Positions 1-64,000 of a DNA stretch of 64,000 nt are shown piece after piece; position 1 is the first letter of the stretch; each line of letters opens with the position of its first letter. The notes beneath the pieces are model-generated. The model was given only the letters and a program-made list of their open reading frames with translations, searched no databases and was not told the DNA's origin. Origin of the DNA: Methanomassiliicoccales archaeon (GTDB lineage Archaea > Thermoplasmatota > Thermoplasmata > Methanomassiliicoccales > UBA472); contig JAVYMA010000002.1 of NCBI GenBank assembly GCA_038740345.1, positions 34,314 to 98,313 of the forward strand. Reading direction: 5' to 3'. The translations under genes and the position numbers were made by a program.

Positions 1-1969
1 GCGTATCAAGGATGGTAGCCGCACGCACATCCCGGGGAAGTTCCAGAACGATGCGATAGGGGTCAGTATGGGTGGCCACGGCCTCTCCCAGTCTAGCGGT
101 CAAGAGCACTGATAACAGCTTTGAGAGGGTCTCATTTACTTTTGATCCGAAACAACAGTTAAGGATGGCGAGCTTCTTTCCCATTTCTAGCGTGAGCAGC
201 TCGTCCGTAGGAACTTTGCCCACTGACTTCTGCTCTTCCAAGTAACGACGCAATTTGCCAAGCGCTTCCTCGTCGCCGGGATAGTTATGATAGTCCTGCA
301 GGCGCCGTAAACGTCCTACTTCCATAGCCACATTGAAAGGCACAGGGATATCCTCGCCAACCCAGGAGGGTATTGAGCCTATCTCCTTAACTTGCTCCAC
401 TAGCAGCTCATCCTCCTTTATCTCGATAATGCGCCAGGAACGCCCCCTGGTGATAAACGTGGCATAAGGCTCAGCAAAGGAGATAACGAATGACTCATCC
501 AACTGCCCTACTATCTTCCTGGTGGAGAGATCGCGTATGCGAAAGCTCTTTTCATCAGGTATCATAGAGAGGTTGTTATAGAAATAGCGCATGCCTCTGT
601 TGGAACGTCGATATTCCTCGTTATTGATGAAGACCAGCCCTATGGAGCCTAATTGCTGGAGCACCGCTTCGAACTTCTCCCTGGTTAATGAATGAAAGGG
701 ATAGGCTCGAACTATTACGCGATAAGCATCGTCCCGGCGCACAGGACCAGACATGGCCATGGCCACCAATTGATTGGCCAGTACGGTGAGGGGGTTTTGC
801 CTAACCCTCAGAGGCTCTAACTCTTCCTTGGCCGCTTTGCGCGCGATCACTAGCGATTCAGCCACCTCATCAGGGGTAGAGGCCACGACAGCGCCCTCGG
901 ATTTAACCCCCACCCTATGACCGGCTCTTCCCATCCTTTGTATTAGCCTGGCCACTTGGCGCGGGGAATTGTACTGGATGGCGAAGTCTGCGCTGCCTAT
1001 GTCTATCCCCAGCTCAAGCGATGAGGTGCAGATCAGCCCTTTCAATCTCTCCTGCTTGAAAGCCTCCTCCATCTCTATGCGCGTCTCTTTGGATAGGGAG
1101 CCGTGATGAACACCGATGGGAAAAGTCTCGTCCCACACGTGGAAGCGTGCCGCTAGGGCCTCGGCGGTGTCTCTTGTATTAACGAAAAGGAGGGTGGATC
1201 GATGCGATTCAATTATGTCCTTGCAGCGCCTCATGCAAGCCACTAGTTGGGGATCACTCTGCAGCATCCCTGCTAGCTCCATATCCTCATCCTGCACCGT
1301 TGGGCTCTGTATTTCCACCGTCATGTCCTTAGCCACGCTTGCCTTCACTATGGTTACCTTTCTCCCCTTTCCAGCCAGATATCTAGCCACCTCTTCCACG
1401 CTTCCTATGGTAGCGGACAGGCCCACCCTCTGGAACTCACCTGACTCCTCCACAAGGCGCTCCATTGCCACCGCCAATTGCGCACCGCGCTCGTCCTCCG
1501 CCAACTCATGTATCTCGTCGATCACGAAGAAACGAACATTGGAGAGATGTTCTCTCAACCTCTTGCCTACGAACAATATTTGCAACGTCTCGGGCGTGGT
1601 TATAAGGATGTCAGGGGCTTTTCGAGACTGCCTGCTCCTTTCGCATTGAGGTGTGTCACCGTGTCTAACGGCCACGTCCAAACCTAAGGCGGTTCCGAAA
1701 TCTTCCAGCCTGCGCAGCAGATCTCTGTTAAGAGCCCGCAAAGGGGTAACATAGATGCACCTTACTCCCTTGCCGCTGTAACTGAGCAAGCGGTGAAATA
1801 TGGGAAGCATGGCGGCCTCGGTCTTTCCTATGCCCGTGGGAGCGACTAGAAGAACATTCTCTCCTTTGAGGATATGGGGTATAGCTTGACGCTGAGGGCC
1901 AGTGGGCTCGTGGATGTCCCTTTGCTTGAGCAGGATGCGGATACGCTCATCAAGAAGTTCGAAGACCAT
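1..1969 (-). CDS. Lhr-like superfamily-2 DEAD/DEAH-box helicase (N-terminal ~656 codons; gene runs off the left edge)
   Basis: Absent from the ORF track because it has no stop in the window. My minus-strand translation from the ATG at 1969..1967 gives MVFELLDERIRILLKQRDIHEPTGPQRQAIPHILKGENVLLVAPTGIGKTEAAM (Q motif + Walker A), FFVIDEIHEL (DEIH box), LSATIG, HHGSLSKETR and QRMGRAGHR. The frame is open to nt 1. Confidence 0.85.
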   Translation of the reverse strand, partial: MVFELLDERIRILLKQRDIHEPTGPQRQAIPHILKGENVLLVAPTGIGKTEAAMLPIFHRLLSYSGKGVRCIYVTPLRALNRDLLRRLEDFGTALGLDVAVRHGDTPQCERSRQSRKAPDILITTPETLQILFVGKRLREHLSNVRFFVIDEIHELAEDERGAQLAVAMERLVEESGEFQRVGLSATIGSVEEVARYLAGKGRKVTIVKASVAKDMTVEIQSPTVQDEDMELAGMLQSDPQLVACMRRCKDIIESHRSTLLFVNTRDTAEALAARFHVWDETFPIGVHHGSLSKETRIEMEEAFKQERLKGLICTSSLELGIDIGSADFAIQYNSPRQVARLIQRMGRAGHRVGVKSEGAVVASTPDEVAESLVIARKAAKEELEPLRVRQNPLTVLANQLVAMAMSGPVRRDDAYRVIVRAYPFHSLTREKFEAVLQQLGSIGLVFINNEEYRRSNRGMRYFYNNLSMIPDEKSFRIRDLSTRKIVGQLDESFVISFAEPYATFITRGRSWRIIEIKEDELLVEQVKEIGSIPSWVGEDIPVPFNVAMEVGRLRRLQDYHNYPGDEEALGKLRRYLEEQKSVGKVPTDELLTLEMGKKLAILNCCFGSKVNETLSKLLSVLLTARLGEAVATHTDPYRIVLELPRDVRAATILDT

Positions 1970-2219
1970 TCATCGCATCCAGAGTTTTGCGGTACATTAA
2001 CCTATCGGGTCGATCTAAGCACATAGCGCAATGATTTCACCATTCCATGCAAAAACATTATTCTGACCACATCAATAAATTAAGAGGATATCTTGGTGAA
2101 ACATTCGAGATGAACTCTCAGCAGCACATAACCTCTCAAGGAAACGGAAGCCCTGAACCGCATTCTCGTTGTTACGTCTCGCTATCCACGAAATTAAATC
2201 CTTTCAACGCCCACCAGTC

Positions 2220-3395
2220 TCAAGAGGGAGAGGTCGCTTGCGCCAAAAGCTCTGCAAGGTCTACCACCTTGATGTTAGAGCCAATCTGCTTCGCCCCTTG
2301 TTGGAGATTGAGTACGCAGAAGGGGCATGTAGTAACTATCATCTCTGCCCCCGTCTCCAATGCCTCCTGCACTCGCTTGGCAGCGATATTCACGGCATAA
2401 TCGTTGAATTGCGACTTGAACCCTCCACCTGCCCCACAACAATGCGAGCCCATTCGGTTGTAACGCATCTCCACCAGCTCGATGCCGGGCACGGCCTTTA
2501 TGACCTCCCGCGGCGCCTCGAAGACTCCTGCATGACGACCTAGATGGCAGGGATCATGGTAGGTGACCTTAGCTTTGATCTCCTTGGTGAACTTAACCTT
2601 CTTCTCCTTGATGAGCTTGAGGGCATACTGGGAGAAATGATAGACTTCAAAAGAGGGTCTGGAATAGAATCTCTTGTAGTCATGCAGGGTCGTTTTATAG
2701 CAACCGGCGCAAGCAGTGACCATAGCCTTGGCCCCCATGCGCTCAGTCTGGCGCACATTGTTCTCGGCCGCTTCCCTGGTAGCCTTGATTTGCCCCGTTC
2801 TTAGCATGGGCGAGGTGCAACACATCTCATTCTCTCCCATGATATTCTGTTTCACGCCGCAGCGGTCCATGAAGATCACCGCAGCCTGGGATATGCGTTG
2901 CATCCTGTAGGAGGCGGTACAACCGGCAAAGAAGCATATGTCCGGGTTCAAAGATTCCCTTTTTATGCTAGCGGGGAACCAGTCCCCCCGTTTGCTTGGA
3001 GGCTCACGGTAAGGGTTTTTATTGGCCAATATACTCTCGCCCAGCTTTTTATGAGCTGGAAGTGGGCCTTTCCCCTGTTCGACCACCCATTCTCTGACCT
3101 TCTCCCAGAACTCGGCGAACTCGATCTCGACATGGCATACTTGCCAACAGGCCGCACATCCAGTGCATTTGTATAACGCCTCAACGAACTCCTGATCGAT
3201 CTCCACCTTTCGCCCAAGTAGCTTGTCTAAAGGCGTCTTGTTCTGCAGCTGCTTAAGATAATACAGCTTTCCACGGGGGCTGTTGGATTCCCATGGCTCC
3301 TGTGCGTATGTATCGCACACGCGAACGCAATAGCCACATTGGAGACAGGCCGACAACTCTCTGTTGATGTTCGGCAACCTTGCCATGCCACGCAC
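2220..3395 (-). CDS. HdrD/GlcF/LutA-type Fe-S oxidoreductase with two CCG domains
   Basis: 391-aa ORF. Two ferredoxin-type motifs (CLQCGYCVRVC, CTGCAACWQVC) are followed by two Cys-rich CCG-type modules (CCTSP..CAGC; DPCH..CCGAGGG..CPFC). Confidence 0.8.
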   Translation of the reverse strand: MRGMARLPNINRELSACLQCGYCVRVCDTYAQEPWESNSPRGKLYYLKQLQNKTPLDKLLGRKVEIDQEFVEALYKCTGCAACWQVCHVEIEFAEFWEKVREWVVEQGKGPLPAHKKLGESILANKNPYREPPSKRGDWFPASIKRESLNPDICFFAGCTASYRMQRISQAAVIFMDRCGVKQNIMGENEMCCTSPMLRTGQIKATREAAENNVRQTERMGAKAMVTACAGCYKTTLHDYKRFYSRPSFEVYHFSQYALKLIKEKKVKFTKEIKAKVTYHDPCHLGRHAGVFEAPREVIKAVPGIELVEMRYNRMGSHCCGAGGGFKSQFNDYAVNIAAKRVQEALETGAEMIVTTCPFCVLNLQQGAKQIGSNIKVVDLAELLAQATSPS

Positions 3396-3555
3396 CTCAA
3401 ACCATTACCGCTTCAGCCGGCTGTATATGAATGCCCGCAGGGACCGGGGCAGGATTACTCTAGGCATGAAACCTAGGTATTTAGTTTTATTGACAGCCTA
3501 CTGGTAACTCTTGACCTAGTGAAATTAACGCCTTTAATTAATCTTTACGGAAATA

Positions 3556-4083
3556 TCATCCTTCAAGGATAGGCCCATATCCATACCAAGCCCCTTCAAG
3601 CTTGAGCATATGCAGGTTCTCCTCCAGAATTTCTTTATGTCTACGCTCCCATTTGACAAGCTCTTCTAAGGTAGCTCTGGTCCCATCATCCAAGCTCATT
3701 TTTAGCGCGTCTTGGTACATACGTATGGAGTTTTCCTCCACCTCAATCCCTTTCTGCAGGGCAGCGATCTCATCGCTGAGCGTCATGCATGAGCCCTTGG
3801 GCTTAACGAAGACCTTCTCCGGCAGTATCTTTAGGTATTCATCTATGGTCTCTACCTTGGTAGGATCGAGCCCCTTGGAGGCGCGCGCCATCTGGTCCGT
3901 GAGGATGCGCAAGTGCTCCCCTTCATCGTTTCCCAGGCCCCTTAACAGTGCCGAGCCCCTCTTGTCCTTTACGCACTGGCTCAACTCAGAATAAAAGCGA
4001 ATGCCAAACTCTTCGATGGCCATGGCGGTCTTGAGCACGGCCGCGCTCAGCTCTCTCTGCTCCATTCCCTCCCACGCCTTCAT
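3556..4083 (-). CDS. rubrerythrin/ferritin-like di-iron four-helix-bundle protein
   Basis: 175-aa ORF with paired E...ExxH patterns (EEFGIRFY / DEGEHLRIL and EVEENSIRMY / ERRHKEIL), typical of ferritin-like di-iron sites. Confidence 0.6.
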   Translation of the reverse strand: MKAWEGMEQRELSAAVLKTAMAIEEFGIRFYSELSQCVKDKRGSALLRGLGNDEGEHLRILTDQMARASKGLDPTKVETIDEYLKILPEKVFVKPKGSCMTLSDEIAALQKGIEVEENSIRMYQDALKMSLDDGTRATLEELVKWERRHKEILEENLHMLKLEGAWYGYGPILEG

Positions 4084-4727
4084 CCTTTCTCACTAGATAT
4101 CCGCGTGTATATTAACACGATGGCATCCTCTTGGGATTATTGCGGGAAAAACTTCATTCATACGATATCAGGACGTTCTATCGTTTCGCACAAGCCTCAA
4201 TCGCTGTTGGGATTAACTTGTAGCAAAACGGGCAAATAAAGCATGCAGGGTGAGCTCAGGGAGCTTGAATGGCCAAAGGTATGATGATTTGATGCGCGGG
4301 ATAACTGGCGTGGAAGAAGTAGAGGGAGGGAAGAAAACTCAGAGAATGGGGCTCAAGTCGCACGCATCGGGGGAGGAGGTGCAAGATGATGGCAGCTTAT
4401 TTTACCTCTTCATGTTTTTACTGGCTTCCCAAGTGATTACTGTAAGAGGGGGGGGGGGCAAGAGCTTAGGGCCATCCTTTCTGCGGAAAGGGGCGTCTGC
4501 ACACCGCACGACTTAAGATCGACCGGGTGGCTGGAATGGCAATCATTAAACCATCGAGTAACTCAGTGAGTCTGGGTTTACGAAACGCTTATATATGAGC
4601 ATGATTTTGCCAGCCGAATAGCCCGGGTCTTTACCCAACTCCAACGCCCTTCTGGACGTGGAGTCGAGTAGGCCTGAAGAGGTGACAGATAACGCTTAGC
4701 AGTTACACCTTTGCAGCGCTGATCGTC

Positions 4728-6713
4728 TTGGGAGCGGCCGCATCGCTCATCGCTCTCCTCACCGCGCGGAAGGAATCCTTCGGAGCGAAGCTGGCCTTCG
4801 CCTTGCTCACGCTCTCTGCGCTCATGGGCATCCTGACCTCTATAGAGGTACTCATCGCTGACGATCTGGTCCTGGAGATATTGGCTTTCCCCTTCCTGGG
4901 GGCTTTCCGAGTGCATATCGACGCCCTCTCCTCCTTCTTCCTGCTTGCCATCTCCATAGTCGGTCTAGCTACATCTCTTTACTCCATCGGGTATGTGCAA
5001 CATTATTCTGGCCATTATAGCTTGGCCAAGATGGGCTCCCTCCTACCCATTTTTTTCTTGTCTATGTGCTTGGTGGTGGCCGCTGGGGACGTGATTCTAT
5101 TCTTGGTGGTTTGGGAGTTGATGTCGCTCTCCTCCTATCTTCTGGTGGTGTACGAGCACCGTGACGAAGGCGTCCGTTCCTCTGGCTGGTTATACTTCGT
5201 CATGACCCATCTCGGCACCGCTTGCATCGCCGCCTGCCTACTGTTCATCTCTACATCCGCCGGTTCCACGGACTTCCGCAGCATAGCCCTCAGCTCCGGT
5301 GAAGGCATTTCAGAGCTAGCGCGCAGTTTAGCCTTCCTCCTAGCACTGGTCGGTTTCGGTACCAAGGCTGGGGTGATACCTCTGCATGTTTGGCTTCCCA
5401 AGGCACACCCATCTGCTCCTAGCAACGTCTCCGCTCTGATGTCTGGAGTCATGGTGAAAGTGGCCATCTACATGCTCATCCGTACCACTTTCCAGTTCTT
5501 GGGAGTGGCTGAAGGATGGTGGGGGCTTATGCTGTTGCTGCTGGGCAGCGTAACGGCGATGTTAGGCGTACTCTACGCTCTGGCGGAGAGAGACATCAAG
5601 CGTTCCTTGGCCTTTTCCACGGTGGAGAATGTGGGCATCATCCTCATCGCATTGGGCACTTCCTTGGTATTCTTTTCCCATGGCCAGGAGAAATTGGCTG
5701 CGCTGGCCCTTATAGCCTGCTTGTTGCATGTGCTCTTCCATTCTCTTTTCAAGTCCCTGCTGTTCCTGGGGGCAGGAGCAGTGGTGCAGGCTACATGCAC
5801 CAAGGACATGGAAAGAATGGGTGGCCTAGCTAAACGCATGCGTTATACCAGCATTTTCTTTTTAATTGGTTCTTTGTCAATCTCGGCCATCCCACCATTC
5901 AATGGCTTTGTTAGTGAGTGGCTCATATTCCAATCTCTCCTACGGTCATACACTGTAGATGATGTAACTATCAGCCTCTTGATGGCCTTGGCTCTAGGAA
6001 TGTTAGCGATGACTGGCGCTTTGGTCGGGGCGTGCTTCGTAAGGATGTATGGCTCTGTTTTCCTCGCTCGGCCGAGAAGCTCAGAGGCTGAAAAGGCGCA
6101 TGAAGTGTCTGTTACTATGATATTAGGACTGGCCCTATTGGCCGTGTTGTGCACGTTCACCGGGGTGATGAGCCCGCAACTCATCCCGCTAGCAGATACC
6201 GCTTGTCAGACGGTTTTGGATGTAAGCGTGGCTAGCGATCTTGTCAAGGGACTTAATTTTTATGTGGGAGGGGAGATGATTTCTCAAGCCTCACCCTTGA
6301 TTTTGGCCCTTTTGATGGGATTTATGATTCCCATAATATTCTTGGCAGTTCGATACATCGGCTCCACCCCTCTGCGAACACAGGCTGACACCTGGGACTG
6401 CGGAACACCTCTGAATGCCAGGAATGAGTACACCGCCACAGGCCATTCCCAGCCATTACGTCGGGTGTTCAATTCTATTCTTAGGGAGAAAAGTGAATTC
6501 TCCTTTGAATCAGCATCATCTCCCTACATGCGTAAAAGAATGGCTTTCCATGCGTCGATTCCAGACATATTCGAGCTTAAGCTGTATCGTCCTCTAGCAC
6601 AGATAATCACAGGGCTCGCCAAAAGGGCTAGCGTGATTCAAACCGGCAGCATTCAGAGATACTTGGCATACATTTTCGCAGTTCTCATACTCCTTCTCGT
6701 GAGTCTTAGGTGA
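4728..6713 (+). CDS. HyfB-like antiporter-type (NuoL/M/N family) membrane subunit of the Ehr-like complex
   Basis: 661-aa polytopic ORF. It has the antiporter-subunit motif FGTKAGVIPLHVWLPKAHPSAPS and is first in a hyf-ordered operon. The track start is TTG at 4728. In-frame hydrophobic codons continue upstream to a stop at 4683, so the true start is uncertain. Confidence 0.8.
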   Translation: MGAAASLIALLTARKESFGAKLAFALLTLSALMGILTSIEVLIADDLVLEILAFPFLGAFRVHIDALSSFFLLAISIVGLATSLYSIGYVQHYSGHYSLAKMGSLLPIFFLSMCLVVAAGDVILFLVVWELMSLSSYLLVVYEHRDEGVRSSGWLYFVMTHLGTACIAACLLFISTSAGSTDFRSIALSSGEGISELARSLAFLLALVGFGTKAGVIPLHVWLPKAHPSAPSNVSALMSGVMVKVAIYMLIRTTFQFLGVAEGWWGLMLLLLGSVTAMLGVLYALAERDIKRSLAFSTVENVGIILIALGTSLVFFSHGQEKLAALALIACLLHVLFHSLFKSLLFLGAGAVVQATCTKDMERMGGLAKRMRYTSIFFLIGSLSISAIPPFNGFVSEWLIFQSLLRSYTVDDVTISLLMALALGMLAMTGALVGACFVRMYGSVFLARPRSSEAEKAHEVSVTMILGLALLAVLCTFTGVMSPQLIPLADTACQTVLDVSVASDLVKGLNFYVGGEMISQASPLILALLMGFMIPIIFLAVRYIGSTPLRTQADTWDCGTPLNARNEYTATGHSQPLRRVFNSILREKSEFSFESASSPYMRKRMAFHASIPDIFELKLYRPLAQIITGLAKRASVIQTGSIQRYLAYIFAVLILLLVSLR

Positions 6714-7663
6714 TGCCTATGCTAGAATTTCTCTTCATATTTTTGCAAACATTGACGCTCTTGGCCCTTGCGCCACTCATCATTGGAGTCATCCGCAAAA
6801 CTAAGGCGGTGTTACAGAGTCGTAAGGGCCCACCTCTCCTTCAGCCATATTATGATTTGATAAAACTCTTCCACAAAGGCTCAGTAATATCAAAAGACGC
6901 TTCTTGGATGACTACCATAGCCCCCTTAGCTTGCCTTATCTCCATGGTGGTGGCTGCCCTCCTGGTCCCAGCATTCCTGACCACTACAGCAGGATTCATG
7001 GGGGACCTGATCGTCTTGGTCTATTTGTTCGCTAATATGCGCTTCTTCATGGCCTTGGCGGCTCTTGATGCAGGCTCTACATTTGGAGGAATGGGGAGCA
7101 GTAGGGAGATGATGGTCTCCGCCCTCATCGAACCTGCCATATTATTGGCCTTTTTTAGCATCGCTCTGCTCACAGGAACGACTTCGTTATCAATAGCATC
7201 TGGCTTGATTGTTGATTCAGGGGCTGAATTGATAGGCCCGACGTTGATTTTGGCCTTCTCCGCCTTCATCATCGCCCTGCTTGCTGAAAATTCTCGCATA
7301 CCTTTCGACAATCCTGCTACCCACCTCGAGCTAACCATGACGCATGAAGGTATGTTGCTGGAATACTCAGGAAGAGACTTGGCTTTGATGGAGTATGCCA
7401 GCATGATCAAGCTCATGTTATTCATGACCATAGCCTGGAACGCCTTCCTCCCTTGGGGAATAGCGACGGAGTTGAGAATGGGCTCATTGCTCATTGGTGC
7501 TGGGCTGTTCTTGCTGAAGGTTTTCTTGCTGGCTGTAATAATTGCTCTGATCGAATCTTCAATGGCTAAAATGAGACTGTTCAGGCAGCCCAGCCTTTTG
7601 GCAGGAGCCTTTGTGCTGGCCTTTCTCGCTGTAGTTTCCTACTTTGTGCTGGAGGCGATGTGA
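6710..7663 (+). CDS. HyfC/HycD/NuoH-like membrane subunit
   Basis: 317-aa membrane ORF. LAENSRIPFDNPATHLELTM resembles the NuoH/HycD motif AExxRxPFDxxExExEL. A GTGA overlap joins it to the upstream stop (ATG also at 6713). Confidence 0.8.
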   Translation: MMPMLEFLFIFLQTLTLLALAPLIIGVIRKTKAVLQSRKGPPLLQPYYDLIKLFHKGSVISKDASWMTTIAPLACLISMVVAALLVPAFLTTTAGFMGDLIVLVYLFANMRFFMALAALDAGSTFGGMGSSREMMVSALIEPAILLAFFSIALLTGTTSLSIASGLIVDSGAELIGPTLILAFSAFIIALLAENSRIPFDNPATHLELTMTHEGMLLEYSGRDLALMEYASMIKLMLFMTIAWNAFLPWGIATELRMGSLLIGAGLFLLKVFLLAVIIALIESSMAKMRLFRQPSLLAGAFVLAFLAVVSYFVLEAM

Positions 7664-8319
7664 TGGCTGAAATGGCTGTGAATGCAATGAATGGTCTGGC
7701 GGCCGCTGTACTACTCTCTGCTGTGCTACTGATGGCCATTGGCCGCATGCGCACTCTGGTATCGGCCTTTGCCCTGCAATCGCTCTCCCTTGGCCTATTG
7801 GCCGCTGTGGTCGGTTATACCACCGGCTATATGCACATGTTTGTGGTGGCGGTCATAACTATTGGAGTGAAAGCGCTCCTGATTCCCAGCATCCTGAACT
7901 CAGTCATGCAGCGTATCGGGGTATCAAAGGAGGTTGAGCCATCCCTGAGAGCCCCCTCATCATTGCTCATCTCAGCTGGAATGGTGGTGCTTGGATATTA
8001 CGTGGCGCAACCACTCATAGAGAAAAGTGGCAGCGTGACCGCTGGCGCCTTGGCCGTTTCCTTGGCTGTGGTGCTTATCGGCCTCTTCATCATGATTTCG
8101 CGTAGGAAAGCGATAACTCAGGTAGTGGCATTGTTGGTGACGGAGAACGGTATATTCATGGCGGCCATATCTCTTGGCTATGGCATGCCTTTGATCGTGG
8201 AGTTAGGCGTGTCGTTCGATGTTCTGGTGGCAGTGTTGATCATGGGCGTACTCGTTTTCCGCATCAATCAGACCTTCGATAGCCTTGACACGTCCTTCTT
8301 GAGGAGGTTGAGAGATTGA
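7660..8319 (+). CDS. HyfE-like small membrane subunit
   Basis: 219-aa hydrophobic ORF. Its size and position between the NuoH-like and second antiporter-like genes match E. coli hyfE. It overlaps the upstream stop by 4 nt. Confidence 0.65.
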   Translation: MMAEMAVNAMNGLAAAVLLSAVLLMAIGRMRTLVSAFALQSLSLGLLAAVVGYTTGYMHMFVVAVITIGVKALLIPSILNSVMQRIGVSKEVEPSLRAPSSLLISAGMVVLGYYVAQPLIEKSGSVTAGALAVSLAVVLIGLFIMISRRKAITQVVALLVTENGIFMAAISLGYGMPLIVELGVSFDVLVAVLIMGVLVFRINQTFDSLDTSFLRRLRD

Positions 8320-9779
8320 TGCTTCAAACCCTACTAGTCATACCTGCTGTCACTGCTTTGGCCTGCTTCCTCCTGCGTTCTCCGCGTAAGGTAGAATGGG
8401 CAAGTACTGCGGGCGCTTCCATACTGGCGGTCTACTCAGGGTTCTTGGCCTGGATGGTATTCGAACGTGGTAGCCTTTACTCGGAAATGCTCTATCTAGA
8501 TTCCTTCGGCGCCTTCGTCCTGATTATAACCGCGATAATGATCTTGGCATCCTCCCTATACTCGATAGCATACCTGCGTCACGAGATTAATGGGGGAAAG
8601 GTAGCGGAAGGCCGTCTGCGTTATTACTATTCACTTCTGCATGTATTCATCTTTACCCTTATTCTGGTGTGCATTTCGGACAATCTGGGTCTGTTGTGGA
8701 TAGCCATTGAGGCCACTACCCTGGCATCCGCATTTCTAGTAGGCTTTTACAATACGGAAGGGTCTTTAGAAGCGGCATGGAAGTATATCATGGTATGTTC
8801 TGTGGGAATAGCTCTAGCCCTCCTTGGTACCATACTTCTCTATGCCGCTTCTGTGCAGAGGTTAGGCGAGTCAACAGGATCCCTAAACTGGTCAACCATA
8901 TTCTCTATGGCGGATCAGCTCGATCCCACCTTGGTCAAACTTTCCTTCATCTTCGTCTTGATAGGGTATGGCACCAAGGTGGGCCTTGCCCCCATGCATA
9001 CTTGGCTTCCTGATGCTTATTCTCAAGCTCCCATACCGACAGCTATTCTCTCGGGCGCGCTCTCCAACTGCGCCTTGTATGCCATCTTGCGTTTTCATAT
9101 GGTGACATCCGAGGTCATAGATCCTTCCTTTTCCGGAAGCCTCCTGATGATCTTTGGCCTTCTCTCCTTGGCCGTAGCCTCGGTGTTCATAATTCTGGTG
9201 AGGGATTACCGACGCCTTCTAGCGTACAGCAGCGTGGAGCACATGGGCATAATCGCGCTAGCCTTCGGCTTCGGAGGTACCCTAGGCATAATGGGAGGGT
9301 TATTGCATATGCTCAATCACTCCCTTATCAAAAGCACCTTATTCCTAGGTGCAGGGCAGGTCTATTTGAGGGTGAAAACCAAGCTGATTGAGGAGGTGAA
9401 GGGCCTATCAGGCCTCATGCCATACACCTCTGTCATTTGGGCTACGGCCTTCTTGGCAATTATAGGTTGCCCCCCCTTTGGAATTTTTATAAGCGAGCTA
9501 ACAATACTCTACGCTGGCTTCCAAGTGGGAGAATTCCTTCCCATCGCTTTCTACCTCTTCTTCCTGGCTATCATATTCGCTGCAGTTTTGCACCATCTTA
9601 GCGGGATGGTCATGGGTGCTCCATGTGATTCAGGCTGCAAGGGTGAGTCAGGCCGAGCTAGCCTAGCGCTAATGATCATTCTTCTGGCTGCGGCCTTGCT
9701 GCTAGGCACGTACATGCCTTCACAGCTGAACGATATCCTGATGGATATTGCTAGACTATTCCCAGGGGGTAATGTATGA
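8316..9779 (+). CDS. HyfF-like antiporter-type (NuoM/N family) membrane subunit
   Basis: 487-aa polytopic ORF with GYGTKVGLAPMHTWLPDAYSQAP. It overlaps both neighbours (TTGATG at 8316-8321; ATGA at 9776-9779). Confidence 0.8.
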   Translation: MMLQTLLVIPAVTALACFLLRSPRKVEWASTAGASILAVYSGFLAWMVFERGSLYSEMLYLDSFGAFVLIITAIMILASSLYSIAYLRHEINGGKVAEGRLRYYYSLLHVFIFTLILVCISDNLGLLWIAIEATTLASAFLVGFYNTEGSLEAAWKYIMVCSVGIALALLGTILLYAASVQRLGESTGSLNWSTIFSMADQLDPTLVKLSFIFVLIGYGTKVGLAPMHTWLPDAYSQAPIPTAILSGALSNCALYAILRFHMVTSEVIDPSFSGSLLMIFGLLSLAVASVFIILVRDYRRLLAYSSVEHMGIIALAFGFGGTLGIMGGLLHMLNHSLIKSTLFLGAGQVYLRVKTKLIEEVKGLSGLMPYTSVIWATAFLAIIGCPPFGIFISELTILYAGFQVGEFLPIAFYLFFLAIIFAAVLHHLSGMVMGAPCDSGCKGESGRASLALMIILLAAALLLGTYMPSQLNDILMDIARLFPGGNV

Positions 9780-11365
9780 CCGAAAGGCGAATGATTGACA
9801 TCCTGAGCTCAATGCCTCCCGAGCTCTCTGAAGCGGTCATTTCCCGTAAGGTCAAAGGTAACGAGATTTGGATGGAGATTCCTTCTTCACTTCTTCCCCC
9901 GGTGGCATCGCACATTAAGAATCTCTGGGGGGCGCATTTAGTTACATTCCACGCTGTGGATAATCGCGCGTTGACTGGCGACTTCAAGCTCATCGTGTTG
10001 ATGGCGCTCAGCGGAGAAGACGACTTTGTCGTCTTACTTACCAGCGTGGATCCCGCTTTTCCCCAGTACCCTTCATTGACACCGCAGATACCATGTGCAG
10101 AGTGGTATGAGAGGGAGATAATGGACCTAATGGGCCTTAGGGCCAGTGGTCATCCAGAACTGAAACCGTTAGTGCTGTGGGACGATTGGCCTGAGGGCAT
10201 CTATCCATTGCGAAAAGATTTCGATCCTGCCCAAATAATCCCACAGGAGCCTCACGCCTACCCTTATCGTCGAGTGGAAGGGTCCGGCGTCTTTGAAATA
10301 CCCGTGGGCCCTGTTCACGCTGGGGTCATCGAACCGGGTCATTTCCGTTTCAGCGTCGCCGGCGAGCCGATACTGAATTTGGAGGTACGCTTGGGATACG
10401 TGCATAGAGGGGTAGAGAAACTTTCAGAGAGCACCCCTTATGCTAAGGGAGTCATGCTAGCGGAGAGGATATCTGGAGATAACGGTTTTGCCCATTCATT
10501 GGCTTATTGCCAAGCGGTAGAGTCGTTGGGGGGTGCACAGGTTCCCGAAAGAGCACTCTACCTACGAACGGCGTATGCCGAGCTGGAGCGCATTTACAAT
10601 CTCCTTGGGGATATAGGTGGGATCGCATTGGATGTGGCCTTTAATGTCGCGGCTCAACACGCTTACATTCTAAGGGAGAGGTGCATGGAGCTTAATGATT
10701 TCATAACCGGTAACCGTTTCTTGAGAGGGGTGAACCGTCTAGGGGGAGTTTGGATCGATATCCCCTCAGACAAGATTTCAAAGATCCTCGCACAGTTGGT
10801 GCGATTCAAGCTGGACATCAAGGAATTCTCATCTTTGATGTTGCGCTCGCAATCCGTACTGGATCGCTTGGAAACGACAGGAAGGATCCCTCTCGAGGTC
10901 GCCAAGGAATTAGAGTTGGTAGGGCCTGTAGCCAGGGCATCAGGGCTGGATAGGGATGTGCGGCGCGATCATCCATACGCAGCGTACCGGCATCTCAGCT
11001 TCCGTGTGCCTCTACGCCGCGAAGGTGACGTGAACGCCCGTCTTTGTGTGAAGCTAGAGGAGCTTCAAGAGAGCATTAGCTTGGTGGAGCAGGCTCTGGG
11101 CTCTTTACCTAGCGGAGAAATTACTTGCTCTTCCTTCGAGGTACCAGAAGGGCGCACGGCCATGAGCTTGGTGGAATCGCCGAGGGGTGAATTGGTGCAT
11201 TGGCTGATATCAGGAAAAGGAGGCAGGCCCTTCCGACATAAGGTGAGAGATGCCTCCTTCCACAATTGGAGAGCGATAGAAGTAGCAGTCCAAGGTGAGA
11301 TAGTTCCAGACTTCCCTTTGATCAACAAATCCCTGAACCTTTCCTATGCTGGTAACGATCTGTGA
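9776..11365 (+). CDS. HyfG/HycE-like fused NuoC-NuoD 'large subunit' lacking all four [NiFe] cysteine ligands
   Basis: 529-aa ORF. It has hydrogenase-type motifs PVGPVHAGVIEPGHFRF and GYVHRGVEKL. The N-terminal ligand motif reads ERISGDNGFAHS (Ser codon 10472-10474, Asn codon 10481-10483) instead of RxCGxCxxxH. The C-terminus reads SLNLSYAGNDL-stop (Ser 11342-11344, Gly 11351-11353) instead of DPCxxC, with no C-terminal extension. Confidence 0.85.
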   Translation: MTERRMIDILSSMPPELSEAVISRKVKGNEIWMEIPSSLLPPVASHIKNLWGAHLVTFHAVDNRALTGDFKLIVLMALSGEDDFVVLLTSVDPAFPQYPSLTPQIPCAEWYEREIMDLMGLRASGHPELKPLVLWDDWPEGIYPLRKDFDPAQIIPQEPHAYPYRRVEGSGVFEIPVGPVHAGVIEPGHFRFSVAGEPILNLEVRLGYVHRGVEKLSESTPYAKGVMLAERISGDNGFAHSLAYCQAVESLGGAQVPERALYLRTAYAELERIYNLLGDIGGIALDVAFNVAAQHAYILRERCMELNDFITGNRFLRGVNRLGGVWIDIPSDKISKILAQLVRFKLDIKEFSSLMLRSQSVLDRLETTGRIPLEVAKELELVGPVARASGLDRDVRRDHPYAAYRHLSFRVPLRREGDVNARLCVKLEELQESISLVEQALGSLPSGEITCSSFEVPEGRTAMSLVESPRGELVHWLISGKGGRPFRHKVRDASFHNWRAIEVAVQGEIVPDFPLINKSLNLSYAGNDL

Positions 11366-11374
11366 GGTGATGGT

Positions 11375-12160
11375 TTGCTAGATATAATTAGGAAAGGGGT
11401 GCTGCGCAAAGGTATAGTGACATCTGATTACCCTCAGGAAGGCACCCCGCGGTATGCAGCTCGTCTAGGTTTTCCAAAACTGAGGACAGACCTATGCAAA
11501 GCTCATCATGTTTGTTTTCGTTCTTGTCCCACAAATGCTATCCAGGAGAGAGAAGGCGAGATAAAGGTGGATCTCGGGCTCTGTATTTTTTGTGCCCAAT
11601 GTGCCCGTTCCTGTCCAGAGGGGGCCTGGACAATGAGTCCGGAAATCGAATTGGCAAAACGATCCAGGTCTGATTTGTTATCTTCCTCTTCTATTGAAAA
11701 TAAGAGTATCCAGGAGTTGGGTAAGAGCCTTGATGCCATGATTGGGAAGGTATTTGGCCGCTCTTTGGCGATTCGTGAGGTGGATACAGGATCCTGCAAC
11801 GCTTGTGAGGTAGAGGTCAACGCCTTGTCCAACGCCGTGCATGATATAGAGCGCTTCGGCATGCACATCGTAGCCAGTCCCAGGCATGCTGACCTCCTTC
11901 TAGTCACTGGTCCAGTTACCCGCAACATGGAGAGAGCCTTAATGCAGACTTACAAAGCCACTCCGGAGCCTAAGCTGGTTGTGGCTGTGGGGGCTTGCGC
12001 CTGCTCTGGAGGCATCTTCAGAGAGAGCTACGCCGTTAGAGGAGGGGTGGATCGGATGCTCCCTGTGGATGTTTACATTCCAGGTTGCCCTCCTAGACCA
12101 GAGGCGATGATATACGGCCTGATGCTAGCTGTGGGCAAATTGAATGATAAGAGTCGCTAA
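11375..12160 (+). CDS. fusion of a HyfH-like ferredoxin domain with a HyfI/HycG/NuoB-like small subunit
   Basis: 261-aa ORF. The N-terminal part has one degenerate Cys motif (CKAHHVCFRSCP) and one canonical motif (CIFCAQCARSCP). The C-terminal part has NuoB-type ligands GSCNACEVE, GACACSGG and GCPPRPE. TTG start, 4-5 nt after GAGGTGA. Confidence 0.8.
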   Translation: MLDIIRKGVLRKGIVTSDYPQEGTPRYAARLGFPKLRTDLCKAHHVCFRSCPTNAIQEREGEIKVDLGLCIFCAQCARSCPEGAWTMSPEIELAKRSRSDLLSSSSIENKSIQELGKSLDAMIGKVFGRSLAIREVDTGSCNACEVEVNALSNAVHDIERFGMHIVASPRHADLLLVTGPVTRNMERALMQTYKATPEPKLVVAVGACACSGGIFRESYAVRGGVDRMLPVDVYIPGCPPRPEAMIYGLMLAVGKLNDKSR

Positions 12161-12161
12161 T

Positions 12162-12719
12162 TCATCTGCCCCAGTCAAACTCCCTAACTTTTTCTATCCT
12201 GGAACTATCTTGCGAGATTCTCAATACTCCTATTGATATCACTCGTGCCACCATGGGTAGCTCTAAATTCTCCGAAGCAATTTGCACAGCTCTGCCTAAA
12301 CGCTCTCGTGCCACACCATCCACAATGGTTACATGTGGCGTCCAGCAATCAGGTGAGTAGCGGCGCTCAGCGGACATTTGCTGACGGTCCGCTCGATCAT
12401 AGAGGTCTTCGTGGTCCTTGAGAAGTGCAGAAGTGGGAGCGGGAGCTAGGAATATCTCTCTCAAGTCCAGAAAGACGCCCAAAGATTCCATTCTGAGTCC
12501 GAGGGGGGCCCTTTCATAGGCATAGCGGCGCAACAGGTCTAACAAGAGGGGTTCGTCCTCCACTCCCCCTAGCTTAATAAGCGTCAAGTGAGGACGCCAT
12601 CTTTGTGACTCAGGTAGAACAGCAGACAAACCCTCTTGCACCATTTTTTCTTGTAAATGGCACAGCCTTGTCTCGCTCTTCTCATCCAGATAAAGGACGA
12701 TGGCGTAGCGCATGATCAC
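12162..12719 (-). CDS. 2H phosphoesterase superfamily protein (LigT / 2'-5' RNA ligase-like)
   Basis: 185-aa ORF with the two HxT/Sx motifs of the 2H fold (RPHLTLIKLG and TPHVTIVDG). Convergent with the Ehr operon, 1-nt gap. Confidence 0.7.
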   Translation of the reverse strand: MIMRYAIVLYLDEKSETRLCHLQEKMVQEGLSAVLPESQRWRPHLTLIKLGGVEDEPLLLDLLRRYAYERAPLGLRMESLGVFLDLREIFLAPAPTSALLKDHEDLYDRADRQQMSAERRYSPDCWTPHVTIVDGVARERLGRAVQIASENLELPMVARVISIGVLRISQDSSRIEKVREFDWGR

Positions 12720-12726
12720 CCTGGGC

Positions 12727-13122
12727 TTATTTCACGACGATTACCGTGCACTTCGAGTTGCGCACGATATATTCGGACACGGAACCGATGAGAACTCTAT
12801 CGATAGCAGTTTTTCCTGACGTGCCAACAATTATAGCCTCTGCCTTTACTCGTTCAGCAGCCTCAAGTATGGCTTCGTAGGGGTTCCCTGCTTCCAACAT
12901 GGTAGTCACAGAAACACCTTCCTTAGCTGCTCTACTCTTGAGCTCTTCCAATAGACTCATACCGTGCTTTATGAGCCGCTCTTTGTCATCCTCAGCCCTT
13001 GGGCTTACAACATGGACTATGAATAGGTTCGCCTTCCTTAGGGAGGCGTAATCCAAGGCATAACGCACAGCCTTTTCAGAATGTGGCTTTCCATCGGTCG
13101 CCAGCAATATATTCATCTGCAC
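12727..13122 (-). CDS. universal stress protein (UspA family)
   Basis: 131-aa ORF. ILLATDG..., VHVV... and the C-terminal IIVGTSGKTAIDRVLIGSVSEYIVRNSKCTVIVV are typical of the Usp ATP-binding fold. Confidence 0.8.
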   Translation of the reverse strand: MQMNILLATDGKPHSEKAVRYALDYASLRKANLFIVHVVSPRAEDDKERLIKHGMSLLEELKSRAAKEGVSVTTMLEAGNPYEAILEAAERVKAEAIIVGTSGKTAIDRVLIGSVSEYIVRNSKCTVIVVK

Positions 13123-13179
13123 CCCTCCTGCTGGGGGAGATTGATCTCATGCTCATTAAGGTTGTCGAAAAGCCGTCAA

Positions 13180-13767
13180 TCAAAGCAGGGTTATCCATCC
13201 ATCTTGGCAGATCAAAGGGATTTTTAGTTTTAACTCAAGCGAAGACCCGGAGGACAACATGAAATACAGAAACACTTCTTCGTAGGAGGTCAAGGCGAGG
13301 TGTTTATCTTCATTTGTAATCGTGATTTTTATAATATCCAATGGCCCAAGCACATGGCGCTCGTTCCATAGGGTGCTAACGTTAGACCTGCTCATGACCA
13401 TTTCACACATGTATGTGTTTTTTGATGTGTAACTTGGGCTGAAGAGCAATTCGAAACGTCCGTCATCGTTAAGAAATAAGATAACTACCTCCTCCATAGC
13501 TATTTCAGGGCTACCAGGCTGTAATTTCATATAGAGTTCTATTCGATCTACGAGCCCGTCCTGTACATGTCCCAGAGCCTGGATGGGCCAAAGCCCCGTG
13601 GAAATCTCCATGAGGGCATCAAGCGCTGCAGCGTTGGCCTGGACCTGAGCTTCGTTAGTTTGGTCGATCACCAAGCTGGCGGCGCCAGTGGCGGTGAGCA
13701 TTATGGTGATAAAAAGCACTGTTGTGCCTGCACCCACCTCCCCTTTTTGGTCCCTCCAAAGTTTCAT
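13180..13767 (-). CDS. archaellin/type IV pilin-like protein with class III signal peptide
   Basis: 195-aa ORF. The N-terminus KGEVGAGTTVLFITIMLTATGAASLVI resembles the archaellin consensus (K/R)G(Q/E)VGIGTLIVFIAMVLVAA. No other arl/fla genes are nearby. Confidence 0.55.
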   Translation of the reverse strand: MKLWRDQKGEVGAGTTVLFITIMLTATGAASLVIDQTNEAQVQANAAALDALMEISTGLWPIQALGHVQDGLVDRIELYMKLQPGSPEIAMEEVVILFLNDDGRFELLFSPSYTSKNTYMCEMVMSRSNVSTLWNERHVLGPLDIIKITITNEDKHLALTSYEEVFLYFMLSSGSSLELKLKIPLICQDGWITLL

Positions 13768-14362
13768 CCACTTAATACCCCTTGATGTTCAATCAGCATC
13801 GAAAACGGTTTGAATGAGTATTATCTAAAGATATTATCAAATTATGCATTCACCTTTCTTTTTAATATCTTCACATTATCTAAAATGATAATACTTAATG
13901 AAAGAGCTGTGCAATAAATCCAGGAAATTAATTCTCGAATTAGATTTGAGTGCACGAATTATCATCGTGAAAAACCGAAAATGATTATCATTTCAGATTT
14001 TGGCTGTTGATAATAATTTTAAGAAAGAATCACCCGCTCATTAAAAGATAAAATCAAAGACCTCAGCATGGGGCTCCAAGCCCTCATACAACTTACCCTG
14101 GTGCTGAATAATTAGTTCTCAAGCCTATCTGGATCATGGTGCAACATCTCTAAGGTTTGTCACCTGTCTATTTTCGTCTAGAACATTTTTAAAGAAATGC
14201 AGTCAGCATTCAATGTTTTACTTATCATCATCGTGCCTGCCTGTCATCAAGAATTACATAGCACCCTACCAACATGAAAATAACATTAGATGAAATGTTG
14301 ATAGTGTCGAGGGCAGAAGGTATTATGTTCTCGTCGAGTACTAAAATATAACGTGATGCAAA

Positions 14363-14701
14363 ATGGGCATGGAGTTGTCGCTGGAGAGAAAGAAGCAGTT
14401 GGAGGAGATCGTGGATAAAATGAATACAGAGGCAGAGATGGCTTTATTCTATCCAGAAGGAACTCCTGAGCACGATAGGCATCTACGGACGCTTTTAGCT
14501 TACAAAGAGAAAATCCAGAAAATGGAAGAACATGAGCGCACTTTCGTCGAGAGCGGCCTGATTGATCGCAGAGATATCCACGATTTTTATTGGCCCGAAT
14601 TGGAAGCTCAAAGCCCAGATGTGAAAGGGAAGAGAGCGCGATTATACTCTGAGGGCAAGATAGATTCTGACGAGCATTATAGGATAGATGGGGTAAGATG
14701 A
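14363..14701 (+). CDS. hypothetical charged/helical protein
   Basis: 112-aa ORF with protein-like composition. The overlapping 193-aa minus-strand ORF looks random. No family recognised. Confidence 0.4.
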   Translation: MGMELSLERKKQLEEIVDKMNTEAEMALFYPEGTPEHDRHLRTLLAYKEKIQKMEEHERTFVESGLIDRRDIHDFYWPELEAQSPDVKGKRARLYSEGKIDSDEHYRIDGVR

Positions 14702-14769
14702 AAGAATTGCCTATATTGACCAATGGCCGATAGCCGGTCTTAATTCGATATTCTTGGCCTAAAACGTGC

Positions 14770-15300
14770 TCAGGCATCCTTTCCCAATCTTTTTGAATAA
14801 TATATGACGTGCATATCAGCCACATACCCCGCTCTTTCGAGCAGTTTTCGAGACCTCTCGTTATCACAGTTCACCAGGGCAGAAAAAATCCGTAAACCCT
14901 TCCTTTCGAGCCTGCATTCAAACTCTCGCAAAAGGGCCAGTGCAACTCCCTTACCTTGCCATTCTGGATGAATAGCAAGACGATTGATCCAACCCTTGCG
15001 GCCATCCGTTGTTCCGAGCAAGGAGTCGATTATTCTCCCTTTTGATTCAGCCACGAGGAATGATGCCATGGGAGTGCGCAGCTCTTCTTCGATATGCCTC
15101 CTGCTATCTCTTCCATCGGCATTAAAAGGAAATCCCGCCAATCGCCAAAGATGAACCAGCGCATCATAATCCTCAGCTTTCATATCCCTAATTATCAATG
15201 TCTCTTCAGGTCCCATATCATCTATTATTGTCATTACATGTATGACAAATATATCGGTAGCGCTAGGTTTAGAGGAGGATATCCTTAGGAAATGAGACAC
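14770..15300 (-). CDS. GNAT family N-acetyltransferase
   Basis: 176-aa ORF. WINRLAIHPEWQGKGVALALLREFE matches the acetyl-CoA-binding motif A (Q/RxxGxG/A). The start may be the internal ATG at 15234 (MTIIDD...). Confidence 0.75.
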   Translation of the reverse strand: MSHFLRISSSKPSATDIFVIHVMTIIDDMGPEETLIIRDMKAEDYDALVHLWRLAGFPFNADGRDSRRHIEEELRTPMASFLVAESKGRIIDSLLGTTDGRKGWINRLAIHPEWQGKGVALALLREFECRLERKGLRIFSALVNCDNERSRKLLERAGYVADMHVIYYSKRLGKDA

Positions 15301-15473
15301 TAAGAAAGATACTTTTGAGTCCTATGTGTAATAAAGCCTCATTAAAGTAATCGCGTTTCATTTGCGTGTTGAGAGAATATCCCTTCGCGCAATAGTCAGA
15401 GAGAGAAATAGGAGCGAGCCCAGCCAAGCAGGTGGGCAAAGGAGGAACTAGGAGGGGGGTTGGGGATTCTAAG

Positions 15474-16268
15474 CTAGGGGTTCCACCTGTCATGCTTGGA
15501 CCCGCTCTGGATTCGGAATATCTCTTCGTCACCGCGTAGGCTAGCATCCTCTCTCAACAGTTTCAATCCGCCGCCGCGTCGGGCAACCATCTTTTTTTGG
15601 CTCCATCGTCTCTTCCAATCGTAGGTGCAAGCCTTATTCTCATCATCCCTCAGCTCGCTCATTTCGCCATGAATCGATGGATAATCAGGCGCCTTTATGT
15701 CTGTGAATGTTTGCTCAGGATAATCATAGATGTCCCCAGCATCGTCACACTCATTATGCGAGATACCTCTCATCCAATCAGGGATGAGGTCTTCATGACA
15801 TAATCTATCTAATTCATCATCATGAGCATAGGTATCAATCACCGAGGTCATAGTTTCACAGAAAGCATCGTTTCTTAGGCTCGCTCCAGGCTTCATCAAC
15901 GCGCGAACAGTTCTCTTCAGCTCGAACAGCCGAGCCTTAAAATTACCATTTCTAGGAATTAGGATGCAGCCGTGGTGGGCCTCGATCTCAAATTGCAATG
16001 CTTCTAAATCGTCATGAGCGAAGAAGATGAAAGGTATTTGATTGCCCTGGCGCCTTAGTGACCTTAGCAGCTCCACTCCATTTCCACTTGAAAAAATCAT
16101 ACCTGATATGATGACATCGTAATCCCAATATCTCACAGCTTTTAGGGCCGCCAAAGCAGAATTGACTGACGTGGCGTATATATCCCCATCGCTTTGCAGA
16201 TGGCTTTGAACAAGTTCCACAACCTTCTCATCACCATCCACGATAAGGACCTCGATCATCATCTTCAC
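15474..16268 (-). CDS. response-regulator receiver-like protein (probable pseudo-receiver) with an acidic C-terminal region of unknown function
   Basis: 264-aa ORF. The CheY-like N-terminus (VLIVDGDE...YDVIISGMIFSSGNGVELL...IPFIFFAHDD) has Gly at the position aligned with the phospho-acceptor Asp, and IP instead of KP. Confidence 0.7.
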   Translation of the reverse strand: MKMMIEVLIVDGDEKVVELVQSHLQSDGDIYATSVNSALAALKAVRYWDYDVIISGMIFSSGNGVELLRSLRRQGNQIPFIFFAHDDLEALQFEIEAHHGCILIPRNGNFKARLFELKRTVRALMKPGASLRNDAFCETMTSVIDTYAHDDELDRLCHEDLIPDWMRGISHNECDDAGDIYDYPEQTFTDIKAPDYPSIHGEMSELRDDENKACTYDWKRRWSQKKMVARRGGGLKLLREDASLRGDEEIFRIQSGSKHDRWNP

Positions 16269-16344
16269 CGTTTTTCCGGCTTCTAGGTTAAATTTGTATT
16301 CAAACGTCTAGTATATATTATGCTGATGGCCAGGTATGATTGCT

Positions 16345-16363
16345 GATAATGATAATTGATAAT
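16345..16363. promoter_or_regulatory. three consecutive GATAAT hexamers (Fur-box-like array)
   Basis: GATAATGATAATTGATAAT read directly from the sequence. Its first 12 nt are identical to the first 12 nt of the classical Fur-box consensus GATAATGATAATCATTATC. Confidence 0.3.
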
Positions 16364-16853
16364 ACGAGCAATCCTTAGGAGAAATCTCCACAAGGATTTT
16401 TACAGAGGATACTGAGGGGCGAATCTAAAATTTTCCCTTTAGAGATTCATTTTCTGATTTTTTCTTCAAATTTTTCATTTCTGGATCGTATGCCCGAGGC
16501 GATTTCAAAGCAGAAGAGAGAGCTCAAGAGACCTTTAATCATTTACTCCCTACCTGTTCTCACGTAAAGGCCGTGAGCATATGGCAGATGAGGCTCAAAC
16601 AACGAAGTTCGACGAGTTTTTCTGATCATGAACGACCTCTAATTTTAGGTCTCATTTCGATGTTCTAAGAGAGGTTGAATGAAAGGGCGTATAGGTCTTC
16701 TCATCGCCGTGAAGGAAGTTTCCTTTAGCAGATGCTATGGCGAATAACCTCTCATCTCGAGAATGACTTTTTCCTCAATCGTGATTTGGATAGCCTGCAA
16801 GACTTGCGATTTTTTCACTTCTGAAATTTTGAGCCATTATGATTTGGGTCATC

Positions 16854-17636
16854 TCATTGTAGAACTATCCCCACTGGGCAGTGATCTGAACCCTGCACTT
16901 GGGCCAGGATAAAAGCATCCTTGAGGCGAGGGCGCAGCCCTGCACTGATTAAGAAATAATCGATTCGCCAACCTATGTTCCGCTCTCGAGCACGAGTCTT
17001 CATGTCCCACCAGCTGTATTTACCTGGGGATTTATCGAACTCACGAAAAGTATCAATCAGCCCAGCTTCCATGAATCTATCTAACCACTCTCTTTCCTGC
17101 GGCAGAAAACCCGAAACCTTTGAGTTCTCTTTTGGCCTGGCTAGGTCTATTTCCTTGTGAGCGGTGTTGAGGTCTCCACAAACCACCAGTTCTCTTCCCT
17201 CTTGCATGAGATATCTCACCTTATCTAAGAAAGCGGAGTAGAACTCTAACTTGAAGGCCAGCCTCTCCTCTGATGCCTTCCCATTGGGGAAATAGATGTT
17301 CATAAGAATGAAATCGGGGTAGTACGCAATTAAGGTCCGTCCCTCCCTATCGAATCTTTCCCATCCCAATCCCTGCTCGACTTTCTGCGGTCTCTCCTGG
17401 GTGTAAAGCGCTACTCCACTTCGCCCCTTTTCCTCCTTAGCTTTTGGCGCCACAAGGTAGAAAAGATAATCATCCAGGTTAGTGAGCTCCTTGGGAAGAT
17501 CTTCTGCCCTTGCTTTGACTTCCTGCACGCACAGAACATCTGGCCTATCCTTCCTAACAAAATCTATGAAACCCTTGCGGTGAACAGCGCGCAGACCATT
17601 CACATTCCAACTTATCAGACGCATGCAATCTGACAT
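16854..17636 (-). CDS. xth: exodeoxyribonuclease III (Xth/APE1 family AP endonuclease)
   Basis: 260-aa ORF. MRLISWNVNGLRA, CVQEVK, VVCGDLNTAH and SDHCPV are hallmark EEP-fold ExoIII motifs. An alternative ATG lies at 17624. Confidence 0.85.
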   Translation of the reverse strand: MSDCMRLISWNVNGLRAVHRKGFIDFVRKDRPDVLCVQEVKARAEDLPKELTNLDDYLFYLVAPKAKEEKGRSGVALYTQERPQKVEQGLGWERFDREGRTLIAYYPDFILMNIYFPNGKASEERLAFKLEFYSAFLDKVRYLMQEGRELVVCGDLNTAHKEIDLARPKENSKVSGFLPQEREWLDRFMEAGLIDTFREFDKSPGKYSWWDMKTRARERNIGWRIDYFLISAGLRPRLKDAFILAQVQGSDHCPVGIVLQ

Positions 17637-17726
17637 CTATCTCCATGGAAGGTCATGATATTTTTTTATCATTATGCCTTCTTGATAACCCTGAAATAGA
17701 GCCAGAGATAATAACCATATGGTACC

Positions 17727-19217
17727 GTGAGGCAATCTGGCACAAATCCTGAAGAGAGCGTGGACCCGCTAGAGTCCTGCAAGGAAGGCACGCCAAGACT
17801 GCTTTGCTATTTCAAATGGTTCGATAGGGCACCAAAACTCATCCAAAAAATATTGCGTTTAGTAATACCGTTTCTGGTCCTTATATTCTTCCTGCTACTT
17901 CCAATGAACATCAGCAATGAAATCAGGGCCATGCTGGCCATCTTCTTTTGTGTGGCTTTGCTTTGGACCTTGGAACCTGTCCCCTTGGCGGTGACCGCAC
18001 TTATTGTGCCTGTACTATTGGTAGCTCTTGGTGTGGCCACTCCAGTTCAGTCTCTTCAATCCTTTGCTGACCCGATAATATATCTTCTCATGGGAGGATT
18101 GATCATCGCTGAGTCCTTTCGCGTCAATGGCCTGGATCGAAGGGCAGCCCTCTATCTTGTTGCGAAAATGGGGGGAGACGTGCGTAAGGTCTTGTTGGCT
18201 CTGATGCTAGTGACCACCCTGCTATCTATGTGGATTTCCAATACCGCCACCATAGCTCTACTGTTACCAGTGGCGGCAGGAGTGGCCTCGAAGGTGGTGG
18301 GCCAACAGCCAAAGGTGTTAGCCGCATTCCTTTTAGGCATGGGTATGGCGGGAATGTTCGGGGGAATGGCCACCATAACCGGGTCACCGCCAAACGCCAT
18401 AGTAGCGGCCTTGATTTCACAGGAGGAGCCATTTAGCTTCTTGAACTGGATGACTATGGGTGTCCCGGTAAGCATTTCACTATTCGCTATCGCTTTTTTC
18501 CTCCTGCCAAGGCTGATGAGAATTAGTTCTCAAGTCATCGATATCGCGCAAGTTCACAAGGAGCTGGTAGCCCTGGGAAGCTGGTCGCATGGAGAGAAGT
18601 CTACCCTACTGATCTTCTTCCCCACCGTTCTCCTTTGGCTTCTAGGCGACAGATTGGGAGGCGTGTTCGGGCTCCCCTCCAATTTCTTCGTTCCGGCCAT
18701 GGTCGCTCTACTATCCTCTTTCCTCCTGTTCGTCGTCAAGGCCTTGAAATGGGAGCAAGCCAAAGGCATATCCTGGGAGATCTTTCTTATTGTGGGTGCT
18801 GGGTTATCCCTGGGAAAGGCTTTGGAATATACTGGAACAGCCGCTCTCATAGCGGACTTAATCGTCATGGGATTCAGGGGCATGAGCGTTATTGCAATGA
18901 TGATTTTTGTTGGAGTCATTAGCGTGCTCATAACCAATTTCGTCTCCAATACAGCCTCAGCAGCTATGCTCGCCCCGATCATGATAGGGGTGTCAAGCGC
19001 ATTGGGCATAGACCCAAAATACCTGGCTCTCACAGTAGGTTTCTGCGTGTCTTTAGCTATCATCACTCCCATAGGCACCCCTTCCATGACTCTAATTTAC
19101 TCCACCGGACAAGTTTCCCGAAAGGCCATGGCTGCAGCAGGCCTTGTGGTTTCAGCGTTGGCCGTCCCCTTGATCGTGGCTATTGTTTATATAATGGTCA
19201 ATTCTGGATGGGCTTGA
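17727..19217 (+). CDS. DASS/SLC13-type anion:sodium symporter family permease
   Basis: 496-aa polytopic ORF with the duplicated SNT motifs (WISNTATIALLLP and FVSNTASAAMLAPI) typical of DASS/ArsB-NhaD superfamily carriers. GTG start. Confidence 0.8.
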   Translation: MRQSGTNPEESVDPLESCKEGTPRLLCYFKWFDRAPKLIQKILRLVIPFLVLIFFLLLPMNISNEIRAMLAIFFCVALLWTLEPVPLAVTALIVPVLLVALGVATPVQSLQSFADPIIYLLMGGLIIAESFRVNGLDRRAALYLVAKMGGDVRKVLLALMLVTTLLSMWISNTATIALLLPVAAGVASKVVGQQPKVLAAFLLGMGMAGMFGGMATITGSPPNAIVAALISQEEPFSFLNWMTMGVPVSISLFAIAFFLLPRLMRISSQVIDIAQVHKELVALGSWSHGEKSTLLIFFPTVLLWLLGDRLGGVFGLPSNFFVPAMVALLSSFLLFVVKALKWEQAKGISWEIFLIVGAGLSLGKALEYTGTAALIADLIVMGFRGMSVIAMMIFVGVISVLITNFVSNTASAAMLAPIMIGVSSALGIDPKYLALTVGFCVSLAIITPIGTPSMTLIYSTGQVSRKAMAAAGLVVSALAVPLIVAIVYIMVNSGWA

Positions 19218-19354
19218 ATTTATATCCCTAGGCGAGAACGGATATCATCACACCTTTCAGTATTGTCCCCTAGAGCTTAGCCACCCCTAGATAAATCATT
19301 AATATTCATATATACGTCCTATAAAGGCTGGGGGCCTGGCGTATAGCGTCAACT

Positions 19355-20200
19355 ATGTTCGGCAAAGTGGTCCTGATAACAGGTTCCACTTCAGGAATAG
19401 GTCTGGTTACCGCTACGGCGATCTCTGCTATGGGAGCGACGGTGGTGATTCATGGGCGCGATGCCCGGCTGGCACAGGAAGTGGTCATGGAGATCAAAGA
19501 GAAGACGAAGAACCCAGCAGTCTATTTCCTCCTTGCCGATTTGGGGAATTTGAGCGAAGTGAGATCCATGGCCGATCGGTTCCGGCGCAACTTCCATCGC
19601 CTAGACGTCCTAGTGAACAACGCCGGAGCCATGTTCGGAAAGAGACAGGAAAGCGTGGACGGTCTGGAGATGACGTTCCAGGTCAATTATTTGAGCCATT
19701 TCCTGCTCACCAATCTTTTGATCGACATGCTTTGCGAGAGTGCGCCTGCGAGGATTGTAAACGTCTCCGCGACTCAGCATGAGAGAGGGCGATTGGATTT
19801 CAACGATCTCCAGATGAAGAAGAAATATTCCGCCCAGAAGGCCTATGCGGCCTCCAAGCTAGCAGTGATGCTATTCACCTATGAGATGGCTAGGAGGATC
19901 TCTTGCAAAGGGGTGACTTGCAACGCCGTAAATCCTGGCCTGGCCAAGACTCAGCTGGGATATAGGTCAGGGCTTCTGACTAGCCTTTCTAAGCGGATGA
20001 CTGATTTATTGGGCAAAAGCGCAGAAAAGGCGGCCGAGACAACAATATATCTTGCCACCGCACCTGAGCTGGAAGGAGTTACTGGTAAGTATTTTGAGGA
20101 TAAAGTGGAGCAAGAATCCTCGGAGATGTCTTACAACCAAGAGATGGCCAAACGGTTATGGGAAGTAAGCATGGAGCTATGCAAGCTATCCAAGAATTGA
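19355..20200 (+). CDS. short-chain dehydrogenase/reductase (SDR)
   Basis: 281-aa ORF. It has the cofactor motif TGSTSGIG, NNAG and the catalytic YAASK. Confidence 0.85.
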   Translation: MFGKVVLITGSTSGIGLVTATAISAMGATVVIHGRDARLAQEVVMEIKEKTKNPAVYFLLADLGNLSEVRSMADRFRRNFHRLDVLVNNAGAMFGKRQESVDGLEMTFQVNYLSHFLLTNLLIDMLCESAPARIVNVSATQHERGRLDFNDLQMKKKYSAQKAYAASKLAVMLFTYEMARRISCKGVTCNAVNPGLAKTQLGYRSGLLTSLSKRMTDLLGKSAEKAAETTIYLATAPELEGVTGKYFEDKVEQESSEMSYNQEMAKRLWEVSMELCKLSKN

Positions 20201-20203
20201 CTT

Positions 20204-20680
20204 TTAAAATTCCATTTCCGCTGCCATCCTCCTTATCTCATCGAAAGGAGGTGGCACACCTTCAGCTGTCGAGACCCACCGGTATTTAATGATACCATCC
20301 TTTCCAATGATGAAAATGGCCCTTCGAGGCATACCTTTAAGGAGACCGCTAGTCTGCAGCCCGGCATATCTCTGGCTCACTTCGCCCTCTGCGTCGGATA
20401 GAAGAAGGAATGGTATATTCATGCTCTCCTTCCAAAGCTTATGCGTGAGGATGGAATTACGACTGATCCCGATTATTCTTAAACCTGCTGTCTCTAACTC
20501 TTTCATTTCTTTGAACTCCCTCATCTGCAGGGAACAGACTACACCAAAGTCATTGGGGTAGAACATCAGCATGACAGGTCCGCGAGAGAGCTCTCGGCGC
20601 AAATGGAATATATGATCGTCAGTTCCTGGTAGTTCGAAGTCTGGCGCCTCCTTGCCTACGTCAGCTCCCTCATCTTTCAT
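20204..20680 (-). CDS. AhpC/TSA (Bcp-like) redoxin family protein, atypical active site
   Basis: 158-aa ORF. FYPNDFGVVCSLQMREF aligns to the PxxxTxxC peroxiredoxin motif but has Gly at the Thr position. The conserved Arg context is PRRAIFIIGKDG. Confidence 0.7.
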   Translation of the reverse strand: MKDEGADVGKEAPDFELPGTDDHIFHLRRELSRGPVMLMFYPNDFGVVCSLQMREFKEMKELETAGLRIIGISRNSILTHKLWKESMNIPFLLLSDAEGEVSQRYAGLQTSGLLKGMPRRAIFIIGKDGIIKYRWVSTAEGVPPPFDEIRRMAAEMEF

Positions 20681-20796
20681 CGCCTAGATATCGGGAAGAG
20701 GTCTTGATAAGGATTGAGGCACAACTTATCGCCGAAAGGTTCTATCTCCAGGTATTATATCCTTGAGAAACTAACTTCCTGGTGTGGAGGCTGTCA

Positions 20797-21207
20797 ATGG
20801 CTCAATTGCCTAAGGAAGTCATCAAGCTGCTTAACAGTGAGAAAGCCGTAAAAGTCCTGGCTACAAAAACGCCCGAAGGGGATGTCCATGCCATAATCGT
20901 AGGCAGCGTGAACGCTCCCAATCCAGAAACAATAGTTTTCGGAACTCTGGTCATGAGGCGGAGCAGCGAGAACTTGCGCGTGATGATGGAGAGGGGTGAG
21001 TTGGCGTCGGTGTTGGTTGTTCAGGGGATAGAAAGCTACGAAATTAGATGCCGAATACTAAAGCAATCAAATGAAGGTCCCGAGCTGGAGTTGATGAACG
21101 AGAAGCTGAAACCTATGGGTTTGAAGATGACCAGTGTGTGGTATCTGGAACCTGTGGAGGTGTGGGACCAAAGCGCTTCCTACAATGCTGGCTCTAGGGT
21201 GGTGTGA
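20797..21207 (+). CDS. PNPOx-like (FMN-binding split-barrel) family protein, paralogue of 53669-54079
   Basis: The ATG at 20797 lies 6 nt after GGAGG (the track ORF begins at GTG 20782). MAQLPKEVIKLL...VWYLEPVEVWDQSASYNAG parallels MVKLPDEVFQAF...VWTLEPVEVWNQSASYEAG in the other copy. Confidence 0.5.
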   Translation: MAQLPKEVIKLLNSEKAVKVLATKTPEGDVHAIIVGSVNAPNPETIVFGTLVMRRSSENLRVMMERGELASVLVVQGIESYEIRCRILKQSNEGPELELMNEKLKPMGLKMTSVWYLEPVEVWDQSASYNAGSRVV

Positions 21208-21535
21208 CACCTTTCTCTAGGAAATCGGAAAGAACACTTCGGGTTTGTTCCCAGCTTACCAGAGGAGGCTTCTCCACCACGGTTATTAGCACTTTCTTCC
21301 CCTGCACCTTATAAGTCCCTCTGAATTTGAATTCAAGTCCGAGAATGCGCGGTCCGCCAGAAAATCCCCCACTCTTCAAATCACCTTTGAAATGCATCTT
21401 GTACTTCTTGGCGAATTCCGCTACTGACTTAAGCATCTCCTCGGGAGTGCCTTTCAATTGGAACTCAAAAGTCCGGCTTTCCATACGGAAATGTGATGGC
21501 CTCAACCCATATTTGTATTTGCCAGATAGGGCCAC
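21194..21535 (-). CDS. hypothetical protein
   Basis: 113-aa ORF starting 4 nt downstream of the radical SAM gene stop. No family recognised. Confidence 0.4.
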   Translation of the reverse strand: MALSGKYKYGLRPSHFRMESRTFEFQLKGTPEEMLKSVAEFAKKYKMHFKGDLKSGGFSGGPRILGLEFKFRGTYKVQGKKVLITVVEKPPLVSWEQTRSVLSDFLEKGVTPP

Positions 21536-21538
21536 TTT

Positions 21539-22237
21539 TCACCTTTTCAAAGTGGCTTCGATCCCATCCCCTTGAAGGATGACAAGAGGTACATGTCGTA
21601 GCATGATCGCGCCTAAAGCCTCCATCTCTTCCAGGCTTGGGCTGGGCCTCTCAATGCCTTCGAAGGGCAGATCATTTCCCCCGCTCATGAACTGTATCAA
21701 TTGAGCCTCCTCCACATACCCCTCTAACTGCTGCCCCATGCGCTCCATAGAATGAGAGTCGATTATGGTTGGTATCACCCTCGTCATGGACCTTACCCTT
21801 TGCCCCTTAAGCACTTCCAGGCTCTTCCTCAATGCAATAAGATGTGATTTCGCTCTTTCATCATCCAACGAGGTCATCCTTTTGATGGCTTCGACATCAT
21901 CCAAAGGTGCCCTGATCTCTACGATATAGCGGCTGATCATGCCTAAAGTGTCTTCAAGGAACTCAGGATCGGTCCCAACGGTTTTTAACGTGATCTCCTT
22001 TCCACGTTTGCTAAGCACTTTTATAAGCTCTAAAAGTTCATGCTTTTGCATAGCAGGTTCAGCTCCCCCAATGAAGATTTTCTTTACTTCATACTCAGAG
22101 AAATACTTCATCACCTGGTCTAAGGGAACGTCTCTTTTCTCCCTTAATCTATGCGCGCAGAACCTGCATCCAATGGGGCATCCATACAACTCTAGATTAC
22201 CCTCACCTATCTTCTTGTACATGGTAATGAGGCGCAT
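21539..22237 (-). CDS. small radical SAM protein (activase-like)
   Basis: 232-aa ORF with a CxxxCxxC cluster motif near the N-terminus (YGCPIGCRFCAH) and a GGAEP (GGEP-like) SAM-binding motif. Confidence 0.7.
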   Translation of the reverse strand: MRLITMYKKIGEGNLELYGCPIGCRFCAHRLREKRDVPLDQVMKYFSEYEVKKIFIGGAEPAMQKHELLELIKVLSKRGKEITLKTVGTDPEFLEDTLGMISRYIVEIRAPLDDVEAIKRMTSLDDERAKSHLIALRKSLEVLKGQRVRSMTRVIPTIIDSHSMERMGQQLEGYVEEAQLIQFMSGGNDLPFEGIERPSPSLEEMEALGAIMLRHVPLVILQGDGIEATLKR

Positions 22238-22294
22238 GAGATGATATCTTCTAGCAGCGTTATTTTAATGATGTGAACATTACCAATGGTTCGT

Positions 22295-22801
22295 TCATGT
22301 CGGAATCTCTCTCATACTTTCCCTGACTATGACGTAGAGAAATAGCGTCCATGCCGCACTTAGAGCGCTTATTATAACGGCGATTGCTAAAAGCAGCTTT
22401 GCTATCTCACTCGTCATCCAGTCCAGGATGAATCTTAAGCCGGGTGGAAAAAGGTCTGTCAGGTGTGCCATGTTGAAGGGGAATACTGACAGAAAATATA
22501 GGGCGGAAATGATAAAGATGATGCTGCCCAATACCTCAAACGGTCGAACTTTATTACGTCGCTTCGTGAGCATGCGCATCACCGCTGGGACCATACCGTA
22601 GAGCAAACTTCCATAGAACAATACCATTTCCAGGGTCTTGAATTCAGATGTAAAGAACCCAGTCATGAGCGTCTGATTTCTTACGAAGAAAAGGGCGACC
22701 AAAAGGATTAGCACGATCGAAATGGTCTCTCCAATATAGTCTGCTGGCTTGAGAAGGTCCTTTTGCCTTTCTCTTTTCGCCAATGTTTTTGTCCAAGTCA
22801 T
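22295..22801 (-). CDS. hypothetical membrane protein
   Basis: 168-aa ORF with about four hydrophobic helices. No family recognised. Confidence 0.5.
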   Translation of the reverse strand: MTWTKTLAKRERQKDLLKPADYIGETISIVLILLVALFFVRNQTLMTGFFTSEFKTLEMVLFYGSLLYGMVPAVMRMLTKRRNKVRPFEVLGSIIFIISALYFLSVFPFNMAHLTDLFPPGLRFILDWMTSEIAKLLLAIAVIISALSAAWTLFLYVIVRESMREIPT

Positions 22802-22863
22802 TCAATTTCCTTCTAATTAATATTTAGCATGAAAGGCCGGCATGCTTAACTAGTTTCCTTTCA

Positions 22864-23388
22864 TCACACCTCCACCGCCACTTCGTTGCGCCTTAAGAAG
22901 CCTGGAGTGCCTGGTCCATTGTAGCGCATCAGGAAAACATCGCCCTTTACTCTTAACCCCCTTTCTTCTATAGCTTGGAGCAGCTCTCTCTCCTTGGCCT
23001 TCACCGTCTCTTCATACACCTTGCCTGAGAACCTTAGGACAGCCAGGATCCTAGATTTTATCTCCACGAGCTTCACTCTCTCATCCAGAGGCTGCGGGGC
23101 AGTGGAGATAGAGTAGTAGGAGGGAAGCACAAAGGCGAAGAACCCTGTGCCGGAGATGGCGGGTCGGGTCATGCTTATTCGTTGATAGGTGTTTCCTTTG
23201 GAAATGACTGGAACGGTCATGGAAATGTCTTGGCGGGCTCGGTTCTCACCACTGATGTATCGAAAGAGGAGACGAAAAGCTGACTCATCGCTCATTCCTT
23301 CCACCATGGCCAATACCATCGTGGGATATCTCCTCAATTCGAATCCTTGAGCGCTTTCTAACACTTCGTAAGGGGTTGTCTCGGTCAT
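22864..23388 (-). CDS. SOUL/HBP heme-binding family protein
   Basis: MTETTPYEVLESAQGFELRRYP...PAISG...VLPSYY...VLRFSG...RYNGP follows the SOUL family pattern. The track ORF extends to a TTG at 23481; I prefer the ATG at 23388. Confidence 0.7.
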   Translation of the reverse strand: MTETTPYEVLESAQGFELRRYPTMVLAMVEGMSDESAFRLLFRYISGENRARQDISMTVPVISKGNTYQRISMTRPAISGTGFFAFVLPSYYSISTAPQPLDERVKLVEIKSRILAVLRFSGKVYEETVKAKERELLQAIEERGLRVKGDVFLMRYNGPGTPGFLRRNEVAVEV

Positions 23389-23671
23389 GGTGTAAAAAAG
23401 TCCTTGACATCTATTAAAGGATGAAACAAAACCCCTCAGGGGAGACGAATCTTTTACTGTTAGCTCATTAACAAACTTCAAAGGGTTCTAAGTGGTCAAT
23501 TACTCAACTCCTATTTCCATATGAATGATAAAAGGGATAAATACGCCATTCTTGAACAACGCTGCTTATGGCATCTAATCGGTTTCCATATCGACTAGAA
23601 AGTTGGATTATACGGCATGCAAAAGGTCCTGAACGGCGAACAGCCTAAGGCTTATCATTTCATAATAATTC

Positions 23672-26059
23672 TCACGCTCTATATTCCTTTACTTTCTCTG
23701 CCATCTCCTCCAGGCGCTTCTGGACAAGGTAGTTAATCGTGTTCGGCTCAAAGGTGCCATCTTCTCTTCTCGAACCCGCTCGGACCCCAGTTAGAAGCTC
23801 AATACCCTCGTCCACCGTTCTCACCGCCCAGACATGGAACATACCCTCTCTTATAGCCTCCAAAACCTCTTCTTTTAGCATCAGGTTCTGGACGTTGCTC
23901 TCAGGTATCATCACCCCCTGTCTGCCATTGAGCCCCAATCTCTTGCATACCTCGAAGAAGCCCTCTATCTTGAAGTTCACCCCACCTATAGCCTGTATCT
24001 CACCCTTCTGATTAACGGATCCAGTGACTGCGATGCTCTGATTAATCGGCTTGCCAGAAAGTGCGGAGAGAAGAGCATATAGCTCTGTGGAAGAGGCAGA
24101 ATCCCCATCCACGCCTGAATAGGATTGTTCGAAGGTCAGCTTGGCAGTCAGGCTCAAAGGCTTCTCTCGGGCATAGGTGTCATTCAGATAACCTCCTAGA
24201 ATAAGTACGCCTTTGGAATGAGAGGGACCGCTCATCTGAACTTCTCGCTCGATGTTGATTATGCCATCTTTACCCACTCCCACTGAAGCGGTAATGCGGG
24301 AGGGCATGCCAAAGGCGAAATCGCCTACTCCAACCACGGAAAGGCCGTTTACCTGACCAACCTTGTATCCTTCCGTCTGTATGAGTATCAATCCTTTAGC
24401 TATGGCCTCCTGTATTTTAGACTGTATCAAGTTAGACCGATAAACCTTCTCCTCTAGAGCTTTATTGATGTGCTTTCTTGTTATCTTCTCCTCCCCAGCC
24501 TCCTTGGCGTAGAAATTTGCCTCTCTGATGACATTAGCCACTTCAGCGAATAGCGTAGCCAATTTATTCTGATCCTCCACCATTCTTGATGAATACTCGA
24601 TTATCGCGGCCAAGCCAGAAGGGTCCACATGCAATAGATTCTCCTTCTTAGTTAGCATGCACACGAAAGAGGCATACTTCTGCACATTTTCCTGCGTACG
24701 ATCCATAGTTGTGTCAAACTCTGCTTTCACTTTGAAAAGCTCGCGGAAATCTTTGTCCAGAGAATAAAGAAGGTCATAGGTGAAAGGATCCCCCAGGAGG
24801 ATGACTTTAGCTTTGAATGGTATTGGCTCTGGCCGAAGCGATTTAGTTACCATGAATCCCATCCGAGCCGCAGGCTCCTCGATCTCTAATTTACCGTTGG
24901 CTAATGTCTGCTTGAGAGCAGGCCAGGCTAAAGGATCGGCGAAAAGCCCTTCCACCGGAAGCACTAAAAAGCCGCCGTTAGCCTTATGCGCCGCCCCGGC
25001 TCTTATCATCGTATAGTCAGTGAAAAGGGCCCCGAATCTCACTTCTTTCTCCAGAGCTCCGAACAGCCGGTAATAAGAGGCATTGCTTTCTATCTCCACT
25101 GGCGCTCCTTCCAGTTTTGAATTATCCACGATGAGATTAATGGCGTAATTGCGCCTGGGCCCATCCCCTTGAGACGGCGCTCCCATGAGGCTCGGTTGCT
25201 GAGGACTTTCTCCCTGGAGAATGGCGGGCACATTGTTGAGAATGTCCTCTTCCACATGTTTTAAAAATTCTAGCACCTCCTCGCAGTCCTTGAACCTTTC
25301 CCTAAGCCCGAATAGATGTGGCTGAAGTACGAATGCCGCTATCTCCCGGTTGAGCTTCACCACCATCTCCTCTGCTTTACGGTCGATATCCCTAAGCTGG
25401 ATCAGCCTTTTCTGCACCTCAATTTGCAGCTCCTCCCTCTTTCGCTCGATGTCTTTCTGCACTTTCAGTGGCAGTTGAGAGATTTGCTCCTCGCTCAAAG
25501 GCTGTCCCCCGACCATGGGGGCGAGGACCAAGCCTATGGGTGACTGGACTATTTGAAAGCCAGCCTCGGAAGCCATTCTGTTCATAGAATCGACGAATTG
25601 AGATCTCTCCTGTTGAATGGCTTTTAAAACACCATTTCTTCGTTGTGCGTATTCATTGCTCTCAAAAGCCTCTCTAAGCATCTGCGCCAAGTTGGATACG
25701 AACTTCTCCATCTCTCTCTTGAGCTCTATCCCCATACCTGGGGGAAGAGGTATAGCGTTGGGCCTTGTAGGGTCATGGAAGTTATTCACATAGCACCAAT
25801 CATTTGGCGCTGGCATAGTCTTGGCTAGTTCCTTGATGAAGTTCACCACTGCTGTCTTTCTCCCAGTACCTGGCATGCCCGAGACATATATGTTGAATCC
25901 AGGGTCTTGTATACGAAGGCCGAATCGTAATGCCCTCGCCGCCCTGTCCTGGCCGATGATCTCGGTCAGGGGGGAGAGCTCCTCCGTGCTTTTACAGTTA
26001 AATACCATCTCATCACAGAAATTTCGGCAATCTTGGAAATTTAGCTCTCTCGCCATCAT
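23672..26059 (-). CDS. Lon-like AAA+ protease (COG1067-type, S16 peptidase C-terminal domain)
   Basis: 795-aa ORF. It has Walker A GMPGTGRKT, a long insertion in the AAA+-like module, and the C-terminal Lon proteolytic motif GVDGDSASSTELYALLSALSG. Confidence 0.85.
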   Translation of the reverse strand: MMARELNFQDCRNFCDEMVFNCKSTEELSPLTEIIGQDRAARALRFGLRIQDPGFNIYVSGMPGTGRKTAVVNFIKELAKTMPAPNDWCYVNNFHDPTRPNAIPLPPGMGIELKREMEKFVSNLAQMLREAFESNEYAQRRNGVLKAIQQERSQFVDSMNRMASEAGFQIVQSPIGLVLAPMVGGQPLSEEQISQLPLKVQKDIERKREELQIEVQKRLIQLRDIDRKAEEMVVKLNREIAAFVLQPHLFGLRERFKDCEEVLEFLKHVEEDILNNVPAILQGESPQQPSLMGAPSQGDGPRRNYAINLIVDNSKLEGAPVEIESNASYYRLFGALEKEVRFGALFTDYTMIRAGAAHKANGGFLVLPVEGLFADPLAWPALKQTLANGKLEIEEPAARMGFMVTKSLRPEPIPFKAKVILLGDPFTYDLLYSLDKDFRELFKVKAEFDTTMDRTQENVQKYASFVCMLTKKENLLHVDPSGLAAIIEYSSRMVEDQNKLATLFAEVANVIREANFYAKEAGEEKITRKHINKALEEKVYRSNLIQSKIQEAIAKGLILIQTEGYKVGQVNGLSVVGVGDFAFGMPSRITASVGVGKDGIINIEREVQMSGPSHSKGVLILGGYLNDTYAREKPLSLTAKLTFEQSYSGVDGDSASSTELYALLSALSGKPINQSIAVTGSVNQKGEIQAIGGVNFKIEGFFEVCKRLGLNGRQGVMIPESNVQNLMLKEEVLEAIREGMFHVWAVRTVDEGIELLTGVRAGSRREDGTFEPNTINYLVQKRLEEMAEKVKEYRA

Positions 26060-26485
26060 CCTCTCCTGTAGTAAAATTGGAGAGTTAGTTACTTAGGCTT
26101 AACCCTTTTTAGAATGATCGGGTCGAATGCGAAATCAATAAACTCAGGGCAAGGGCGTCTGTTCTGAAAAAGGACTTTAAAAGAAATGACGGTGACTCTT
26201 GGTGTGTTGATTATGGCGAATCTTTTAAACATCTTGACCGAATGAAGCTATTTTGGAAATCGTCATAAGTAAAACGTTAGCAAGACCGAGCAATCTAGGC
26301 CTCTGAGATGGTTAGCTTGCCTGGTATAATATACCCTCGACCATTCAATTATTTTAATCAGTAGCGTTACGCAATAGCAGGAATACCATTGATTTTCTTG
26401 CAAGCCTAACCATTAGATATTTTATCCTATAACGATAATTGATTTCGAGAGAAGTCGTGGATATATTCAGGGCAAAATGCATTAA

Positions 26486-27585
26486 TTATTGGAGGTTTTG
26501 CAAACCCATCGATTCCTCCTCCATATGCAGATCCACAATTGCTTCGGCGATCGTAGGGCTCAGCATATAACGTGAACGCGCTTCGGTCCATACAAGGAGA
26601 ACATGTATCTGACCAGCATTAGAGGGTTCGATACTGCGTCCCCCTATTATTCTAGCCCTTGGAGGGGGGCAGCTTTTCTAACGCGATCTGCAACGCGCTG
26701 CACTTCATCAACGGTCATGTCTGGACCTCCTACCACCCTAACCACTGCCCCTTTAGACTACTTTACGTTTATCTCTCCCAATAGGGGGAAGGATAGAGCT
26801 TCCTCAACCGCTTTTCTTACCACCTCATCAGAATTTTTTATCAGCTTCACCAATACCTACAAAGTCTACTCCGCCCTCGTTCATTATTGTAAGTGCATCT
26901 GCCTAATCCAGATTCACCAAGGCCGTTTTTGTAATGGTCTCAGTAAGCCCTTTGATGGTCTGCATCAAAACCTCATCTGCCACTTTGAAAGCGGCATCCA
27001 CTGGCAATTTTGATACGAGTTGGATAAATCTATCGTTGGGCACCATGTTGGGAGGGTGAGCGATTTTCCTCAGTTTTTCATATCCATCCAGGGTATTTTT
27101 CATACACGCCATACCCTCAGCCTTGAAAGGCAATGTTACCACTCCGATGGTGAGCGCACGGATCTGTTCCTTGCAGATGTGTGCAATGTAATGGGCTGCT
27201 CTCGTTCCCCTGCCACCGCCCATGCCCACCGTAACGAAGACTATGTTAGCGCCAGAAAGAAAATTCCTTTTCTCCATCTCATTCTCCCTCGTGGCCTTTT
27301 CGCCCACTGCAGGGATTGCACCAGCGTCTAATCCTCTGGTCATAACCCTACCAATTAATATTTTGGCTGGCGCTCTAACTGTAAGGAGATGTTTCGCATC
27401 AGTGTTAATAGCGCATAGCTGTGCTCCATTTATCCCGGCATCCACACATCAATTAATGTTATTAGAACCTCCGCCGCCACATCCGATGATTTTAATGCTA
27501 AACCTCCAGCTGTTCGGCGTTCCTGTTAATCTCAGCCTCGGCAATGGATTCCTCTATTGTTGAATTAAATTGGCTTTTTTATACC
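26486..27585 (-). pseudogene. ftsZ: decayed ftsZ/tubulin-family paralogue
   Basis: The minus strand reads SIKIIGCGGGGSNNIN-TGA(27449-27451)-CVDAGINGAQLCAINTDAKHL...GMGGGRGTRAAHYIAHI (signature GGGTGTG mutated)...VNLD-TAG(26903-26905)-ADALTIMNEGG..GIGEA. The remaining C-terminal homology is spread over other frames with further stops. No start codon precedes the N-terminal IEESIAEAE segment. Boundaries are approximate. Confidence 0.75.
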
Positions 27586-27799
27586 TTTGATGTCGCAAAA
27601 GCGCTTTTTAATAAAGGAGATAGGAGGTATATTCCATCCTCAAAATATGACATTTATCAGACGTTCTGTTTAAATTATGTCATCATTCAGTCTGACAAAT
27701 TAAACGTAAATTGAATGCCTAATTGAATGCCTATGAAAAGTATCTATTAGTTTCCTCATCATTAATACGTACTGCTGTCATTGGTCAAGGAGAAAGGAT

Positions 27800-28597
27800 G
27801 TGAGCATAGCAAAAGTTAGAGACATGATAATGAGCTTCGAGATCCAGGGAAGAGGGGAAGCGTTACTGCTGATCTCGGATTTGGGCACTAACAGATCATT
27901 TTGGGCGAACCAATTACCTGCCTTCTCCTCCACCATGATGACCATAACCTTCGATGGCCGAGGAACAGGCAATACTGATAGCCCTGAAGGGAAGACTAGC
28001 ATCGAGGCCCTGGCCCAAGACGCTATAGGATTGATGGGCGTCATCGGTTTAGAGAAAGCTCATTTAATAGGGATGGGCATGGGCGGAAGGGTCGCCGCTA
28101 AGGTCGCCTTAAATAAGCCTAATAGCGTTCAAACTCTTGTACTCTGTTCCACCTCTCCCTGTGCCACGCCTTCGCAGATGACTTTTCTCCGCTCAATCCA
28201 GCTGCTATCACGTTCAGGAGCCAGTCCTAAGGAGATTGCCTGTTTCGAACTCCCTTGGCTCCAAAGCAGGAGATTTGTGAGCGACAAGAGAATGATAGAA
28301 GCCCTAGCGACTTTGAGGGCCAATCGCTTCAGCGGTACATCCCCTGAGTCTAGATGTCAGCTTATAGATGCTTATCTTGAAAACGATTTGAGCGATCAAA
28401 TGCAAGAAATTTGCATGCCTACCTTGATAGTGTCGGGGCAGGATGACATATTAACACCTATTTGTTATCAAGAGGAAATGGCAAAAAAGATTAGGGGGGC
28501 CGAAATACTCAGACTCGAGGCAGCACATATGGTCAATTGTGAGAGACCACGAGAATTCAACTATGGAGTCCTAGATTTCATACAGCGTCATTCATAA
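27800..28597 (+). CDS. alpha/beta-fold hydrolase
   Basis: 265-aa ORF. It has a nucleophile-elbow-like GMGMGG (no Ser visible, so atypical), the C-terminal catalytic-His context AAHMVNCERP, and a GTG start 6-7 nt after AAGGAG. Confidence 0.7.
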   Translation: MSIAKVRDMIMSFEIQGRGEALLLISDLGTNRSFWANQLPAFSSTMMTITFDGRGTGNTDSPEGKTSIEALAQDAIGLMGVIGLEKAHLIGMGMGGRVAAKVALNKPNSVQTLVLCSTSPCATPSQMTFLRSIQLLSRSGASPKEIACFELPWLQSRRFVSDKRMIEALATLRANRFSGTSPESRCQLIDAYLENDLSDQMQEICMPTLIVSGQDDILTPICYQEEMAKKIRGAEILRLEAAHMVNCERPREFNYGVLDFIQRHS

Positions 28598-28599
28598 GC

Positions 28600-29085
28600 T
28601 CATTTCCAGCTTCGCCCTCGAGCAGCCTTGGCGATCTTTGCCATTTCCAGAACCGTTTCTTCCAATCTATCTAGAAATAACCTGTCCAACTTGTCATCCT
28701 TTTCGGGCTCGGGAATCTCCAATTTGAAGCTGCCATGCTGGCCTGATATAGATTTAAATTTTGCCTGCTGCAAGAGGAAAGATACGCGATTTCTTTCTCC
28801 ATTATCCAAGTAAATTTTTTTAGTGATATATTGAAGACGACTTTCCAAGGTGAGTGATGGGCGCCCCCCCTCGCTCTCATAGGCCTGAACTAGCTCCACT
28901 TCCATGTCTTTGTCCTTGAATAATACGTTGAAGCCACGTTCTGTTTCAACTACCTTAATTAAATGTGGGTGGCTCTGCTCTACGTTCTTCAACTCCTTGA
29001 GTATCTCCAGTCCCCTTTGCCCAAGAATCGGCCCTGGAATTTTAGTGCTCATTTCAACATCCCTAAAACTTGTAGGTTTAATCAT
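28600..29085 (-). CDS. hypothetical protein
   Basis: 161-aa ORF with protein-like composition. No family recognised. Confidence 0.45.
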   Translation of the reverse strand: MIKPTSFRDVEMSTKIPGPILGQRGLEILKELKNVEQSHPHLIKVVETERGFNVLFKDKDMEVELVQAYESEGGRPSLTLESRLQYITKKIYLDNGERNRVSFLLQQAKFKSISGQHGSFKLEIPEPEKDDKLDRLFLDRLEETVLEMAKIAKAARGRSWK

Positions 29086-29996
29086 TTAATAAAATGATGT
29101 TTTTGCTAGCGTCTTAGTTCCTGACCACTCTCCCAAGCCGGTTAGTAAATAATGTTTTAACAGCTGGGCTTAAAGATGTTAGAATGCAAGATAGTAGATG
29201 GAAGAGTTAGTGTCGTTCCTGTTTAGGGTCAGGGATAATGGTATCTCAAGCTTCAAGACAATAATAATCGGCCATCTCAAGATTTCTTTCGCCACCCTTC
29301 TTCTTACAATCGGGAATCTCCTCAGAGGTAAAGATTTACCTATGGCCATGATTTCCATGTGGATAATCTCACGTTTAAAGCCCATTTCTTTGCATCACTT
29401 CACGCATGAAATTTTGTTCTCTCCTTAAGAATGAACATAGGTCATGCGGTGCTTTTCCTAATTCCCTTTGTCAGAACAGATTTCAGGTCGGAGAAGTTAG
29501 AAATTTGATCCAACTCTTTCTTCTTGACCACATTTTCAGCCATAATTCCAATGTTGGCATAAGGTGTTTTTCCACCCATATCCTTTCTTGTTAAAAAGTA
29601 AAAAGATGACAATATTTTTAAAATATATATTATTTTATTATTTTTACAAGGATAAACCCCTGTATTCACATTTTAATGAAAGAGCTGGCATGGAACAATT
29701 GCTTGAAGAATTTCGCAGAAAGTGGAGATTTTTCAAACCACTGAATAAAAAAATTGGATTTTTTACTCTCTATATAAAGAGGGTATCAATTACCATCTGC
29801 AAAATGGTAATGGAAGAATCAATCGACAAGGTTCTTCGACAACTCTCTAGTCAATTAAAAAATTGACCAGAATTTAAATATGGGAATAAAGGTCGAGAAG
29901 AGAGACGGACGGGAAGAATCCAAACGAATTGGCTGAGTAGCTTAGAATTAAAATAAATTTGAAGCGAAGACTGTTTCATGGAGGGTTGACGTATAT

Positions 29997-31373
29997 TTGA
30001 ATAAACGCGAGAAGCAAGATGGAGTTGGGTCTTTTCTTAGCGTGTTTCCATGGGAATTTTTCACAAAATATACCCGCCAGCAACTCCTTTCCATTGGATC
30101 TTTCATCCTGATTGTCATTTGTACATCTGCGATTATCCTCTGGGCTTTGATAACCGAGGCTACCACTCGCCCTCCTCTTTTGATTGCGGCCAAGACTTCC
30201 GCTTTCCTTGCCATCATTCTCCTCTCAATGAATTTTTTGTTGGCTACAAGACTTAAGGTCCTAGAACGCGCGTTCGGAGGACTTGATAAGCTATACAAGG
30301 TGCACAAATTAGTGGGCAAGCTTGCCTTGTTATTCGCACTCCTCCACCCCATTTTCTTGGCTGTGCACAGGGCCAATCAACCTCATCTTCTTATGATGTA
30401 TTTCCTACCGGGAGTCAATGTCCCTTATACTCTCGGCCTCCTAGCCACATCTGGGTTGCTGGTCGTTGTGTTCTTGAGCGTAAGGCCCACACTACCATAT
30501 CATCTTTGGAAGAAGACGCATCGATTCATTGTTCTCCCGCTTTTTTTAGCCGCGGTACACGCGCTTCTTTCAGGCTCCGATATATCACGGCATCCTGCTC
30601 TGGGCTATTTGGTGCTGACTTTTTCATTTATTGGTCTTCTCTCTTTCCTTTACATTGTCCTGTTGTATCGGTATTTTGGTCCTAGAACTCAGGGGACAGT
30701 TACTAAGGTGCGCAAAATGGGCAACATAACCGAGCTTACCATAGCTCCCGACAAGGCCTTAAGATTCCATCCTGGGCAGTTCATCTTCATTCGCTTTCTA
30801 GCATTTCCCAACAGTAAAGAATCATTTCCATTTTCATTATCTAGCGATCCGTCTGAGAGCGAGCTACGCATATCTGTAAAAGCCGCAGGAGATTTCACCT
30901 CTGGTCCATTGACCGAATCAGCTCCAGGTCATAGGGTGGAGATTATGGGGCCTTATGGTAAATTCGGAGAGCGGTATCTGGCTCAGAGGCGAGACATGAT
31001 CTGGTTGGCGGGAGGGATCGGAATCACTCCTTTCCTCAGCATGGCTAAGCATGAACGCCGTCAGCCTCCGAAAAGGAGAGTCGACCTCGTATGGGTCTAC
31101 AGCGATCCTTCTGATATGGCTTATGAGGAAGAGATATTAAAGGAAATGAAAGGAAGGCAAAGCTTCCACTATCATCATTGGAACTCCAGAACCATGGGCA
31201 GGATAGATGCTGTGAAGCTGGCCTCCTTGGTAGGAGGTGTAGAGGAATTGAGGCGCAGGGCGATTTTCGTTTGTGGACCACCCGCTCTCATGCGCTCGAT
31301 GTTCGACCAATTGGTGCGATTGGGCGTGACACCGCGCAACATAATTTACGAGGACTTCAATCTTCTTGGCTGA
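29997..31373 (+). CDS. NOX/FRE-type ferric-reductase-domain flavocytochrome (6-TM bis-heme domain + FAD/NAD(P)H-binding FNR-like domain)
   Basis: 458-aa ORF. His pairs have the canonical spacings H-x13-H (HKLVGKLALLFALLH) and H-x12-H (HRFIVLPLFLAAVH). The FAD motif region is FPFSLSS, the NAD(P)H motif is GGIGITPF, and CGPPALM is near the C-terminus. TTG start, uncertain. Confidence 0.8.
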   Translation: MNKREKQDGVGSFLSVFPWEFFTKYTRQQLLSIGSFILIVICTSAIILWALITEATTRPPLLIAAKTSAFLAIILLSMNFLLATRLKVLERAFGGLDKLYKVHKLVGKLALLFALLHPIFLAVHRANQPHLLMMYFLPGVNVPYTLGLLATSGLLVVVFLSVRPTLPYHLWKKTHRFIVLPLFLAAVHALLSGSDISRHPALGYLVLTFSFIGLLSFLYIVLLYRYFGPRTQGTVTKVRKMGNITELTIAPDKALRFHPGQFIFIRFLAFPNSKESFPFSLSSDPSESELRISVKAAGDFTSGPLTESAPGHRVEIMGPYGKFGERYLAQRRDMIWLAGGIGITPFLSMAKHERRQPPKRRVDLVWVYSDPSDMAYEEEILKEMKGRQSFHYHHWNSRTMGRIDAVKLASLVGGVEELRRRAIFVCGPPALMRSMFDQLVRLGVTPRNIIYEDFNLLG

Positions 31374-31384
31374 TCTTTAACCAC

Positions 31385-31978
31385 TCATTTTTTAGCTATC
31401 CAAGCGCAAGTCCTTCCTAATGACCATATCTTCTCAACTCTATTGAATCCAGCTTTTATCAGCATCTTTTGCCAGAGGGCTTGATCTTCCTCGTCCTCGA
31501 GGTTCTCCACCAATATGAACCCCCCGCCATTTTCTAGATGCCTATGCGCCATCTGCAGCAACTCTTCTTTTCGCTCAATTCCTAATTCTGATAATCCATT
31601 GATGCAAATTATTAGCCTAGCAGAAACCTCTGGAAACCCCCGTGCCAGATCTAATCTTGAAGGGATAACGAAGCCCAGATGGGTCTGGAAATGAAATCGA
31701 GAAGCGCAAATGCAGACATTCTCCCATGAAGAGTCCAAGAGCAAAAATCGGCAAAGATCCTGATGATTTTCTATGAAAGGTTCTATGAAGTCGCCTTCCC
31801 CACAACGAAGGTCAACAATCCTTGATTGTGGTTTAATGCATTCATTCCCAGCTCTGAAGATGGCCTGGCGAAGCGAATAATACTGCGGCGTCCCCTTTTC
31901 TACAGGCAGATCTTTTGGTATTAGCAACATGCTTGTTGCTCTAGGGTTCGATATCGTTTCAACCACTGATTCGGCCAT
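31385..31978 (-). CDS. class I SAM-dependent methyltransferase
   Basis: 197-aa ORF. It has a motif-I-like IVDLRCGEGDF and a post-I acidic residue (LLLDSS). Confidence 0.6.
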   Translation of the reverse strand: MAESVVETISNPRATSMLLIPKDLPVEKGTPQYYSLRQAIFRAGNECIKPQSRIVDLRCGEGDFIEPFIENHQDLCRFLLLDSSWENVCICASRFHFQTHLGFVIPSRLDLARGFPEVSARLIICINGLSELGIERKEELLQMAHRHLENGGGFILVENLEDEEDQALWQKMLIKAGFNRVEKIWSLGRTCAWIAKK

Positions 31979-32377
31979 CTTCTTTCACCTCCTGTTTATC
32001 AATGCATTTATCCGTGCTATGACATGACATAGCATGCAATTATTTATTTCTTTTGTCCCACTTTCTTATTTTTTATACTTTTTCAATTAAGCAATTGTTT
32101 CAATCATTTCTTTCTCACTCAACACACTCATTAGTCTGTCCATTTGTACTTAAAAAGGTGTAAAATTTTAACAAAAGAACGAAAGAACCCCTTCAGAGAA
32201 TAAAAGCATAGTTTACCTTTTTTAATTATTAATTATCTCAATGATCAGATCAACGACTCAGCTGCCTTATTCCGAGTCTGAGACGGTATTTTATGAAGAC
32301 AACGGACGCGAAATTGGCAAGACGTTTGAAGATTATTTTTATTATTTATCAGTTTGAAATGATTAAACCGTGAAATA

Positions 32378-34069
32378 ATGTTGAAAGGGAAGCCAATAAT
32401 TGATGAAGTTGCATAACAAGCGGTGAGAAAAGCCCTAACTGCCCTCAAGGAGCAAGTGAAAATATTCTGTTTACGGATGGGAGTGACAATCGCCTCACAT
32501 GTGCGGCACAAAGTCAACTTTTGCATGAGCTTGTGTCGCTAAGTGAGAAAATAACACTTGTGGAGATGAATGCTTTAAAAGAATCTGAGAAAATAGTAGA
32601 TTTTGGCATCAGGCGCTTCCCAGCAACGGTGATTTTAGGGAAGGAGGATTTCGGCATCCGCTTCTACGGCCTTATCGCTGGCACAGAATTCTCCGCTCTA
32701 TTGGAAGACATATTGATGATATCTCTTGGCCAAAGTGGCTTGGACCATGAATTGGAGTTATTGGTCAATGCTAGCGACAAAGACGTTCATATCCGGGCAA
32801 TGGCAAGCTTGAATTGTCCTTATTGCCCAAAGATGGTTAGAGAAGCGCATCAATTCGCTTTCGTAACCCCTTGCTTCCGTGCGGATATGGTCGAGGTGGC
32901 AGAATTTCCCGATGTAGTGAAGGAATATGAAGTCAAGGGCGTGCCCCGAACGATTATAAATGAATTACATCGCTTTGATGGCTTAGTTCCTGCAGAACGC
33001 TTGTACTTGCAAGTTTTGAAAGCGGTGCACCTGAATACTTACTTTCGGATTCAGCAAGAGATTCGCTCTCTTGAGGGTAAAAGAAGGGCCCGGACACCTA
33101 ACCCCTCCCATGAATATGATGTTATCATCATAGGAGCGGGACCCGCGGGGATGTCAGCCACACTCTATGCAGCCCGAAAAGGTTTAGACGTCTTATTGTT
33201 GTCCAATGATCTCGGTGGTCAAGTAAATTACACCGCCAAGGCGGAGAACTACTTAGGAGTCCCTGAGGTTAGCGGTGCAGAAATGGTGGGAGCATTTCGG
33301 GAACATATTGAATTATATGGAATCGCAGAAGGCTTGGGCGAAATTGTGCACGAGGTCTTTCATTCAGAAAATGGGATTTACCGTAAGGACGGAAACTGAC
33401 CGGGATTTTAGGTCAAAGGCAGTGATTTTCTGCGGAGGAAAGGAATATAGGCGCACAGGTGCACGAGGTGAGGAGAAACTACTCGGCAAAGGAATCGCTT
33501 TCTGCGCAACCTGCGATGCCCCATTATACAAAGAGAAAATAATAGCAGTTGTTGGAGGCGGGAACTCCGCGTTTACGGCTCTCAGAGATCTTCTTCCACT
33601 CGTTAGGAAGGCCTATCTGGTGCATCGTCGAGGGATTTTCGAGCCGACGCTCCGCTGGTAGACGAGGTCTGAAGCTCAAATAAGGTTATTTTTTTGCTCC
33701 CGTATATGGTTGAGAAATTCTTAGGCGACGATCATTTGGAGGCAGCGCTGTTAAGAAACATAGAAAATGAAGAAGTATTTCTTCTCGAAATTGACGGAGT
33801 ATTTTTAGAGATTGGAATGGAGCCTAAGGTCGGCCCTCTTCGGAATCACGTGAGGTTGAATGAAATTGGGGAGGTACCGGTAGGCAAGGATATGTCCACC
33901 GAAGTCGAGGGACTTTTTCGTTGCAGGGGATGTGACTGATTCCAAGGAGAAACAAATATCTATCGCTGTTGGTAAGGGGGCCATGGCTGCTCTCTCAGCC
34001 CATCGCTATTTAGTGGAAAGGGGATTGACTGCGAGCCGTGTACCCACGGTGGACCTTGGCAATGAGTAG
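32378..34069 (+). pseudogene. decayed glutaredoxin-like-domain + FAD/NAD(P)H disulfide reductase (AhpF / thioredoxin-reductase-like)
   Basis: Homology runs through at least 5 frame segments: MLKGKPIIDEVA-TAA(32414-32416)-QAVRKALTALKEQVKI / LFTDGSDNRLTCAAQ..NCPYCPKM..DVIIIGAGPAGMSATLYAARKG / FTVRTE..FCATCDAPLY..VVGGGNSA / RDFRADAPLVDEV-TGA(33670-33672)-..IDGVFLEIG / AGDVTDSKEKQISIAVGKGAMAALSAHRYL. Frameshifts lie near 32465, 33375, 33630 and 33920. Confidence 0.75.
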
Positions 34070-34369
34070 GTTATAGATATTCTCGATGCATTCGCTCTCG
34101 ATGTTCTAGGTATAGCGCCCATGCTAATTCGATATGGTGGTGTAGTAAATACTTTCATATCCAATCCCCGCAATTTTTATATTTTAATCTTATCAAAATT
34201 TAAATGGCTCAGTACGCAATCCTTTTATTAGAGAATTTGATTTTAAAAGAATGAAAATATAATTATCTTTGAAACCTCTTAGAATCATAAAAATTTTCGC
34301 CTTTCTACCATACACATAAGTTTTATCAATTGCAGCAATCGGAAGAGGAAACTTCAACCTACTAATGAT

Positions 34370-35269
34370 TTAAACAAAACCACTCTTAATTTTTACAAAG
34401 TTGCCTTGCCGCAATTCCTCGAAGGCTAAATCCAGCTCTTTCTGAGTGTTCATCACGATAGGGCCTCTCCATGCCATAGGCTCTTTCAACGGCGTTCCAT
34501 GAGCAAAAAGAAACTGGCACCCTTTCTCACCCGCCTGAGCCATAATACAATCCCCTTGCGTAAAGAGGATTGTGCTGTTATTCTGAATGGCCTTACTATG
34601 GTCATCTTCTAAGACATTTATCCCGCCTTCAAAGATATGGGCAAAAGCAAGATCGTCATGCGGAATGGAGGCGCTCCACTCGGCTCTTGGCGGTAGCTCC
34701 GTGTGAAAGAGACCAATTTTCACCACCATCTCTTTCATCGCTCCCTGCACTCCATTCCTAGAGCCAGCAATAATCTTTATCCTAGCTCCTTCCTCGGTCC
34801 AAATTGTTGGGATATCAGCGGATCTAAAATCCTGATAACTTGGATTAACTAATTTTTGGTCACGCGGCAGATTGACCCATAGTTGAAATCCATTTATTCC
34901 CTCCCTTCCAGCTCGCGGCATCTCCTGATGAAGAATCCCACTACCAGCAATCATCCATTGGACTTCACCTGGACCGATTTTTCCCCAGTTCCCAAGGCTA
35001 TCCTGATGCTCAATGCTTCCTGAAATTAGATAGGTTACTGTTTGTATGCCGCGATGTGGGTGAAAGGGAAAACCAGCCTCAAAATCATTCGGGTCGAAAG
35101 AACGGAAATGGTCCAACAATAGAAAAGGGTCGAAATCAGCGGCTTCTTTTTGTCCGAACGCTCTATTCAAGCGGACTCCAGCACCTTCCGTGATCGACTT
35201 GGCTACTAATACCATACGAACGCTTCGGCGCCTCATAATCGATTCTACGATGCAAGGGGTATTTCTCAT
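34370..35269 (-). CDS. pirin family (cupin) protein
   Basis: 299-aa ORF. FPFHPHRGIQTVTYLISG is the pirin metal-binding cupin motif, and a second cupin half follows. Confidence 0.85.
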   Translation of the reverse strand: MRNTPCIVESIMRRRSVRMVLVAKSITEGAGVRLNRAFGQKEAADFDPFLLLDHFRSFDPNDFEAGFPFHPHRGIQTVTYLISGSIEHQDSLGNWGKIGPGEVQWMIAGSGILHQEMPRAGREGINGFQLWVNLPRDQKLVNPSYQDFRSADIPTIWTEEGARIKIIAGSRNGVQGAMKEMVVKIGLFHTELPPRAEWSASIPHDDLAFAHIFEGGINVLEDDHSKAIQNNSTILFTQGDCIMAQAGEKGCQFLFAHGTPLKEPMAWRGPIVMNTQKELDLAFEELRQGNFVKIKSGFV

Positions 35270-35301
35270 TTAGGTAGGTAATTAAGTGCTTTGACAATTT
35301 A

Positions 35302-35694
35302 TTAAATAAGAAAGGCCAACCCGAAGAGAACTACAATCGACAACAATATAATAGCAGCGATTAAGGTTATAACAACAGCAAGTACAGCGATTAGTAACGC
35401 CTTCCCCCATGTGGTGCGGAATAGGAATTTGTATAATGCCAGGAAAGCCAATAAAGCGATAATGGTACTTAGGAGCAAAGACCACGGTCGGTCCAGGAAA
35501 GCGCTTGAAATCCTTGAGCTAAAATAATAAACTCCATAGAAAACGAATGAGCCCAGCAGGGTACCCAGCATGGCTGCTCCTAAAGAGACTCGACCGTCTG
35601 TGACTACCCTAGCTGCGAGGTATAAAGGGAAAGATATGATTACCCAGACCATTAGAAGTAGAAGAACAGTCACTAATAACGTGAACAAGATCAT
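35302..35694 (-). CDS. hypothetical membrane protein
   Basis: 130-aa ORF with four hydrophobic segments. Confidence 0.5.
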   Translation of the reverse strand: MILFTLLVTVLLLLMVWVIISFPLYLAARVVTDGRVSLGAAMLGTLLGSFVFYGVYYFSSRISSAFLDRPWSLLLSTIIALLAFLALYKFLFRTTWGKALLIAVLAVVITLIAAIILLSIVVLFGLAFLI

Positions 35695-35712
35695 TTCTTA
35701 GCTCCGCAATAA

Positions 35713-36051
35713 TTATCCTAAACATTCTCCAGTCATATGGACCTTTCCAATCACCTCATTCAGAGGCAAGACCATCGCCATACCATTTCCTGGCTCGTTC
35801 AATTTAGTGGCCTGTACTATGGCATCCAGCACTTTTTGCTTTATATCGGAGCTGACAGTGGTCAAGAGGATCTCTTTTTCTGGTTCCACCATGAGTCCAA
35901 GGAAAGTTTTCCTCTCATGCACGCCACACCCTCTTCCAAATAGAATAGTACCTCCCTCTGCCCCTGCCTTTCTAGATGCTTCTAATGCCGTATCGGCCCA
36001 TCCCTTTCGAACTATGGTTATGATAAGTTCCATGCGCCTACCTTCGCTCAT
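35713..36051 (-). CDS. P-II (GlnB)-like small signalling protein
   Basis: 112-aa ORF. MELIITIVRKGWADTALEASRKAGAEGGTILFGRGCG matches the beta-alpha-beta start of P-II-like proteins. Its start overlaps the upstream stop by 1 nt. Confidence 0.65.
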   Translation of the reverse strand: MSEGRRMELIITIVRKGWADTALEASRKAGAEGGTILFGRGCGVHERKTFLGLMVEPEKEILLTTVSSDIKQKVLDAIVQATKLNEPGNGMAMVLPLNEVIGKVHMTGECLG

Positions 36052-36773
36052 TATATTCCCTTCTTCTTATGTTTAATGATTATCCCCAAAGACAAGATGA
36101 ATATTATTGGTGCGAGCGCAATAAGTGCGATCAGGCCGAAACCTGTCACCAACGGATCTCCTCCTTGTTGGACAGAGGCCACACCTACCGCCATGGACAT
36201 CAGGAAGGATACGGCCATCGGTCCCGTGGCAACACCTCCTGCATCAAAAGCTACGGCTACGAAATCCAAATCCGAAAGGAACAAAAGAACTATTACCAAT
36301 AAATAGCCGGGCAAGATGATGTATATGAAATCGATTTCATAGATTATCTTGGCGAATCCCAAAGATACTAAAGTGCCCACGCCGAAGGCCAAGGTGTAAA
36401 TTAGAAGACGATATTTTATGAAACCACTAGAGGATTTCTCCACTTGATAGCATAAGACTTTGACCGCCGGCTCCGCCAGGGTAGCTATGAATCCCATCAT
36501 GAATCCTAGCGGCACAAGTACCCAATTGTCAAGCAAAGAACCAAAGTATCGACCTATTTCGCTTCCCAGGGGTAAGAAGCCGAGGTAAACTCCTTCTAAA
36601 AACAGTACCATTCCTAATCCAGTCAGAGCAATACCCCAACCTAATTTTATTAATTGGTTGCGAGGGAATTTAATGAAAAGTAATTGGAAAATAAGGAAGA
36701 AGGCAATCAATGGAGCTAAGGCTGAAATTACATCAACTATCACATCACCAATTTCAACCGCCTCAACGCTCAT
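36051..36773 (-). CDS. DUF1538-like polytopic membrane protein (copy 2)
   Basis: 240-aa membrane ORF, paralogous to 36770-37465 (shared AFDAGGV(A/T)TGPM(A/T)V motif). Pairing with a P-II-like gene is typical of DUF1538 loci. The family call is from memory. Confidence 0.6.
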   Translation of the reverse strand: MSVEAVEIGDVIVDVISALAPLIAFFLIFQLLFIKFPRNQLIKLGWGIALTGLGMVLFLEGVYLGFLPLGSEIGRYFGSLLDNWVLVPLGFMMGFIATLAEPAVKVLCYQVEKSSSGFIKYRLLIYTLAFGVGTLVSLGFAKIIYEIDFIYIILPGYLLVIVLLFLSDLDFVAVAFDAGGVATGPMAVSFLMSMAVGVASVQQGGDPLVTGFGLIALIALAPIIFILSLGIIIKHKKKGI

Positions 36774-37465
36774 CCCCAGAAAACCCCCAAAAGCATCAAG
36801 CCCAATATAGGGCCGATAGAAGCGATTCCGATGAGGCCGAAGCCCTCGGATAAGCGACTTTTACCGCTTAGTACCGAAGTTAAACCTATTCCAAGCGCCA
36901 ATATGACTGGGACCGTCATTGGTCCGGTGGTTACTCCTCCAGCGTCAAAGGCTATGGCCATATACTCCTTTGGAACAAAGAAGGAAAGGGCGATTACCGA
37001 AACATAACCAGCAGCTAGAACATACCTAATATCCACACTGAATAATATCCTCAAAGCTGCGACAGCCATGAATAGAGCAAGGCTGAACGAGATGACAAAA
37101 AGTAGGGCGGTGCGCGAAATCTCGTCCTCTGAAACTGAAGCTATTACGCTGCTAAGGACACGTACATCGGGTTCAGCCAATGTGACGAGGAATGAGAGGG
37201 CGAAAATCGTACCTACAATGAATAGCACTGATTGCCTCTGCGGCAAAGCCCCACCAACCGCTTCACCCATTGGCAACATCCCTTCTTTTACACCGATGAG
37301 GAAGAGGGTAAATCCTAGTAGGACCATTAAAACCGCAACCATAAATCCTGCGATTTCAATTAGGGACTTCTTCAACAGTAATATCTGGATAATTAGCGCA
37401 ATGATCACTATTGGCGAGACGGAGTATGCAACTTCTTTTAATGTGCTCCGAAAGCCATCTACCAT
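36770..37465 (-). CDS. DUF1538-like polytopic membrane protein (copy 1)
   Basis: 231-aa membrane ORF containing TLAEPDVRVL and AFDAGGVTTGPMTV. It overlaps the downstream paralogue by 4 nt. Confidence 0.6.
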   Translation of the reverse strand: MVDGFRSTLKEVAYSVSPIVIIALIIQILLLKKSLIEIAGFMVAVLMVLLGFTLFLIGVKEGMLPMGEAVGGALPQRQSVLFIVGTIFALSFLVTLAEPDVRVLSSVIASVSEDEISRTALLFVISFSLALFMAVAALRILFSVDIRYVLAAGYVSVIALSFFVPKEYMAIAFDAGGVTTGPMTVPVILALGIGLTSVLSGKSRLSEGFGLIGIASIGPILGLMLLGVFWG

Positions 37466-37585
37466 ATTTTCCCCATCTTACTGCAGCTCTTTGGATTAGT
37501 AACTTTCGCATAAGCAAATAGATACACTCTTGCGAATTTTGTTAAAAAAATAAATCTGGCTCTTTAAGAGCCAAATGTGGTACTT

Positions 37586-37732
37586 TCAGAAGCGTCTTGC
37601 CGGCTTATGCTTGCTGAAGCAGTCGCGGCAATACACGGGCCTGCCCTCAGTGGGCTTGAATGGGACCTCGCACTCCTTCTTGCAGTCACTGCAGACGGCT
37701 TTGTGCTTTTCCCTTGGCCTGTCGTTGTACAT
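37586..37732 (-). CDS. small CxxC-x17-CxxC zinc-ribbon protein (48 aa)
   Basis: Below the ORF-track length cutoff. My translation is MYNDRPREKHKAVCSDCKKECEVPFKPTEGRPVYCRDCFSKHKPARRF. GGAGGTGA lies 8 nt upstream of the ATG. The VPFKP...RPVYC..C pattern is a widespread small zinc-ribbon motif. Confidence 0.6.
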   Translation of the reverse strand: MYNDRPREKHKAVCSDCKKECEVPFKPTEGRPVYCRDCFSKHKPARRF

Positions 37733-38164
37733 CCTTGAATTCACCTCCGGTCTACTGATTAACTAAAATGGCCTTTCTCTTGGGGCCTACTCACCCGGAG
37801 GGTTCGTGAGGTCTCCAACGAACGGTTACATTTAGCTGACCCCAGCGACTAAGATACAAGTATATTAATGTATCGAATATCTTAGAATAGAATATCAAGC
37901 GGGACAAGTTTAACACTAATATGTGATGAATAGGCCACTTAATAACGCCATAAATGCAAAATGGCAATAACGCCAGGGATTCATTCAATTTATTAATGCA
38001 AGAATCTAAAAATATTAATCATGTTCTTTTTTCATATACGATATAAATCGTTCTGGGTTTAAGCGCCAATGATATGCCAAATGGCAAAGCTATACTCTCA
38101 ACCCCTCGAAATTTATTGTTTTGAACTTCCTAATTATATCAAACAGAAGGTGGTAAGCCTTGAC

Positions 38165-39118
38165 TCATTGGAATAGAGCTAAGAAAGGCTCTGGATCCCG
38201 GAGATGAAGAACTTCTCGCTTTGCCATCCGCACATGTTTTTGAATTAGTTCCTGGCCTCTCTCAAATCCCCTGTTTTCGTCAATCACGCTTATTAAATCC
38301 GCTAACTCCTTTTTCGATATATCCTCGGGAGATTTTGAGAACATATCAAGTAGGATTCTGCGACATCTTTCATCCTTTAATGAGAAGATGATGGGCAGAG
38401 GAAGGCTCTCCTTGCATATCCTTGAGCGTAACTCCCAATCATCATTGAAAGTATCCTCTAGGTCATCCCTTAAAATACAAACCTCTCCTAGATGCCGGCC
38501 ATATCTACCTAGAGCTTCACACTCTTCTTGGTTGCCTCCTCCGAGCATCGCTCCTACTTTAGTATATGCTTCCACGTCAGCGGCCTTCATATGCACTATG
38601 TGCAGGTATCTTCTAGGATTCGAATTCAAATTTCTGACCAAGCTCAACTCTTCCATCTCCGCAGATCCTAGCTCAAAGAGCCCACTTCTTATTTCATTCA
38701 CAGCCTGTTGTGCTCGGCTTTTAGGCACATCTGACATTTCTGAAAGCATTGAAAGGCCAGCGATCAATAGAGCGTCTCCTGCAAGAAGGGTAGCTTCCAT
38801 GCCATAAATGCCCTGAATGGATGCTATTCTTCGCTTCTTCCGCGCAAAAGATTTGTCAATAATATCATCATGCAGATCGAATGCCCCTCCGCAAAGCACC
38901 AATGCTTTTGCTGCCTGGCGCACAACTCTAGAATCTCCTCCTACCGCTTGGCAGGACATCACCATCAAAGCAGCGCGTGTATAATCTCTCCATCTGCGGG
39001 AAAAGTGGCCTAACACCTTTTTTGCCGTGATGGATGGTATTCTCATAGAGAAAAGGTCCGAAAATGCTTCATCAACGATATCCTCCCCTAATTTTTTAAG
39101 CATTTCACGAGTGCCCAT
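38165..39118 (-). CDS. polyprenyl diphosphate synthase family protein (trans-isoprenyl diphosphate synthase)
   Basis: 317-aa ORF with a first Asp-rich motif FDLHDDIIDK and a second Asp-rich region LRDDLEDTFND. Confidence 0.8.
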   Translation of the reverse strand: MGTREMLKKLGEDIVDEAFSDLFSMRIPSITAKKVLGHFSRRWRDYTRAALMVMSCQAVGGDSRVVRQAAKALVLCGGAFDLHDDIIDKSFARKKRRIASIQGIYGMEATLLAGDALLIAGLSMLSEMSDVPKSRAQQAVNEIRSGLFELGSAEMEELSLVRNLNSNPRRYLHIVHMKAADVEAYTKVGAMLGGGNQEECEALGRYGRHLGEVCILRDDLEDTFNDDWELRSRICKESLPLPIIFSLKDERCRRILLDMFSKSPEDISKKELADLISVIDENRGFERGQELIQKHVRMAKREVLHLRDPEPFLALFQ

Positions 39119-39349
39119 AAGCCCTACCTCATTTTTCTCCCATATTTACGCATCCATAACCAAACTTTGAACTCGATTTAAAGCGTTGAAACGCGAAAGT
39201 GTTTCTGCATAATGATGATATTTATTTGTCGGATAATTATTTACTGTTCAGAAAACATAGGTTGACTGACACCTTTATTATCCCTATAGATAATACTATG
39301 CGAATAGTTTTATATGATATTATTATCATTTGAGATAATACTTCTCGAT

Positions 39350-39482
39350 TAGGTCGGGAGGGTAAAGGGGGATTAGAAGTGAGGAAGGTAAAATCGACCG
39401 AAGCTCAGATTTGGCGCTGAGGCCGAATATCCATTTGGAGAAACTATCAAGCATCAATCCTTTCAGCATTCTTTTTTTTTTC
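39350..39482 (+). ncRNA. candidate small RNA (speculative)
   Basis: A purine-rich segment with two possible hairpins (GGTCG 39352-39356 / CGACC 39395-39399; CTCAG 39404-39408 / CTGAG 39417-39421) ends in a T10 run (39472-39481) on the + strand. It is antisense to both flanking genes and preceded by AT-rich TATA-like sequence. Confidence 0.2.
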
Positions 39483-39523
39483 TAAGATCGAGCTTTATTT
39501 TTGTTAACTTTTATAAACGTAAT

Positions 39524-40705
39524 CTAATCTGCAACGATTTGAAACTCTCTCTCTAAAAGCGCTGTTTGTTGTTCTTCAATCGTGTCTGGATCCAATGATA
39601 TTATCAGAGTGGCGTTGACCATTGAGATCTCATCCCTCAGGTCAAAGAGCATCTTCATAACCTCTTCTGGTGGATTGTTTTCCATTAGATATTCCACGCA
39701 GTCGATTATTACCGCCCCGGATCCTCCCTTTCGCAAGAATTCTATGATTATGTGCTGCAGGATCGATAGGTTCGCTGGCTCCACACGATAAGGCCCTGGG
39801 TGCTTGGCTAGCCAAATTATGGGCGTCTTTTCTATGTGGTATTCATCGCGCAGCATGTCTGGATGAGATCTTGTCACTATCAAGCCGATCTTTCCAGAGG
39901 CAAGAAGACCTAGGAACAATCTATAGGACCTTTCGGGGCGCTTCTCTTTAACCATGATGAACTTGGAGCTCTCTGCCAGCTCCCGGTCTTTTCTCTTCAC
40001 ACCCCGTATCTCATTTTCCTTAGCTGCGCTGGGTAGGAAAAGGCGGTACCGCATTATTCCGTAGGCAAACACTCCTGCGAGAGCTAGGAAGCCTGGTGAA
40101 AGAATGAAAGGTATGTCTGGATTGATATTCTCAAGACCTCGAAAGGCGAAGGCGTAGGCCACTGGAGAGATTACGCCGAGAGAAATCAGTCTGCTTTGTT
40201 TCCGCGTATGCTCCCATTTAACGTCCCGACAGGTGTGGTGGACCATGAATATCGTTAAGGAAATGTAGCCAAGGACCACACTGGTCCAAACTATGAAAGC
40301 AGTAGTTCCTGTTACTCCCCATCCGGCAGGCGTGTGTACAACATCTGTTACAGGCACAACGGCTATTGTGGCTGAAAGGAGGGCTATAATCACAAGCATC
40401 GTCTCTCTACCTCGGAACCAGCCACTAAATCTTTCGTGTGGGAGAAATGAGGCGAGATAAAGAATGCTCGCGAATAGGAGAACTACAATGAACAATTCAG
40501 ACCGTGCAATCCATAAGGCTAGCTCGCGGCTCGGAGCGTGAAGAAGAGCGAAATCGAGAAAGGAACCAATAAAGAACAGCCACATGGAGTAAAGAAAAGC
40601 TTTCGAGATGGGAAAGCTCGGACTCTGGAGATATACATATAAGCCTAAAGCCACCCCGATTATGCCTACTACCAAAGACAGCAGGCCAACTGATATGTTC
40701 TCCAC
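39524..40705 (-). CDS. 7-TM membrane protein with C-terminal DUF835 domain
   Basis: 393-aa ORF. Seven N-terminal helices are followed by a cytoplasmic GLIVTRSHPDMLRDEYHIEKTPIIWLAKH...VIIDCVEYLMENN, which matches the archaeal DUF835 pattern. Confidence 0.65.
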   Translation of the reverse strand: MENISVGLLSLVVGIIGVALGLYVYLQSPSFPISKAFLYSMWLFFIGSFLDFALLHAPSRELALWIARSELFIVVLLFASILYLASFLPHERFSGWFRGRETMLVIIALLSATIAVVPVTDVVHTPAGWGVTGTTAFIVWTSVVLGYISLTIFMVHHTCRDVKWEHTRKQSRLISLGVISPVAYAFAFRGLENINPDIPFILSPGFLALAGVFAYGIMRYRLFLPSAAKENEIRGVKRKDRELAESSKFIMVKEKRPERSYRLFLGLLASGKIGLIVTRSHPDMLRDEYHIEKTPIIWLAKHPGPYRVEPANLSILQHIIIEFLRKGGSGAVIIDCVEYLMENNPPEEVMKMLFDLRDEISMVNATLIISLDPDTIEEQQTALLEREFQIVAD

Positions 40706-41298
40706 GACCTCGCCTTCATTTTTCCATTACCGGTCTTTTTAAAAAGGGTTATCAGTTGATTTTCATAATTGATAATCAAATTGCGTATGATTTCGAGGTT
40801 CGCCAGAGCATTAACATAAAAATATTGGTAAATGTCTCGTCGCGATTTTGGATAACGATGAAAAAATCCATGACGATTTATCAACTTTGATTTATTAAGC
40901 GTTTTAAGTGCATTAGCAGAGGATTAGGTGTTAAAAGATCTTTAATATACTTTTTTTTAAAAAAAAAGCACGGGAAGCATTGAGCTTTTAATCGTTGCAG
41001 CATAAGCTAGGTTAAAATTTTATTTTTAAAAAATATCAAAATCTTTTTCTGCCTTTTTTCATTAAATCTATTCGATTCTGAATGTAGTATCCACCTCTCT
41101 CTGAGGATTTTGACTCATGCTCTTAATGATCAAAAGTAGTTGATTATACTAGATATGCTCCCGGTTTTCAATATTTTGAGTTAAGGAATGAAGGAATTTA
41201 ATATAAGTATGATTATAATAATTTATATTGAGTTCATAGACCATCGCAGACATGGCTCTTATAAAAAAAACACGATATATCTATTATACGAAAGAGCT

Positions 41299-44200
41299 AT
41301 GGGCAATCACAAAGGCTTAGAAATGCCCGTCAAAAAGAAATTAGTTTGCACGATTATCACTTTCCTATACATATCCACCATCTTTGGAGCTTCTTTAATC
41401 TCCCAGTCTTCTTGGGGAGAAAATGCGATTGCTAATTGGACGTTCTTGGTCTATCTGGATGCGGATAACAATTTAGAGAGATATGGAATCGAAGACTTCT
41501 TGGAGATGGCCTCAGTGGGTTCCACATCCCAGGTCAATATAGTGGTGCAGTTCGACCGTAGTCCGCTTACCAGTTGGAATGGTGGCACATCCTCTTATGA
41601 GGATTGGAAGGGAACCAAGCGCTTTCTGGTGAAAAATGGGGATCGTCCGGTCCCATTTTATCAGCTCGCGGATCTAGGCGAACTCAACATGGGTAGCCCT
41701 AGCACTTTGAGGGCGTTTTTAGAATGGGGAATTTCGAGCTATCCTGCCGAGCATTATGCCCTGGTATTATGGGATCATGGAGGCGGATGGGTATATGGCG
41801 TATGCTCTGACGAGACCAGTGGTGGGGACTCACTGCTACTTCCCGAGATAAGGCAAGCTCTTATAAGTGCTCAACAATCGACAGGAAAGACTCTGGATCT
41901 TCTTGGCTTTGATGCGTGTTTCATGGGCATGTTTGAGGTGGCTTATGAATTCATGGACTTAGCTACAACAGTTGTATTCTCTGAAGAGACCGAGCCAGGT
42001 CAAGGTTGGCCTTATGACAGGATACTTTCCTCATTGGTCTCCAGATCCTCCATGACATCGATACAGCTAAGTGAGGTCATCGTCAGGGAGTATTCTGAGT
42101 ACTACGGTTCATCCGGAAAAGAGACCTTGTCCTCGGTGGCCACAACGGCTCTGAATTCGCTTTCAAGAGCGCTCTCGGGTTTCGCCTATGAACTTATCTC
42201 AGCCTGGCCTTCGTATGAGATATCAATACGTCAAGCCAGATCTAAAGCCGAGAGTTTTGAATATCGGATGTTTGTGGATCTCTATGATTTCTCTTTAAAT
42301 ATAAAGGATAGTGGAATTACACTTTCACTTACCGCCTCAGCTGAACAGGTTATGTCGGCGGTGGAGAAGACTGTGCTGTATGAGAGAAGTGGTTCATTGA
42401 GAGCTGATGCCCATGGCATAGCAATATACTTTCCCGACATTGTATCAGATTTAAACTTGATTGGCTACCGCTCTGATTCGACGTTCACTGATGATAACCT
42501 ATGGGACGAGTTCCTTGCCTCTTACTTCGACGTCGGTGAGGGCTTAATCAGACCTGACAATTACGAAGAGGACGATTCTTATCAACAGTCGAGTATCCTT
42601 TATCCCTCTCAGCCGCAGTACCACTCTATTACTGATTATGGGATGGACATAGATTGGGCCATGTTCAATTTGGAACAAGATACCGAGGTGGTGCTTCAGA
42701 CATCAGGCATAAGTGGTGACACCGAGCTATTTTTATACAATTCTTCCAGCGCCCCGAACATAGAAATGGCTTGTGATGATGATGGTGGGGTAAGGCGTTT
42801 CTCCCGCCTTGCGATTCACCTTACTGCCGGAAACTATTTTGTGAAAGTGATCGAGAAAGGAAAAGACTCCGAGATCGTGAATTACGAGCTTCTAATGAGC
42901 ATCCCTTGCGGCAGAGATGCGTATGAGCCAGATGATTCTCCCCAGAACGCTAGCATGCTCCTCATCGACTCCCCTCAAGAACACTCAATAGGTGAGAAAG
43001 GTGCGGATGTGGATTGGGCTCGCTTTGAACTGTTTACTACGCAAAACATATTGATTGAGACATGGGGTCCGCTGGGAGACACTCGCCTTTGGCTCTATTG
43101 TCATGAAGGAGGGGGGTTGTTCGAGGTGGCATATGACGATGATACTGGCTCAGGGCTTTTTTCCATGATAATGGAATTTGACCTTCCCCAAGGCATATAT
43201 TATGTTAGAGTGGAAGAAAATTATAATGATGAAGAGATTCTAAAATATTGGTTGAACTTAACAACTTTTTCCTCTCAAGACGATTTCGAAGAAGATGACT
43301 CATTTCAGACGGCTACGCTATTGATGCCAGGGGAGGAGCAATGGCATTCGATTGGGCCTGAAAACAAAGACAAGGATTGGTATGTATTTTACTTGCCCTT
43401 CCCATCTCGCGTGAGGTTAGAGACCTATGGCCCAAAGGGCGATACTTTCCTGAGGTTATATTCTAGTTCCTCTGTACCATGGAGGGAAATAGATAGCGAC
43501 GACGACTCTGGGGTGGGCTATTTCTCCATGCTGGAATTTGATTTATTGCAGGCAGGCACTTATTATGCGGTAGTGGAGGCATTTCGTGGAATTCTTTTCT
43601 TCGCCGCGGAGCCTATCCCACGTTATGGAATCTATCTGACCACGGCTCCTTCTCCACCAGACTTGCATATGGTCAGCGTCGATGATGATGGAATACAATT
43701 GATGTGGGAACCATCGGCGTCTGATGGCGGGAGCCCTATTATTAGCTACGATATAATGAGAGCCTCCATTTCGGGCTCAACCACCTTTTATCGCTCGATC
43801 ACAGCCACGAGCTTCCTAGACGTAAACATCAGTGAGGGAGCGAAATACTATTACACAGTTAGAGCGAGGTCATCTTTCGCTAAGAGCGAAAGATCAAACG
43901 AGGTAACAGCAGTCATACCTGGATTGTTGAACATACCGGATCCTATTAGCAGCGTGGGAATTGAATGCTATTGGAATAGCATTGTATTGAGCTGGCGACC
44001 TCCTTCAGATAATGGAAGCCCAATATTATTATACCACATTTTTTGCGGCTTAGAAGAGGACGGGTCAGATCGGCAGGAGGTGGGAATGACCAGCAACATT
44101 ACCTTCATCCATGCCGGGCTCGATCGAGAGACGACATATTATTACTGGGTGATCGCCGAGAACGGGAATGGAATGGGTTTGTTAGGCTCTTCAACCAAAG

Positions 44201-44448
44201 CCGTTACCAGGTACGATTTTGATGAATCAGGAGCGACAACACTGTTTTATATTCTCTTGGTGCTTGCTATGGTGCTTGCTATTTCAATTCTATTTTTCAT
44301 GTTATTCATAGCGTTTAAACCAAAGAAGCCGGAATCTAAAATCATGAAAGAGAAACCGTTTCAGGGCCATCAAATCTTTTGCCCCAACTGTGGTTGGAAT
44401 GTAGAAGGTCATACATATTGTAGTCGGTGTGGAAGAAAGGTGTCTTAG
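41299..44448 (+). CDS. large surface protein: clostripain-like (peptidase C11) domain + 3 PPC-like repeats + 2 FN3 domains + TM helix + cytoplasmic zinc ribbon
   Basis: C11 His/Cys dyad contexts VLWDHGGGW and LLGFDACFMG. N-terminal signal/anchor KKKLVCTIITFLYISTIFGA. FN3-like PSASDGGSPIISY and PPSDNGSPILLY. TM LFYILLVLAMVLAISILFFMLFIAF. C-terminal CPNCGWNVEGHTYCSRCG. The track ORF starts at 41188; ATG 41299 or 41323 is more plausible. Confidence 0.75.
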   Translation: MGNHKGLEMPVKKKLVCTIITFLYISTIFGASLISQSSWGENAIANWTFLVYLDADNNLERYGIEDFLEMASVGSTSQVNIVVQFDRSPLTSWNGGTSSYEDWKGTKRFLVKNGDRPVPFYQLADLGELNMGSPSTLRAFLEWGISSYPAEHYALVLWDHGGGWVYGVCSDETSGGDSLLLPEIRQALISAQQSTGKTLDLLGFDACFMGMFEVAYEFMDLATTVVFSEETEPGQGWPYDRILSSLVSRSSMTSIQLSEVIVREYSEYYGSSGKETLSSVATTALNSLSRALSGFAYELISAWPSYEISIRQARSKAESFEYRMFVDLYDFSLNIKDSGITLSLTASAEQVMSAVEKTVLYERSGSLRADAHGIAIYFPDIVSDLNLIGYRSDSTFTDDNLWDEFLASYFDVGEGLIRPDNYEEDDSYQQSSILYPSQPQYHSITDYGMDIDWAMFNLEQDTEVVLQTSGISGDTELFLYNSSSAPNIEMACDDDGGVRRFSRLAIHLTAGNYFVKVIEKGKDSEIVNYELLMSIPCGRDAYEPDDSPQNASMLLIDSPQEHSIGEKGADVDWARFELFTTQNILIETWGPLGDTRLWLYCHEGGGLFEVAYDDDTGSGLFSMIMEFDLPQGIYYVRVEENYNDEEILKYWLNLTTFSSQDDFEEDDSFQTATLLMPGEEQWHSIGPENKDKDWYVFYLPFPSRVRLETYGPKGDTFLRLYSSSSVPWREIDSDDDSGVGYFSMLEFDLLQAGTYYAVVEAFRGILFFAAEPIPRYGIYLTTAPSPPDLHMVSVDDDGIQLMWEPSASDGGSPIISYDIMRASISGSTTFYRSITATSFLDVNISEGAKYYYTVRARSSFAKSERSNEVTAVIPGLLNIPDPISSVGIECYWNSIVLSWRPPSDNGSPILLYHIFCGLEEDGSDRQEVGMTSNITFIHAGLDRETTYYYWVIAENGNGMGLLGSSTKAVTRYDFDESGATTLFYILLVLAMVLAISILFFMLFIAFKPKKPESKIMKEKPFQGHQIFCPNCGWNVEGHTYCSRCGRKVS
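42553..43645 (+). repeat. three tandem ~121-codon intragenic repeats (PPC/pre-peptidase C-terminal-like domains)
   Basis: Units start near 42553, 42916 and 43280. They share YE(E/P)DDS.Q.(S/A)..L......H(S)I......D.DW..F.L.......ET.GP.GDT.L.LY. Confidence 0.7.
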
Positions 44449-44485
44449 AGTAAGGATGATTATCCTGACCGACAATATGCATCTC

Positions 44486-44890
44486 ATGGCTCAGCTTACT
44501 CAAGAAATGATGGACTTTATCAAGTCCTCTAAGGCATTTGCTCTGGCCACAGCGACAAGAACAGGCGAACCTAATGTTGTGCCGGTTGGTGCGGTGTTCC
44601 TAATGGATGCAGAAACGATATGGATAGGCAATCAGTTCATGAAAACGACTATTGCGAATTTGAAGGAGAATCCTAGAGCGGCCCTCACTGTTTGGACACC
44701 AGGTGTTAAAGGATGCTATAAACTAAAGGGGAATATCAGTATATTGGATTCAGGCGAGGATTACGAGAAGATGAAGGGCATGGTGAGCGCCAAGCGTGCG
44801 GATCTTTTCTGTAAATCACTGCTAGTTTTCCGCATAACTGAGGTCTATCAATGCGCTTCAGGCCCAGATGCTGGGAAGCGTTTACTCTGA
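44486..44890 (+). CDS. pyridoxamine 5'-phosphate oxidase-like FMN-binding family protein
   Basis: MAQLTQEMMDFIKSSKAFALATATRTGEPNVVPVGAVFLMD...NLKENPRAALTVW is typical of PNPOx-like split-barrel proteins. The track ORF start (44429) would overlap the upstream gene; ATG 44486 is preferred by analogy with the paralogues. Confidence 0.6.
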   Translation: MAQLTQEMMDFIKSSKAFALATATRTGEPNVVPVGAVFLMDAETIWIGNQFMKTTIANLKENPRAALTVWTPGVKGCYKLKGNISILDSGEDYEKMKGMVSAKRADLFCKSLLVFRITEVYQCASGPDAGKRLL

Positions 44891-45355
44891 AGTTGCTCAT
44901 AATGCAAGGTCAGGCAAATAATAATCGGGCTGCGGAGGCATCGGTTCTTCGCGAGCAATATATACTGGGGAGTGGGCTCCCTCGAAGCGAGGATTAAAGG
45001 CGTTTCCCATATTGCTAAATGTAAATTTTTCCACTTTTCATTGGTATTAAGATCTACAGCTCTCTTATAATCTGAATCTATGGATAAGAGGCTCGGCTCA
45101 AAGAGATTCTAGACCATGGCAAGTGCAAATTCTACGCGATTGTTTGTCGCGCCTGGAGCCTCTTATCTCATGCTTCCTTCTAAGCTGCCATTTTTCCACT
45201 TTAACACAGAAGGAGAGGAAATTGGCTCTGGATCGACTGAGCTTCCGGGTTCAGACAAATACCTATCACAAAATTAGATCAGATATAAATATCTGACAAG
45301 ACTCGACAAATAGGAATAGGGACTAAGCCTATATCATAATAATTGGGCGAGGTCA

Positions 45356-46393
45356 ATGGAGTTTTTAGCAGTGGCAGGAATTGTACTCGCGCTAGCTTTT
45401 ACCTTTACCAATGGTTTTCAAGATGCTAGCTCAGTCGCCGCTACCTTTATCGCATCCCGTTCCGCCAAGCCTCGTCAGGGGATAATCTTGGTGGCTTCGA
45501 TGGATTTTCTGGGGGCGATGCTGGGCGGCAGCGCTGTAGCTTTCACCTTAGCAGGCCTCCTGCTCATAGAGCCAGGAGAGCAAGCGCTTCTTCTTCTTTT
45601 AACAGCTCTTATCGCTTCAACGGCTTGGAATCTGATGACTTATTTTTTCTCACTGCCCTCCTCCTCCACTCATGCCATCATTGGTGGATTGATCGGAGCT
45701 GCAGTAGCCGCGAAGGGCATGGGATCTGTCCTTTGGGGTTGGGAGGAGTTATTTACCCCCAATCACCAGCTAATTGGTCTTGTAAGAATCCTTTCTTTCC
45801 TCTTCATATCGATCATAATAGGCTTAATGGGAGGATATCTAGCACATAAAATAGCTGCATTATCGCTAAGGAACGCTAAAACTGAAGTCAACCGCAAAAT
45901 CATCAAGGCCAATTGGGTAGTGGCGGCAGGGATGGCGTTCTTTAACGGCGCCAATGATGCGCAAAAGCAATTGGGCGTAATCGCTCTGATAATGTTCAGC
46001 GCGGGAATGACTTCCGCACTTGAAGTCGAGCTCTGGGCCAGGATCGCATGCGCATCTTTGCTTGGCTTAGGCACTTTGATGGGAGGTTGGCGTGTCATGC
46101 GTACTTTGGGGAGCAGGATATTCCTCGTTAGGCCTATTCATTCATTAGAATCCCAGGCGGCTTCCGCCGCTTCTATCGCTTTCTCCACTCTTTATGGAGC
46201 CCCTATCTCCTCTACTCATGTAATCTCCTCTTCCATAATGGGCGTGGGGGCGGCAGAAAACCCGACGAAGGTACGGTGGTCCGTTGGCAAAGAAATCGTC
46301 ATTTCATGGGTCCTGACCATTCCAGTGACCATGACCATATCCGCCTGCCTCTATCTTTTATTGATTTCATTGGTATTCGTAGGAGGGAGATAG
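45356..46393 (+). CDS. pit: PiT family inorganic phosphate transporter
   Basis: 345-aa polytopic ORF. It has the duplicated PHO4 signature (FTNGFQDASSVAATFIASRS and FFNGANDAQKQLGVI) and PISSTHVISSSIMGVG. Confidence 0.85.
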   Translation: MEFLAVAGIVLALAFTFTNGFQDASSVAATFIASRSAKPRQGIILVASMDFLGAMLGGSAVAFTLAGLLLIEPGEQALLLLLTALIASTAWNLMTYFFSLPSSSTHAIIGGLIGAAVAAKGMGSVLWGWEELFTPNHQLIGLVRILSFLFISIIIGLMGGYLAHKIAALSLRNAKTEVNRKIIKANWVVAAGMAFFNGANDAQKQLGVIALIMFSAGMTSALEVELWARIACASLLGLGTLMGGWRVMRTLGSRIFLVRPIHSLESQAASAASIAFSTLYGAPISSTHVISSSIMGVGAAENPTKVRWSVGKEIVISWVLTIPVTMTISACLYLLLISLVFVGGR

Positions 46394-46395
46394 AC

Positions 46396-47040
46396 TTGGT
46401 AGTTTCTAATGGTAAGAGAAAAAGAAAGAGCATAATAGAATCGATTTTTCCTAGGGAGTACGATTTTGAGGATATGCTCGTCACCCAGGCACAACTCACC
46501 GCCAAAGGAGTCCGTTCCTTGATGGAGTGGCTGGGGAACGAACAGATCATAGCACCGACGGAACTAGACCGACAAGAACAGGAATTAGATAAATTCCGCC
46601 ACGATATGGAAGACAAGCTCAGCCAAGCCTTCTCCACTCCGTTCGACCGCCAGGAAATATATGGCCTCTCCAGGCAGATGGATTATATAATGAATTACTC
46701 AGTAGAGACGGCAAAGGAGATTTTTGCCTTCGGAGTAGAACCAGACTATCACATGAAAATGATGGTTCAAAGTCTTCTCAAGGGAACGGAGGAAGTGGTA
46801 GAAGGAGTGCGCATGTTATCATCAAAAGAGGGTGATTTCGAGGGTAAGGTGCGAAGGATCCGTGGCTTCCTTCACGAGATTGAAGCGACATACATTACAG
46901 CAATGGTTGAATTATTCAAATTGAATGACCCATCACTCATGCTGAAGCGGCTCGAGATATATCACCATCTTCGCGATGCAGGTAGAGCCCTACGAGCGAC
47001 TGTCGACGTCCTTCACCGCATGAAGGTTGATATAATCTGA
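46396..47040 (+). CDS. DUF47 / PhoU-like phosphate-transport regulator-related protein
   Basis: TTG at 46396 lies 7-9 nt after AGGAGGGAG and just after the pit stop. The helical protein (FPREYDFEDMLVTQAQL...) has the canonical PiT-DUF47 gene pairing. The track ORF start (46276) lies inside pit and was rejected. Confidence 0.7.
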   Translation: MVVSNGKRKRKSIIESIFPREYDFEDMLVTQAQLTAKGVRSLMEWLGNEQIIAPTELDRQEQELDKFRHDMEDKLSQAFSTPFDRQEIYGLSRQMDYIMNYSVETAKEIFAFGVEPDYHMKMMVQSLLKGTEEVVEGVRMLSSKEGDFEGKVRRIRGFLHEIEATYITAMVELFKLNDPSLMLKRLEIYHHLRDAGRALRATVDVLHRMKVDII

Positions 47041-47277
47041 TTCATAATATGGCATCAAAGTAAATGGAGCAAAAAAACGTTCCCTATCTCCAATCTCCTT
47101 CCCCCTTCTTTGGTTGCAAATAAAATAATGGCACTCAATGATGCGGTGCAGTCCGTTCACCTCCAATCATTCGGTTTATTCATTGAAGTAATTCAGGCGA
47201 GTTCAAGGAGCACTTGAGCCAATTATTTATCTAATTTCTGGAATAATGATTTTAGCTCTAAGGAGCGAGGTTGATTC

Positions 47278-47757
47278 TCACCTTTTCGAAATCAATTTAT
47301 CAGCGAATTCCTCAAGCTTTGATTCCCAACCTTCTTCCATAGGCCCCTTCATTCCCCGTACGAAGAGAGACAGTTCAGCCAATTTCTCGCCTTTCCTTCC
47401 GAGCATTTCATCCATAATTTGGATATTCCTCCGGTATTTAGCCAACTCCTCCTCGGTTGGGATTTTTCCTGTCTTTTTATCTGGCTGAGGAGCTAAATAA
47501 GTAGCCACCACTGCATATTTTGTATTGGGGGGCAGCACAACCTTTTTGGCGAAACGCCTCATAGTAGCAATCGGTCTACCTATGCGGGTAGGAGAACTAA
47601 AGACATAAACATCCGCTTGGGGAACGCTTTTAGGCTTTACCTCTTTCAAGTGATGGATTCCCACCATCGCGCCTCGGGCCATTAGGATTTCAGCCAGTTT
47701 AGTCATGGCCTTCTTGCCATTGCCCGATTTGGACTCATAATATATTTCGATTCTCAT
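47278..47757 (-). CDS. flavodoxin-like fold protein
   Basis: 159-aa ORF. MRIEIYYESKSGNGKKAMTKLAEIL resembles the flavodoxin phosphate-binding loop (YxSxxGNT). Confidence 0.55.
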   Translation of the reverse strand: MRIEIYYESKSGNGKKAMTKLAEILMARGAMVGIHHLKEVKPKSVPQADVYVFSSPTRIGRPIATMRRFAKKVVLPPNTKYAVVATYLAPQPDKKTGKIPTEEELAKYRRNIQIMDEMLGRKGEKLAELSLFVRGMKGPMEEGWESKLEEFADKLISKR

Positions 47758-47885
47758 TTTGATCCACTAATGTATGCTCAAGTCTCATTCAAAATGATTA
47801 TCCCTTATCTCTACAGGTTCTATCGATGTAGTAAACCGATGATGTTATTTGCTGCAACCCCTAATGCATAAATGGTGAGGGTTCT

Positions 47886-48188
47886 ATGGTAAGATGCAGC
47901 AAATGTGGCGCGGAGAACCAAATGGAAGGTGCTTACTGCAGCAACTGCAGTATACCCGTGAAGAAGGGGCAACGTGAGTCATTTAGAGAAGTTCTAATTG
48001 CTAGACAATGGCTCATCGTGGCATTTACAATCAGTGTATTGCTAATAGGCTTAGGTATGGCGCTGGCCCTGTTCGGGGCAGAAATGGGAATGCCGAGAAG
48101 CCAAGGCCTCGGTTTTGGTCTAACGCTAATAGGAATAATCGTATTGGTCGGAAGCGTGATTCTATTTGGGTGGATTAAGTATCATTGA
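47886..48188 (+). CDS. zinc-ribbon membrane protein
   Basis: 100-aa ORF. An N-terminal CSKCG...CSNC zinc ribbon is followed by two hydrophobic helices. Confidence 0.55.
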   Translation: MVRCSKCGAENQMEGAYCSNCSIPVKKGQRESFREVLIARQWLIVAFTISVLLIGLGMALALFGAEMGMPRSQGLGFGLTLIGIIVLVGSVILFGWIKYH

Positions 48189-48261
48189 TGTTGAATGAAA
48201 TCTTACATCACGACTCATTTCCCTGATAACCTATATTAAGGAAGAAGACAGAACCCACAAC

Positions 48262-49185
48262 GTGGACGAGATAGATGTAGCTATATGCCGGGCCTTCATG
48301 CAAAATTCGCGCCTATCCTTCTCCAAATTGGGAGAGGAGCTGGATATGTCTGCCCAAGCCATTCATCGAAGGGTCCAAGCTCTGATGGCTTCTGGAATAA
48401 TCCAAGGGACCGTGACCCGTTTAACCCCAAAAGCCATGGGCTCCTCATGGTTGCTGATCAAAGGTTGGTCCAAGCTGCCCATTATGGATGAGATGGCCGC
48501 AAAGCTGGCACGGAGCGAACATTTGGCGTTGATACAAGTAGCTAGCGGCAATATGATGTACGTTCATGGTATGGTAGGTAACAGTATAGAGATGTCCAAT
48601 TTCGTATCTTTTGTCATTCAAGAGGCGCAAATGCATGATGTCGAGGTAGGAATCGTACCAACTCCTCCGAATATTGAAAAGAAACCCTTATCACCCTTGG
48701 ACCTGAGGATCGTCAACTGCTTGAGAAAGGATGCACGTAGGTCGATATCAGAGATTGCTAGTGAAGTCGACGTCACCCCTAAGACGGTAAAGAGAAGATT
48801 GGATTATCTTGTCCTAGAAGGACTGGTGAATTTTTCCATCCTTTGGAGACCTGATTTATTGGGGGATACTATGACGTATATCCACCTTCTCCTCAGATCG
48901 GATGTTGATAGGGAAAGGGCGATGGTTCTACTAGTGAGGAAGTACTCTCGCGGGATAATCAGAAGCTACGCATTCAGCAATGCACCGGATCGCATCCTTT
49001 TACTTTATTGGACGAACAATGTGCGAGAGATGGCAGAAACATGCAGGGAATTGGAAAGAGAGGGGCTATTCGTCTCCGTGGTCCCTCACATCCTTCGAGG
49101 GATTTATTACTTCGAGGAAAAACAGGCGGCAAGATTGCAGACAATGCTAGCTAGAAGTATTAAGACAAAGCGATCTATGGCTTAA
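48262..49185 (+). CDS. Lrp/AsnC family regulator, covalent tandem of two full units
   Basis: 307-aa ORF with two HTH_AsnC-type modules (DEIDVAICRAFMQNSRLSFSKLGEELDMSAQAIHRRVQAL and LDLRIVNCLRKDARRSISEIASEVDVTPKTVKRRLDYL). Each is followed by an effector-domain-sized segment. Confidence 0.8.
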   Translation: MDEIDVAICRAFMQNSRLSFSKLGEELDMSAQAIHRRVQALMASGIIQGTVTRLTPKAMGSSWLLIKGWSKLPIMDEMAAKLARSEHLALIQVASGNMMYVHGMVGNSIEMSNFVSFVIQEAQMHDVEVGIVPTPPNIEKKPLSPLDLRIVNCLRKDARRSISEIASEVDVTPKTVKRRLDYLVLEGLVNFSILWRPDLLGDTMTYIHLLLRSDVDRERAMVLLVRKYSRGIIRSYAFSNAPDRILLLYWTNNVREMAETCRELEREGLFVSVVPHILRGIYYFEEKQAARLQTMLARSIKTKRSMA

Positions 49186-49310
49186 GTTTTCTATTCCGAT
49201 TCATCAAACCCTAGCTTGATGTTCCCGTCATATCCGCCTCTTATAAAAGCCATTTTTTATCGAGTATTCTTGACGAGAGATTATGAAAGGCTTCTCCTTA
49301 AGATTAGAAC

Positions 49311-49757
49311 ATGAGCTCAAACAATAATGGCTGCAATAGTAGGCCACAACAGAATTCATCGGGTTCCCATCTCGGGAAAAGGAGAAGATTAGGTGTTACT
49401 ATAGTATGTTTATTAGCGGTATTTCAAAGTGCTATGCGTTTTGCCATACCAGCCATGATAATCGCCGGCGGAGGGCCAACTTTTGAAAGACCTCAGAGCC
49501 AAGAGATTAGCGATTTTATTCTGGTCATGTTTTTACTCATAGGCGCAATCGGGCTGTTGACTTCTTATGGTCTCTGGAAAGGAGAGACATGGGGATATTT
49601 TGGTACTATAATTCTCAGCCTTGCCATCATGGTATTTGACCTGTGGGCCGTGTTTTCAATTCAGTCCAGCGCTGCTATGGGTCTGGTGCTGCCAATGATT
49701 TTCATCATCTACTTGTGGACGATCAGGAAGGATTTTTCCAAAGGTGATAGGCAATGA
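49311..49757 (+). CDS. hypothetical membrane protein
   Basis: 148-aa ORF with four hydrophobic segments. It overlaps the downstream flavodoxin gene by 4 nt. Confidence 0.45.
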   Translation: MSSNNNGCNSRPQQNSSGSHLGKRRRLGVTIVCLLAVFQSAMRFAIPAMIIAGGGPTFERPQSQEISDFILVMFLLIGAIGLLTSYGLWKGETWGYFGTIILSLAIMVFDLWAVFSIQSSAAMGLVLPMIFIIYLWTIRKDFSKGDRQ

Positions 49758-50302
49758 AAGCTCTCATTGCCTACGGGACAAAATACGGTTCAACCGCGAG
49801 AGTGGCTGAGGAGATGGGTAGGGTTCTGGCAGAGAAAGGAGCAGAGATCACGCTCATGGATCTGCGTAGGTCAGACCATCATGCAATGGAGGATTTCGAC
49901 CTAATTGTGGTGGGAAGCTGCATCAACATGCATAATTGGACGAAGAGGGCGCGCCGTTTCTTGATGGAAAATAGTACAGCCCTCTCTAAGCGCAATTTAG
50001 CCATGTTCGCATGTTGCATCGATATCGTCCTATTCCCATCTAAAAAAGAACAACTAGAGAAGGAGTATGTCAAGGATGTGGCAGCGGAGTTTGGTATAGA
50101 TAAAGTCATGAGCATGAGGCTTTTTGGTGGAGAGGTTGACCTATCTAGGTACGGTTTTTTTGATGCAACATTGGCGAAAAGTTATATAAGGAACGAGAAA
50201 AACGAGGTCAGGCTTCAAGAATCAAAGGATCGACTGAACTTTCAGGATTGGAAAGAAATAAGAGATTGGGCTGCATCTCTTGCTATGATGATCCTAAGAT
50301 AG
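49754..50302 (+). CDS. flavodoxin-domain protein (HemG-like long flavodoxin family)
   Basis: 182-aa ORF. MKALIAYGTKYGSTARVAEEMG is a flavodoxin P-loop, and the LIVVGSCI context follows. Confidence 0.7.
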   Translation: MKALIAYGTKYGSTARVAEEMGRVLAEKGAEITLMDLRRSDHHAMEDFDLIVVGSCINMHNWTKRARRFLMENSTALSKRNLAMFACCIDIVLFPSKKEQLEKEYVKDVAAEFGIDKVMSMRLFGGEVDLSRYGFFDATLAKSYIRNEKNEVRLQESKDRLNFQDWKEIRDWAASLAMMILR

Positions 50303-50505
50303 TGGGGTTTCGATATCATTTTTCTGGAGGTAATTTAGGGCTATTCCAGTATTCCTCTGTGCTTAGAAATTCAAAGTCATGTCTTATGCATATTAAAATT
50401 ATATTTTTAATCTATTTATTCAAATCATTATCAGGATTCCGCTAAATCATGGCTTTTCTATGGCCTTTTAAAAGTCAGTTTAGGTCGACGGACGATGAGA
50501 AATCA

Positions 50506-51258
50506 TCAAAGCAGTCTTATTGAGCCTCCGTAGGCGTACCCTTTGGGAGGAGGAGTCCTGGGGCCCTTACGATTCAGCTCAATTTTATAGCCGAAGTGAA
50601 GACCAGCAAGCCATAAGTGGCAAAGAGCTATACCTAAATCGATCTCATTAAGCTCTTTCATCACCAATGAAGTGCTCACATACGCATCGATTATATCTTC
50701 AGATCCCGTGAAAAACCAAGGCTGCTTGTTCATACCTGATGGAGCCAGCCTCGCCGCCTCCAATAATGTCTCCTTTCCTTGTATATCGGTTATCTTGGTC
50801 AATGGATAGCGCTTGAATTCACTAAGGCTCATGCGATGCAAAGGCTCTTCAGGCTTTCCCAATGCCAACATGATTATGAATGACTTTCCCGAGATCTCTC
50901 GCAACTCTCGAGGAGGCTTCGGGCTCCCTTGCCAGCAGGAACCAATTCCGTGGGACGATAAGTAAAGATCCATTTGTTGCAGCATGAATCCTGCATTAGG
51001 AAGGTAACCATCCTTTTGTTCTGAATATATTGCGAGATAATGAGGCGCTGGTACTTTGAACATGCCTCTGATCTCATCTGGGGGCACCAGCTTGAATTCA
51101 GTTTTGATCTCGGGTAAAAATGGGAAGATCTCTTTACTCTTATCCATGACGTCTATTAAGTTTTCTTCTTTCAAAGGTTCTTTTAAAAATTTTCTAATGG
51201 ATTTTCTTTTAAAAATGGTATTATAAAGAAGCTCATGATCAATCATTTTTTCCACCAC
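50506..51258 (-). CDS. nitroreductase family protein
   Basis: 250-aa ORF. It has an N-terminal RKSIRKF motif and a later APSGMNKQPW motif, typical of the FMN nitroreductase fold. Confidence 0.7.
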   Translation of the reverse strand: MVEKMIDHELLYNTIFKRKSIRKFLKEPLKEENLIDVMDKSKEIFPFLPEIKTEFKLVPPDEIRGMFKVPAPHYLAIYSEQKDGYLPNAGFMLQQMDLYLSSHGIGSCWQGSPKPPRELREISGKSFIIMLALGKPEEPLHRMSLSEFKRYPLTKITDIQGKETLLEAARLAPSGMNKQPWFFTGSEDIIDAYVSTSLVMKELNEIDLGIALCHLWLAGLHFGYKIELNRKGPRTPPPKGYAYGGSIRLL

Positions 51259-51422
51259 TCAAGGTTAATATTACTTAAGCTGTCTAATCATAATAGGACT
51301 TATCACGATATATATTGATTCACAAATCTCAATTGCTTGGGCACGGCAAAAAAGAATATCTACTTGGCAGAAGATGAAATCTTGATTTTAAAAATGAAGT
51401 GTAAGGAGAGGAAATAATAGCG

Positions 51423-52337
51423 ATGGGTTTAAGGAGAAGAACGCACGAAATTCTGGAATATACTAAAGAAGGGGACAGAACAGCATTTCTTTTCACCCTC
51501 CTGATTGCTTTATTGATAATCTTCAGTGTAGCTAGTGTTATTTTAGAATCGGTCTCTTCAATTCAGGAAAGATACTCGGCGCTTTTCTCTGTGGGTGAGG
51601 TCGTCACCGTATTGGTTTTCACGGTGGAATATGCTCTGAGAATCTGGTCATGCACTGAGGACCCTCGTTATTCTAGACCTGTGAGGGGGAGACTCAGATG
51701 GGCATTGACATTCTTCGCTTTGGTAGACTTAGCCGCGTTCTTACCTTTCTACATTCCATTCCTAATGACTTTCGATGCCCGTTTTATACGCGTGTTGAGG
51801 CTGTTGCGCATATTGCGGATTTTGAAGGTGGGAAGATATTCCAGCTCCATTCATCTATTAGCCAGAGTACTCCGCAGACAGGCTGAGGCGCTGGCGGTAA
51901 CCTTATTTGGGGTCATAATTCTCATAATAATCGCCTCCTCCTTGATGTGGAACGTGGAATACGAAGCTCAGCCACAGACCTTCTCAAGCATTCCAGAGGC
52001 GATGTGGTGGGCCGTGGCAACCATTACCACGGTAGGTTATGGGGATGTCGTGCCCATCACCCCCTTAGGCAAGATATTGGCAGGCTTCATAGCCATACTG
52101 GGAGTGCTTAGCATAGCCTTGCCAGCAGGCATTATCGTCAGTGGGTTTATGGATGAAAGGAAAGAGGAGATGGCCCGTTGCGATGAATCGCTTAAACAAG
52201 TGGCCTTTAGACTGGAGCTTTTAGAGCGTCTCGATAGATTGAAAGATAAGGGCACTTTAACTTTAGAAGAATTCGAAAGGGAGAAACAAAGAATCTTGTG
52301 CTCAGGAAATGACAGCTCCGAAATAAGGAGGGAATGA
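51423..52337 (+). CDS. voltage-gated-type K+ channel with C-terminal SHOCT-like domain
   Basis: 304-aa ORF. S4 has Arg every third residue (RVLRLLRILRILKVGR). The selectivity filter is TTVGYGD. The C-terminal LERLDRLKDKGTLTLEEFEREKQRIL matches the SHOCT pattern. Confidence 0.85.
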   Translation: MGLRRRTHEILEYTKEGDRTAFLFTLLIALLIIFSVASVILESVSSIQERYSALFSVGEVVTVLVFTVEYALRIWSCTEDPRYSRPVRGRLRWALTFFALVDLAAFLPFYIPFLMTFDARFIRVLRLLRILRILKVGRYSSSIHLLARVLRRQAEALAVTLFGVIILIIIASSLMWNVEYEAQPQTFSSIPEAMWWAVATITTVGYGDVVPITPLGKILAGFIAILGVLSIALPAGIIVSGFMDERKEEMARCDESLKQVAFRLELLERLDRLKDKGTLTLEEFEREKQRILCSGNDSSEIRRE

Positions 52338-52357
52338 AGTTCATAATCTTTGGGGAG

Positions 52358-52432
52358 TGGGCCCGGCCGGATTTGAACCGACGACCACCCGGTTATGAGC
52401 CGGGCGCTCTGGCCAGACTAAGCTACGGACCC
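52358..52432 (-). tRNA. tRNA with CAU anticodon (elongator Met, or Ile2 if modified)
   Basis: Manual cloverleaf: GGGTCCG TA GCTT AGTCTGGCCA GAGC G CCCGG CTCATAA CCGGG TGGTC GTCGG TTCAAAT CCGGC CGGGCCC A. 75 nt. All stems pair. No encoded CCA. The anticodon stem lacks the initiator GGG/CCC. Confidence 0.9.
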
Positions 52433-52462
52433 ATTTTCAGTCCACCCTTAATTCCAGTTAGG

Positions 52463-52470
52463 ATATAAAC
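52463..52470 (-). promoter_or_regulatory. TATA-like box upstream of tRNA-CAU
   Basis: The minus strand reads GTTTATAT about 31 nt upstream of the mature 5' end. The same GTTTAWAT element sits 30 nt upstream of tRNA-Asn. Confidence 0.35.
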
Positions 52471-52551
52471 ATTATCAGGGCGTAAACGTTTTCCAATATT
52501 GCCCTTATTAGAAAAGCGAGGACTTAATTACGCGTTTATCAATTTCACGGC

Positions 52552-53370
52552 GTGCAATCCTCAAGTGGAGTCCTGGGCGTCATTGGATGTCCTATTTTAG
52601 AAGATGAACTGATATATGCGATATCACAAGATCCTGACATTTCGAGGTTGTACGTCGTCATTTGCGATGACTCCCGTAACTTCTTACGTAAGCTAGGATT
52701 AATTCAGAATTGCCCGCCCGTGGAAATAATCGACATGCAGGGGATTGCAGAGGTAGTGAAAGGTCAAGGTCTTCGGCTGCTAATCATCATGAAGTCCATG
52801 GCCTTGCATGAAGATCCCCAAAGGCTACGGCAAGAGGTGTTATCGACATTATCTCAGATATCCCCTTATTGCAACTCGGTTCTCCTATTCTATGGACTCT
52901 GTGGCAATGCCTTCCGTATCCATCCTTCGGAGGATTGTAGGGAGATTAAAAGTGTGCACATCTTGTGCGATAGACAAGGAAGGACGGTGGACGATTGTAT
53001 TGCCGCCGTCCTGGGCGGTACGGATGGATATTACAATCTGCTACGAAAATTTCCTGGTGTTTTTTATTTGACTCCTGCCTGGGCGGAAAACTGGAAAGAG
53101 ATGATTACGAAGATGGAAATCACCAGAGGGGTGGAAGGTCAAAGCCTCGAAACCCTTAAATGGCTCTTCGATTTGGCGGGATATCGGAAAGCCTTGAAAT
53201 TGGACACTGGGCTAGGAGACAGAGCAATTTTTGAGGAGAAAGTGGATGAATTCGTGAACACCTTCGGATTCGAGAAGCTTTGTTCAGAGAGAGAGCTGAT
53301 TACGTTGGAAGTGATTGACAGCTCATTCAGCAAAGCGAAGGCCGATGCTTTAGGTACCAAACCTAAATGA
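52552..53370 (+). CDS. DUF1638-like protein
   Basis: 272-aa ORF. VIGCPILEDEL, LLFYGLCGNA and FYLTPAWAENW resemble my recollection of the DUF1638 family. The call is unverified. Confidence 0.45.
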   Translation: MQSSSGVLGVIGCPILEDELIYAISQDPDISRLYVVICDDSRNFLRKLGLIQNCPPVEIIDMQGIAEVVKGQGLRLLIIMKSMALHEDPQRLRQEVLSTLSQISPYCNSVLLFYGLCGNAFRIHPSEDCREIKSVHILCDRQGRTVDDCIAAVLGGTDGYYNLLRKFPGVFYLTPAWAENWKEMITKMEITRGVEGQSLETLKWLFDLAGYRKALKLDTGLGDRAIFEEKVDEFVNTFGFEKLCSERELITLEVIDSSFSKAKADALGTKPK

Positions 53371-53668
53371 TCATCATCTCTGCCTCGGGACTAGAGCCCG
53401 TTCGATTGATCTCTGTTCCGTAGCCGACATCATAATCACGCAGCATTCGAAGTATCTACTCCAGTCATTTTTCAGGTGCCTTAATCCTATTCGACCAACC
53501 AGTGGAGAGAGGTTTATCATGGAGTATTTTTTTATCTGAAATTAGGATTATGAACAAAGTTTTTCCCTTGTTTTGAAAAATGAAATAGTAAATGAGCGGA
53601 GAAAAGATATTGCCAGACTTTTGCAATTTATCCAACGTCTGGCAAGAAAATTAGGCTTAGAAGAGAAT

Positions 53669-54079
53669 CTACGCCATTCTCTTGCCCGCTTCATAACTAG
53701 CGCTTTGATTCCAGACCTCAACTGGTTCGAGAGTCCATACGCCATGAGCTTTCAGGCCGATGGACTTCAACACCTCATTCATTTTGTCGAAAAGCGGGCC
53801 GGAGGTGATGTAATCCTTCACTTTGGCATGCACCTGATAAGATTTCATTTCCTGAGTCACTAGCACGCTCACGAGCTTGCCGCCCATCTTAGCGGCTTCT
53901 AGGTTCTTGCCGGTCTCCTTCATCAGGATTGCGCCAAAAGCTATCATTTCTGGGTTAGGTGCCATAGCACTCCCAACTTGTATGATGTGTGGCGTGCCGT
54001 CCTCTCGCACTGTGGCCAGGGTCTTTCCTGCTTTGGGGTTGTTGAATGCTTGAAACACCTCATCGGGCAGTTTTACCAT
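53669..54079 (-). CDS. PNPOx-like (FMN-binding split-barrel) family protein, paralogue of 20797-21207
   Basis: 136-aa ORF, collinear with the 20797 gene over its full length (see that entry). Confidence 0.5.
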   Translation of the reverse strand: MVKLPDEVFQAFNNPKAGKTLATVREDGTPHIIQVGSAMAPNPEMIAFGAILMKETGKNLEAAKMGGKLVSVLVTQEMKSYQVHAKVKDYITSGPLFDKMNEVLKSIGLKAHGVWTLEPVEVWNQSASYEAGKRMA

Positions 54080-54164
54080 AATGAGTCACCGAATCACTTA
54101 AGAGGACTACACAATACATAAATATTCTCAATGTATAATTTTCTATACAAATGGTTGATTGCAA

Positions 54165-54905
54165 ATGGAAGAAGAAGCTCTGCTCCTCGAGCTGAAAGCT
54201 CTGCGCAATGAACTTAATCATCTTAACGAAAAAATGGTGCATATGCGCTATCACGACTTCCAAAGCGTTTTCTTTGGACAGATGCACATGGCAGTTGGTC
54301 TAGAAGGTAAGCGAACTTTCGACTCATTTCTTGAAAGTTGTAGGAATAAATCATCGTGCAATTGGAAAGAAGAGTGCTTACCGAAGCTAGAACAGACGGT
54401 CAATGAGTCTATTAGATTGGTCTCTGATGGAGATATCGAAGGAGCGATAGAACTCATTAATTCCCTTGACTCTTTAATTAGGGGTGGGGTCTCCCTTTGC
54501 TCAGATCGGGTCTGCTCATCGTCCACATTGGATAGTTTGGAGAAAATAAGAGCCATCCTAGGGGTCTATCGAGCTTTGAGCGAACTATCGGATGCAGGGT
54601 GGAGAGACAAAAACAATCCTCCAGAAACAAAGCCCAAACCGACCCCAGAGGAGATGGAGAAAACCATCGCTCCACTAGCCAATGTTTGGAGATTAAGAAT
54701 CCTGAGGATGCTCTCGATCTCAGAGCGTACATTATCGGAGATTTCGAAAGAATTGGGTTTGCCTACCGGCCACCTTCAGTTCCATATGAGGAAATTGAGG
54801 GATGTGAATTACATCTCTCTCGATCGTCGGCGAGGATCTTATCGTCTCACCGCAAAAGGAAAAATGGTACTAGAGGGCGTTGAGCATCTGACAACTCGCA
54901 TTTGA
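54165..54905 (+). CDS. ArsR/SmtB-type winged-helix regulator with Cys-containing N-terminal sensor-like region
   Basis: C-terminal wHTH: ANVWRLRILRMLSISERTLSEISKELGLPTGHLQFHMRKLRDVNYISLD. The N-terminal region has a coiled-coil plus SCRNKSSCNWKEEC and LCSDRVC. ATG at 54165 (track TTG at 54159). Confidence 0.7.
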   Translation: MEEEALLLELKALRNELNHLNEKMVHMRYHDFQSVFFGQMHMAVGLEGKRTFDSFLESCRNKSSCNWKEECLPKLEQTVNESIRLVSDGDIEGAIELINSLDSLIRGGVSLCSDRVCSSSTLDSLEKIRAILGVYRALSELSDAGWRDKNNPPETKPKPTPEEMEKTIAPLANVWRLRILRMLSISERTLSEISKELGLPTGHLQFHMRKLRDVNYISLDRRRGSYRLTAKGKMVLEGVEHLTTRI

Positions 54906-54979
54906 TTACATGAGTCGCCCCATGCCTTTAGTAGGTGAGTGAGTAAGATTCAAGCAGGGTTGGAGCGTTGACGCATAGT

Positions 54980-55819
54980 ATGAGCTGTTGCCCAACGCAG
55001 AGAATTGTCAGGGATAAGATTCCCGAAATCAATCCTACTGTATGGCTGAATACACCAGCGCTCAGCATGAAGGACTTCAAGAATAAGGTCGTCCTCTTCT
55101 ATTTCTTCTCCTTTAATGAGGGATTCTCTGAGACCACATTAAGCCATCTATCATATCTTTGGTGGAGGATGAGGCGCCGCGGATTGATGGTAGTGGGAAT
55201 ACATACTCCATCATTAGAGAAGGAGAGGAATATTGAATTCATACGTGATGAGGTTCAGCATTTCGAAGTCGATTTTCCAGTGGCGGTGGACAATGACCAT
55301 CGGATATGGAAAAGCTTCAGGAATCAATTCTACTCGCAATTCCATTTCGCTGATGTTCATGGCATCCTAAGGCATACTAGAGCTGGAAGCAATATAGAGG
55401 AGGAAGTGGAGCTTGCTGTTGTGCATTTATTGAACGAAGGTGGGAAGAAAGTCGATTTGGGGCCAGAAATAAACGGAGCCTGCTTCGAAGGGAAATGGTA
55501 TGTGGGAGATGGATTCGTGGAGCTTGATGGCTCATATGGTAAAATTGAAATAAGATATATCGGGAAATCTTTAGACATTATCGCCTCGAGTCCTAAACCG
55601 CGCAAGTACACGGTACTGTTAGATGGAAAGGCTGTGCCTCTAGAACTCTCTGGCAAGGATTTATGCCTGGAAAATGGTAGAAGCTATTTGGAACTCTCAC
55701 GTGAGAGAAGATTCGAGGTCATCCGCGACTCCCGTCGCAAGATGCGATTGCTTAGCATGACGGTGAGGGGCAAAGGTTTCAGGTTGCAAGGTTTCTGCGT
55801 GGATGAGGGTACGACCTAG
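54980..55819 (+). CDS. DipZ-C-terminal-like thioredoxin-fold protein, CxxC-less paralogue
   Basis: Collinear with the 55893 gene (WLNTP.., GIHTPS.EKE, FPVAVDNDHRIWKSF..). Where the paralogue has YSCVNC this copy reads FSFNEGF, with no Cys. Confidence 0.6.
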   Translation: MSCCPTQRIVRDKIPEINPTVWLNTPALSMKDFKNKVVLFYFFSFNEGFSETTLSHLSYLWWRMRRRGLMVVGIHTPSLEKERNIEFIRDEVQHFEVDFPVAVDNDHRIWKSFRNQFYSQFHFADVHGILRHTRAGSNIEEEVELAVVHLLNEGGKKVDLGPEINGACFEGKWYVGDGFVELDGSYGKIEIRYIGKSLDIIASSPKPRKYTVLLDGKAVPLELSGKDLCLENGRSYLELSRERRFEVIRDSRRKMRLLSMTVRGKGFRLQGFCVDEGTT

Positions 55820-55892
55820 TAAAATTCTCAATGGCAGGATTCCGTTATTCACTCGCAACCTTAATCTAAATCGAAGTCCAGTAATAGTTCGC

Positions 55893-56858
55893 ATGAACCC
55901 TCTATTCAAAGTGAAGGCACCCGAGCTTCACGCCTCTTTTTGGTTGAATTCCGAGCCATTGACATGGAAGCAGTTGCGCGGCAAGGTCGTCATGATTGAC
56001 TTCATGACCTATTCCTGTGTGAACTGCGTGCGTACCTTCCCGCACATGCGATATCTATGGAAGGAGCTGAAAGACAAACATTTTATGATTATAGGGGTGC
56101 ACACGCCTGAATTCTCCTTCGAAAAGGAACCTAGGAATATCAGGGATGCTATCCGGAGACACGGGTTAGAATATCCTATCGCTGTGGACAATGACTATGA
56201 GATATGGAATGCTTTCGGCAATCGGTATTGGCCGGCACAATACTTTGTAGACCATGAGGGATATATTAGGCATTATAGGGCTGGTGAGGGAGGAGAGCAA
56301 GAGATTGAGGAATGGATCTCCTTGCTTCTCCGCCGAGTGGGAATGAAGGTAGAGTTTGGGCCTAGGCAGCATGAGGAGGAGATAGTTCTGCATGATCCAG
56401 TCACACCAGAGACCTACTGCGGTTTCCTGAGGAACACAGGCATGGGGAATCCCGCTGAGTGTGACGCACAGGGTAGATGTTTCTATCATGACACGGACAA
56501 AGTGCATCAGCTGGGTGTGATCTACTTAGACGGACAATGGAGGCAAACGGAAGAGTATTTGGAGCATGAGGGGAAGCAGAGGGGCCATATACTTTTAAGA
56601 TATGTAGCGGGGGAGGTCAATTTGGTGATGACATCCCAACACGAATCGAGAATCGAAGTTCTCCTGGATGGCGGCCCAGTCCCTCCTAACAAGAGAGGTG
56701 AAGACATCATGGAAGAGTCAGGGAAGACTTACGTCATGCTCAATCGAGACGACATGTTCCGTATAATAAAAGATAAAAGCGGCGCCTCCGTCCACACTCT
56801 TACCCTAGTCACAAGCGAACCTGGAGTAAGGTTTTTTGCCTACACCTTCGGTCCTTAA
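55893..56858 (+). CDS. DipZ-C-terminal-like thioredoxin-fold protein (CxxC present) with C-terminal beta-rich domain
   Basis: FWLNSEPLTWKQLRGKVVMIDFMTYSCVNCVRTFPHM..IIGVHTPEFSFEKE..YPIAVDNDYEIWNAFGNRYWPAQYF is a typical redoxin/DipZ C-terminal pattern. ATG 55893 is preferred to the track start 55803, which overlaps the upstream gene. Confidence 0.7.
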   Translation: MNPLFKVKAPELHASFWLNSEPLTWKQLRGKVVMIDFMTYSCVNCVRTFPHMRYLWKELKDKHFMIIGVHTPEFSFEKEPRNIRDAIRRHGLEYPIAVDNDYEIWNAFGNRYWPAQYFVDHEGYIRHYRAGEGGEQEIEEWISLLLRRVGMKVEFGPRQHEEEIVLHDPVTPETYCGFLRNTGMGNPAECDAQGRCFYHDTDKVHQLGVIYLDGQWRQTEEYLEHEGKQRGHILLRYVAGEVNLVMTSQHESRIEVLLDGGPVPPNKRGEDIMEESGKTYVMLNRDDMFRIIKDKSGASVHTLTLVTSEPGVRFFAYTFGP

Positions 56859-57384
56859 GCTCTGAAAAGAGATTATGCTAATAAAGTTCGTATGGAAAGG
56901 TAGGAAAATCCCTGCAACTGAAATTAGTGATGTGGAAAAATGAAAAAGAATAAGCTTTAGGATTATTGGTTTAGCGGCTTAGGAGGATTTTACAACCTAT
57001 GTAGAAGACGTTCTACGCCTCCAATCAAATTGTTCAAGGAAAAAGAAATTTTTTCGTAACTCTAGTAAGGATGGCAAGTCAATAGACTTTGCCTCTGATT
57101 GATGTAGCATCACTCAATCACACAAACGACAGAGCCACGACGTGAAAGTCGGGCCAACCTCACATGCTTATGCGCATGGAGATGATCATTTCAGAACAGT
57201 ACTGTCCACGCTTCAATATGAATGAATGATTTTAATTAATAAAACATTATGCGCGGCGGTCATAGCCAAGAAGCGGGACCTGATTAGTATTTACTTCATT
57301 TTCGGTAATTATGGTAATTAGGCATTATACTTACTAGGCAAACACCATCACATATCGGGTTCGATTGGCCCAGGGAGGAAATTA

Positions 57385-57579
57385 ATGTCTCAAGACCCGA
57401 AAGCGAGGAAATTGCCCGAGGAAGACACAATATTTTATGATGAAATCGATTTTTATCTCGACACAAGAAGGAGGATAGCCCTCATGAGTTTACGCGCTTC
57501 TGAATGCCGGCGATCAAAGCCCCTGCTCTATGTAGACTTAGACCATTATTTTGAGGATTCGGATTCCATGATGGCCTAG
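57385..57579 (+). CDS. hypothetical small acidic protein
   Basis: 64-aa ORF with GGGAGG 8 nt upstream of the ATG. No family recognised. Confidence 0.35.
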   Translation: MSQDPKARKLPEEDTIFYDEIDFYLDTRRRIALMSLRASECRRSKPLLYVDLDHYFEDSDSMMA

Positions 57580-57897
57580 GCAAAGAGTGCACGAACCTGG
57601 ACACATTTATTCAAAATACTTCATTGGATAATCTTAGCGGGACTCATTATGCTCAATACGTTTATGGCTTAGAACTCTTATTTGCAAATTCTGACCTTCT
57701 CGTCTGAGTCATTCTGAGCATTTGGAAATTAACAAGCGGTTTTCTATAAAATCGCATCGAGGCATTTCCATTTAAGTGTCATCTTGGTCTTTCGAAATAG
57801 CATGGGAAGGGAGATTATGCACAACATCGCTTTTCATGCCCATTTTATATTTCTTAGTGAATCAAAAATCATCCCACATTAGAAGGAAAATAAAAGG

Positions 57898-57973
57898 TGG
57901 CGCCGTCGAACGGGATCGAACCGTTGACCTTGTGATTAACAGTCACACGCTCTACCAACTGAGCTACGACGGC
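57898..57973 (-). tRNA. tRNA-Asn (GTT), 3' CCA encoded
   Basis: Manual cloverleaf: GCCGTCG TA GCTC AGTTGGTA GAGC G TGTGA CTGTTAA TCACA AGGTC AACGG TTCGATC CCGTT CGACGGC G CCA. 76 nt. All stems pair. Confidence 0.92.
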
Positions 57974-58002
57974 CTGCAATGTTGCGGAAAACTATCGCCT
58001 GG

Positions 58003-58010
58003 TATTAAAC
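58003..58010 (-). promoter_or_regulatory. TATA-like box upstream of tRNA-Asn
   Basis: The minus strand reads GTTTAATA 30 nt upstream of the tRNA 5' end. Confidence 0.35.
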
Positions 58011-58030
58011 TTTTGGGAATCTAGCCTCAA

Positions 58031-58270
58031 TTAGGGCAATGAGCCTCGCAATCTATTGACGGTCTCATCCATTGAGGTCAATATCGATTTCAGGTCCGTG
58101 AAGAAATCCTGTAGCTTTTCAGTCGTCACCGCCCCCTCTGGAGACGGAGCGATCAGTCCTTCCTGCTCAAGTATCCTCAGCGAATAGCGAACCTTATGCT
58201 GGGGAACATTCAGAAGTTCTGAGAGCCGGATGATGCCTATTGGCTCGTGCTCCATTATGGCTTTGAGCAT
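58031..58270 (-). CDS. small winged-helix transcriptional regulator
   Basis: 79-aa ORF containing EPIGIIRLSELLNVPQHKVRYSLRILEQEGLIAPSPEGA. In-frame upstream codons (..LEGEIELLERHVT) also look like part of the family's N-terminal helix but contain no ATG/GTG/TTG. Confidence 0.6.
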   Translation of the reverse strand: MLKAIMEHEPIGIIRLSELLNVPQHKVRYSLRILEQEGLIAPSPEGAVTTEKLQDFFTDLKSILTSMDETVNRLRGSLP

Positions 58271-58573
58271 CGTGACATGTCTCTCAAGGAGTTCTATCTC
58301 GCCCTCGAGCTTGCTTGTGAGAACGCTCCTTCCCTTCGTGACATCACCCTACCATCAACTTCTTCGGCATAATGTCATGACATGTCTCCTTATTAATTCG
58401 TTGCCCTCACGTGCTTTAGTTGCCAGGATAATTCAAGGGCCCGTTCAAGTTTTTGATGCTAGAGATTTAACCTTTCCTAAATTTTCATCTTTACTTATAC
58501 TTTTGCCTAGTGCTTAATGGACTCAAAAAGTCTCCAAAGCAGGGAAAATCTTACTGGATATCCTAGCGATTAA

Positions 58574-59410
58574 TCAGACCTTATTAATTTCGCATGCCCA
58601 CCTATCATAGAAAGGGTCGCCCTCATTTTCGAACGTCTGAACCCTGCATTCTTTTTCTTGAGCCCAGGATTGGATCTGCCTAGCCTCTCTCTCCGTCCCT
58701 ACCGTCACAAGCAGGAGTTCGGTCACCTCTATCATCTCATGAGTGATCTTTCTCCAAAAGGGTGCATTATGCGGTCCAATTTCACCCGCCATGAGCATTA
58801 TTCCATATTCGCAACGTGTTAAGTACTTCGATGCATGGGTGCCGTCAAGGCACATCGTCTCCTCAGGCATTAGCCGGCCTTTGCGCAACCCTAAGGACAG
58901 GAGAGAGGGATCGTTATCAAAAGAAATGGGAAGCATCCCCAAGCTTCGTAGGGCAACCGACCCCGCACCAGATCCGCAACAAGCGTCGATGCATATTTCT
59001 CCTTCCATCGAACCCCACCTATTATTTATCAACCGTGAGATATTGAGGACACGGCCAGGATTGAAGTCATCGAGCGCGGGGGGCACTTCTTCAGCGATCC
59101 TCAAAGAGTAATATTCTCGCACCGCCGCCTGCCACTCATTCTTCTCTTCTTGAAAGATTTCCGCATCCAATTCCTCAAGCTTATCAAAAATCTCGGGATC
59201 AGGTCTGCGTAGTAGGAAAGAGGTGCATTTCCATCCCTTACCACTGTCTAAAGCGACAGCTAAGGGGTAATCGTCCGTAGAAATGAGCAATTTGGCTGCC
59301 TTGGCGGGCATAGATAGAATCATTCCTGTATATTTGTCATCAGCAAGATCCTCAAAGGTAGGCTCTATAAATTCCACTTCATCTAAGTCGAGCAATATCG
59401 CAGCGCGCAT
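58574..59410 (-). CDS. hypothetical protein with possible class I methyltransferase motif
   Basis: 278-aa ORF. ICIDACCGSGAGSVAL resembles SAM-binding motif I. Otherwise unrecognised. Confidence 0.4.
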   Translation of the reverse strand: MRAAILLDLDEVEFIEPTFEDLADDKYTGMILSMPAKAAKLLISTDDYPLAVALDSGKGWKCTSFLLRRPDPEIFDKLEELDAEIFQEEKNEWQAAVREYYSLRIAEEVPPALDDFNPGRVLNISRLINNRWGSMEGEICIDACCGSGAGSVALRSLGMLPISFDNDPSLLSLGLRKGRLMPEETMCLDGTHASKYLTRCEYGIMLMAGEIGPHNAPFWRKITHEMIEVTELLLVTVGTEREARQIQSWAQEKECRVQTFENEGDPFYDRWACEINKV

Positions 59411-59806
59411 TATTTCTCATCTTAAATCTCAGAGATGTTCATAAAGCCTTCCCATTAGATCAACAAAAGGATGCAATCTTTTTTATCGAACTCCTGGTAA
59501 GCTTATTATATTGATACGAATTAATGTCGCATTATTTATATATAATATAATTATAAATAAATCTGATTTATTTAAGAAGAAGGTACAACGGCAGGGAACT
59601 AAAATTACAAAAATAACGTCCTAAATCAAAAAAATGCTAAATCCCTATTTTTAAAAATGGAGTTAATCAGATTTAGAGTTCCCCCTTTTATAAAAAAATT
59701 AGCGGTGATCATAGCGTTTACACAAAGGTCCATGTTCCATCATCCTTTATGACTACTGAGTTTTAAAAGGAACTCTAAATTACAACAAAGGATAGTCTTA
59801 AGGCAA

Positions 59807-60568
59807 TTGTTGAATAGTACCTTTTCCGTCTTCAGAGGCGTGGACGTAATTGTGGTAAATCAACTTAGCAAGAAATATGGCTCGAAGTTAGCTCTTGACG
59901 GCATATCCTTTACAGTGGAGAAGGGTAAGTTATTCGGTTGTTTTGGACCAAATGGTGCGGGAAAAAGCTCCTTGCTACGCATCCTGACAGGCCAGACACA
60001 GCCGAGTCAGGGGAATGCTGCGGTACTGGGCTTGGACTGTGCCTCACAAGGGCTGGAGATCAAGAGGCGTGTGGGCATCGTTCCGGAGGTGGAGAGCCCC
60101 CCTTCTTATCTTACCGCCTGGGAGTTTTTGTATTTCACGTGCAAAGTACGCCAAGTCAAGGATGAAGAGCGAAGGATTGAGCACTGGCTCGATTTCTTTG
60201 ATCTCCATGAGGCCAAGGGCACTCTGTGCCGTGACCTTTCCAAGGGAATGAGGCAGAAAGTGATGTTGGCGTCGGCTTTCATACATGAACCCGAGCTCCT
60301 TTTCCTGGATGAGGCATTCATCAATCTGGATCCCATATATCAGAAGAAATTGCGTGATTATCTACTGTCTTTGAGATCCCAAGGACGCACCATATTCTTA
60401 TGCTCGCACATGCTGGATATAGCGCAGCGGCTTTGCCAGGAAGTGGTCATATTGAACAAGGGACGACTGGTCGCGCATGAGCAAATAGCACAGCTAGAGG
60501 AACGTGGCGAGAGCCTCGAGCAATTGTTCCTGAGAATGGTAGGAGAACTGGATGCTCGATCTGATTAA
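59807..60568 (+). CDS. ABC transporter ATP-binding protein
   Basis: Walker A GPNGAGKSS, signature LSKGMRQKV, Walker B LLFLDEAF, H-loop CSHM. The track start is TTG 59807. GTG 59840 (giving MDVIVVNQLSKKYG) is at least as plausible. Confidence 0.85.
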   Translation: MLNSTFSVFRGVDVIVVNQLSKKYGSKLALDGISFTVEKGKLFGCFGPNGAGKSSLLRILTGQTQPSQGNAAVLGLDCASQGLEIKRRVGIVPEVESPPSYLTAWEFLYFTCKVRQVKDEERRIEHWLDFFDLHEAKGTLCRDLSKGMRQKVMLASAFIHEPELLFLDEAFINLDPIYQKKLRDYLLSLRSQGRTIFLCSHMLDIAQRLCQEVVILNKGRLVAHEQIAQLEERGESLEQLFLRMVGELDARSD

Positions 60569-62009
60569 GCTAATGCTAAAGGAGGAATACCGCCTGCACG
60601 TCTCCTATTCCTCAGCTAGGGTATTCTTCTCCATGCCTGTATACGTTTTCGCCATCAGTTTCTTCTTCACCTCTACATTGCCTATAATTGAGGCTAACAT
60701 CCCGATACGCGATATACTTCTCTTCACCAATGCAGGCGTCTTCATCTACGGCTTGAGCGTAGGAGCTTTCGGATTCCTGGGTAAGACATATCTGGAGAGG
60801 CGGTATGGTCGGACTAATTTTCTGGTAGCGATGCCCTTCCTGCTGCCCTTCACTTTTAGGAAAGCCTATGCCTCGATGTACCTTAGGGATGTCATTTTCT
60901 ATGTAGTTTTGATCCTCATTCCTGGGTTGGTTGGAGCCCTGGCTTCTACCTTGGTGGTAAATTATAGGCTTGTCTCGTTATTGGCAGTGTTCGTAACGGT
61001 GCTTTTATCCTTTCTTTTAGGGGTGTCTTTTTCTTTCCTCGTCTCAGTACTTTACATCCGCTCTAAAGCGGCCTTCTTGGTGGTGATGACGGCCTTTATG
61101 ATTCTCATAATGGCTTACGGCATTGACCTTATCCCATTGGAGTACCTTCTTCCATCTTGGGGTTTCCAGTTAGGCCTTAGACCCCTGGGGGAGGACCTAT
61201 CCTTATCGATTGTGTATTTTATCATTAGTCTGGTCTCGTGCCTAGCCATGGCAGCATCAGCAGTGATTTTGGTCCGGCAAATTCCTTTGGTGGAAACACA
61301 GCGCGTTGGGGACAACTATCCCCGTTACTTCGATGCCTTTCGAATGGCCCGATCCCTACAGCCTTTACTTTCCAAGGAGTTCTCAGATATGGCCCGTTCC
61401 GGCGGGATCAGTAAGATGCTGATTGCTTATATCGTCCCATTACTCCTCATATCCTTCACTACTTGGTACGTGAATAACGGCTTAGCCATTCCAGTAGGTT
61501 TCAATACTGTATTCTATGCCGCAATGGTGGGTTCTTTCGGCATACTGTTATATTCTTGGATCGCGAACCTCGACGCATTGGATTATCTTGAGACCTTACC
61601 TATCACGGTTCCCCAGGTCATCAAGGCCAAGCTTGCTGCCTTCTTCCTACTCACCATCCTAACTTCGACCTTTTTCGTGTTGGCCATAGCCTCGGTCAAC
61701 CAAGAGACAAGACTGCTATGGTTGGCACTGCCTGTACTCTACACCACCACAGCCTTTATGGTGGTGGCCACCGCATACCTGACAGGCCTAAGCCCTAACT
61801 CAGTCCTTTTCAATCCTGGGGTGATGACACGGTTCATGATGGTTTCGCTACTGCCTGATCTGGGCATAGCCATCTTGTCTTTCAGCCTCGATCGTGATCC
61901 TGTGATTTCCATCACCGGTATACTCACTGTGCTCAGTGTCCTCTCCATCTCTACCTTAATTCTATATAGAGGTATTGAGGGCAAGTATGCGCATCAAAAT
62001 TTCGTATAG
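60552..62009 (+). CDS. polytopic membrane protein, putative permease partner of the ABC ATPase
   Basis: 485-aa ORF with at least 10 hydrophobic segments. It overlaps the ATPase gene by 17 nt. Confidence 0.55.
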   Translation: MLDLIKLMLKEEYRLHVSYSSARVFFSMPVYVFAISFFFTSTLPIIEANIPIRDILLFTNAGVFIYGLSVGAFGFLGKTYLERRYGRTNFLVAMPFLLPFTFRKAYASMYLRDVIFYVVLILIPGLVGALASTLVVNYRLVSLLAVFVTVLLSFLLGVSFSFLVSVLYIRSKAAFLVVMTAFMILIMAYGIDLIPLEYLLPSWGFQLGLRPLGEDLSLSIVYFIISLVSCLAMAASAVILVRQIPLVETQRVGDNYPRYFDAFRMARSLQPLLSKEFSDMARSGGISKMLIAYIVPLLLISFTTWYVNNGLAIPVGFNTVFYAAMVGSFGILLYSWIANLDALDYLETLPITVPQVIKAKLAAFFLLTILTSTFFVLAIASVNQETRLLWLALPVLYTTTAFMVVATAYLTGLSPNSVLFNPGVMTRFMMVSLLPDLGIAILSFSLDRDPVISITGILTVLSVLSISTLILYRGIEGKYAHQNFV

Positions 62010-62046
62010 AGATGAAGAATAAAATAGAAATTCCATATGGCTCTCG

Positions 62047-62616
62047 ATGGAAGAAGGCTATTGGTTGAGACGCATAGTGCACATGAGCGCACCCCTTCTA
62101 TTGATATATTATGCAATTCCCGATTTCATATTCGGGGTGGGGAAATGGTTAGGCTTAGTTCTCATATTGATAATCGTCCTTTTTTTCGACCTAATGCGCT
62201 TAGCTTTCCAATGGAGGATTATTGGCTTTCGTGATTACGAGTATCGCCGTCTATCCGCTGCTGCCTGGGCGGCCTTGGGGTTCACTCTAATATTCCTTCT
62301 CTTTCCTTTGGAGATTGCCGCGCCGGCAGTTCTGGGGATGGCTTTAGTAGATCCAATGATAGGTGAGTTGCGTCGACGAGAGAGTAGGTTATATCCTTTA
62401 TTGCCTGCTATATTCTATTACGTTTTGGCCTCACTCTGTTTCTATTATATTATAGGGTTTGATTGGATCATAATGCTGGCCTGCTTAATAGCTACCATTT
62501 TGGCCATAGGGGTGGAAAGAGCGCGTACAAAATTTGTAGACGATGACTTTCTCATGCTAGTTGTACCCGCATGCGCTCTCGCTATTACCCTGAGTCTCAC
62601 TTCTTCTCTTTCCTGA
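62047..62616 (+). CDS. hypothetical membrane protein (weak resemblance to CTP-dependent polyprenol kinase family)
   Basis: 189-aa hydrophobic ORF. GMALVDPMIGELRRR is loosely reminiscent of the GDxxAxxxGxxxG motif. Low confidence in the family call. Confidence 0.4.
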   Translation: MEEGYWLRRIVHMSAPLLLIYYAIPDFIFGVGKWLGLVLILIIVLFFDLMRLAFQWRIIGFRDYEYRRLSAAAWAALGFTLIFLLFPLEIAAPAVLGMALVDPMIGELRRRESRLYPLLPAIFYYVLASLCFYYIIGFDWIIMLACLIATILAIGVERARTKFVDDDFLMLVVPACALAITLSLTSSLS

Positions 62617-63043
62617 TCATATTTCCCCAGGGAGCGCGGTAAACGTCACGCTTGACCTTGGTCTCTATGGCTTGAATCGGGCCATCACAACAGTCTAATG
62701 CCGCCTGTTCGGTATTGTGCCGCTTTCCGCATGTGAAGCATTGGTATTTGATAGGCATCCACACCTCGAATGCAGCTGACCGATAATAATCTTTTCATCC
62801 ATCACTAATTAATTTTACTTACGACTAGGAATTTTATAATAATAAATTTCACAACCATCTGGCAAGTTTTAATAAGAAAGTCAAAGCAAGAGTATTAAGA
62901 ATTAGGCCTTTATATATTAAACGGATCATTGTGTCGATGTCTGATAATTTAGGCATCGCATTGGGTGTTAACGACTATTTTCTTACTTGATGCGAGCAAG
63001 GACTCACATTTATTTATAATCCTGTAAACCAATTAGAGGTGAT

Positions 63044-63541
63044 ATGAATAGAATAAAGGTCATCAACGAGCCCTCAGAACTCGTCCCGATGCTACGGGCC
63101 GTTGATACCAAGGTGAAGAGGGAGGTCCTTAAAGAGGTCACCTTGGAGTGGCGTACTGCAAAGGAGATCGAGGCCAAGTACGGGGAGGAGGGCAAGGAGG
63201 CCATACGCTTCTTCGAGAAGATGAAGCTGGTAGAAACCAAGTGGCAATCCACGGGGGGAAACTATCCGGAGAAGTCCTATCACACTTATTATAACTCGTT
63301 CCACATCAATGCCTCTTGGCCGGTCTATGAGATATCGGACGTGTTGTCAGTAGCTATGATGCCAGAGGAGGAGTTCAAGGAACTCGAGGAAAAGATACTC
63401 AAGATGGTAGGCAGTGAGGGAAAGTTCTCTGGTGACGTGGCTGAGAAGCTGGGAATAACTTCCACTATGCTGAAGTCTCTGGTGAAGAGATCCGTTCGGC
63501 TTGACTTCCGTGGGCACCGCATAGAGCGCGTCAAGGATTGA
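63044..63541 (+). CDS. hypothetical protein, possible winged-helix DNA-binding protein
   Basis: 165-aa ORF. KREVLKEVTLEWRTAKEIEAKYGEEGKEAIRFFEKMKLVE looks like a wHTH. It lies immediately upstream of trm56. Confidence 0.4.
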   Translation: MNRIKVINEPSELVPMLRAVDTKVKREVLKEVTLEWRTAKEIEAKYGEEGKEAIRFFEKMKLVETKWQSTGGNYPEKSYHTYYNSFHINASWPVYEISDVLSVAMMPEEEFKELEEKILKMVGSEGKFSGDVAEKLGITSTMLKSLVKRSVRLDFRGHRIERVKD

Positions 63542-63551
63542 GCAGGTGGAG

Positions 63552-64000
63552 AATGGAAATACACGTGCTTAGGCTAGGCCATCGTCCCGCGAGGGACAAG
63601 CGCATCTCCACTCATGTGGCCCTGACCTCTCGCGCTTTAGGGGCCAAAACCATCGCCTTCTCTACGAAGGACCCTGACTTAGAGGAGAGTGTGATGGATG
63701 TGGTTCGACGTTTTGGTGGGGATTTTGAAATCAGGACGGGTGTGAAATGGAAGCCCTTCATGCGCGATTTCGAGGGCACGAGAGTGCACCTCACAATGTA
63801 TGGACTGCATATCGATAACGTGATGCCTAAGATATGGACGCATGCAGAAGAGCGTTTGCTGGTAGTGGTGGGAGCGGAAAAGGTACCAGGAGACGTGTAT
63901 CAAATGGCTGATTTCAATGTGGCGGTAGGGAATCAGCCACACTCCGAAGTCGCTGCATTGGCGGTCTTCCTAGACCGTCTCACTAGGGGAGAAGGGCTGA
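63552..64000 (+). CDS. trm56: tRNA (cytidine56-2'-O)-methyltransferase aTrm56 (SPOUT), runs off the right edge
   Basis: Not in the ORF track (no stop in window). My translation is MEIHVLRLGHRPARDKRISTHVALTSRALGA...HLTMYG...VVVGAEKVPGDVY..ADFNVAVGNQPHSEVAALAVFLDRL, matching the aTrm56 pattern. GGTGGAG precedes the ATG. Confidence 0.85.

Follow-up and report, generated by a model that had tools for sequence, protein, structure and literature searches.

Ehr complexes were reportedly first noted by Coppi in 2005 in Geobacter sulfurreducens and are said to have been defined by Marreiros et al. in 2013. Pyrococcus furiosus MBS (Mbx) is a sulfane-sulfur reductase in which ferredoxin oxidation is coupled to ion translocation; to our knowledge, it represents the one characterised group-4 descendant that, devoid of H2 chemistry, still works as an ion-translocating oxidoreductase. 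Escherichia coli Hyd-3 (HycBCDEFG, PDB 7Z0S) and Hyd-4 (HyfA-J) belong to [NiFe] group 4a. Ehr has been defined as energy-converting-hydrogenase-related (PMC6349859, PMC5037454, PMC6147122), and HydDB excludes it from the hydrogenases, listing it with homologues that have no H2 metabolism (PMC5037454). Its function is still described as unknown (PMC6147122, PMC7894505, PMC10432482), as the initial annotation of our locus had also stated, and no biochemical data for any Ehr complex were found in the literature searched. An ehr complex was already reported in the Methanomassiliicoccales 'MALP' genome (Speth & Orphan 2018, PMC6147122), so the presence of Ehr in Methanomassiliicoccales is not new.

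Here we analyse a window of 64,000 nt, i.e. the whole stretch of DNA taken from contig JAVYMA010000002.1 of a Methanomassiliicoccales archaeon; all coordinates are window positions. Our data very probably describe an operon for an Ehr-type membrane complex of Hyf/FHL-type group-4 architecture, in which a conserved polar pocket has taken the place of the [NiFe] centre, so that no H2 would be produced or used by known chemistry. Every element of the Ehr assignment made initially held up, and HycE turned out to be the closest solved relative of the large subunit both by sequence and by fold.

Operon organization and comparison with known complexes

The operon (4728-12160, plus strand) consists of six co-oriented overlapping genes, whose families were assigned by Pfam and NCBIfam profile matches. 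The first encodes a 661-aa HyfB/HycC-like membrane subunit of the antiporter type, extended at its C-terminus by an ND3-like part (4728-6713, plus strand). It matches NCBIfam NF005086 'hydrogenase 4 subunit B' with 681.8 bits, above the 667-bit cut-off, and has HycC as its best PDB match (7z0s_C, 9.7e-77). Both the TM5 Glu (VVWELMSL) and the TM7 Lys (GFGTKAG) are kept in this protein, whereas HycC lacks the TM7 Lys and has Leu208 in its place. In the alignment, HycC Cys537 is the counterpart of the ND3-loop Cys (TWDCGTP). Next come a HyfC/HycD/NuoH-like membrane subunit of 317 aa (6710-7663, plus strand; Pfam PF00146 NADHdh, 7e-43) and a HyfE-like small membrane subunit of 219 aa (7660-8319, plus strand), with a match below the cut-off to NCBIfam NF008556 'hydrogenase 4 membrane subunit' (4.4e-30) and a weak Pfam match to the NuoK family. 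The second antiporter-type subunit, HyfF-like and 487 aa long (8316-9779, plus strand), scores at most 492.9 bits with the NCBIfam HyfF models, below their cut-off; its best PDB match is MbsH (6u8y_H, 2.9e-39), and it likewise has both the Glu of TM5 and the Lys of TM7 (GYGTKVG). The last two genes encode the HycE/HyfG-like large subunit, a NuoC+NuoD fusion of 529 aa without [NiFe] ligands (9776-11365, plus strand; Pfam/NCBIfam, HMMER and AF2), and a HyfH+HyfI-like protein of 261 aa, a fusion of Fer4 and NuoB parts (11375-12160, plus strand).

All ORFs lie on the plus strand exactly where the initial annotation had placed them, and the hyfB-C-E-F-G-(H+I) order that it proposed agrees with the Pfam, NCBIfam and PDB matches. 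Its 4-nt overlaps follow from these ORF coordinates, but the overlap may be shorter. The junctions read GTGA, GTGA, TTGA and ATGA; since three of them run on as GTG-ATG or TTG-ATG (GTGATG between the HyfB- and HyfC-like genes), true starts may be at the ATG one codon in, giving a 1-nt TGATG overlap. The genes are translationally coupled under either start choice.

With E. coli Hyd-3 and Hyd-4 the locus shares the gene order B-C-E-F-G-H-I, the NuoC-NuoD fusion, the β1-β2-loop Glu, the canopy Arg and the R395/E437 relay. Unlike them it has no [NiFe] Cys, carries Asn instead of the canopy Asp, has neither a C-terminal extension nor HycI-type processing, and comes without HycB/HyfA, FdhF or HyfD. 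Complex I and Fpo (NuoB, C, D, H, L/M/N) are homologous to it in their core, and the coupling loops and the residues of the antiporter-like subunits are conserved between them, but here the quinone-binding His/Tyr, a NuoA, J or K set and the N-module are absent and there are only two antiporter-like subunits. Other Ehr complexes resemble it in their group-4-hydrogenase-like operon, a large subunit without Ni/Fe-binding Cys, a NuoB-like small subunit with its cluster, and NuoH-like, HyfE-like and two antiporter-like subunits, which corresponds to the EhrA/B/C/D/L/S naming quoted in PMC7894505. The differences are that HyfH-like and NuoB-like parts are fused here and in Methanocella, and that one Fe-S Cys has become His.

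The former [NiFe] site

In a phmmer search of the PDB with the large subunit, the best match was E. coli HycE (7z0s_E, E = 4e-87, 31% identity), so that Hyd-3 is the closest solved structure for the large subunit as well as for the HyfB-like (HycC) and NuoB-like (HycG) parts. The alignment places ERISGDNGFAHS under DRVCGICGFAHS and SLNLSYAGN under SLDPCYSCT (query versus HycE), so HycE C241, C244, C531 and C534 correspond to S233, N236, S523 and G526, encoded by TCT (10472-10474), AAC (10481-10483), TCC (11342-11344) and GGT (11351-11353). The substitution of all four ligands, first read from a manual alignment, is thereby borne out together with the codon positions: HMMER puts no cysteine at any ligand position. 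The former N-terminal CxxC motif (10472-10483, plus strand; HycE C241-G-I-C244) is now S233-G234-D235-N236, with a new invariant Asp235 inside it. The former C-terminal DPCxxC motif (11336-11365, plus strand; HycE D529-P-C531-Y-S-C534) reads N521-L-S523-Y-A-G526-N-D-L, so that Asn521 replaces canopy Asp529 and N-D-L are the last three residues before the stop. An AF2 model of the protein (pLDDT 87.5, pTM 0.91) also finds 7z0s_E as its top Foldseek match (TM 0.91; NuoCD about 0.8).

The replacements are shared widely. The [NiFe] Cys are missing from each of the 120 closest database homologues, which have the motifs ER[IV]SGD…AHS and KSFNLSY[SA]GNDL-stop in common; S233, G234 and D235 are found in 119-120 of the 120, and invariance across the family extends to H240, S523, Y524, G526 and D528. 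Proton-relay positions were mapped with the help of the residues that PMC9474812 names for the FHL structure: HycE H188, E193, R395, E437 and R478 equal H181, E186, R387, E429 and R470 here, and conservation among homologues is 120/120 for E186 and R387, 119/120 for E429 and 117/120 for R470. The equivalent of HycE His284 in the proton path is Leu in our protein and in 44/120 close homologues. In the remodelled pocket, no evident redox-active residue or cofactor site was seen.

This conservation makes it extremely improbable that we are dealing with a sequencing or assembly artefact, a decaying pseudogene or a genuine but unconventional hydrogenase, and as far as sequence analysis allows these readings are refuted. 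An assembly error, which had to be considered for the substitutions, is ruled out: at least five nucleotide changes in total separate the four codons from Cys codons, and identical replacements occur in 120/120 homologues from independent assemblies, including the complete genomes of Methanomassiliicoccus luminyensis and Methanocella arvoryzae. Against decay, every reading frame is intact, all six genes are under purifying selection (pN 0.20-0.29, pS 0.73-0.79 versus the 70%-identical orthologue in lineage L001), and the orthologous operon of M. luminyensis is transcribed. A hydrogenase would find in its favour the hydrogenase-like context only and faint PF00374 matches recorded for some homologues, and selenocysteine is not an option, as in-frame TGA is absent at the ligand positions.

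In line with the initial annotation, a scan of 30 other ORFs of the window revealed no hyp or hycI domain. These were the 24 ORFs that are 200 aa or longer and lie past position 21000, minus 58574-59410 and 59807-60568, plus eight operon-flanking ORFs. As the scan did not extend to four ORFs of 176-281 aa at 14770-20200 or to small ORFs elsewhere, small Hyp proteins could have escaped; the absence says little in any case, since a 64-kb window covers only a minor fraction of a genome.

Phylogenetic position

The large subunit has Cys-containing short-tailed group-4 relatives (…ERxCGxC…NKSFELCYxCxDR-stop), possibly HydDB group 4f. They are 38-47% identical to the large subunit and share the NKSF-L-Y--D[LR] C-terminus and the β1-β2 loop GPxHAGxIEPGHFRF, but keep all four Cys and have a hydrophobic residue at Ehr Asp235 and Glu at Ehr Asn521. 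The closest of them end 3 residues past the last Cys; the short C-terminus is an ancestral trait of the subgroup. The stop three residues beyond the motif had been noted correctly, yet loss of the extension is not a consequence of metal-site loss, as Cys-containing relatives are equally short.

In a rough tree the Cys-less family is a derived sister of these enzymes, and the Cys-less proteins, which account for about 95 of the 50%-identity clusters among the top 150 representatives, appear to be one clade adjoining Cys-containing relatives that also have no extension. While the Ehr reading stands, the suggested position as an intermediate between group-4 hydrogenases and complex I has no obvious fit with this topology. 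Ehr may be a grade name spanning several clades. Ehr operons were found in Methanomassiliicoccales, Methanocella, ANME-2 and Lokiarchaeia.

Iron-sulfur clusters, coupling and possible acceptors

Three [4Fe-4S] sites are retained in the fused HyfH+HyfI-like protein. Its HyfH/HycF-like 2x[4Fe-4S] ferredoxin domain (11375-11700, plus strand; Pfam Fer4 families; HycF 7z0s_F, 1.8e-10) has the motifs C41-x2-H44-x2-C47-x3-C51P and C70-x2-C73-x2-C76-x3-C80P; among six lineages compared, His44 is common only to L001, the others having Cys. The HyfI/HycG/NuoB-like domain (11700-12160, plus strand; Pfam PF01058, 3.2e-35) carries the proximal ligands C141, C144, C208 and C238 (GSC141-NAC144, GAC208, GC238PP). 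As claimed earlier, all four are retained: they align with those of MbhJ (1.5e-43) and HycG (2.3e-43) and are invariant in the six lineages.

In the most likely mechanism, the HyfH-like domain would exchange electrons with a low-potential carrier, and electrons would then reach the NuoB-like proximal cluster. Other 'headless' group-4 complexes and Fpo-like ones suggest, by analogy, ferredoxin as the most plausible carrier. Redox and protonation changes at the cluster/pocket interface (β1-β2-loop Glu186/His181, Asp235, Ser233/Ser523 and the Arg470-Glu429-Arg387 relay) would be relayed by conserved loops to the HyfB-like and HyfF-like subunits, moving H+ or Na+.

Two other fates of the electrons can be imagined. 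The pocket could bind a methanophenazine- or quinone-like lipid carrier reduced by the proximal cluster, as in complex I or Fpo. The NuoH-like/NuoB-like/NuoD-like trio that makes up the quinone chamber of complex I is complete here, the best NCBIfam matches of the large subunit are NuoD/FpoD families, and liposoluble-carrier genes were reported for Methanomassiliicoccales (PMC4153887). We consider this unlikely, however, since every NuoD/FpoD match is far under its cut-off, HycE is much closer than any NuoD (296 versus 186-199 bits; TM 0.91 versus about 0.8) and both hallmark quinone ligands are absent, invariant Gly234 taking the position of Nqo4 Tyr87 and the hydrogenase-type Ile185/Glu186 that of Nqo4 His38. 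Equally doubtful is reduction of a small soluble acceptor (polysulfide, disulfide or another oxidant) at the proximal cluster via the vacated cavity. Here MBS (PDB 6U8Y), likewise a group-4 descendant without H2 chemistry, sets a precedent and would be the best functional analogy for the Ehr complex; MbsL and MbsH are detectable relatives, and the surroundings are rich in thiol/oxidative-stress genes (rubrerythrin, Usp and, at 20204-20680, a peroxiredoxin). But MbsL, scoring 148 bits, is a more distant relative whose former metal site has other replacement residues (RICVPEPD…), the membrane arm of MBS is of the Mrp-type multi-subunit kind, our NuoB-like subunit has all four canonical Cys, and the operon holds no sulfur-metabolism genes.

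Gene neighbourhood, HdrD and expression

HdrD is the catalytic subunit of heterodisulfide reductase. A protein of this type (391 aa, 2x[4Fe-4S] and two CCG domains; 2220-3395, minus strand; Pfam CCG 1.5e-34 and Fer4) is encoded upstream of the operon, separated from it by a rubrerythrin/ferritin-like protein of 175 aa (3556-4083, minus strand; Pfam PF02915, 3.3e-11), whose gene has an equivalent position in related loci. This divergent arrangement of HdrD, rubrerythrin and Ehr is found in 7/7 Methanomassiliicoccales loci (57-70% large-subunit identity, our window counted), and by this synteny HdrD is the best candidate redox partner that the gene context offers in this group. The window HdrD shares 66% identity with M. 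luminyensis HdrD1 and 85% with that of L001, which exceeds the conservation of every Ehr subunit.

Together the two could act as an energy-converting ferredoxin:CoM-S-S-CoB oxidoreductase coupling heterodisulfide reduction to ion translocation, with HdrD docked either close to the pocket or on the peripheral arm, where HycB sits on HycF in FHL, in parallel with or replacing the Fpo-like/HdrD pair now assumed for Methanomassiliicoccales. We regard this as possible, though rather improbable. In M. luminyensis, for which Dataset S2 of bioRxiv 10.1101/2024.03.29.587405 and the accessions WP_019178467 and WP_019178471 bear out the HdrD-Ehr gene order, the neighbour WYS_RS12230 (WP_019178460) is the very HdrD of the Fd:heterodisulfide model (PMC7374477, Table 1), and hdrD, fpo and Ehr genes shift in one direction between H2 culture and co-culture. 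According to the review PMC7374477, the membrane Fd:heterodisulfide activity comes from assays with whole membranes and so is not assigned to one complex. On the other hand, HdrD is absent beside the operon in Methanocella, Lokiarchaeia and ANME-2, and synteny across Methanomassiliicoccales genomes extends to genes farther out (HNH, DUF362, Lon, radical SAM), so the adjacency may reflect inherited gene order only. Two genomes described in PMC4153887 may also speak against it: 'Ca. M. alvus' has hdrD but lacks energy-converting hydrogenases, and the hdrD1 and echA1 accessions of 'Ca. M. intestinalis' are consecutive. An electron path from Fd via HyfH to HdrD would, moreover, bypass the coupling site, and HdrD transcripts in M. 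luminyensis are several-fold above those of Ehr.

The orthologous Ehr operon itself is transcribed in this cultured species: WYS_RS12245-12265 reach roughly 19-275 FPKM (same Dataset S2). This is roughly 5-10 times below the transcript level of the Fpo-like complex, so in the cultures examined Ehr does not serve as the principal site of coupling.

Downstream of the operon lies a gene for a universal stress protein of 131 aa (12727-13122, minus strand; Pfam PF00582, 2.3e-32), which adjoins it in all Methanomassiliicoccales loci with Pfam-annotated gene calls and also in Methanocella and ANME-2. The stretch that separates the Ehr operon from the divergently transcribed rubrerythrin-HdrD unit (4084-4727), read directly from the sequence, contains an 11-G run (4448-4458) and TATA-like boxes at 4590-4595 and 4108-4115, which are putative promoters.

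Identity of the operon and its large subunit

The six plus-strand genes at 4728-12160 very probably encode an energy-converting hydrogenase-related (Ehr) complex, that is, a hydrogenase-derived and probably ferredoxin-linked membrane oxidoreductase with a predicted ion-translocating architecture that works without H2 chemistry. The initial annotation had proposed this, and our data agree with it: the large subunit is hydrogenase/NuoD-like and has no Ni/Fe-binding cysteines, its NuoB-like partner has [4Fe-4S] ligands, and membrane subunits are present.

The 529-aa large subunit (9776-11365) is closest to HycE, the large subunit of E. coli formate hydrogenlyase Hyd-3 (7z0s_E; E = 4e-87, phmmer against all PDB chains), with NuoCD, Nqo4, MbhL and MbsL all well behind. 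In the HMMER alignment to HycE, ERISGDNGFAHS lies under DRVCGICGFAHS and SLNLSYAGN under SLDPCYSCT, so that S233, N236, S523 and G526 occupy the positions of HycE C241, C244, C531 and C534 (7z0s_E numbering is offset by 12 from the native one by an internal His tag; the offset was checked against residues named in PMC9474812). This confirms the four substitutions read initially from the sequence, the codons being TCT (10472-10474), AAC (10481-10483), TCC (11342-11344) and GGT (11351-11353), which are separated from Cys codons by at least five nucleotide changes in sum. Neither of the group-4a four-Cys motifs, L1 RxCGxCxxxH and L2 DPCxxC, is present in this alignment. The protein ends N-D-L-stop, three residues beyond the last ligand position, and has no C-terminal extension of the kind removed by HycI, while HycE-type representatives carry 16-36 extra residues. 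The AlphaFold2 model, built on 55 homologues (pLDDT 87.5, pTM 0.91), is less confident only in the last three residues and in the beta1-beta2 loop (177-197), which touches partner subunits in solved relatives. Foldseek comparison of this model with the PDB up to April 2026 again placed HycE first (TM 0.91/0.90) and E. coli and Aquifex NuoCD next (∼0.8), and found no structure closer than HycE.

Pfam and NCBIfam assignments bear out the gene order B-C-E-F-G-(H+I). The operon starts with a HyfB-like gene (4728-6713, 661 aa; NF005086, 681.8 bits, above the 667-bit cut-off), followed by NuoH/HyfC-like (6710-7663, 317 aa; PF00146), HyfE-like (7660-8319, 219 aa) and HyfF-like (8316-9779, 487 aa) genes, the latter two scoring below cut-off, then by the large subunit, a NuoC+NuoD fusion of HycE/HyfG type (PF00346 and PF00329), and by a 261-aa fusion of a HyfH/HycF-like 2x[4Fe-4S] ferredoxin domain with a NuoB/HyfI-like domain (11375-12160). 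Antiporter-like and NuoH-like membrane subunits are thus both encoded (PF00361 twice, PF00146 once), and the two antiporter-like subunits match HycC and MbsH best in the PDB. No HyfD, HyfA/HycB or formate dehydrogenase was found in the operon, and the scanned ORFs of the window likewise gave no Pfam match to formate dehydrogenase or to a HycB/HyfA electron-input module. Nor were hyp or hycI domains seen by Pfam in 30 window ORFs outside the operon, a scan that covered the ORFs of at least 200 aa beyond 21000 other than 58574-59410 and 59807-60568, but neither the small ORFs nor four at 14770-20200 (176-281 aa). The absence of hyp/hycI from the window is uninformative, since genomes of this order encode Mvh, and in many cases Ech, at other places.

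The overlap junctions read GTGA, GTGA, TTGA and ATGA, and three of the four run on as GTG-ATG or TTG-ATG; the true starts there may be the next ATG, giving a 1-nt TGATG overlap, and the genes overlap in both cases. At the last junction, the TGA stop of the large subunit and the TTG start of the fusion gene share a frame, three codons apart (TGA GGT GAT GGT TTG, 11363-11377), where read-through would yield a single giant NuoC-NuoD-HyfH-NuoB polypeptide. The nearest relative (L001) has a 4-nt overlap in another frame instead. Read-through and selenocysteine insertion could be ruled out, as the in-frame stop/start is not kept in L001 and TGA aligns with no ligand position. The 644-bp intergenic region from which the Ehr operon and the rubrerythrin/HdrD unit diverge contains TATA-like boxes at 4108-4115 and 4590-4595 and a run of 11 G at 4448-4458 that might be prone to slippage or act in regulation, or might mark an uncertain spot in the assembly.

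Remodelled pocket and coupling elements

Functional residues of HycE (PMC9474812) were counted in alignments of 120 close homologues. The beta1-beta2 loop residues H188 and E193 (here H181 and E186) and the relay residue R395 (R387) are retained in all 120, the relay residue E437 (E429) in 119 and the canopy arginine R478 (R470) in 117. The canopy aspartate D529 is replaced by N521, the close homologues having Asn or Ser, and H284 of the proton path is L276 in the window, as in 44 of the 120, the other 76 having His. Between two of the former Cys positions there is a new aspartate, D235, found in 119/120 close homologues and in 74 of 95 Cys-less representatives sampled more widely; in Cys-containing relatives the residue is Ala, Val or Ile.

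The rest of the electron path and the membrane arm look intact. As was claimed initially, the NuoB-like domain retains the four cysteines of the proximal [4Fe-4S] cluster: C141, C144, C208 and C238 align with those of HycG and MbhJ and are invariant across six lineages. In the ferredoxin-like domain the second CxxCxxCxxxCP motif is complete. The first (residues 41-51, 11495-11527) reads C41-KA-H44-HV-C47-FRS-C51P, with His for the second Cys, a change shared only with L001 (C-RL-H-RT-C) among the lineages compared, which points to a cluster that is ligated by 3Cys/1His, or changed in some other way, in this sub-clade. The HyfB-like subunit keeps the TM5 Glu and TM7 Lys (HycC has Leu208 at the Lys position) as well as the ND3-loop Cys, and the HyfF-like subunit keeps its Glu/Lys pair. 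With Fe-S ligands, relay residues and antiporter Glu/Lys pairs all preserved, the complex looks functional in its electron wire, its coupling loops and its pumping modules, and the sole part exchanged is the catalytic metal site.

Several readings agree on such a complex and differ only in where its electrons go. Delivery to a lipophilic carrier, as in complex I, seems improbable. The quinone ligands of complex I are absent in the alignment to 2fug_4 (invariant Gly234 at the Nqo4 Tyr87 position, Ile185/Glu186 at that of His38), and neither the NuoD equivalog NF004739 (259, cut-off 360) nor FpoD NF040602 (209, cut-off 600) is reached. A soluble acceptor, as in the P. furiosus MBS, is improbable to a similar degree. 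One antiporter-like subunit is closest to MbsH; MbsL, however, scores only 148 bits against the large subunit and differs from it in the active-site region, where it has the motif RICVPEPD, and the membrane set of the operon is of Hyf type, not Mrp type.

Origin and conservation

When all 1.84 billion cluster representatives were scanned by HMMER with the large subunit, 11,167 matched at E ≤ 1e-3 and 1,263 at E ≤ 1e-30. Among the best 150 of the 11,167 representatives (50%-identity clusters), ∼95 are Cys-less, 23 have all four Cys with the same short C-terminus (...NKSFELCYxCxDR-stop), and eight are HycE-type, with DPCxxC and a 16-36-residue extension. In a neighbour-joining tree of the NuoD-like part rooted on the HycE type, a rough tree drawn without support values and without Geobacter EhrL, nearly all Cys-less proteins form one clade beside the short-tailed Cys-containing enzymes, with one CCCA sequence nested inside. 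This suggests that the metal site was lost once, long ago, in a hydrogenase subgroup whose members already had no protease-processed tail. The initial annotation was right that the tail is absent, but this is not a result of metal-site loss: the Cys-containing sister group shares the short end, which is thus ancestral. These sister enzymes may correspond to HydDB group 4f; one of them, P0144, sits on a 2.2-kb contig.

Closer to the window, a search of 5.8 billion proteins showed that all four Cys are absent from each of the 120 best matches, which share the motifs ER[IV]SGD(N/S/T)xxAH[SA] and KSFNLSY[SA]GNDL-stop and come from Methanomassiliicoccales (including the cultured M. luminyensis, 58% identity), Methanocella arvoryzae, ANME-2 and Lokiarchaeia. 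A scan of genome contigs, run with a single protein query, returned one locus, and the best genome match is a Methanomassiliicoccaceae MAG at 70% identity (L001), which assigns the window to Methanomassiliicoccales. Between the two orthologous operons pN is 0.20-0.29 and pS, which is saturated, 0.73-0.79 in all six genes. The archaeal Ehr branch is under strong constraint and retains its coupling apparatus in full. In M. luminyensis CZDD1, RNA-seq data show the orthologues WYS_RS12245-12265 at ∼19-275 FPKM, 2.2-2.6-fold up in co-culture versus H2 culture and several-fold below the Fpo-like genes (bioRxiv 10.1101/2024.03.29.587405, Dataset S2).

A cryptic hydrogenase or an artefact is the one alternative that contradicts an Ehr-type complex. 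Assembly errors, which the initial annotation had named as a possible source of the substitutions, were looked at: the same replacements recur in 120/120 homologues, and family conservation, pN far below pS, the codon distances and expression of orthologues all speak against assembly error and pseudogene, both of which were rejected. We consider this alternative extremely unlikely.

Genomic context and possible partners

Divergent from the Ehr operon, on its upstream side, lie two minus-strand genes, one rubrerythrin-like (3556-4083) and the other of HdrD type (2220-3395), the latter encoding two CCG domains and two [4Fe-4S] motifs. Downstream are a universal stress protein (Usp) gene (12727-13122, minus strand) and a 2'-5' RNA-ligase-like gene. 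The arrangement HdrD <- Rbr <- / -> Ehr occurs in 7/7 Methanomassiliicoccales loci, in some with an inserted MFS or ABC transporter. In one contig of the order (L011 1-659) gene calling divides the HdrD-like neighbour into a 161-aa piece with Fer4 and a second piece with CCG; possible reasons are a frameshift, an assembly error or a gene that is split. A convergent Usp gene follows the operon in every Methanomassiliicoccales locus with Pfam-annotated gene calls and is the sole neighbour kept beyond the order, in Methanocella arvoryzae and on the ANME-2 contig; it is absent at the Lokiarchaeia locus (adjacency was scored in the window and at L002, L004, L006, L007, L008, L010 and L011). No partner conserved across all lineages was found among the loci compared.

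The M. luminyensis large subunit has the accession WP_019178467 and EchA1 has WP_019178471, and the tags in Dataset S2 run WYS_RS12230 (Fe-S protein), 12235/12240 (ferritin-like), 12245-12265 (Ehr), 12280 (Usp) and Ech. WYS_RS12230 (WP_019178460) is the HdrD of the ferredoxin:heterodisulfide model (PMC7374477, Table 1) and hdrD1 of PMC4153887. A genuine Ech hydrogenase operon (echA-F, L002 13195-18348) with a PF00374-positive large subunit comes directly after Ehr and Usp, so that Cys-less and Cys-containing complexes adjoin; the window has no Ech at the matching position.

Transfer of electrons from Ehr to HdrD and heterodisulfide within Methanomassiliicoccales is the least improbable of the three acceptor readings, though still doubtful. 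The linkage holds at all seven loci compared in the order, where the wider region around the operon is syntenic as well, and HdrD is not beside the operon in the Methanocella, Lokiarchaeia and ANME-2 loci examined. For 'Ca. M. alvus', PMC4153887 reports hdrD to be present and energy-converting hydrogenases to be missing. We regard as slightly more doubtful still the full scheme in which, in free-living Methanomassiliicoccales, Ehr would serve besides the Fpo-like complex as membrane partner of HdrD and as a second ion-translocating ferredoxin:heterodisulfide oxidoreductase, its pocket (Asp235, Ser233/Ser523 and the loop residue Glu186) coupling protons or ions in response to redox changes of the proximal cluster. 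An Ehr-HdrD pair, if real, would be the first case of an Ehr complex with a physiological function and would revise the accepted energy-conservation scheme of this methanogen order.

The Methanocella arvoryzae locus (L004) has frhADGB, the F420-reducing hydrogenase with its HycI-like protease, upstream of Ehr (979-4357), and a formate transporter (FdhC), F420-type fdhAB and carbonic anhydrase downstream (13486-17756). The fdhAB genes are ∼2 kb from the operon and are not conserved elsewhere; a conserved formate-dehydrogenase/F420 link was rejected, since the frh and fdhC/fdhAB context is absent from other lineages.

Relation to earlier work

The founding Ehr member is Geobacter sulfurreducens EhrL (GSU0739-45). 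The family has been named (Coppi 2005; Marreiros 2013, as quoted in later papers). The literature also covers Ehr in Margulisbacteria, Geobacter, AOA and comammox Nitrospira, and HydDB states in so many words that Ehr proteins are homologues that do not metabolise H2 and keeps them out (PMC5037454). An 'ehr' complex of unknown function was reported in the Methanomassiliicoccales MALP genome (Speth & Orphan 2018, PMC6147122), the exception among the energy-metabolism papers on the order that were consulted, which otherwise make no mention of the Ehr operon neighbouring hdrD. With the family named and already reported in this order, the locus is a correctly identified further member. Our literature search found no paper on Ehr structure or biochemistry, no function shown for any Ehr complex, and no mention of the M. 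luminyensis Ehr genes by tag or accession, hdrD alone being named. New details are the SGD aspartate, the proton relay that has been kept, the Cys-containing sister group with its short tail, the exchange of Cys for His, the fusion of HyfH with HyfI, and the linkage to hdrD, for which a culturable relative provides expression data; we see these as modest but useful leads.

Related to complex I and to membrane-bound hydrogenases, Ehr complexes are widespread and form a gap in models of redox-driven ion-pump evolution, which this locus alone does not close. The conserved remodelled pocket with its new aspartate offers targets for mutagenesis, and the transcribed orthologous operon in cultured M. 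luminyensis, beside the bioenergetically central HdrD gene, makes a practical system for testing Ehr function. Automatic annotation labels Ehr genes 'NADH-quinone oxidoreductase subunit C', 'formate hydrogenlyase subunit 5', 'Ni,Fe-hydrogenase III large subunit' or 'hydrogenase large subunit'; in methane-cycle genomics they should not be tallied as H2-evolving enzymes.

Additional observations

Besides the rubrerythrin gene, the window has many genes linked to oxidative stress: two tandem AhpC/TSA + Thioredoxin_10 proteins (54968-56858, plus strand), a separate peroxiredoxin (20204-20680, minus strand) and a thioredoxin-domain/FAD oxidoreductase fragment (32521-33399). A SOUL haem-binding-protein homologue (22864-23481, minus strand; PF04832, 3.5e-39) occurs in an order reported to be without cytochromes, and a 458-aa NOX/FRE-type protein with ferric-reductase-like transmembrane and FAD- and NAD-binding domains (29997-31373, plus strand) is odd in a strictly anaerobic, cytochrome-free methanogen order. 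The 485-aa ORF at 60552-62009 (plus strand) matched no Pfam family at E ≤ 1e-3. A 1086-aa clostripain-family (C11) protease with PPC and fibronectin-III domains (41188-44448, plus strand) is probably a secreted or surface protein.
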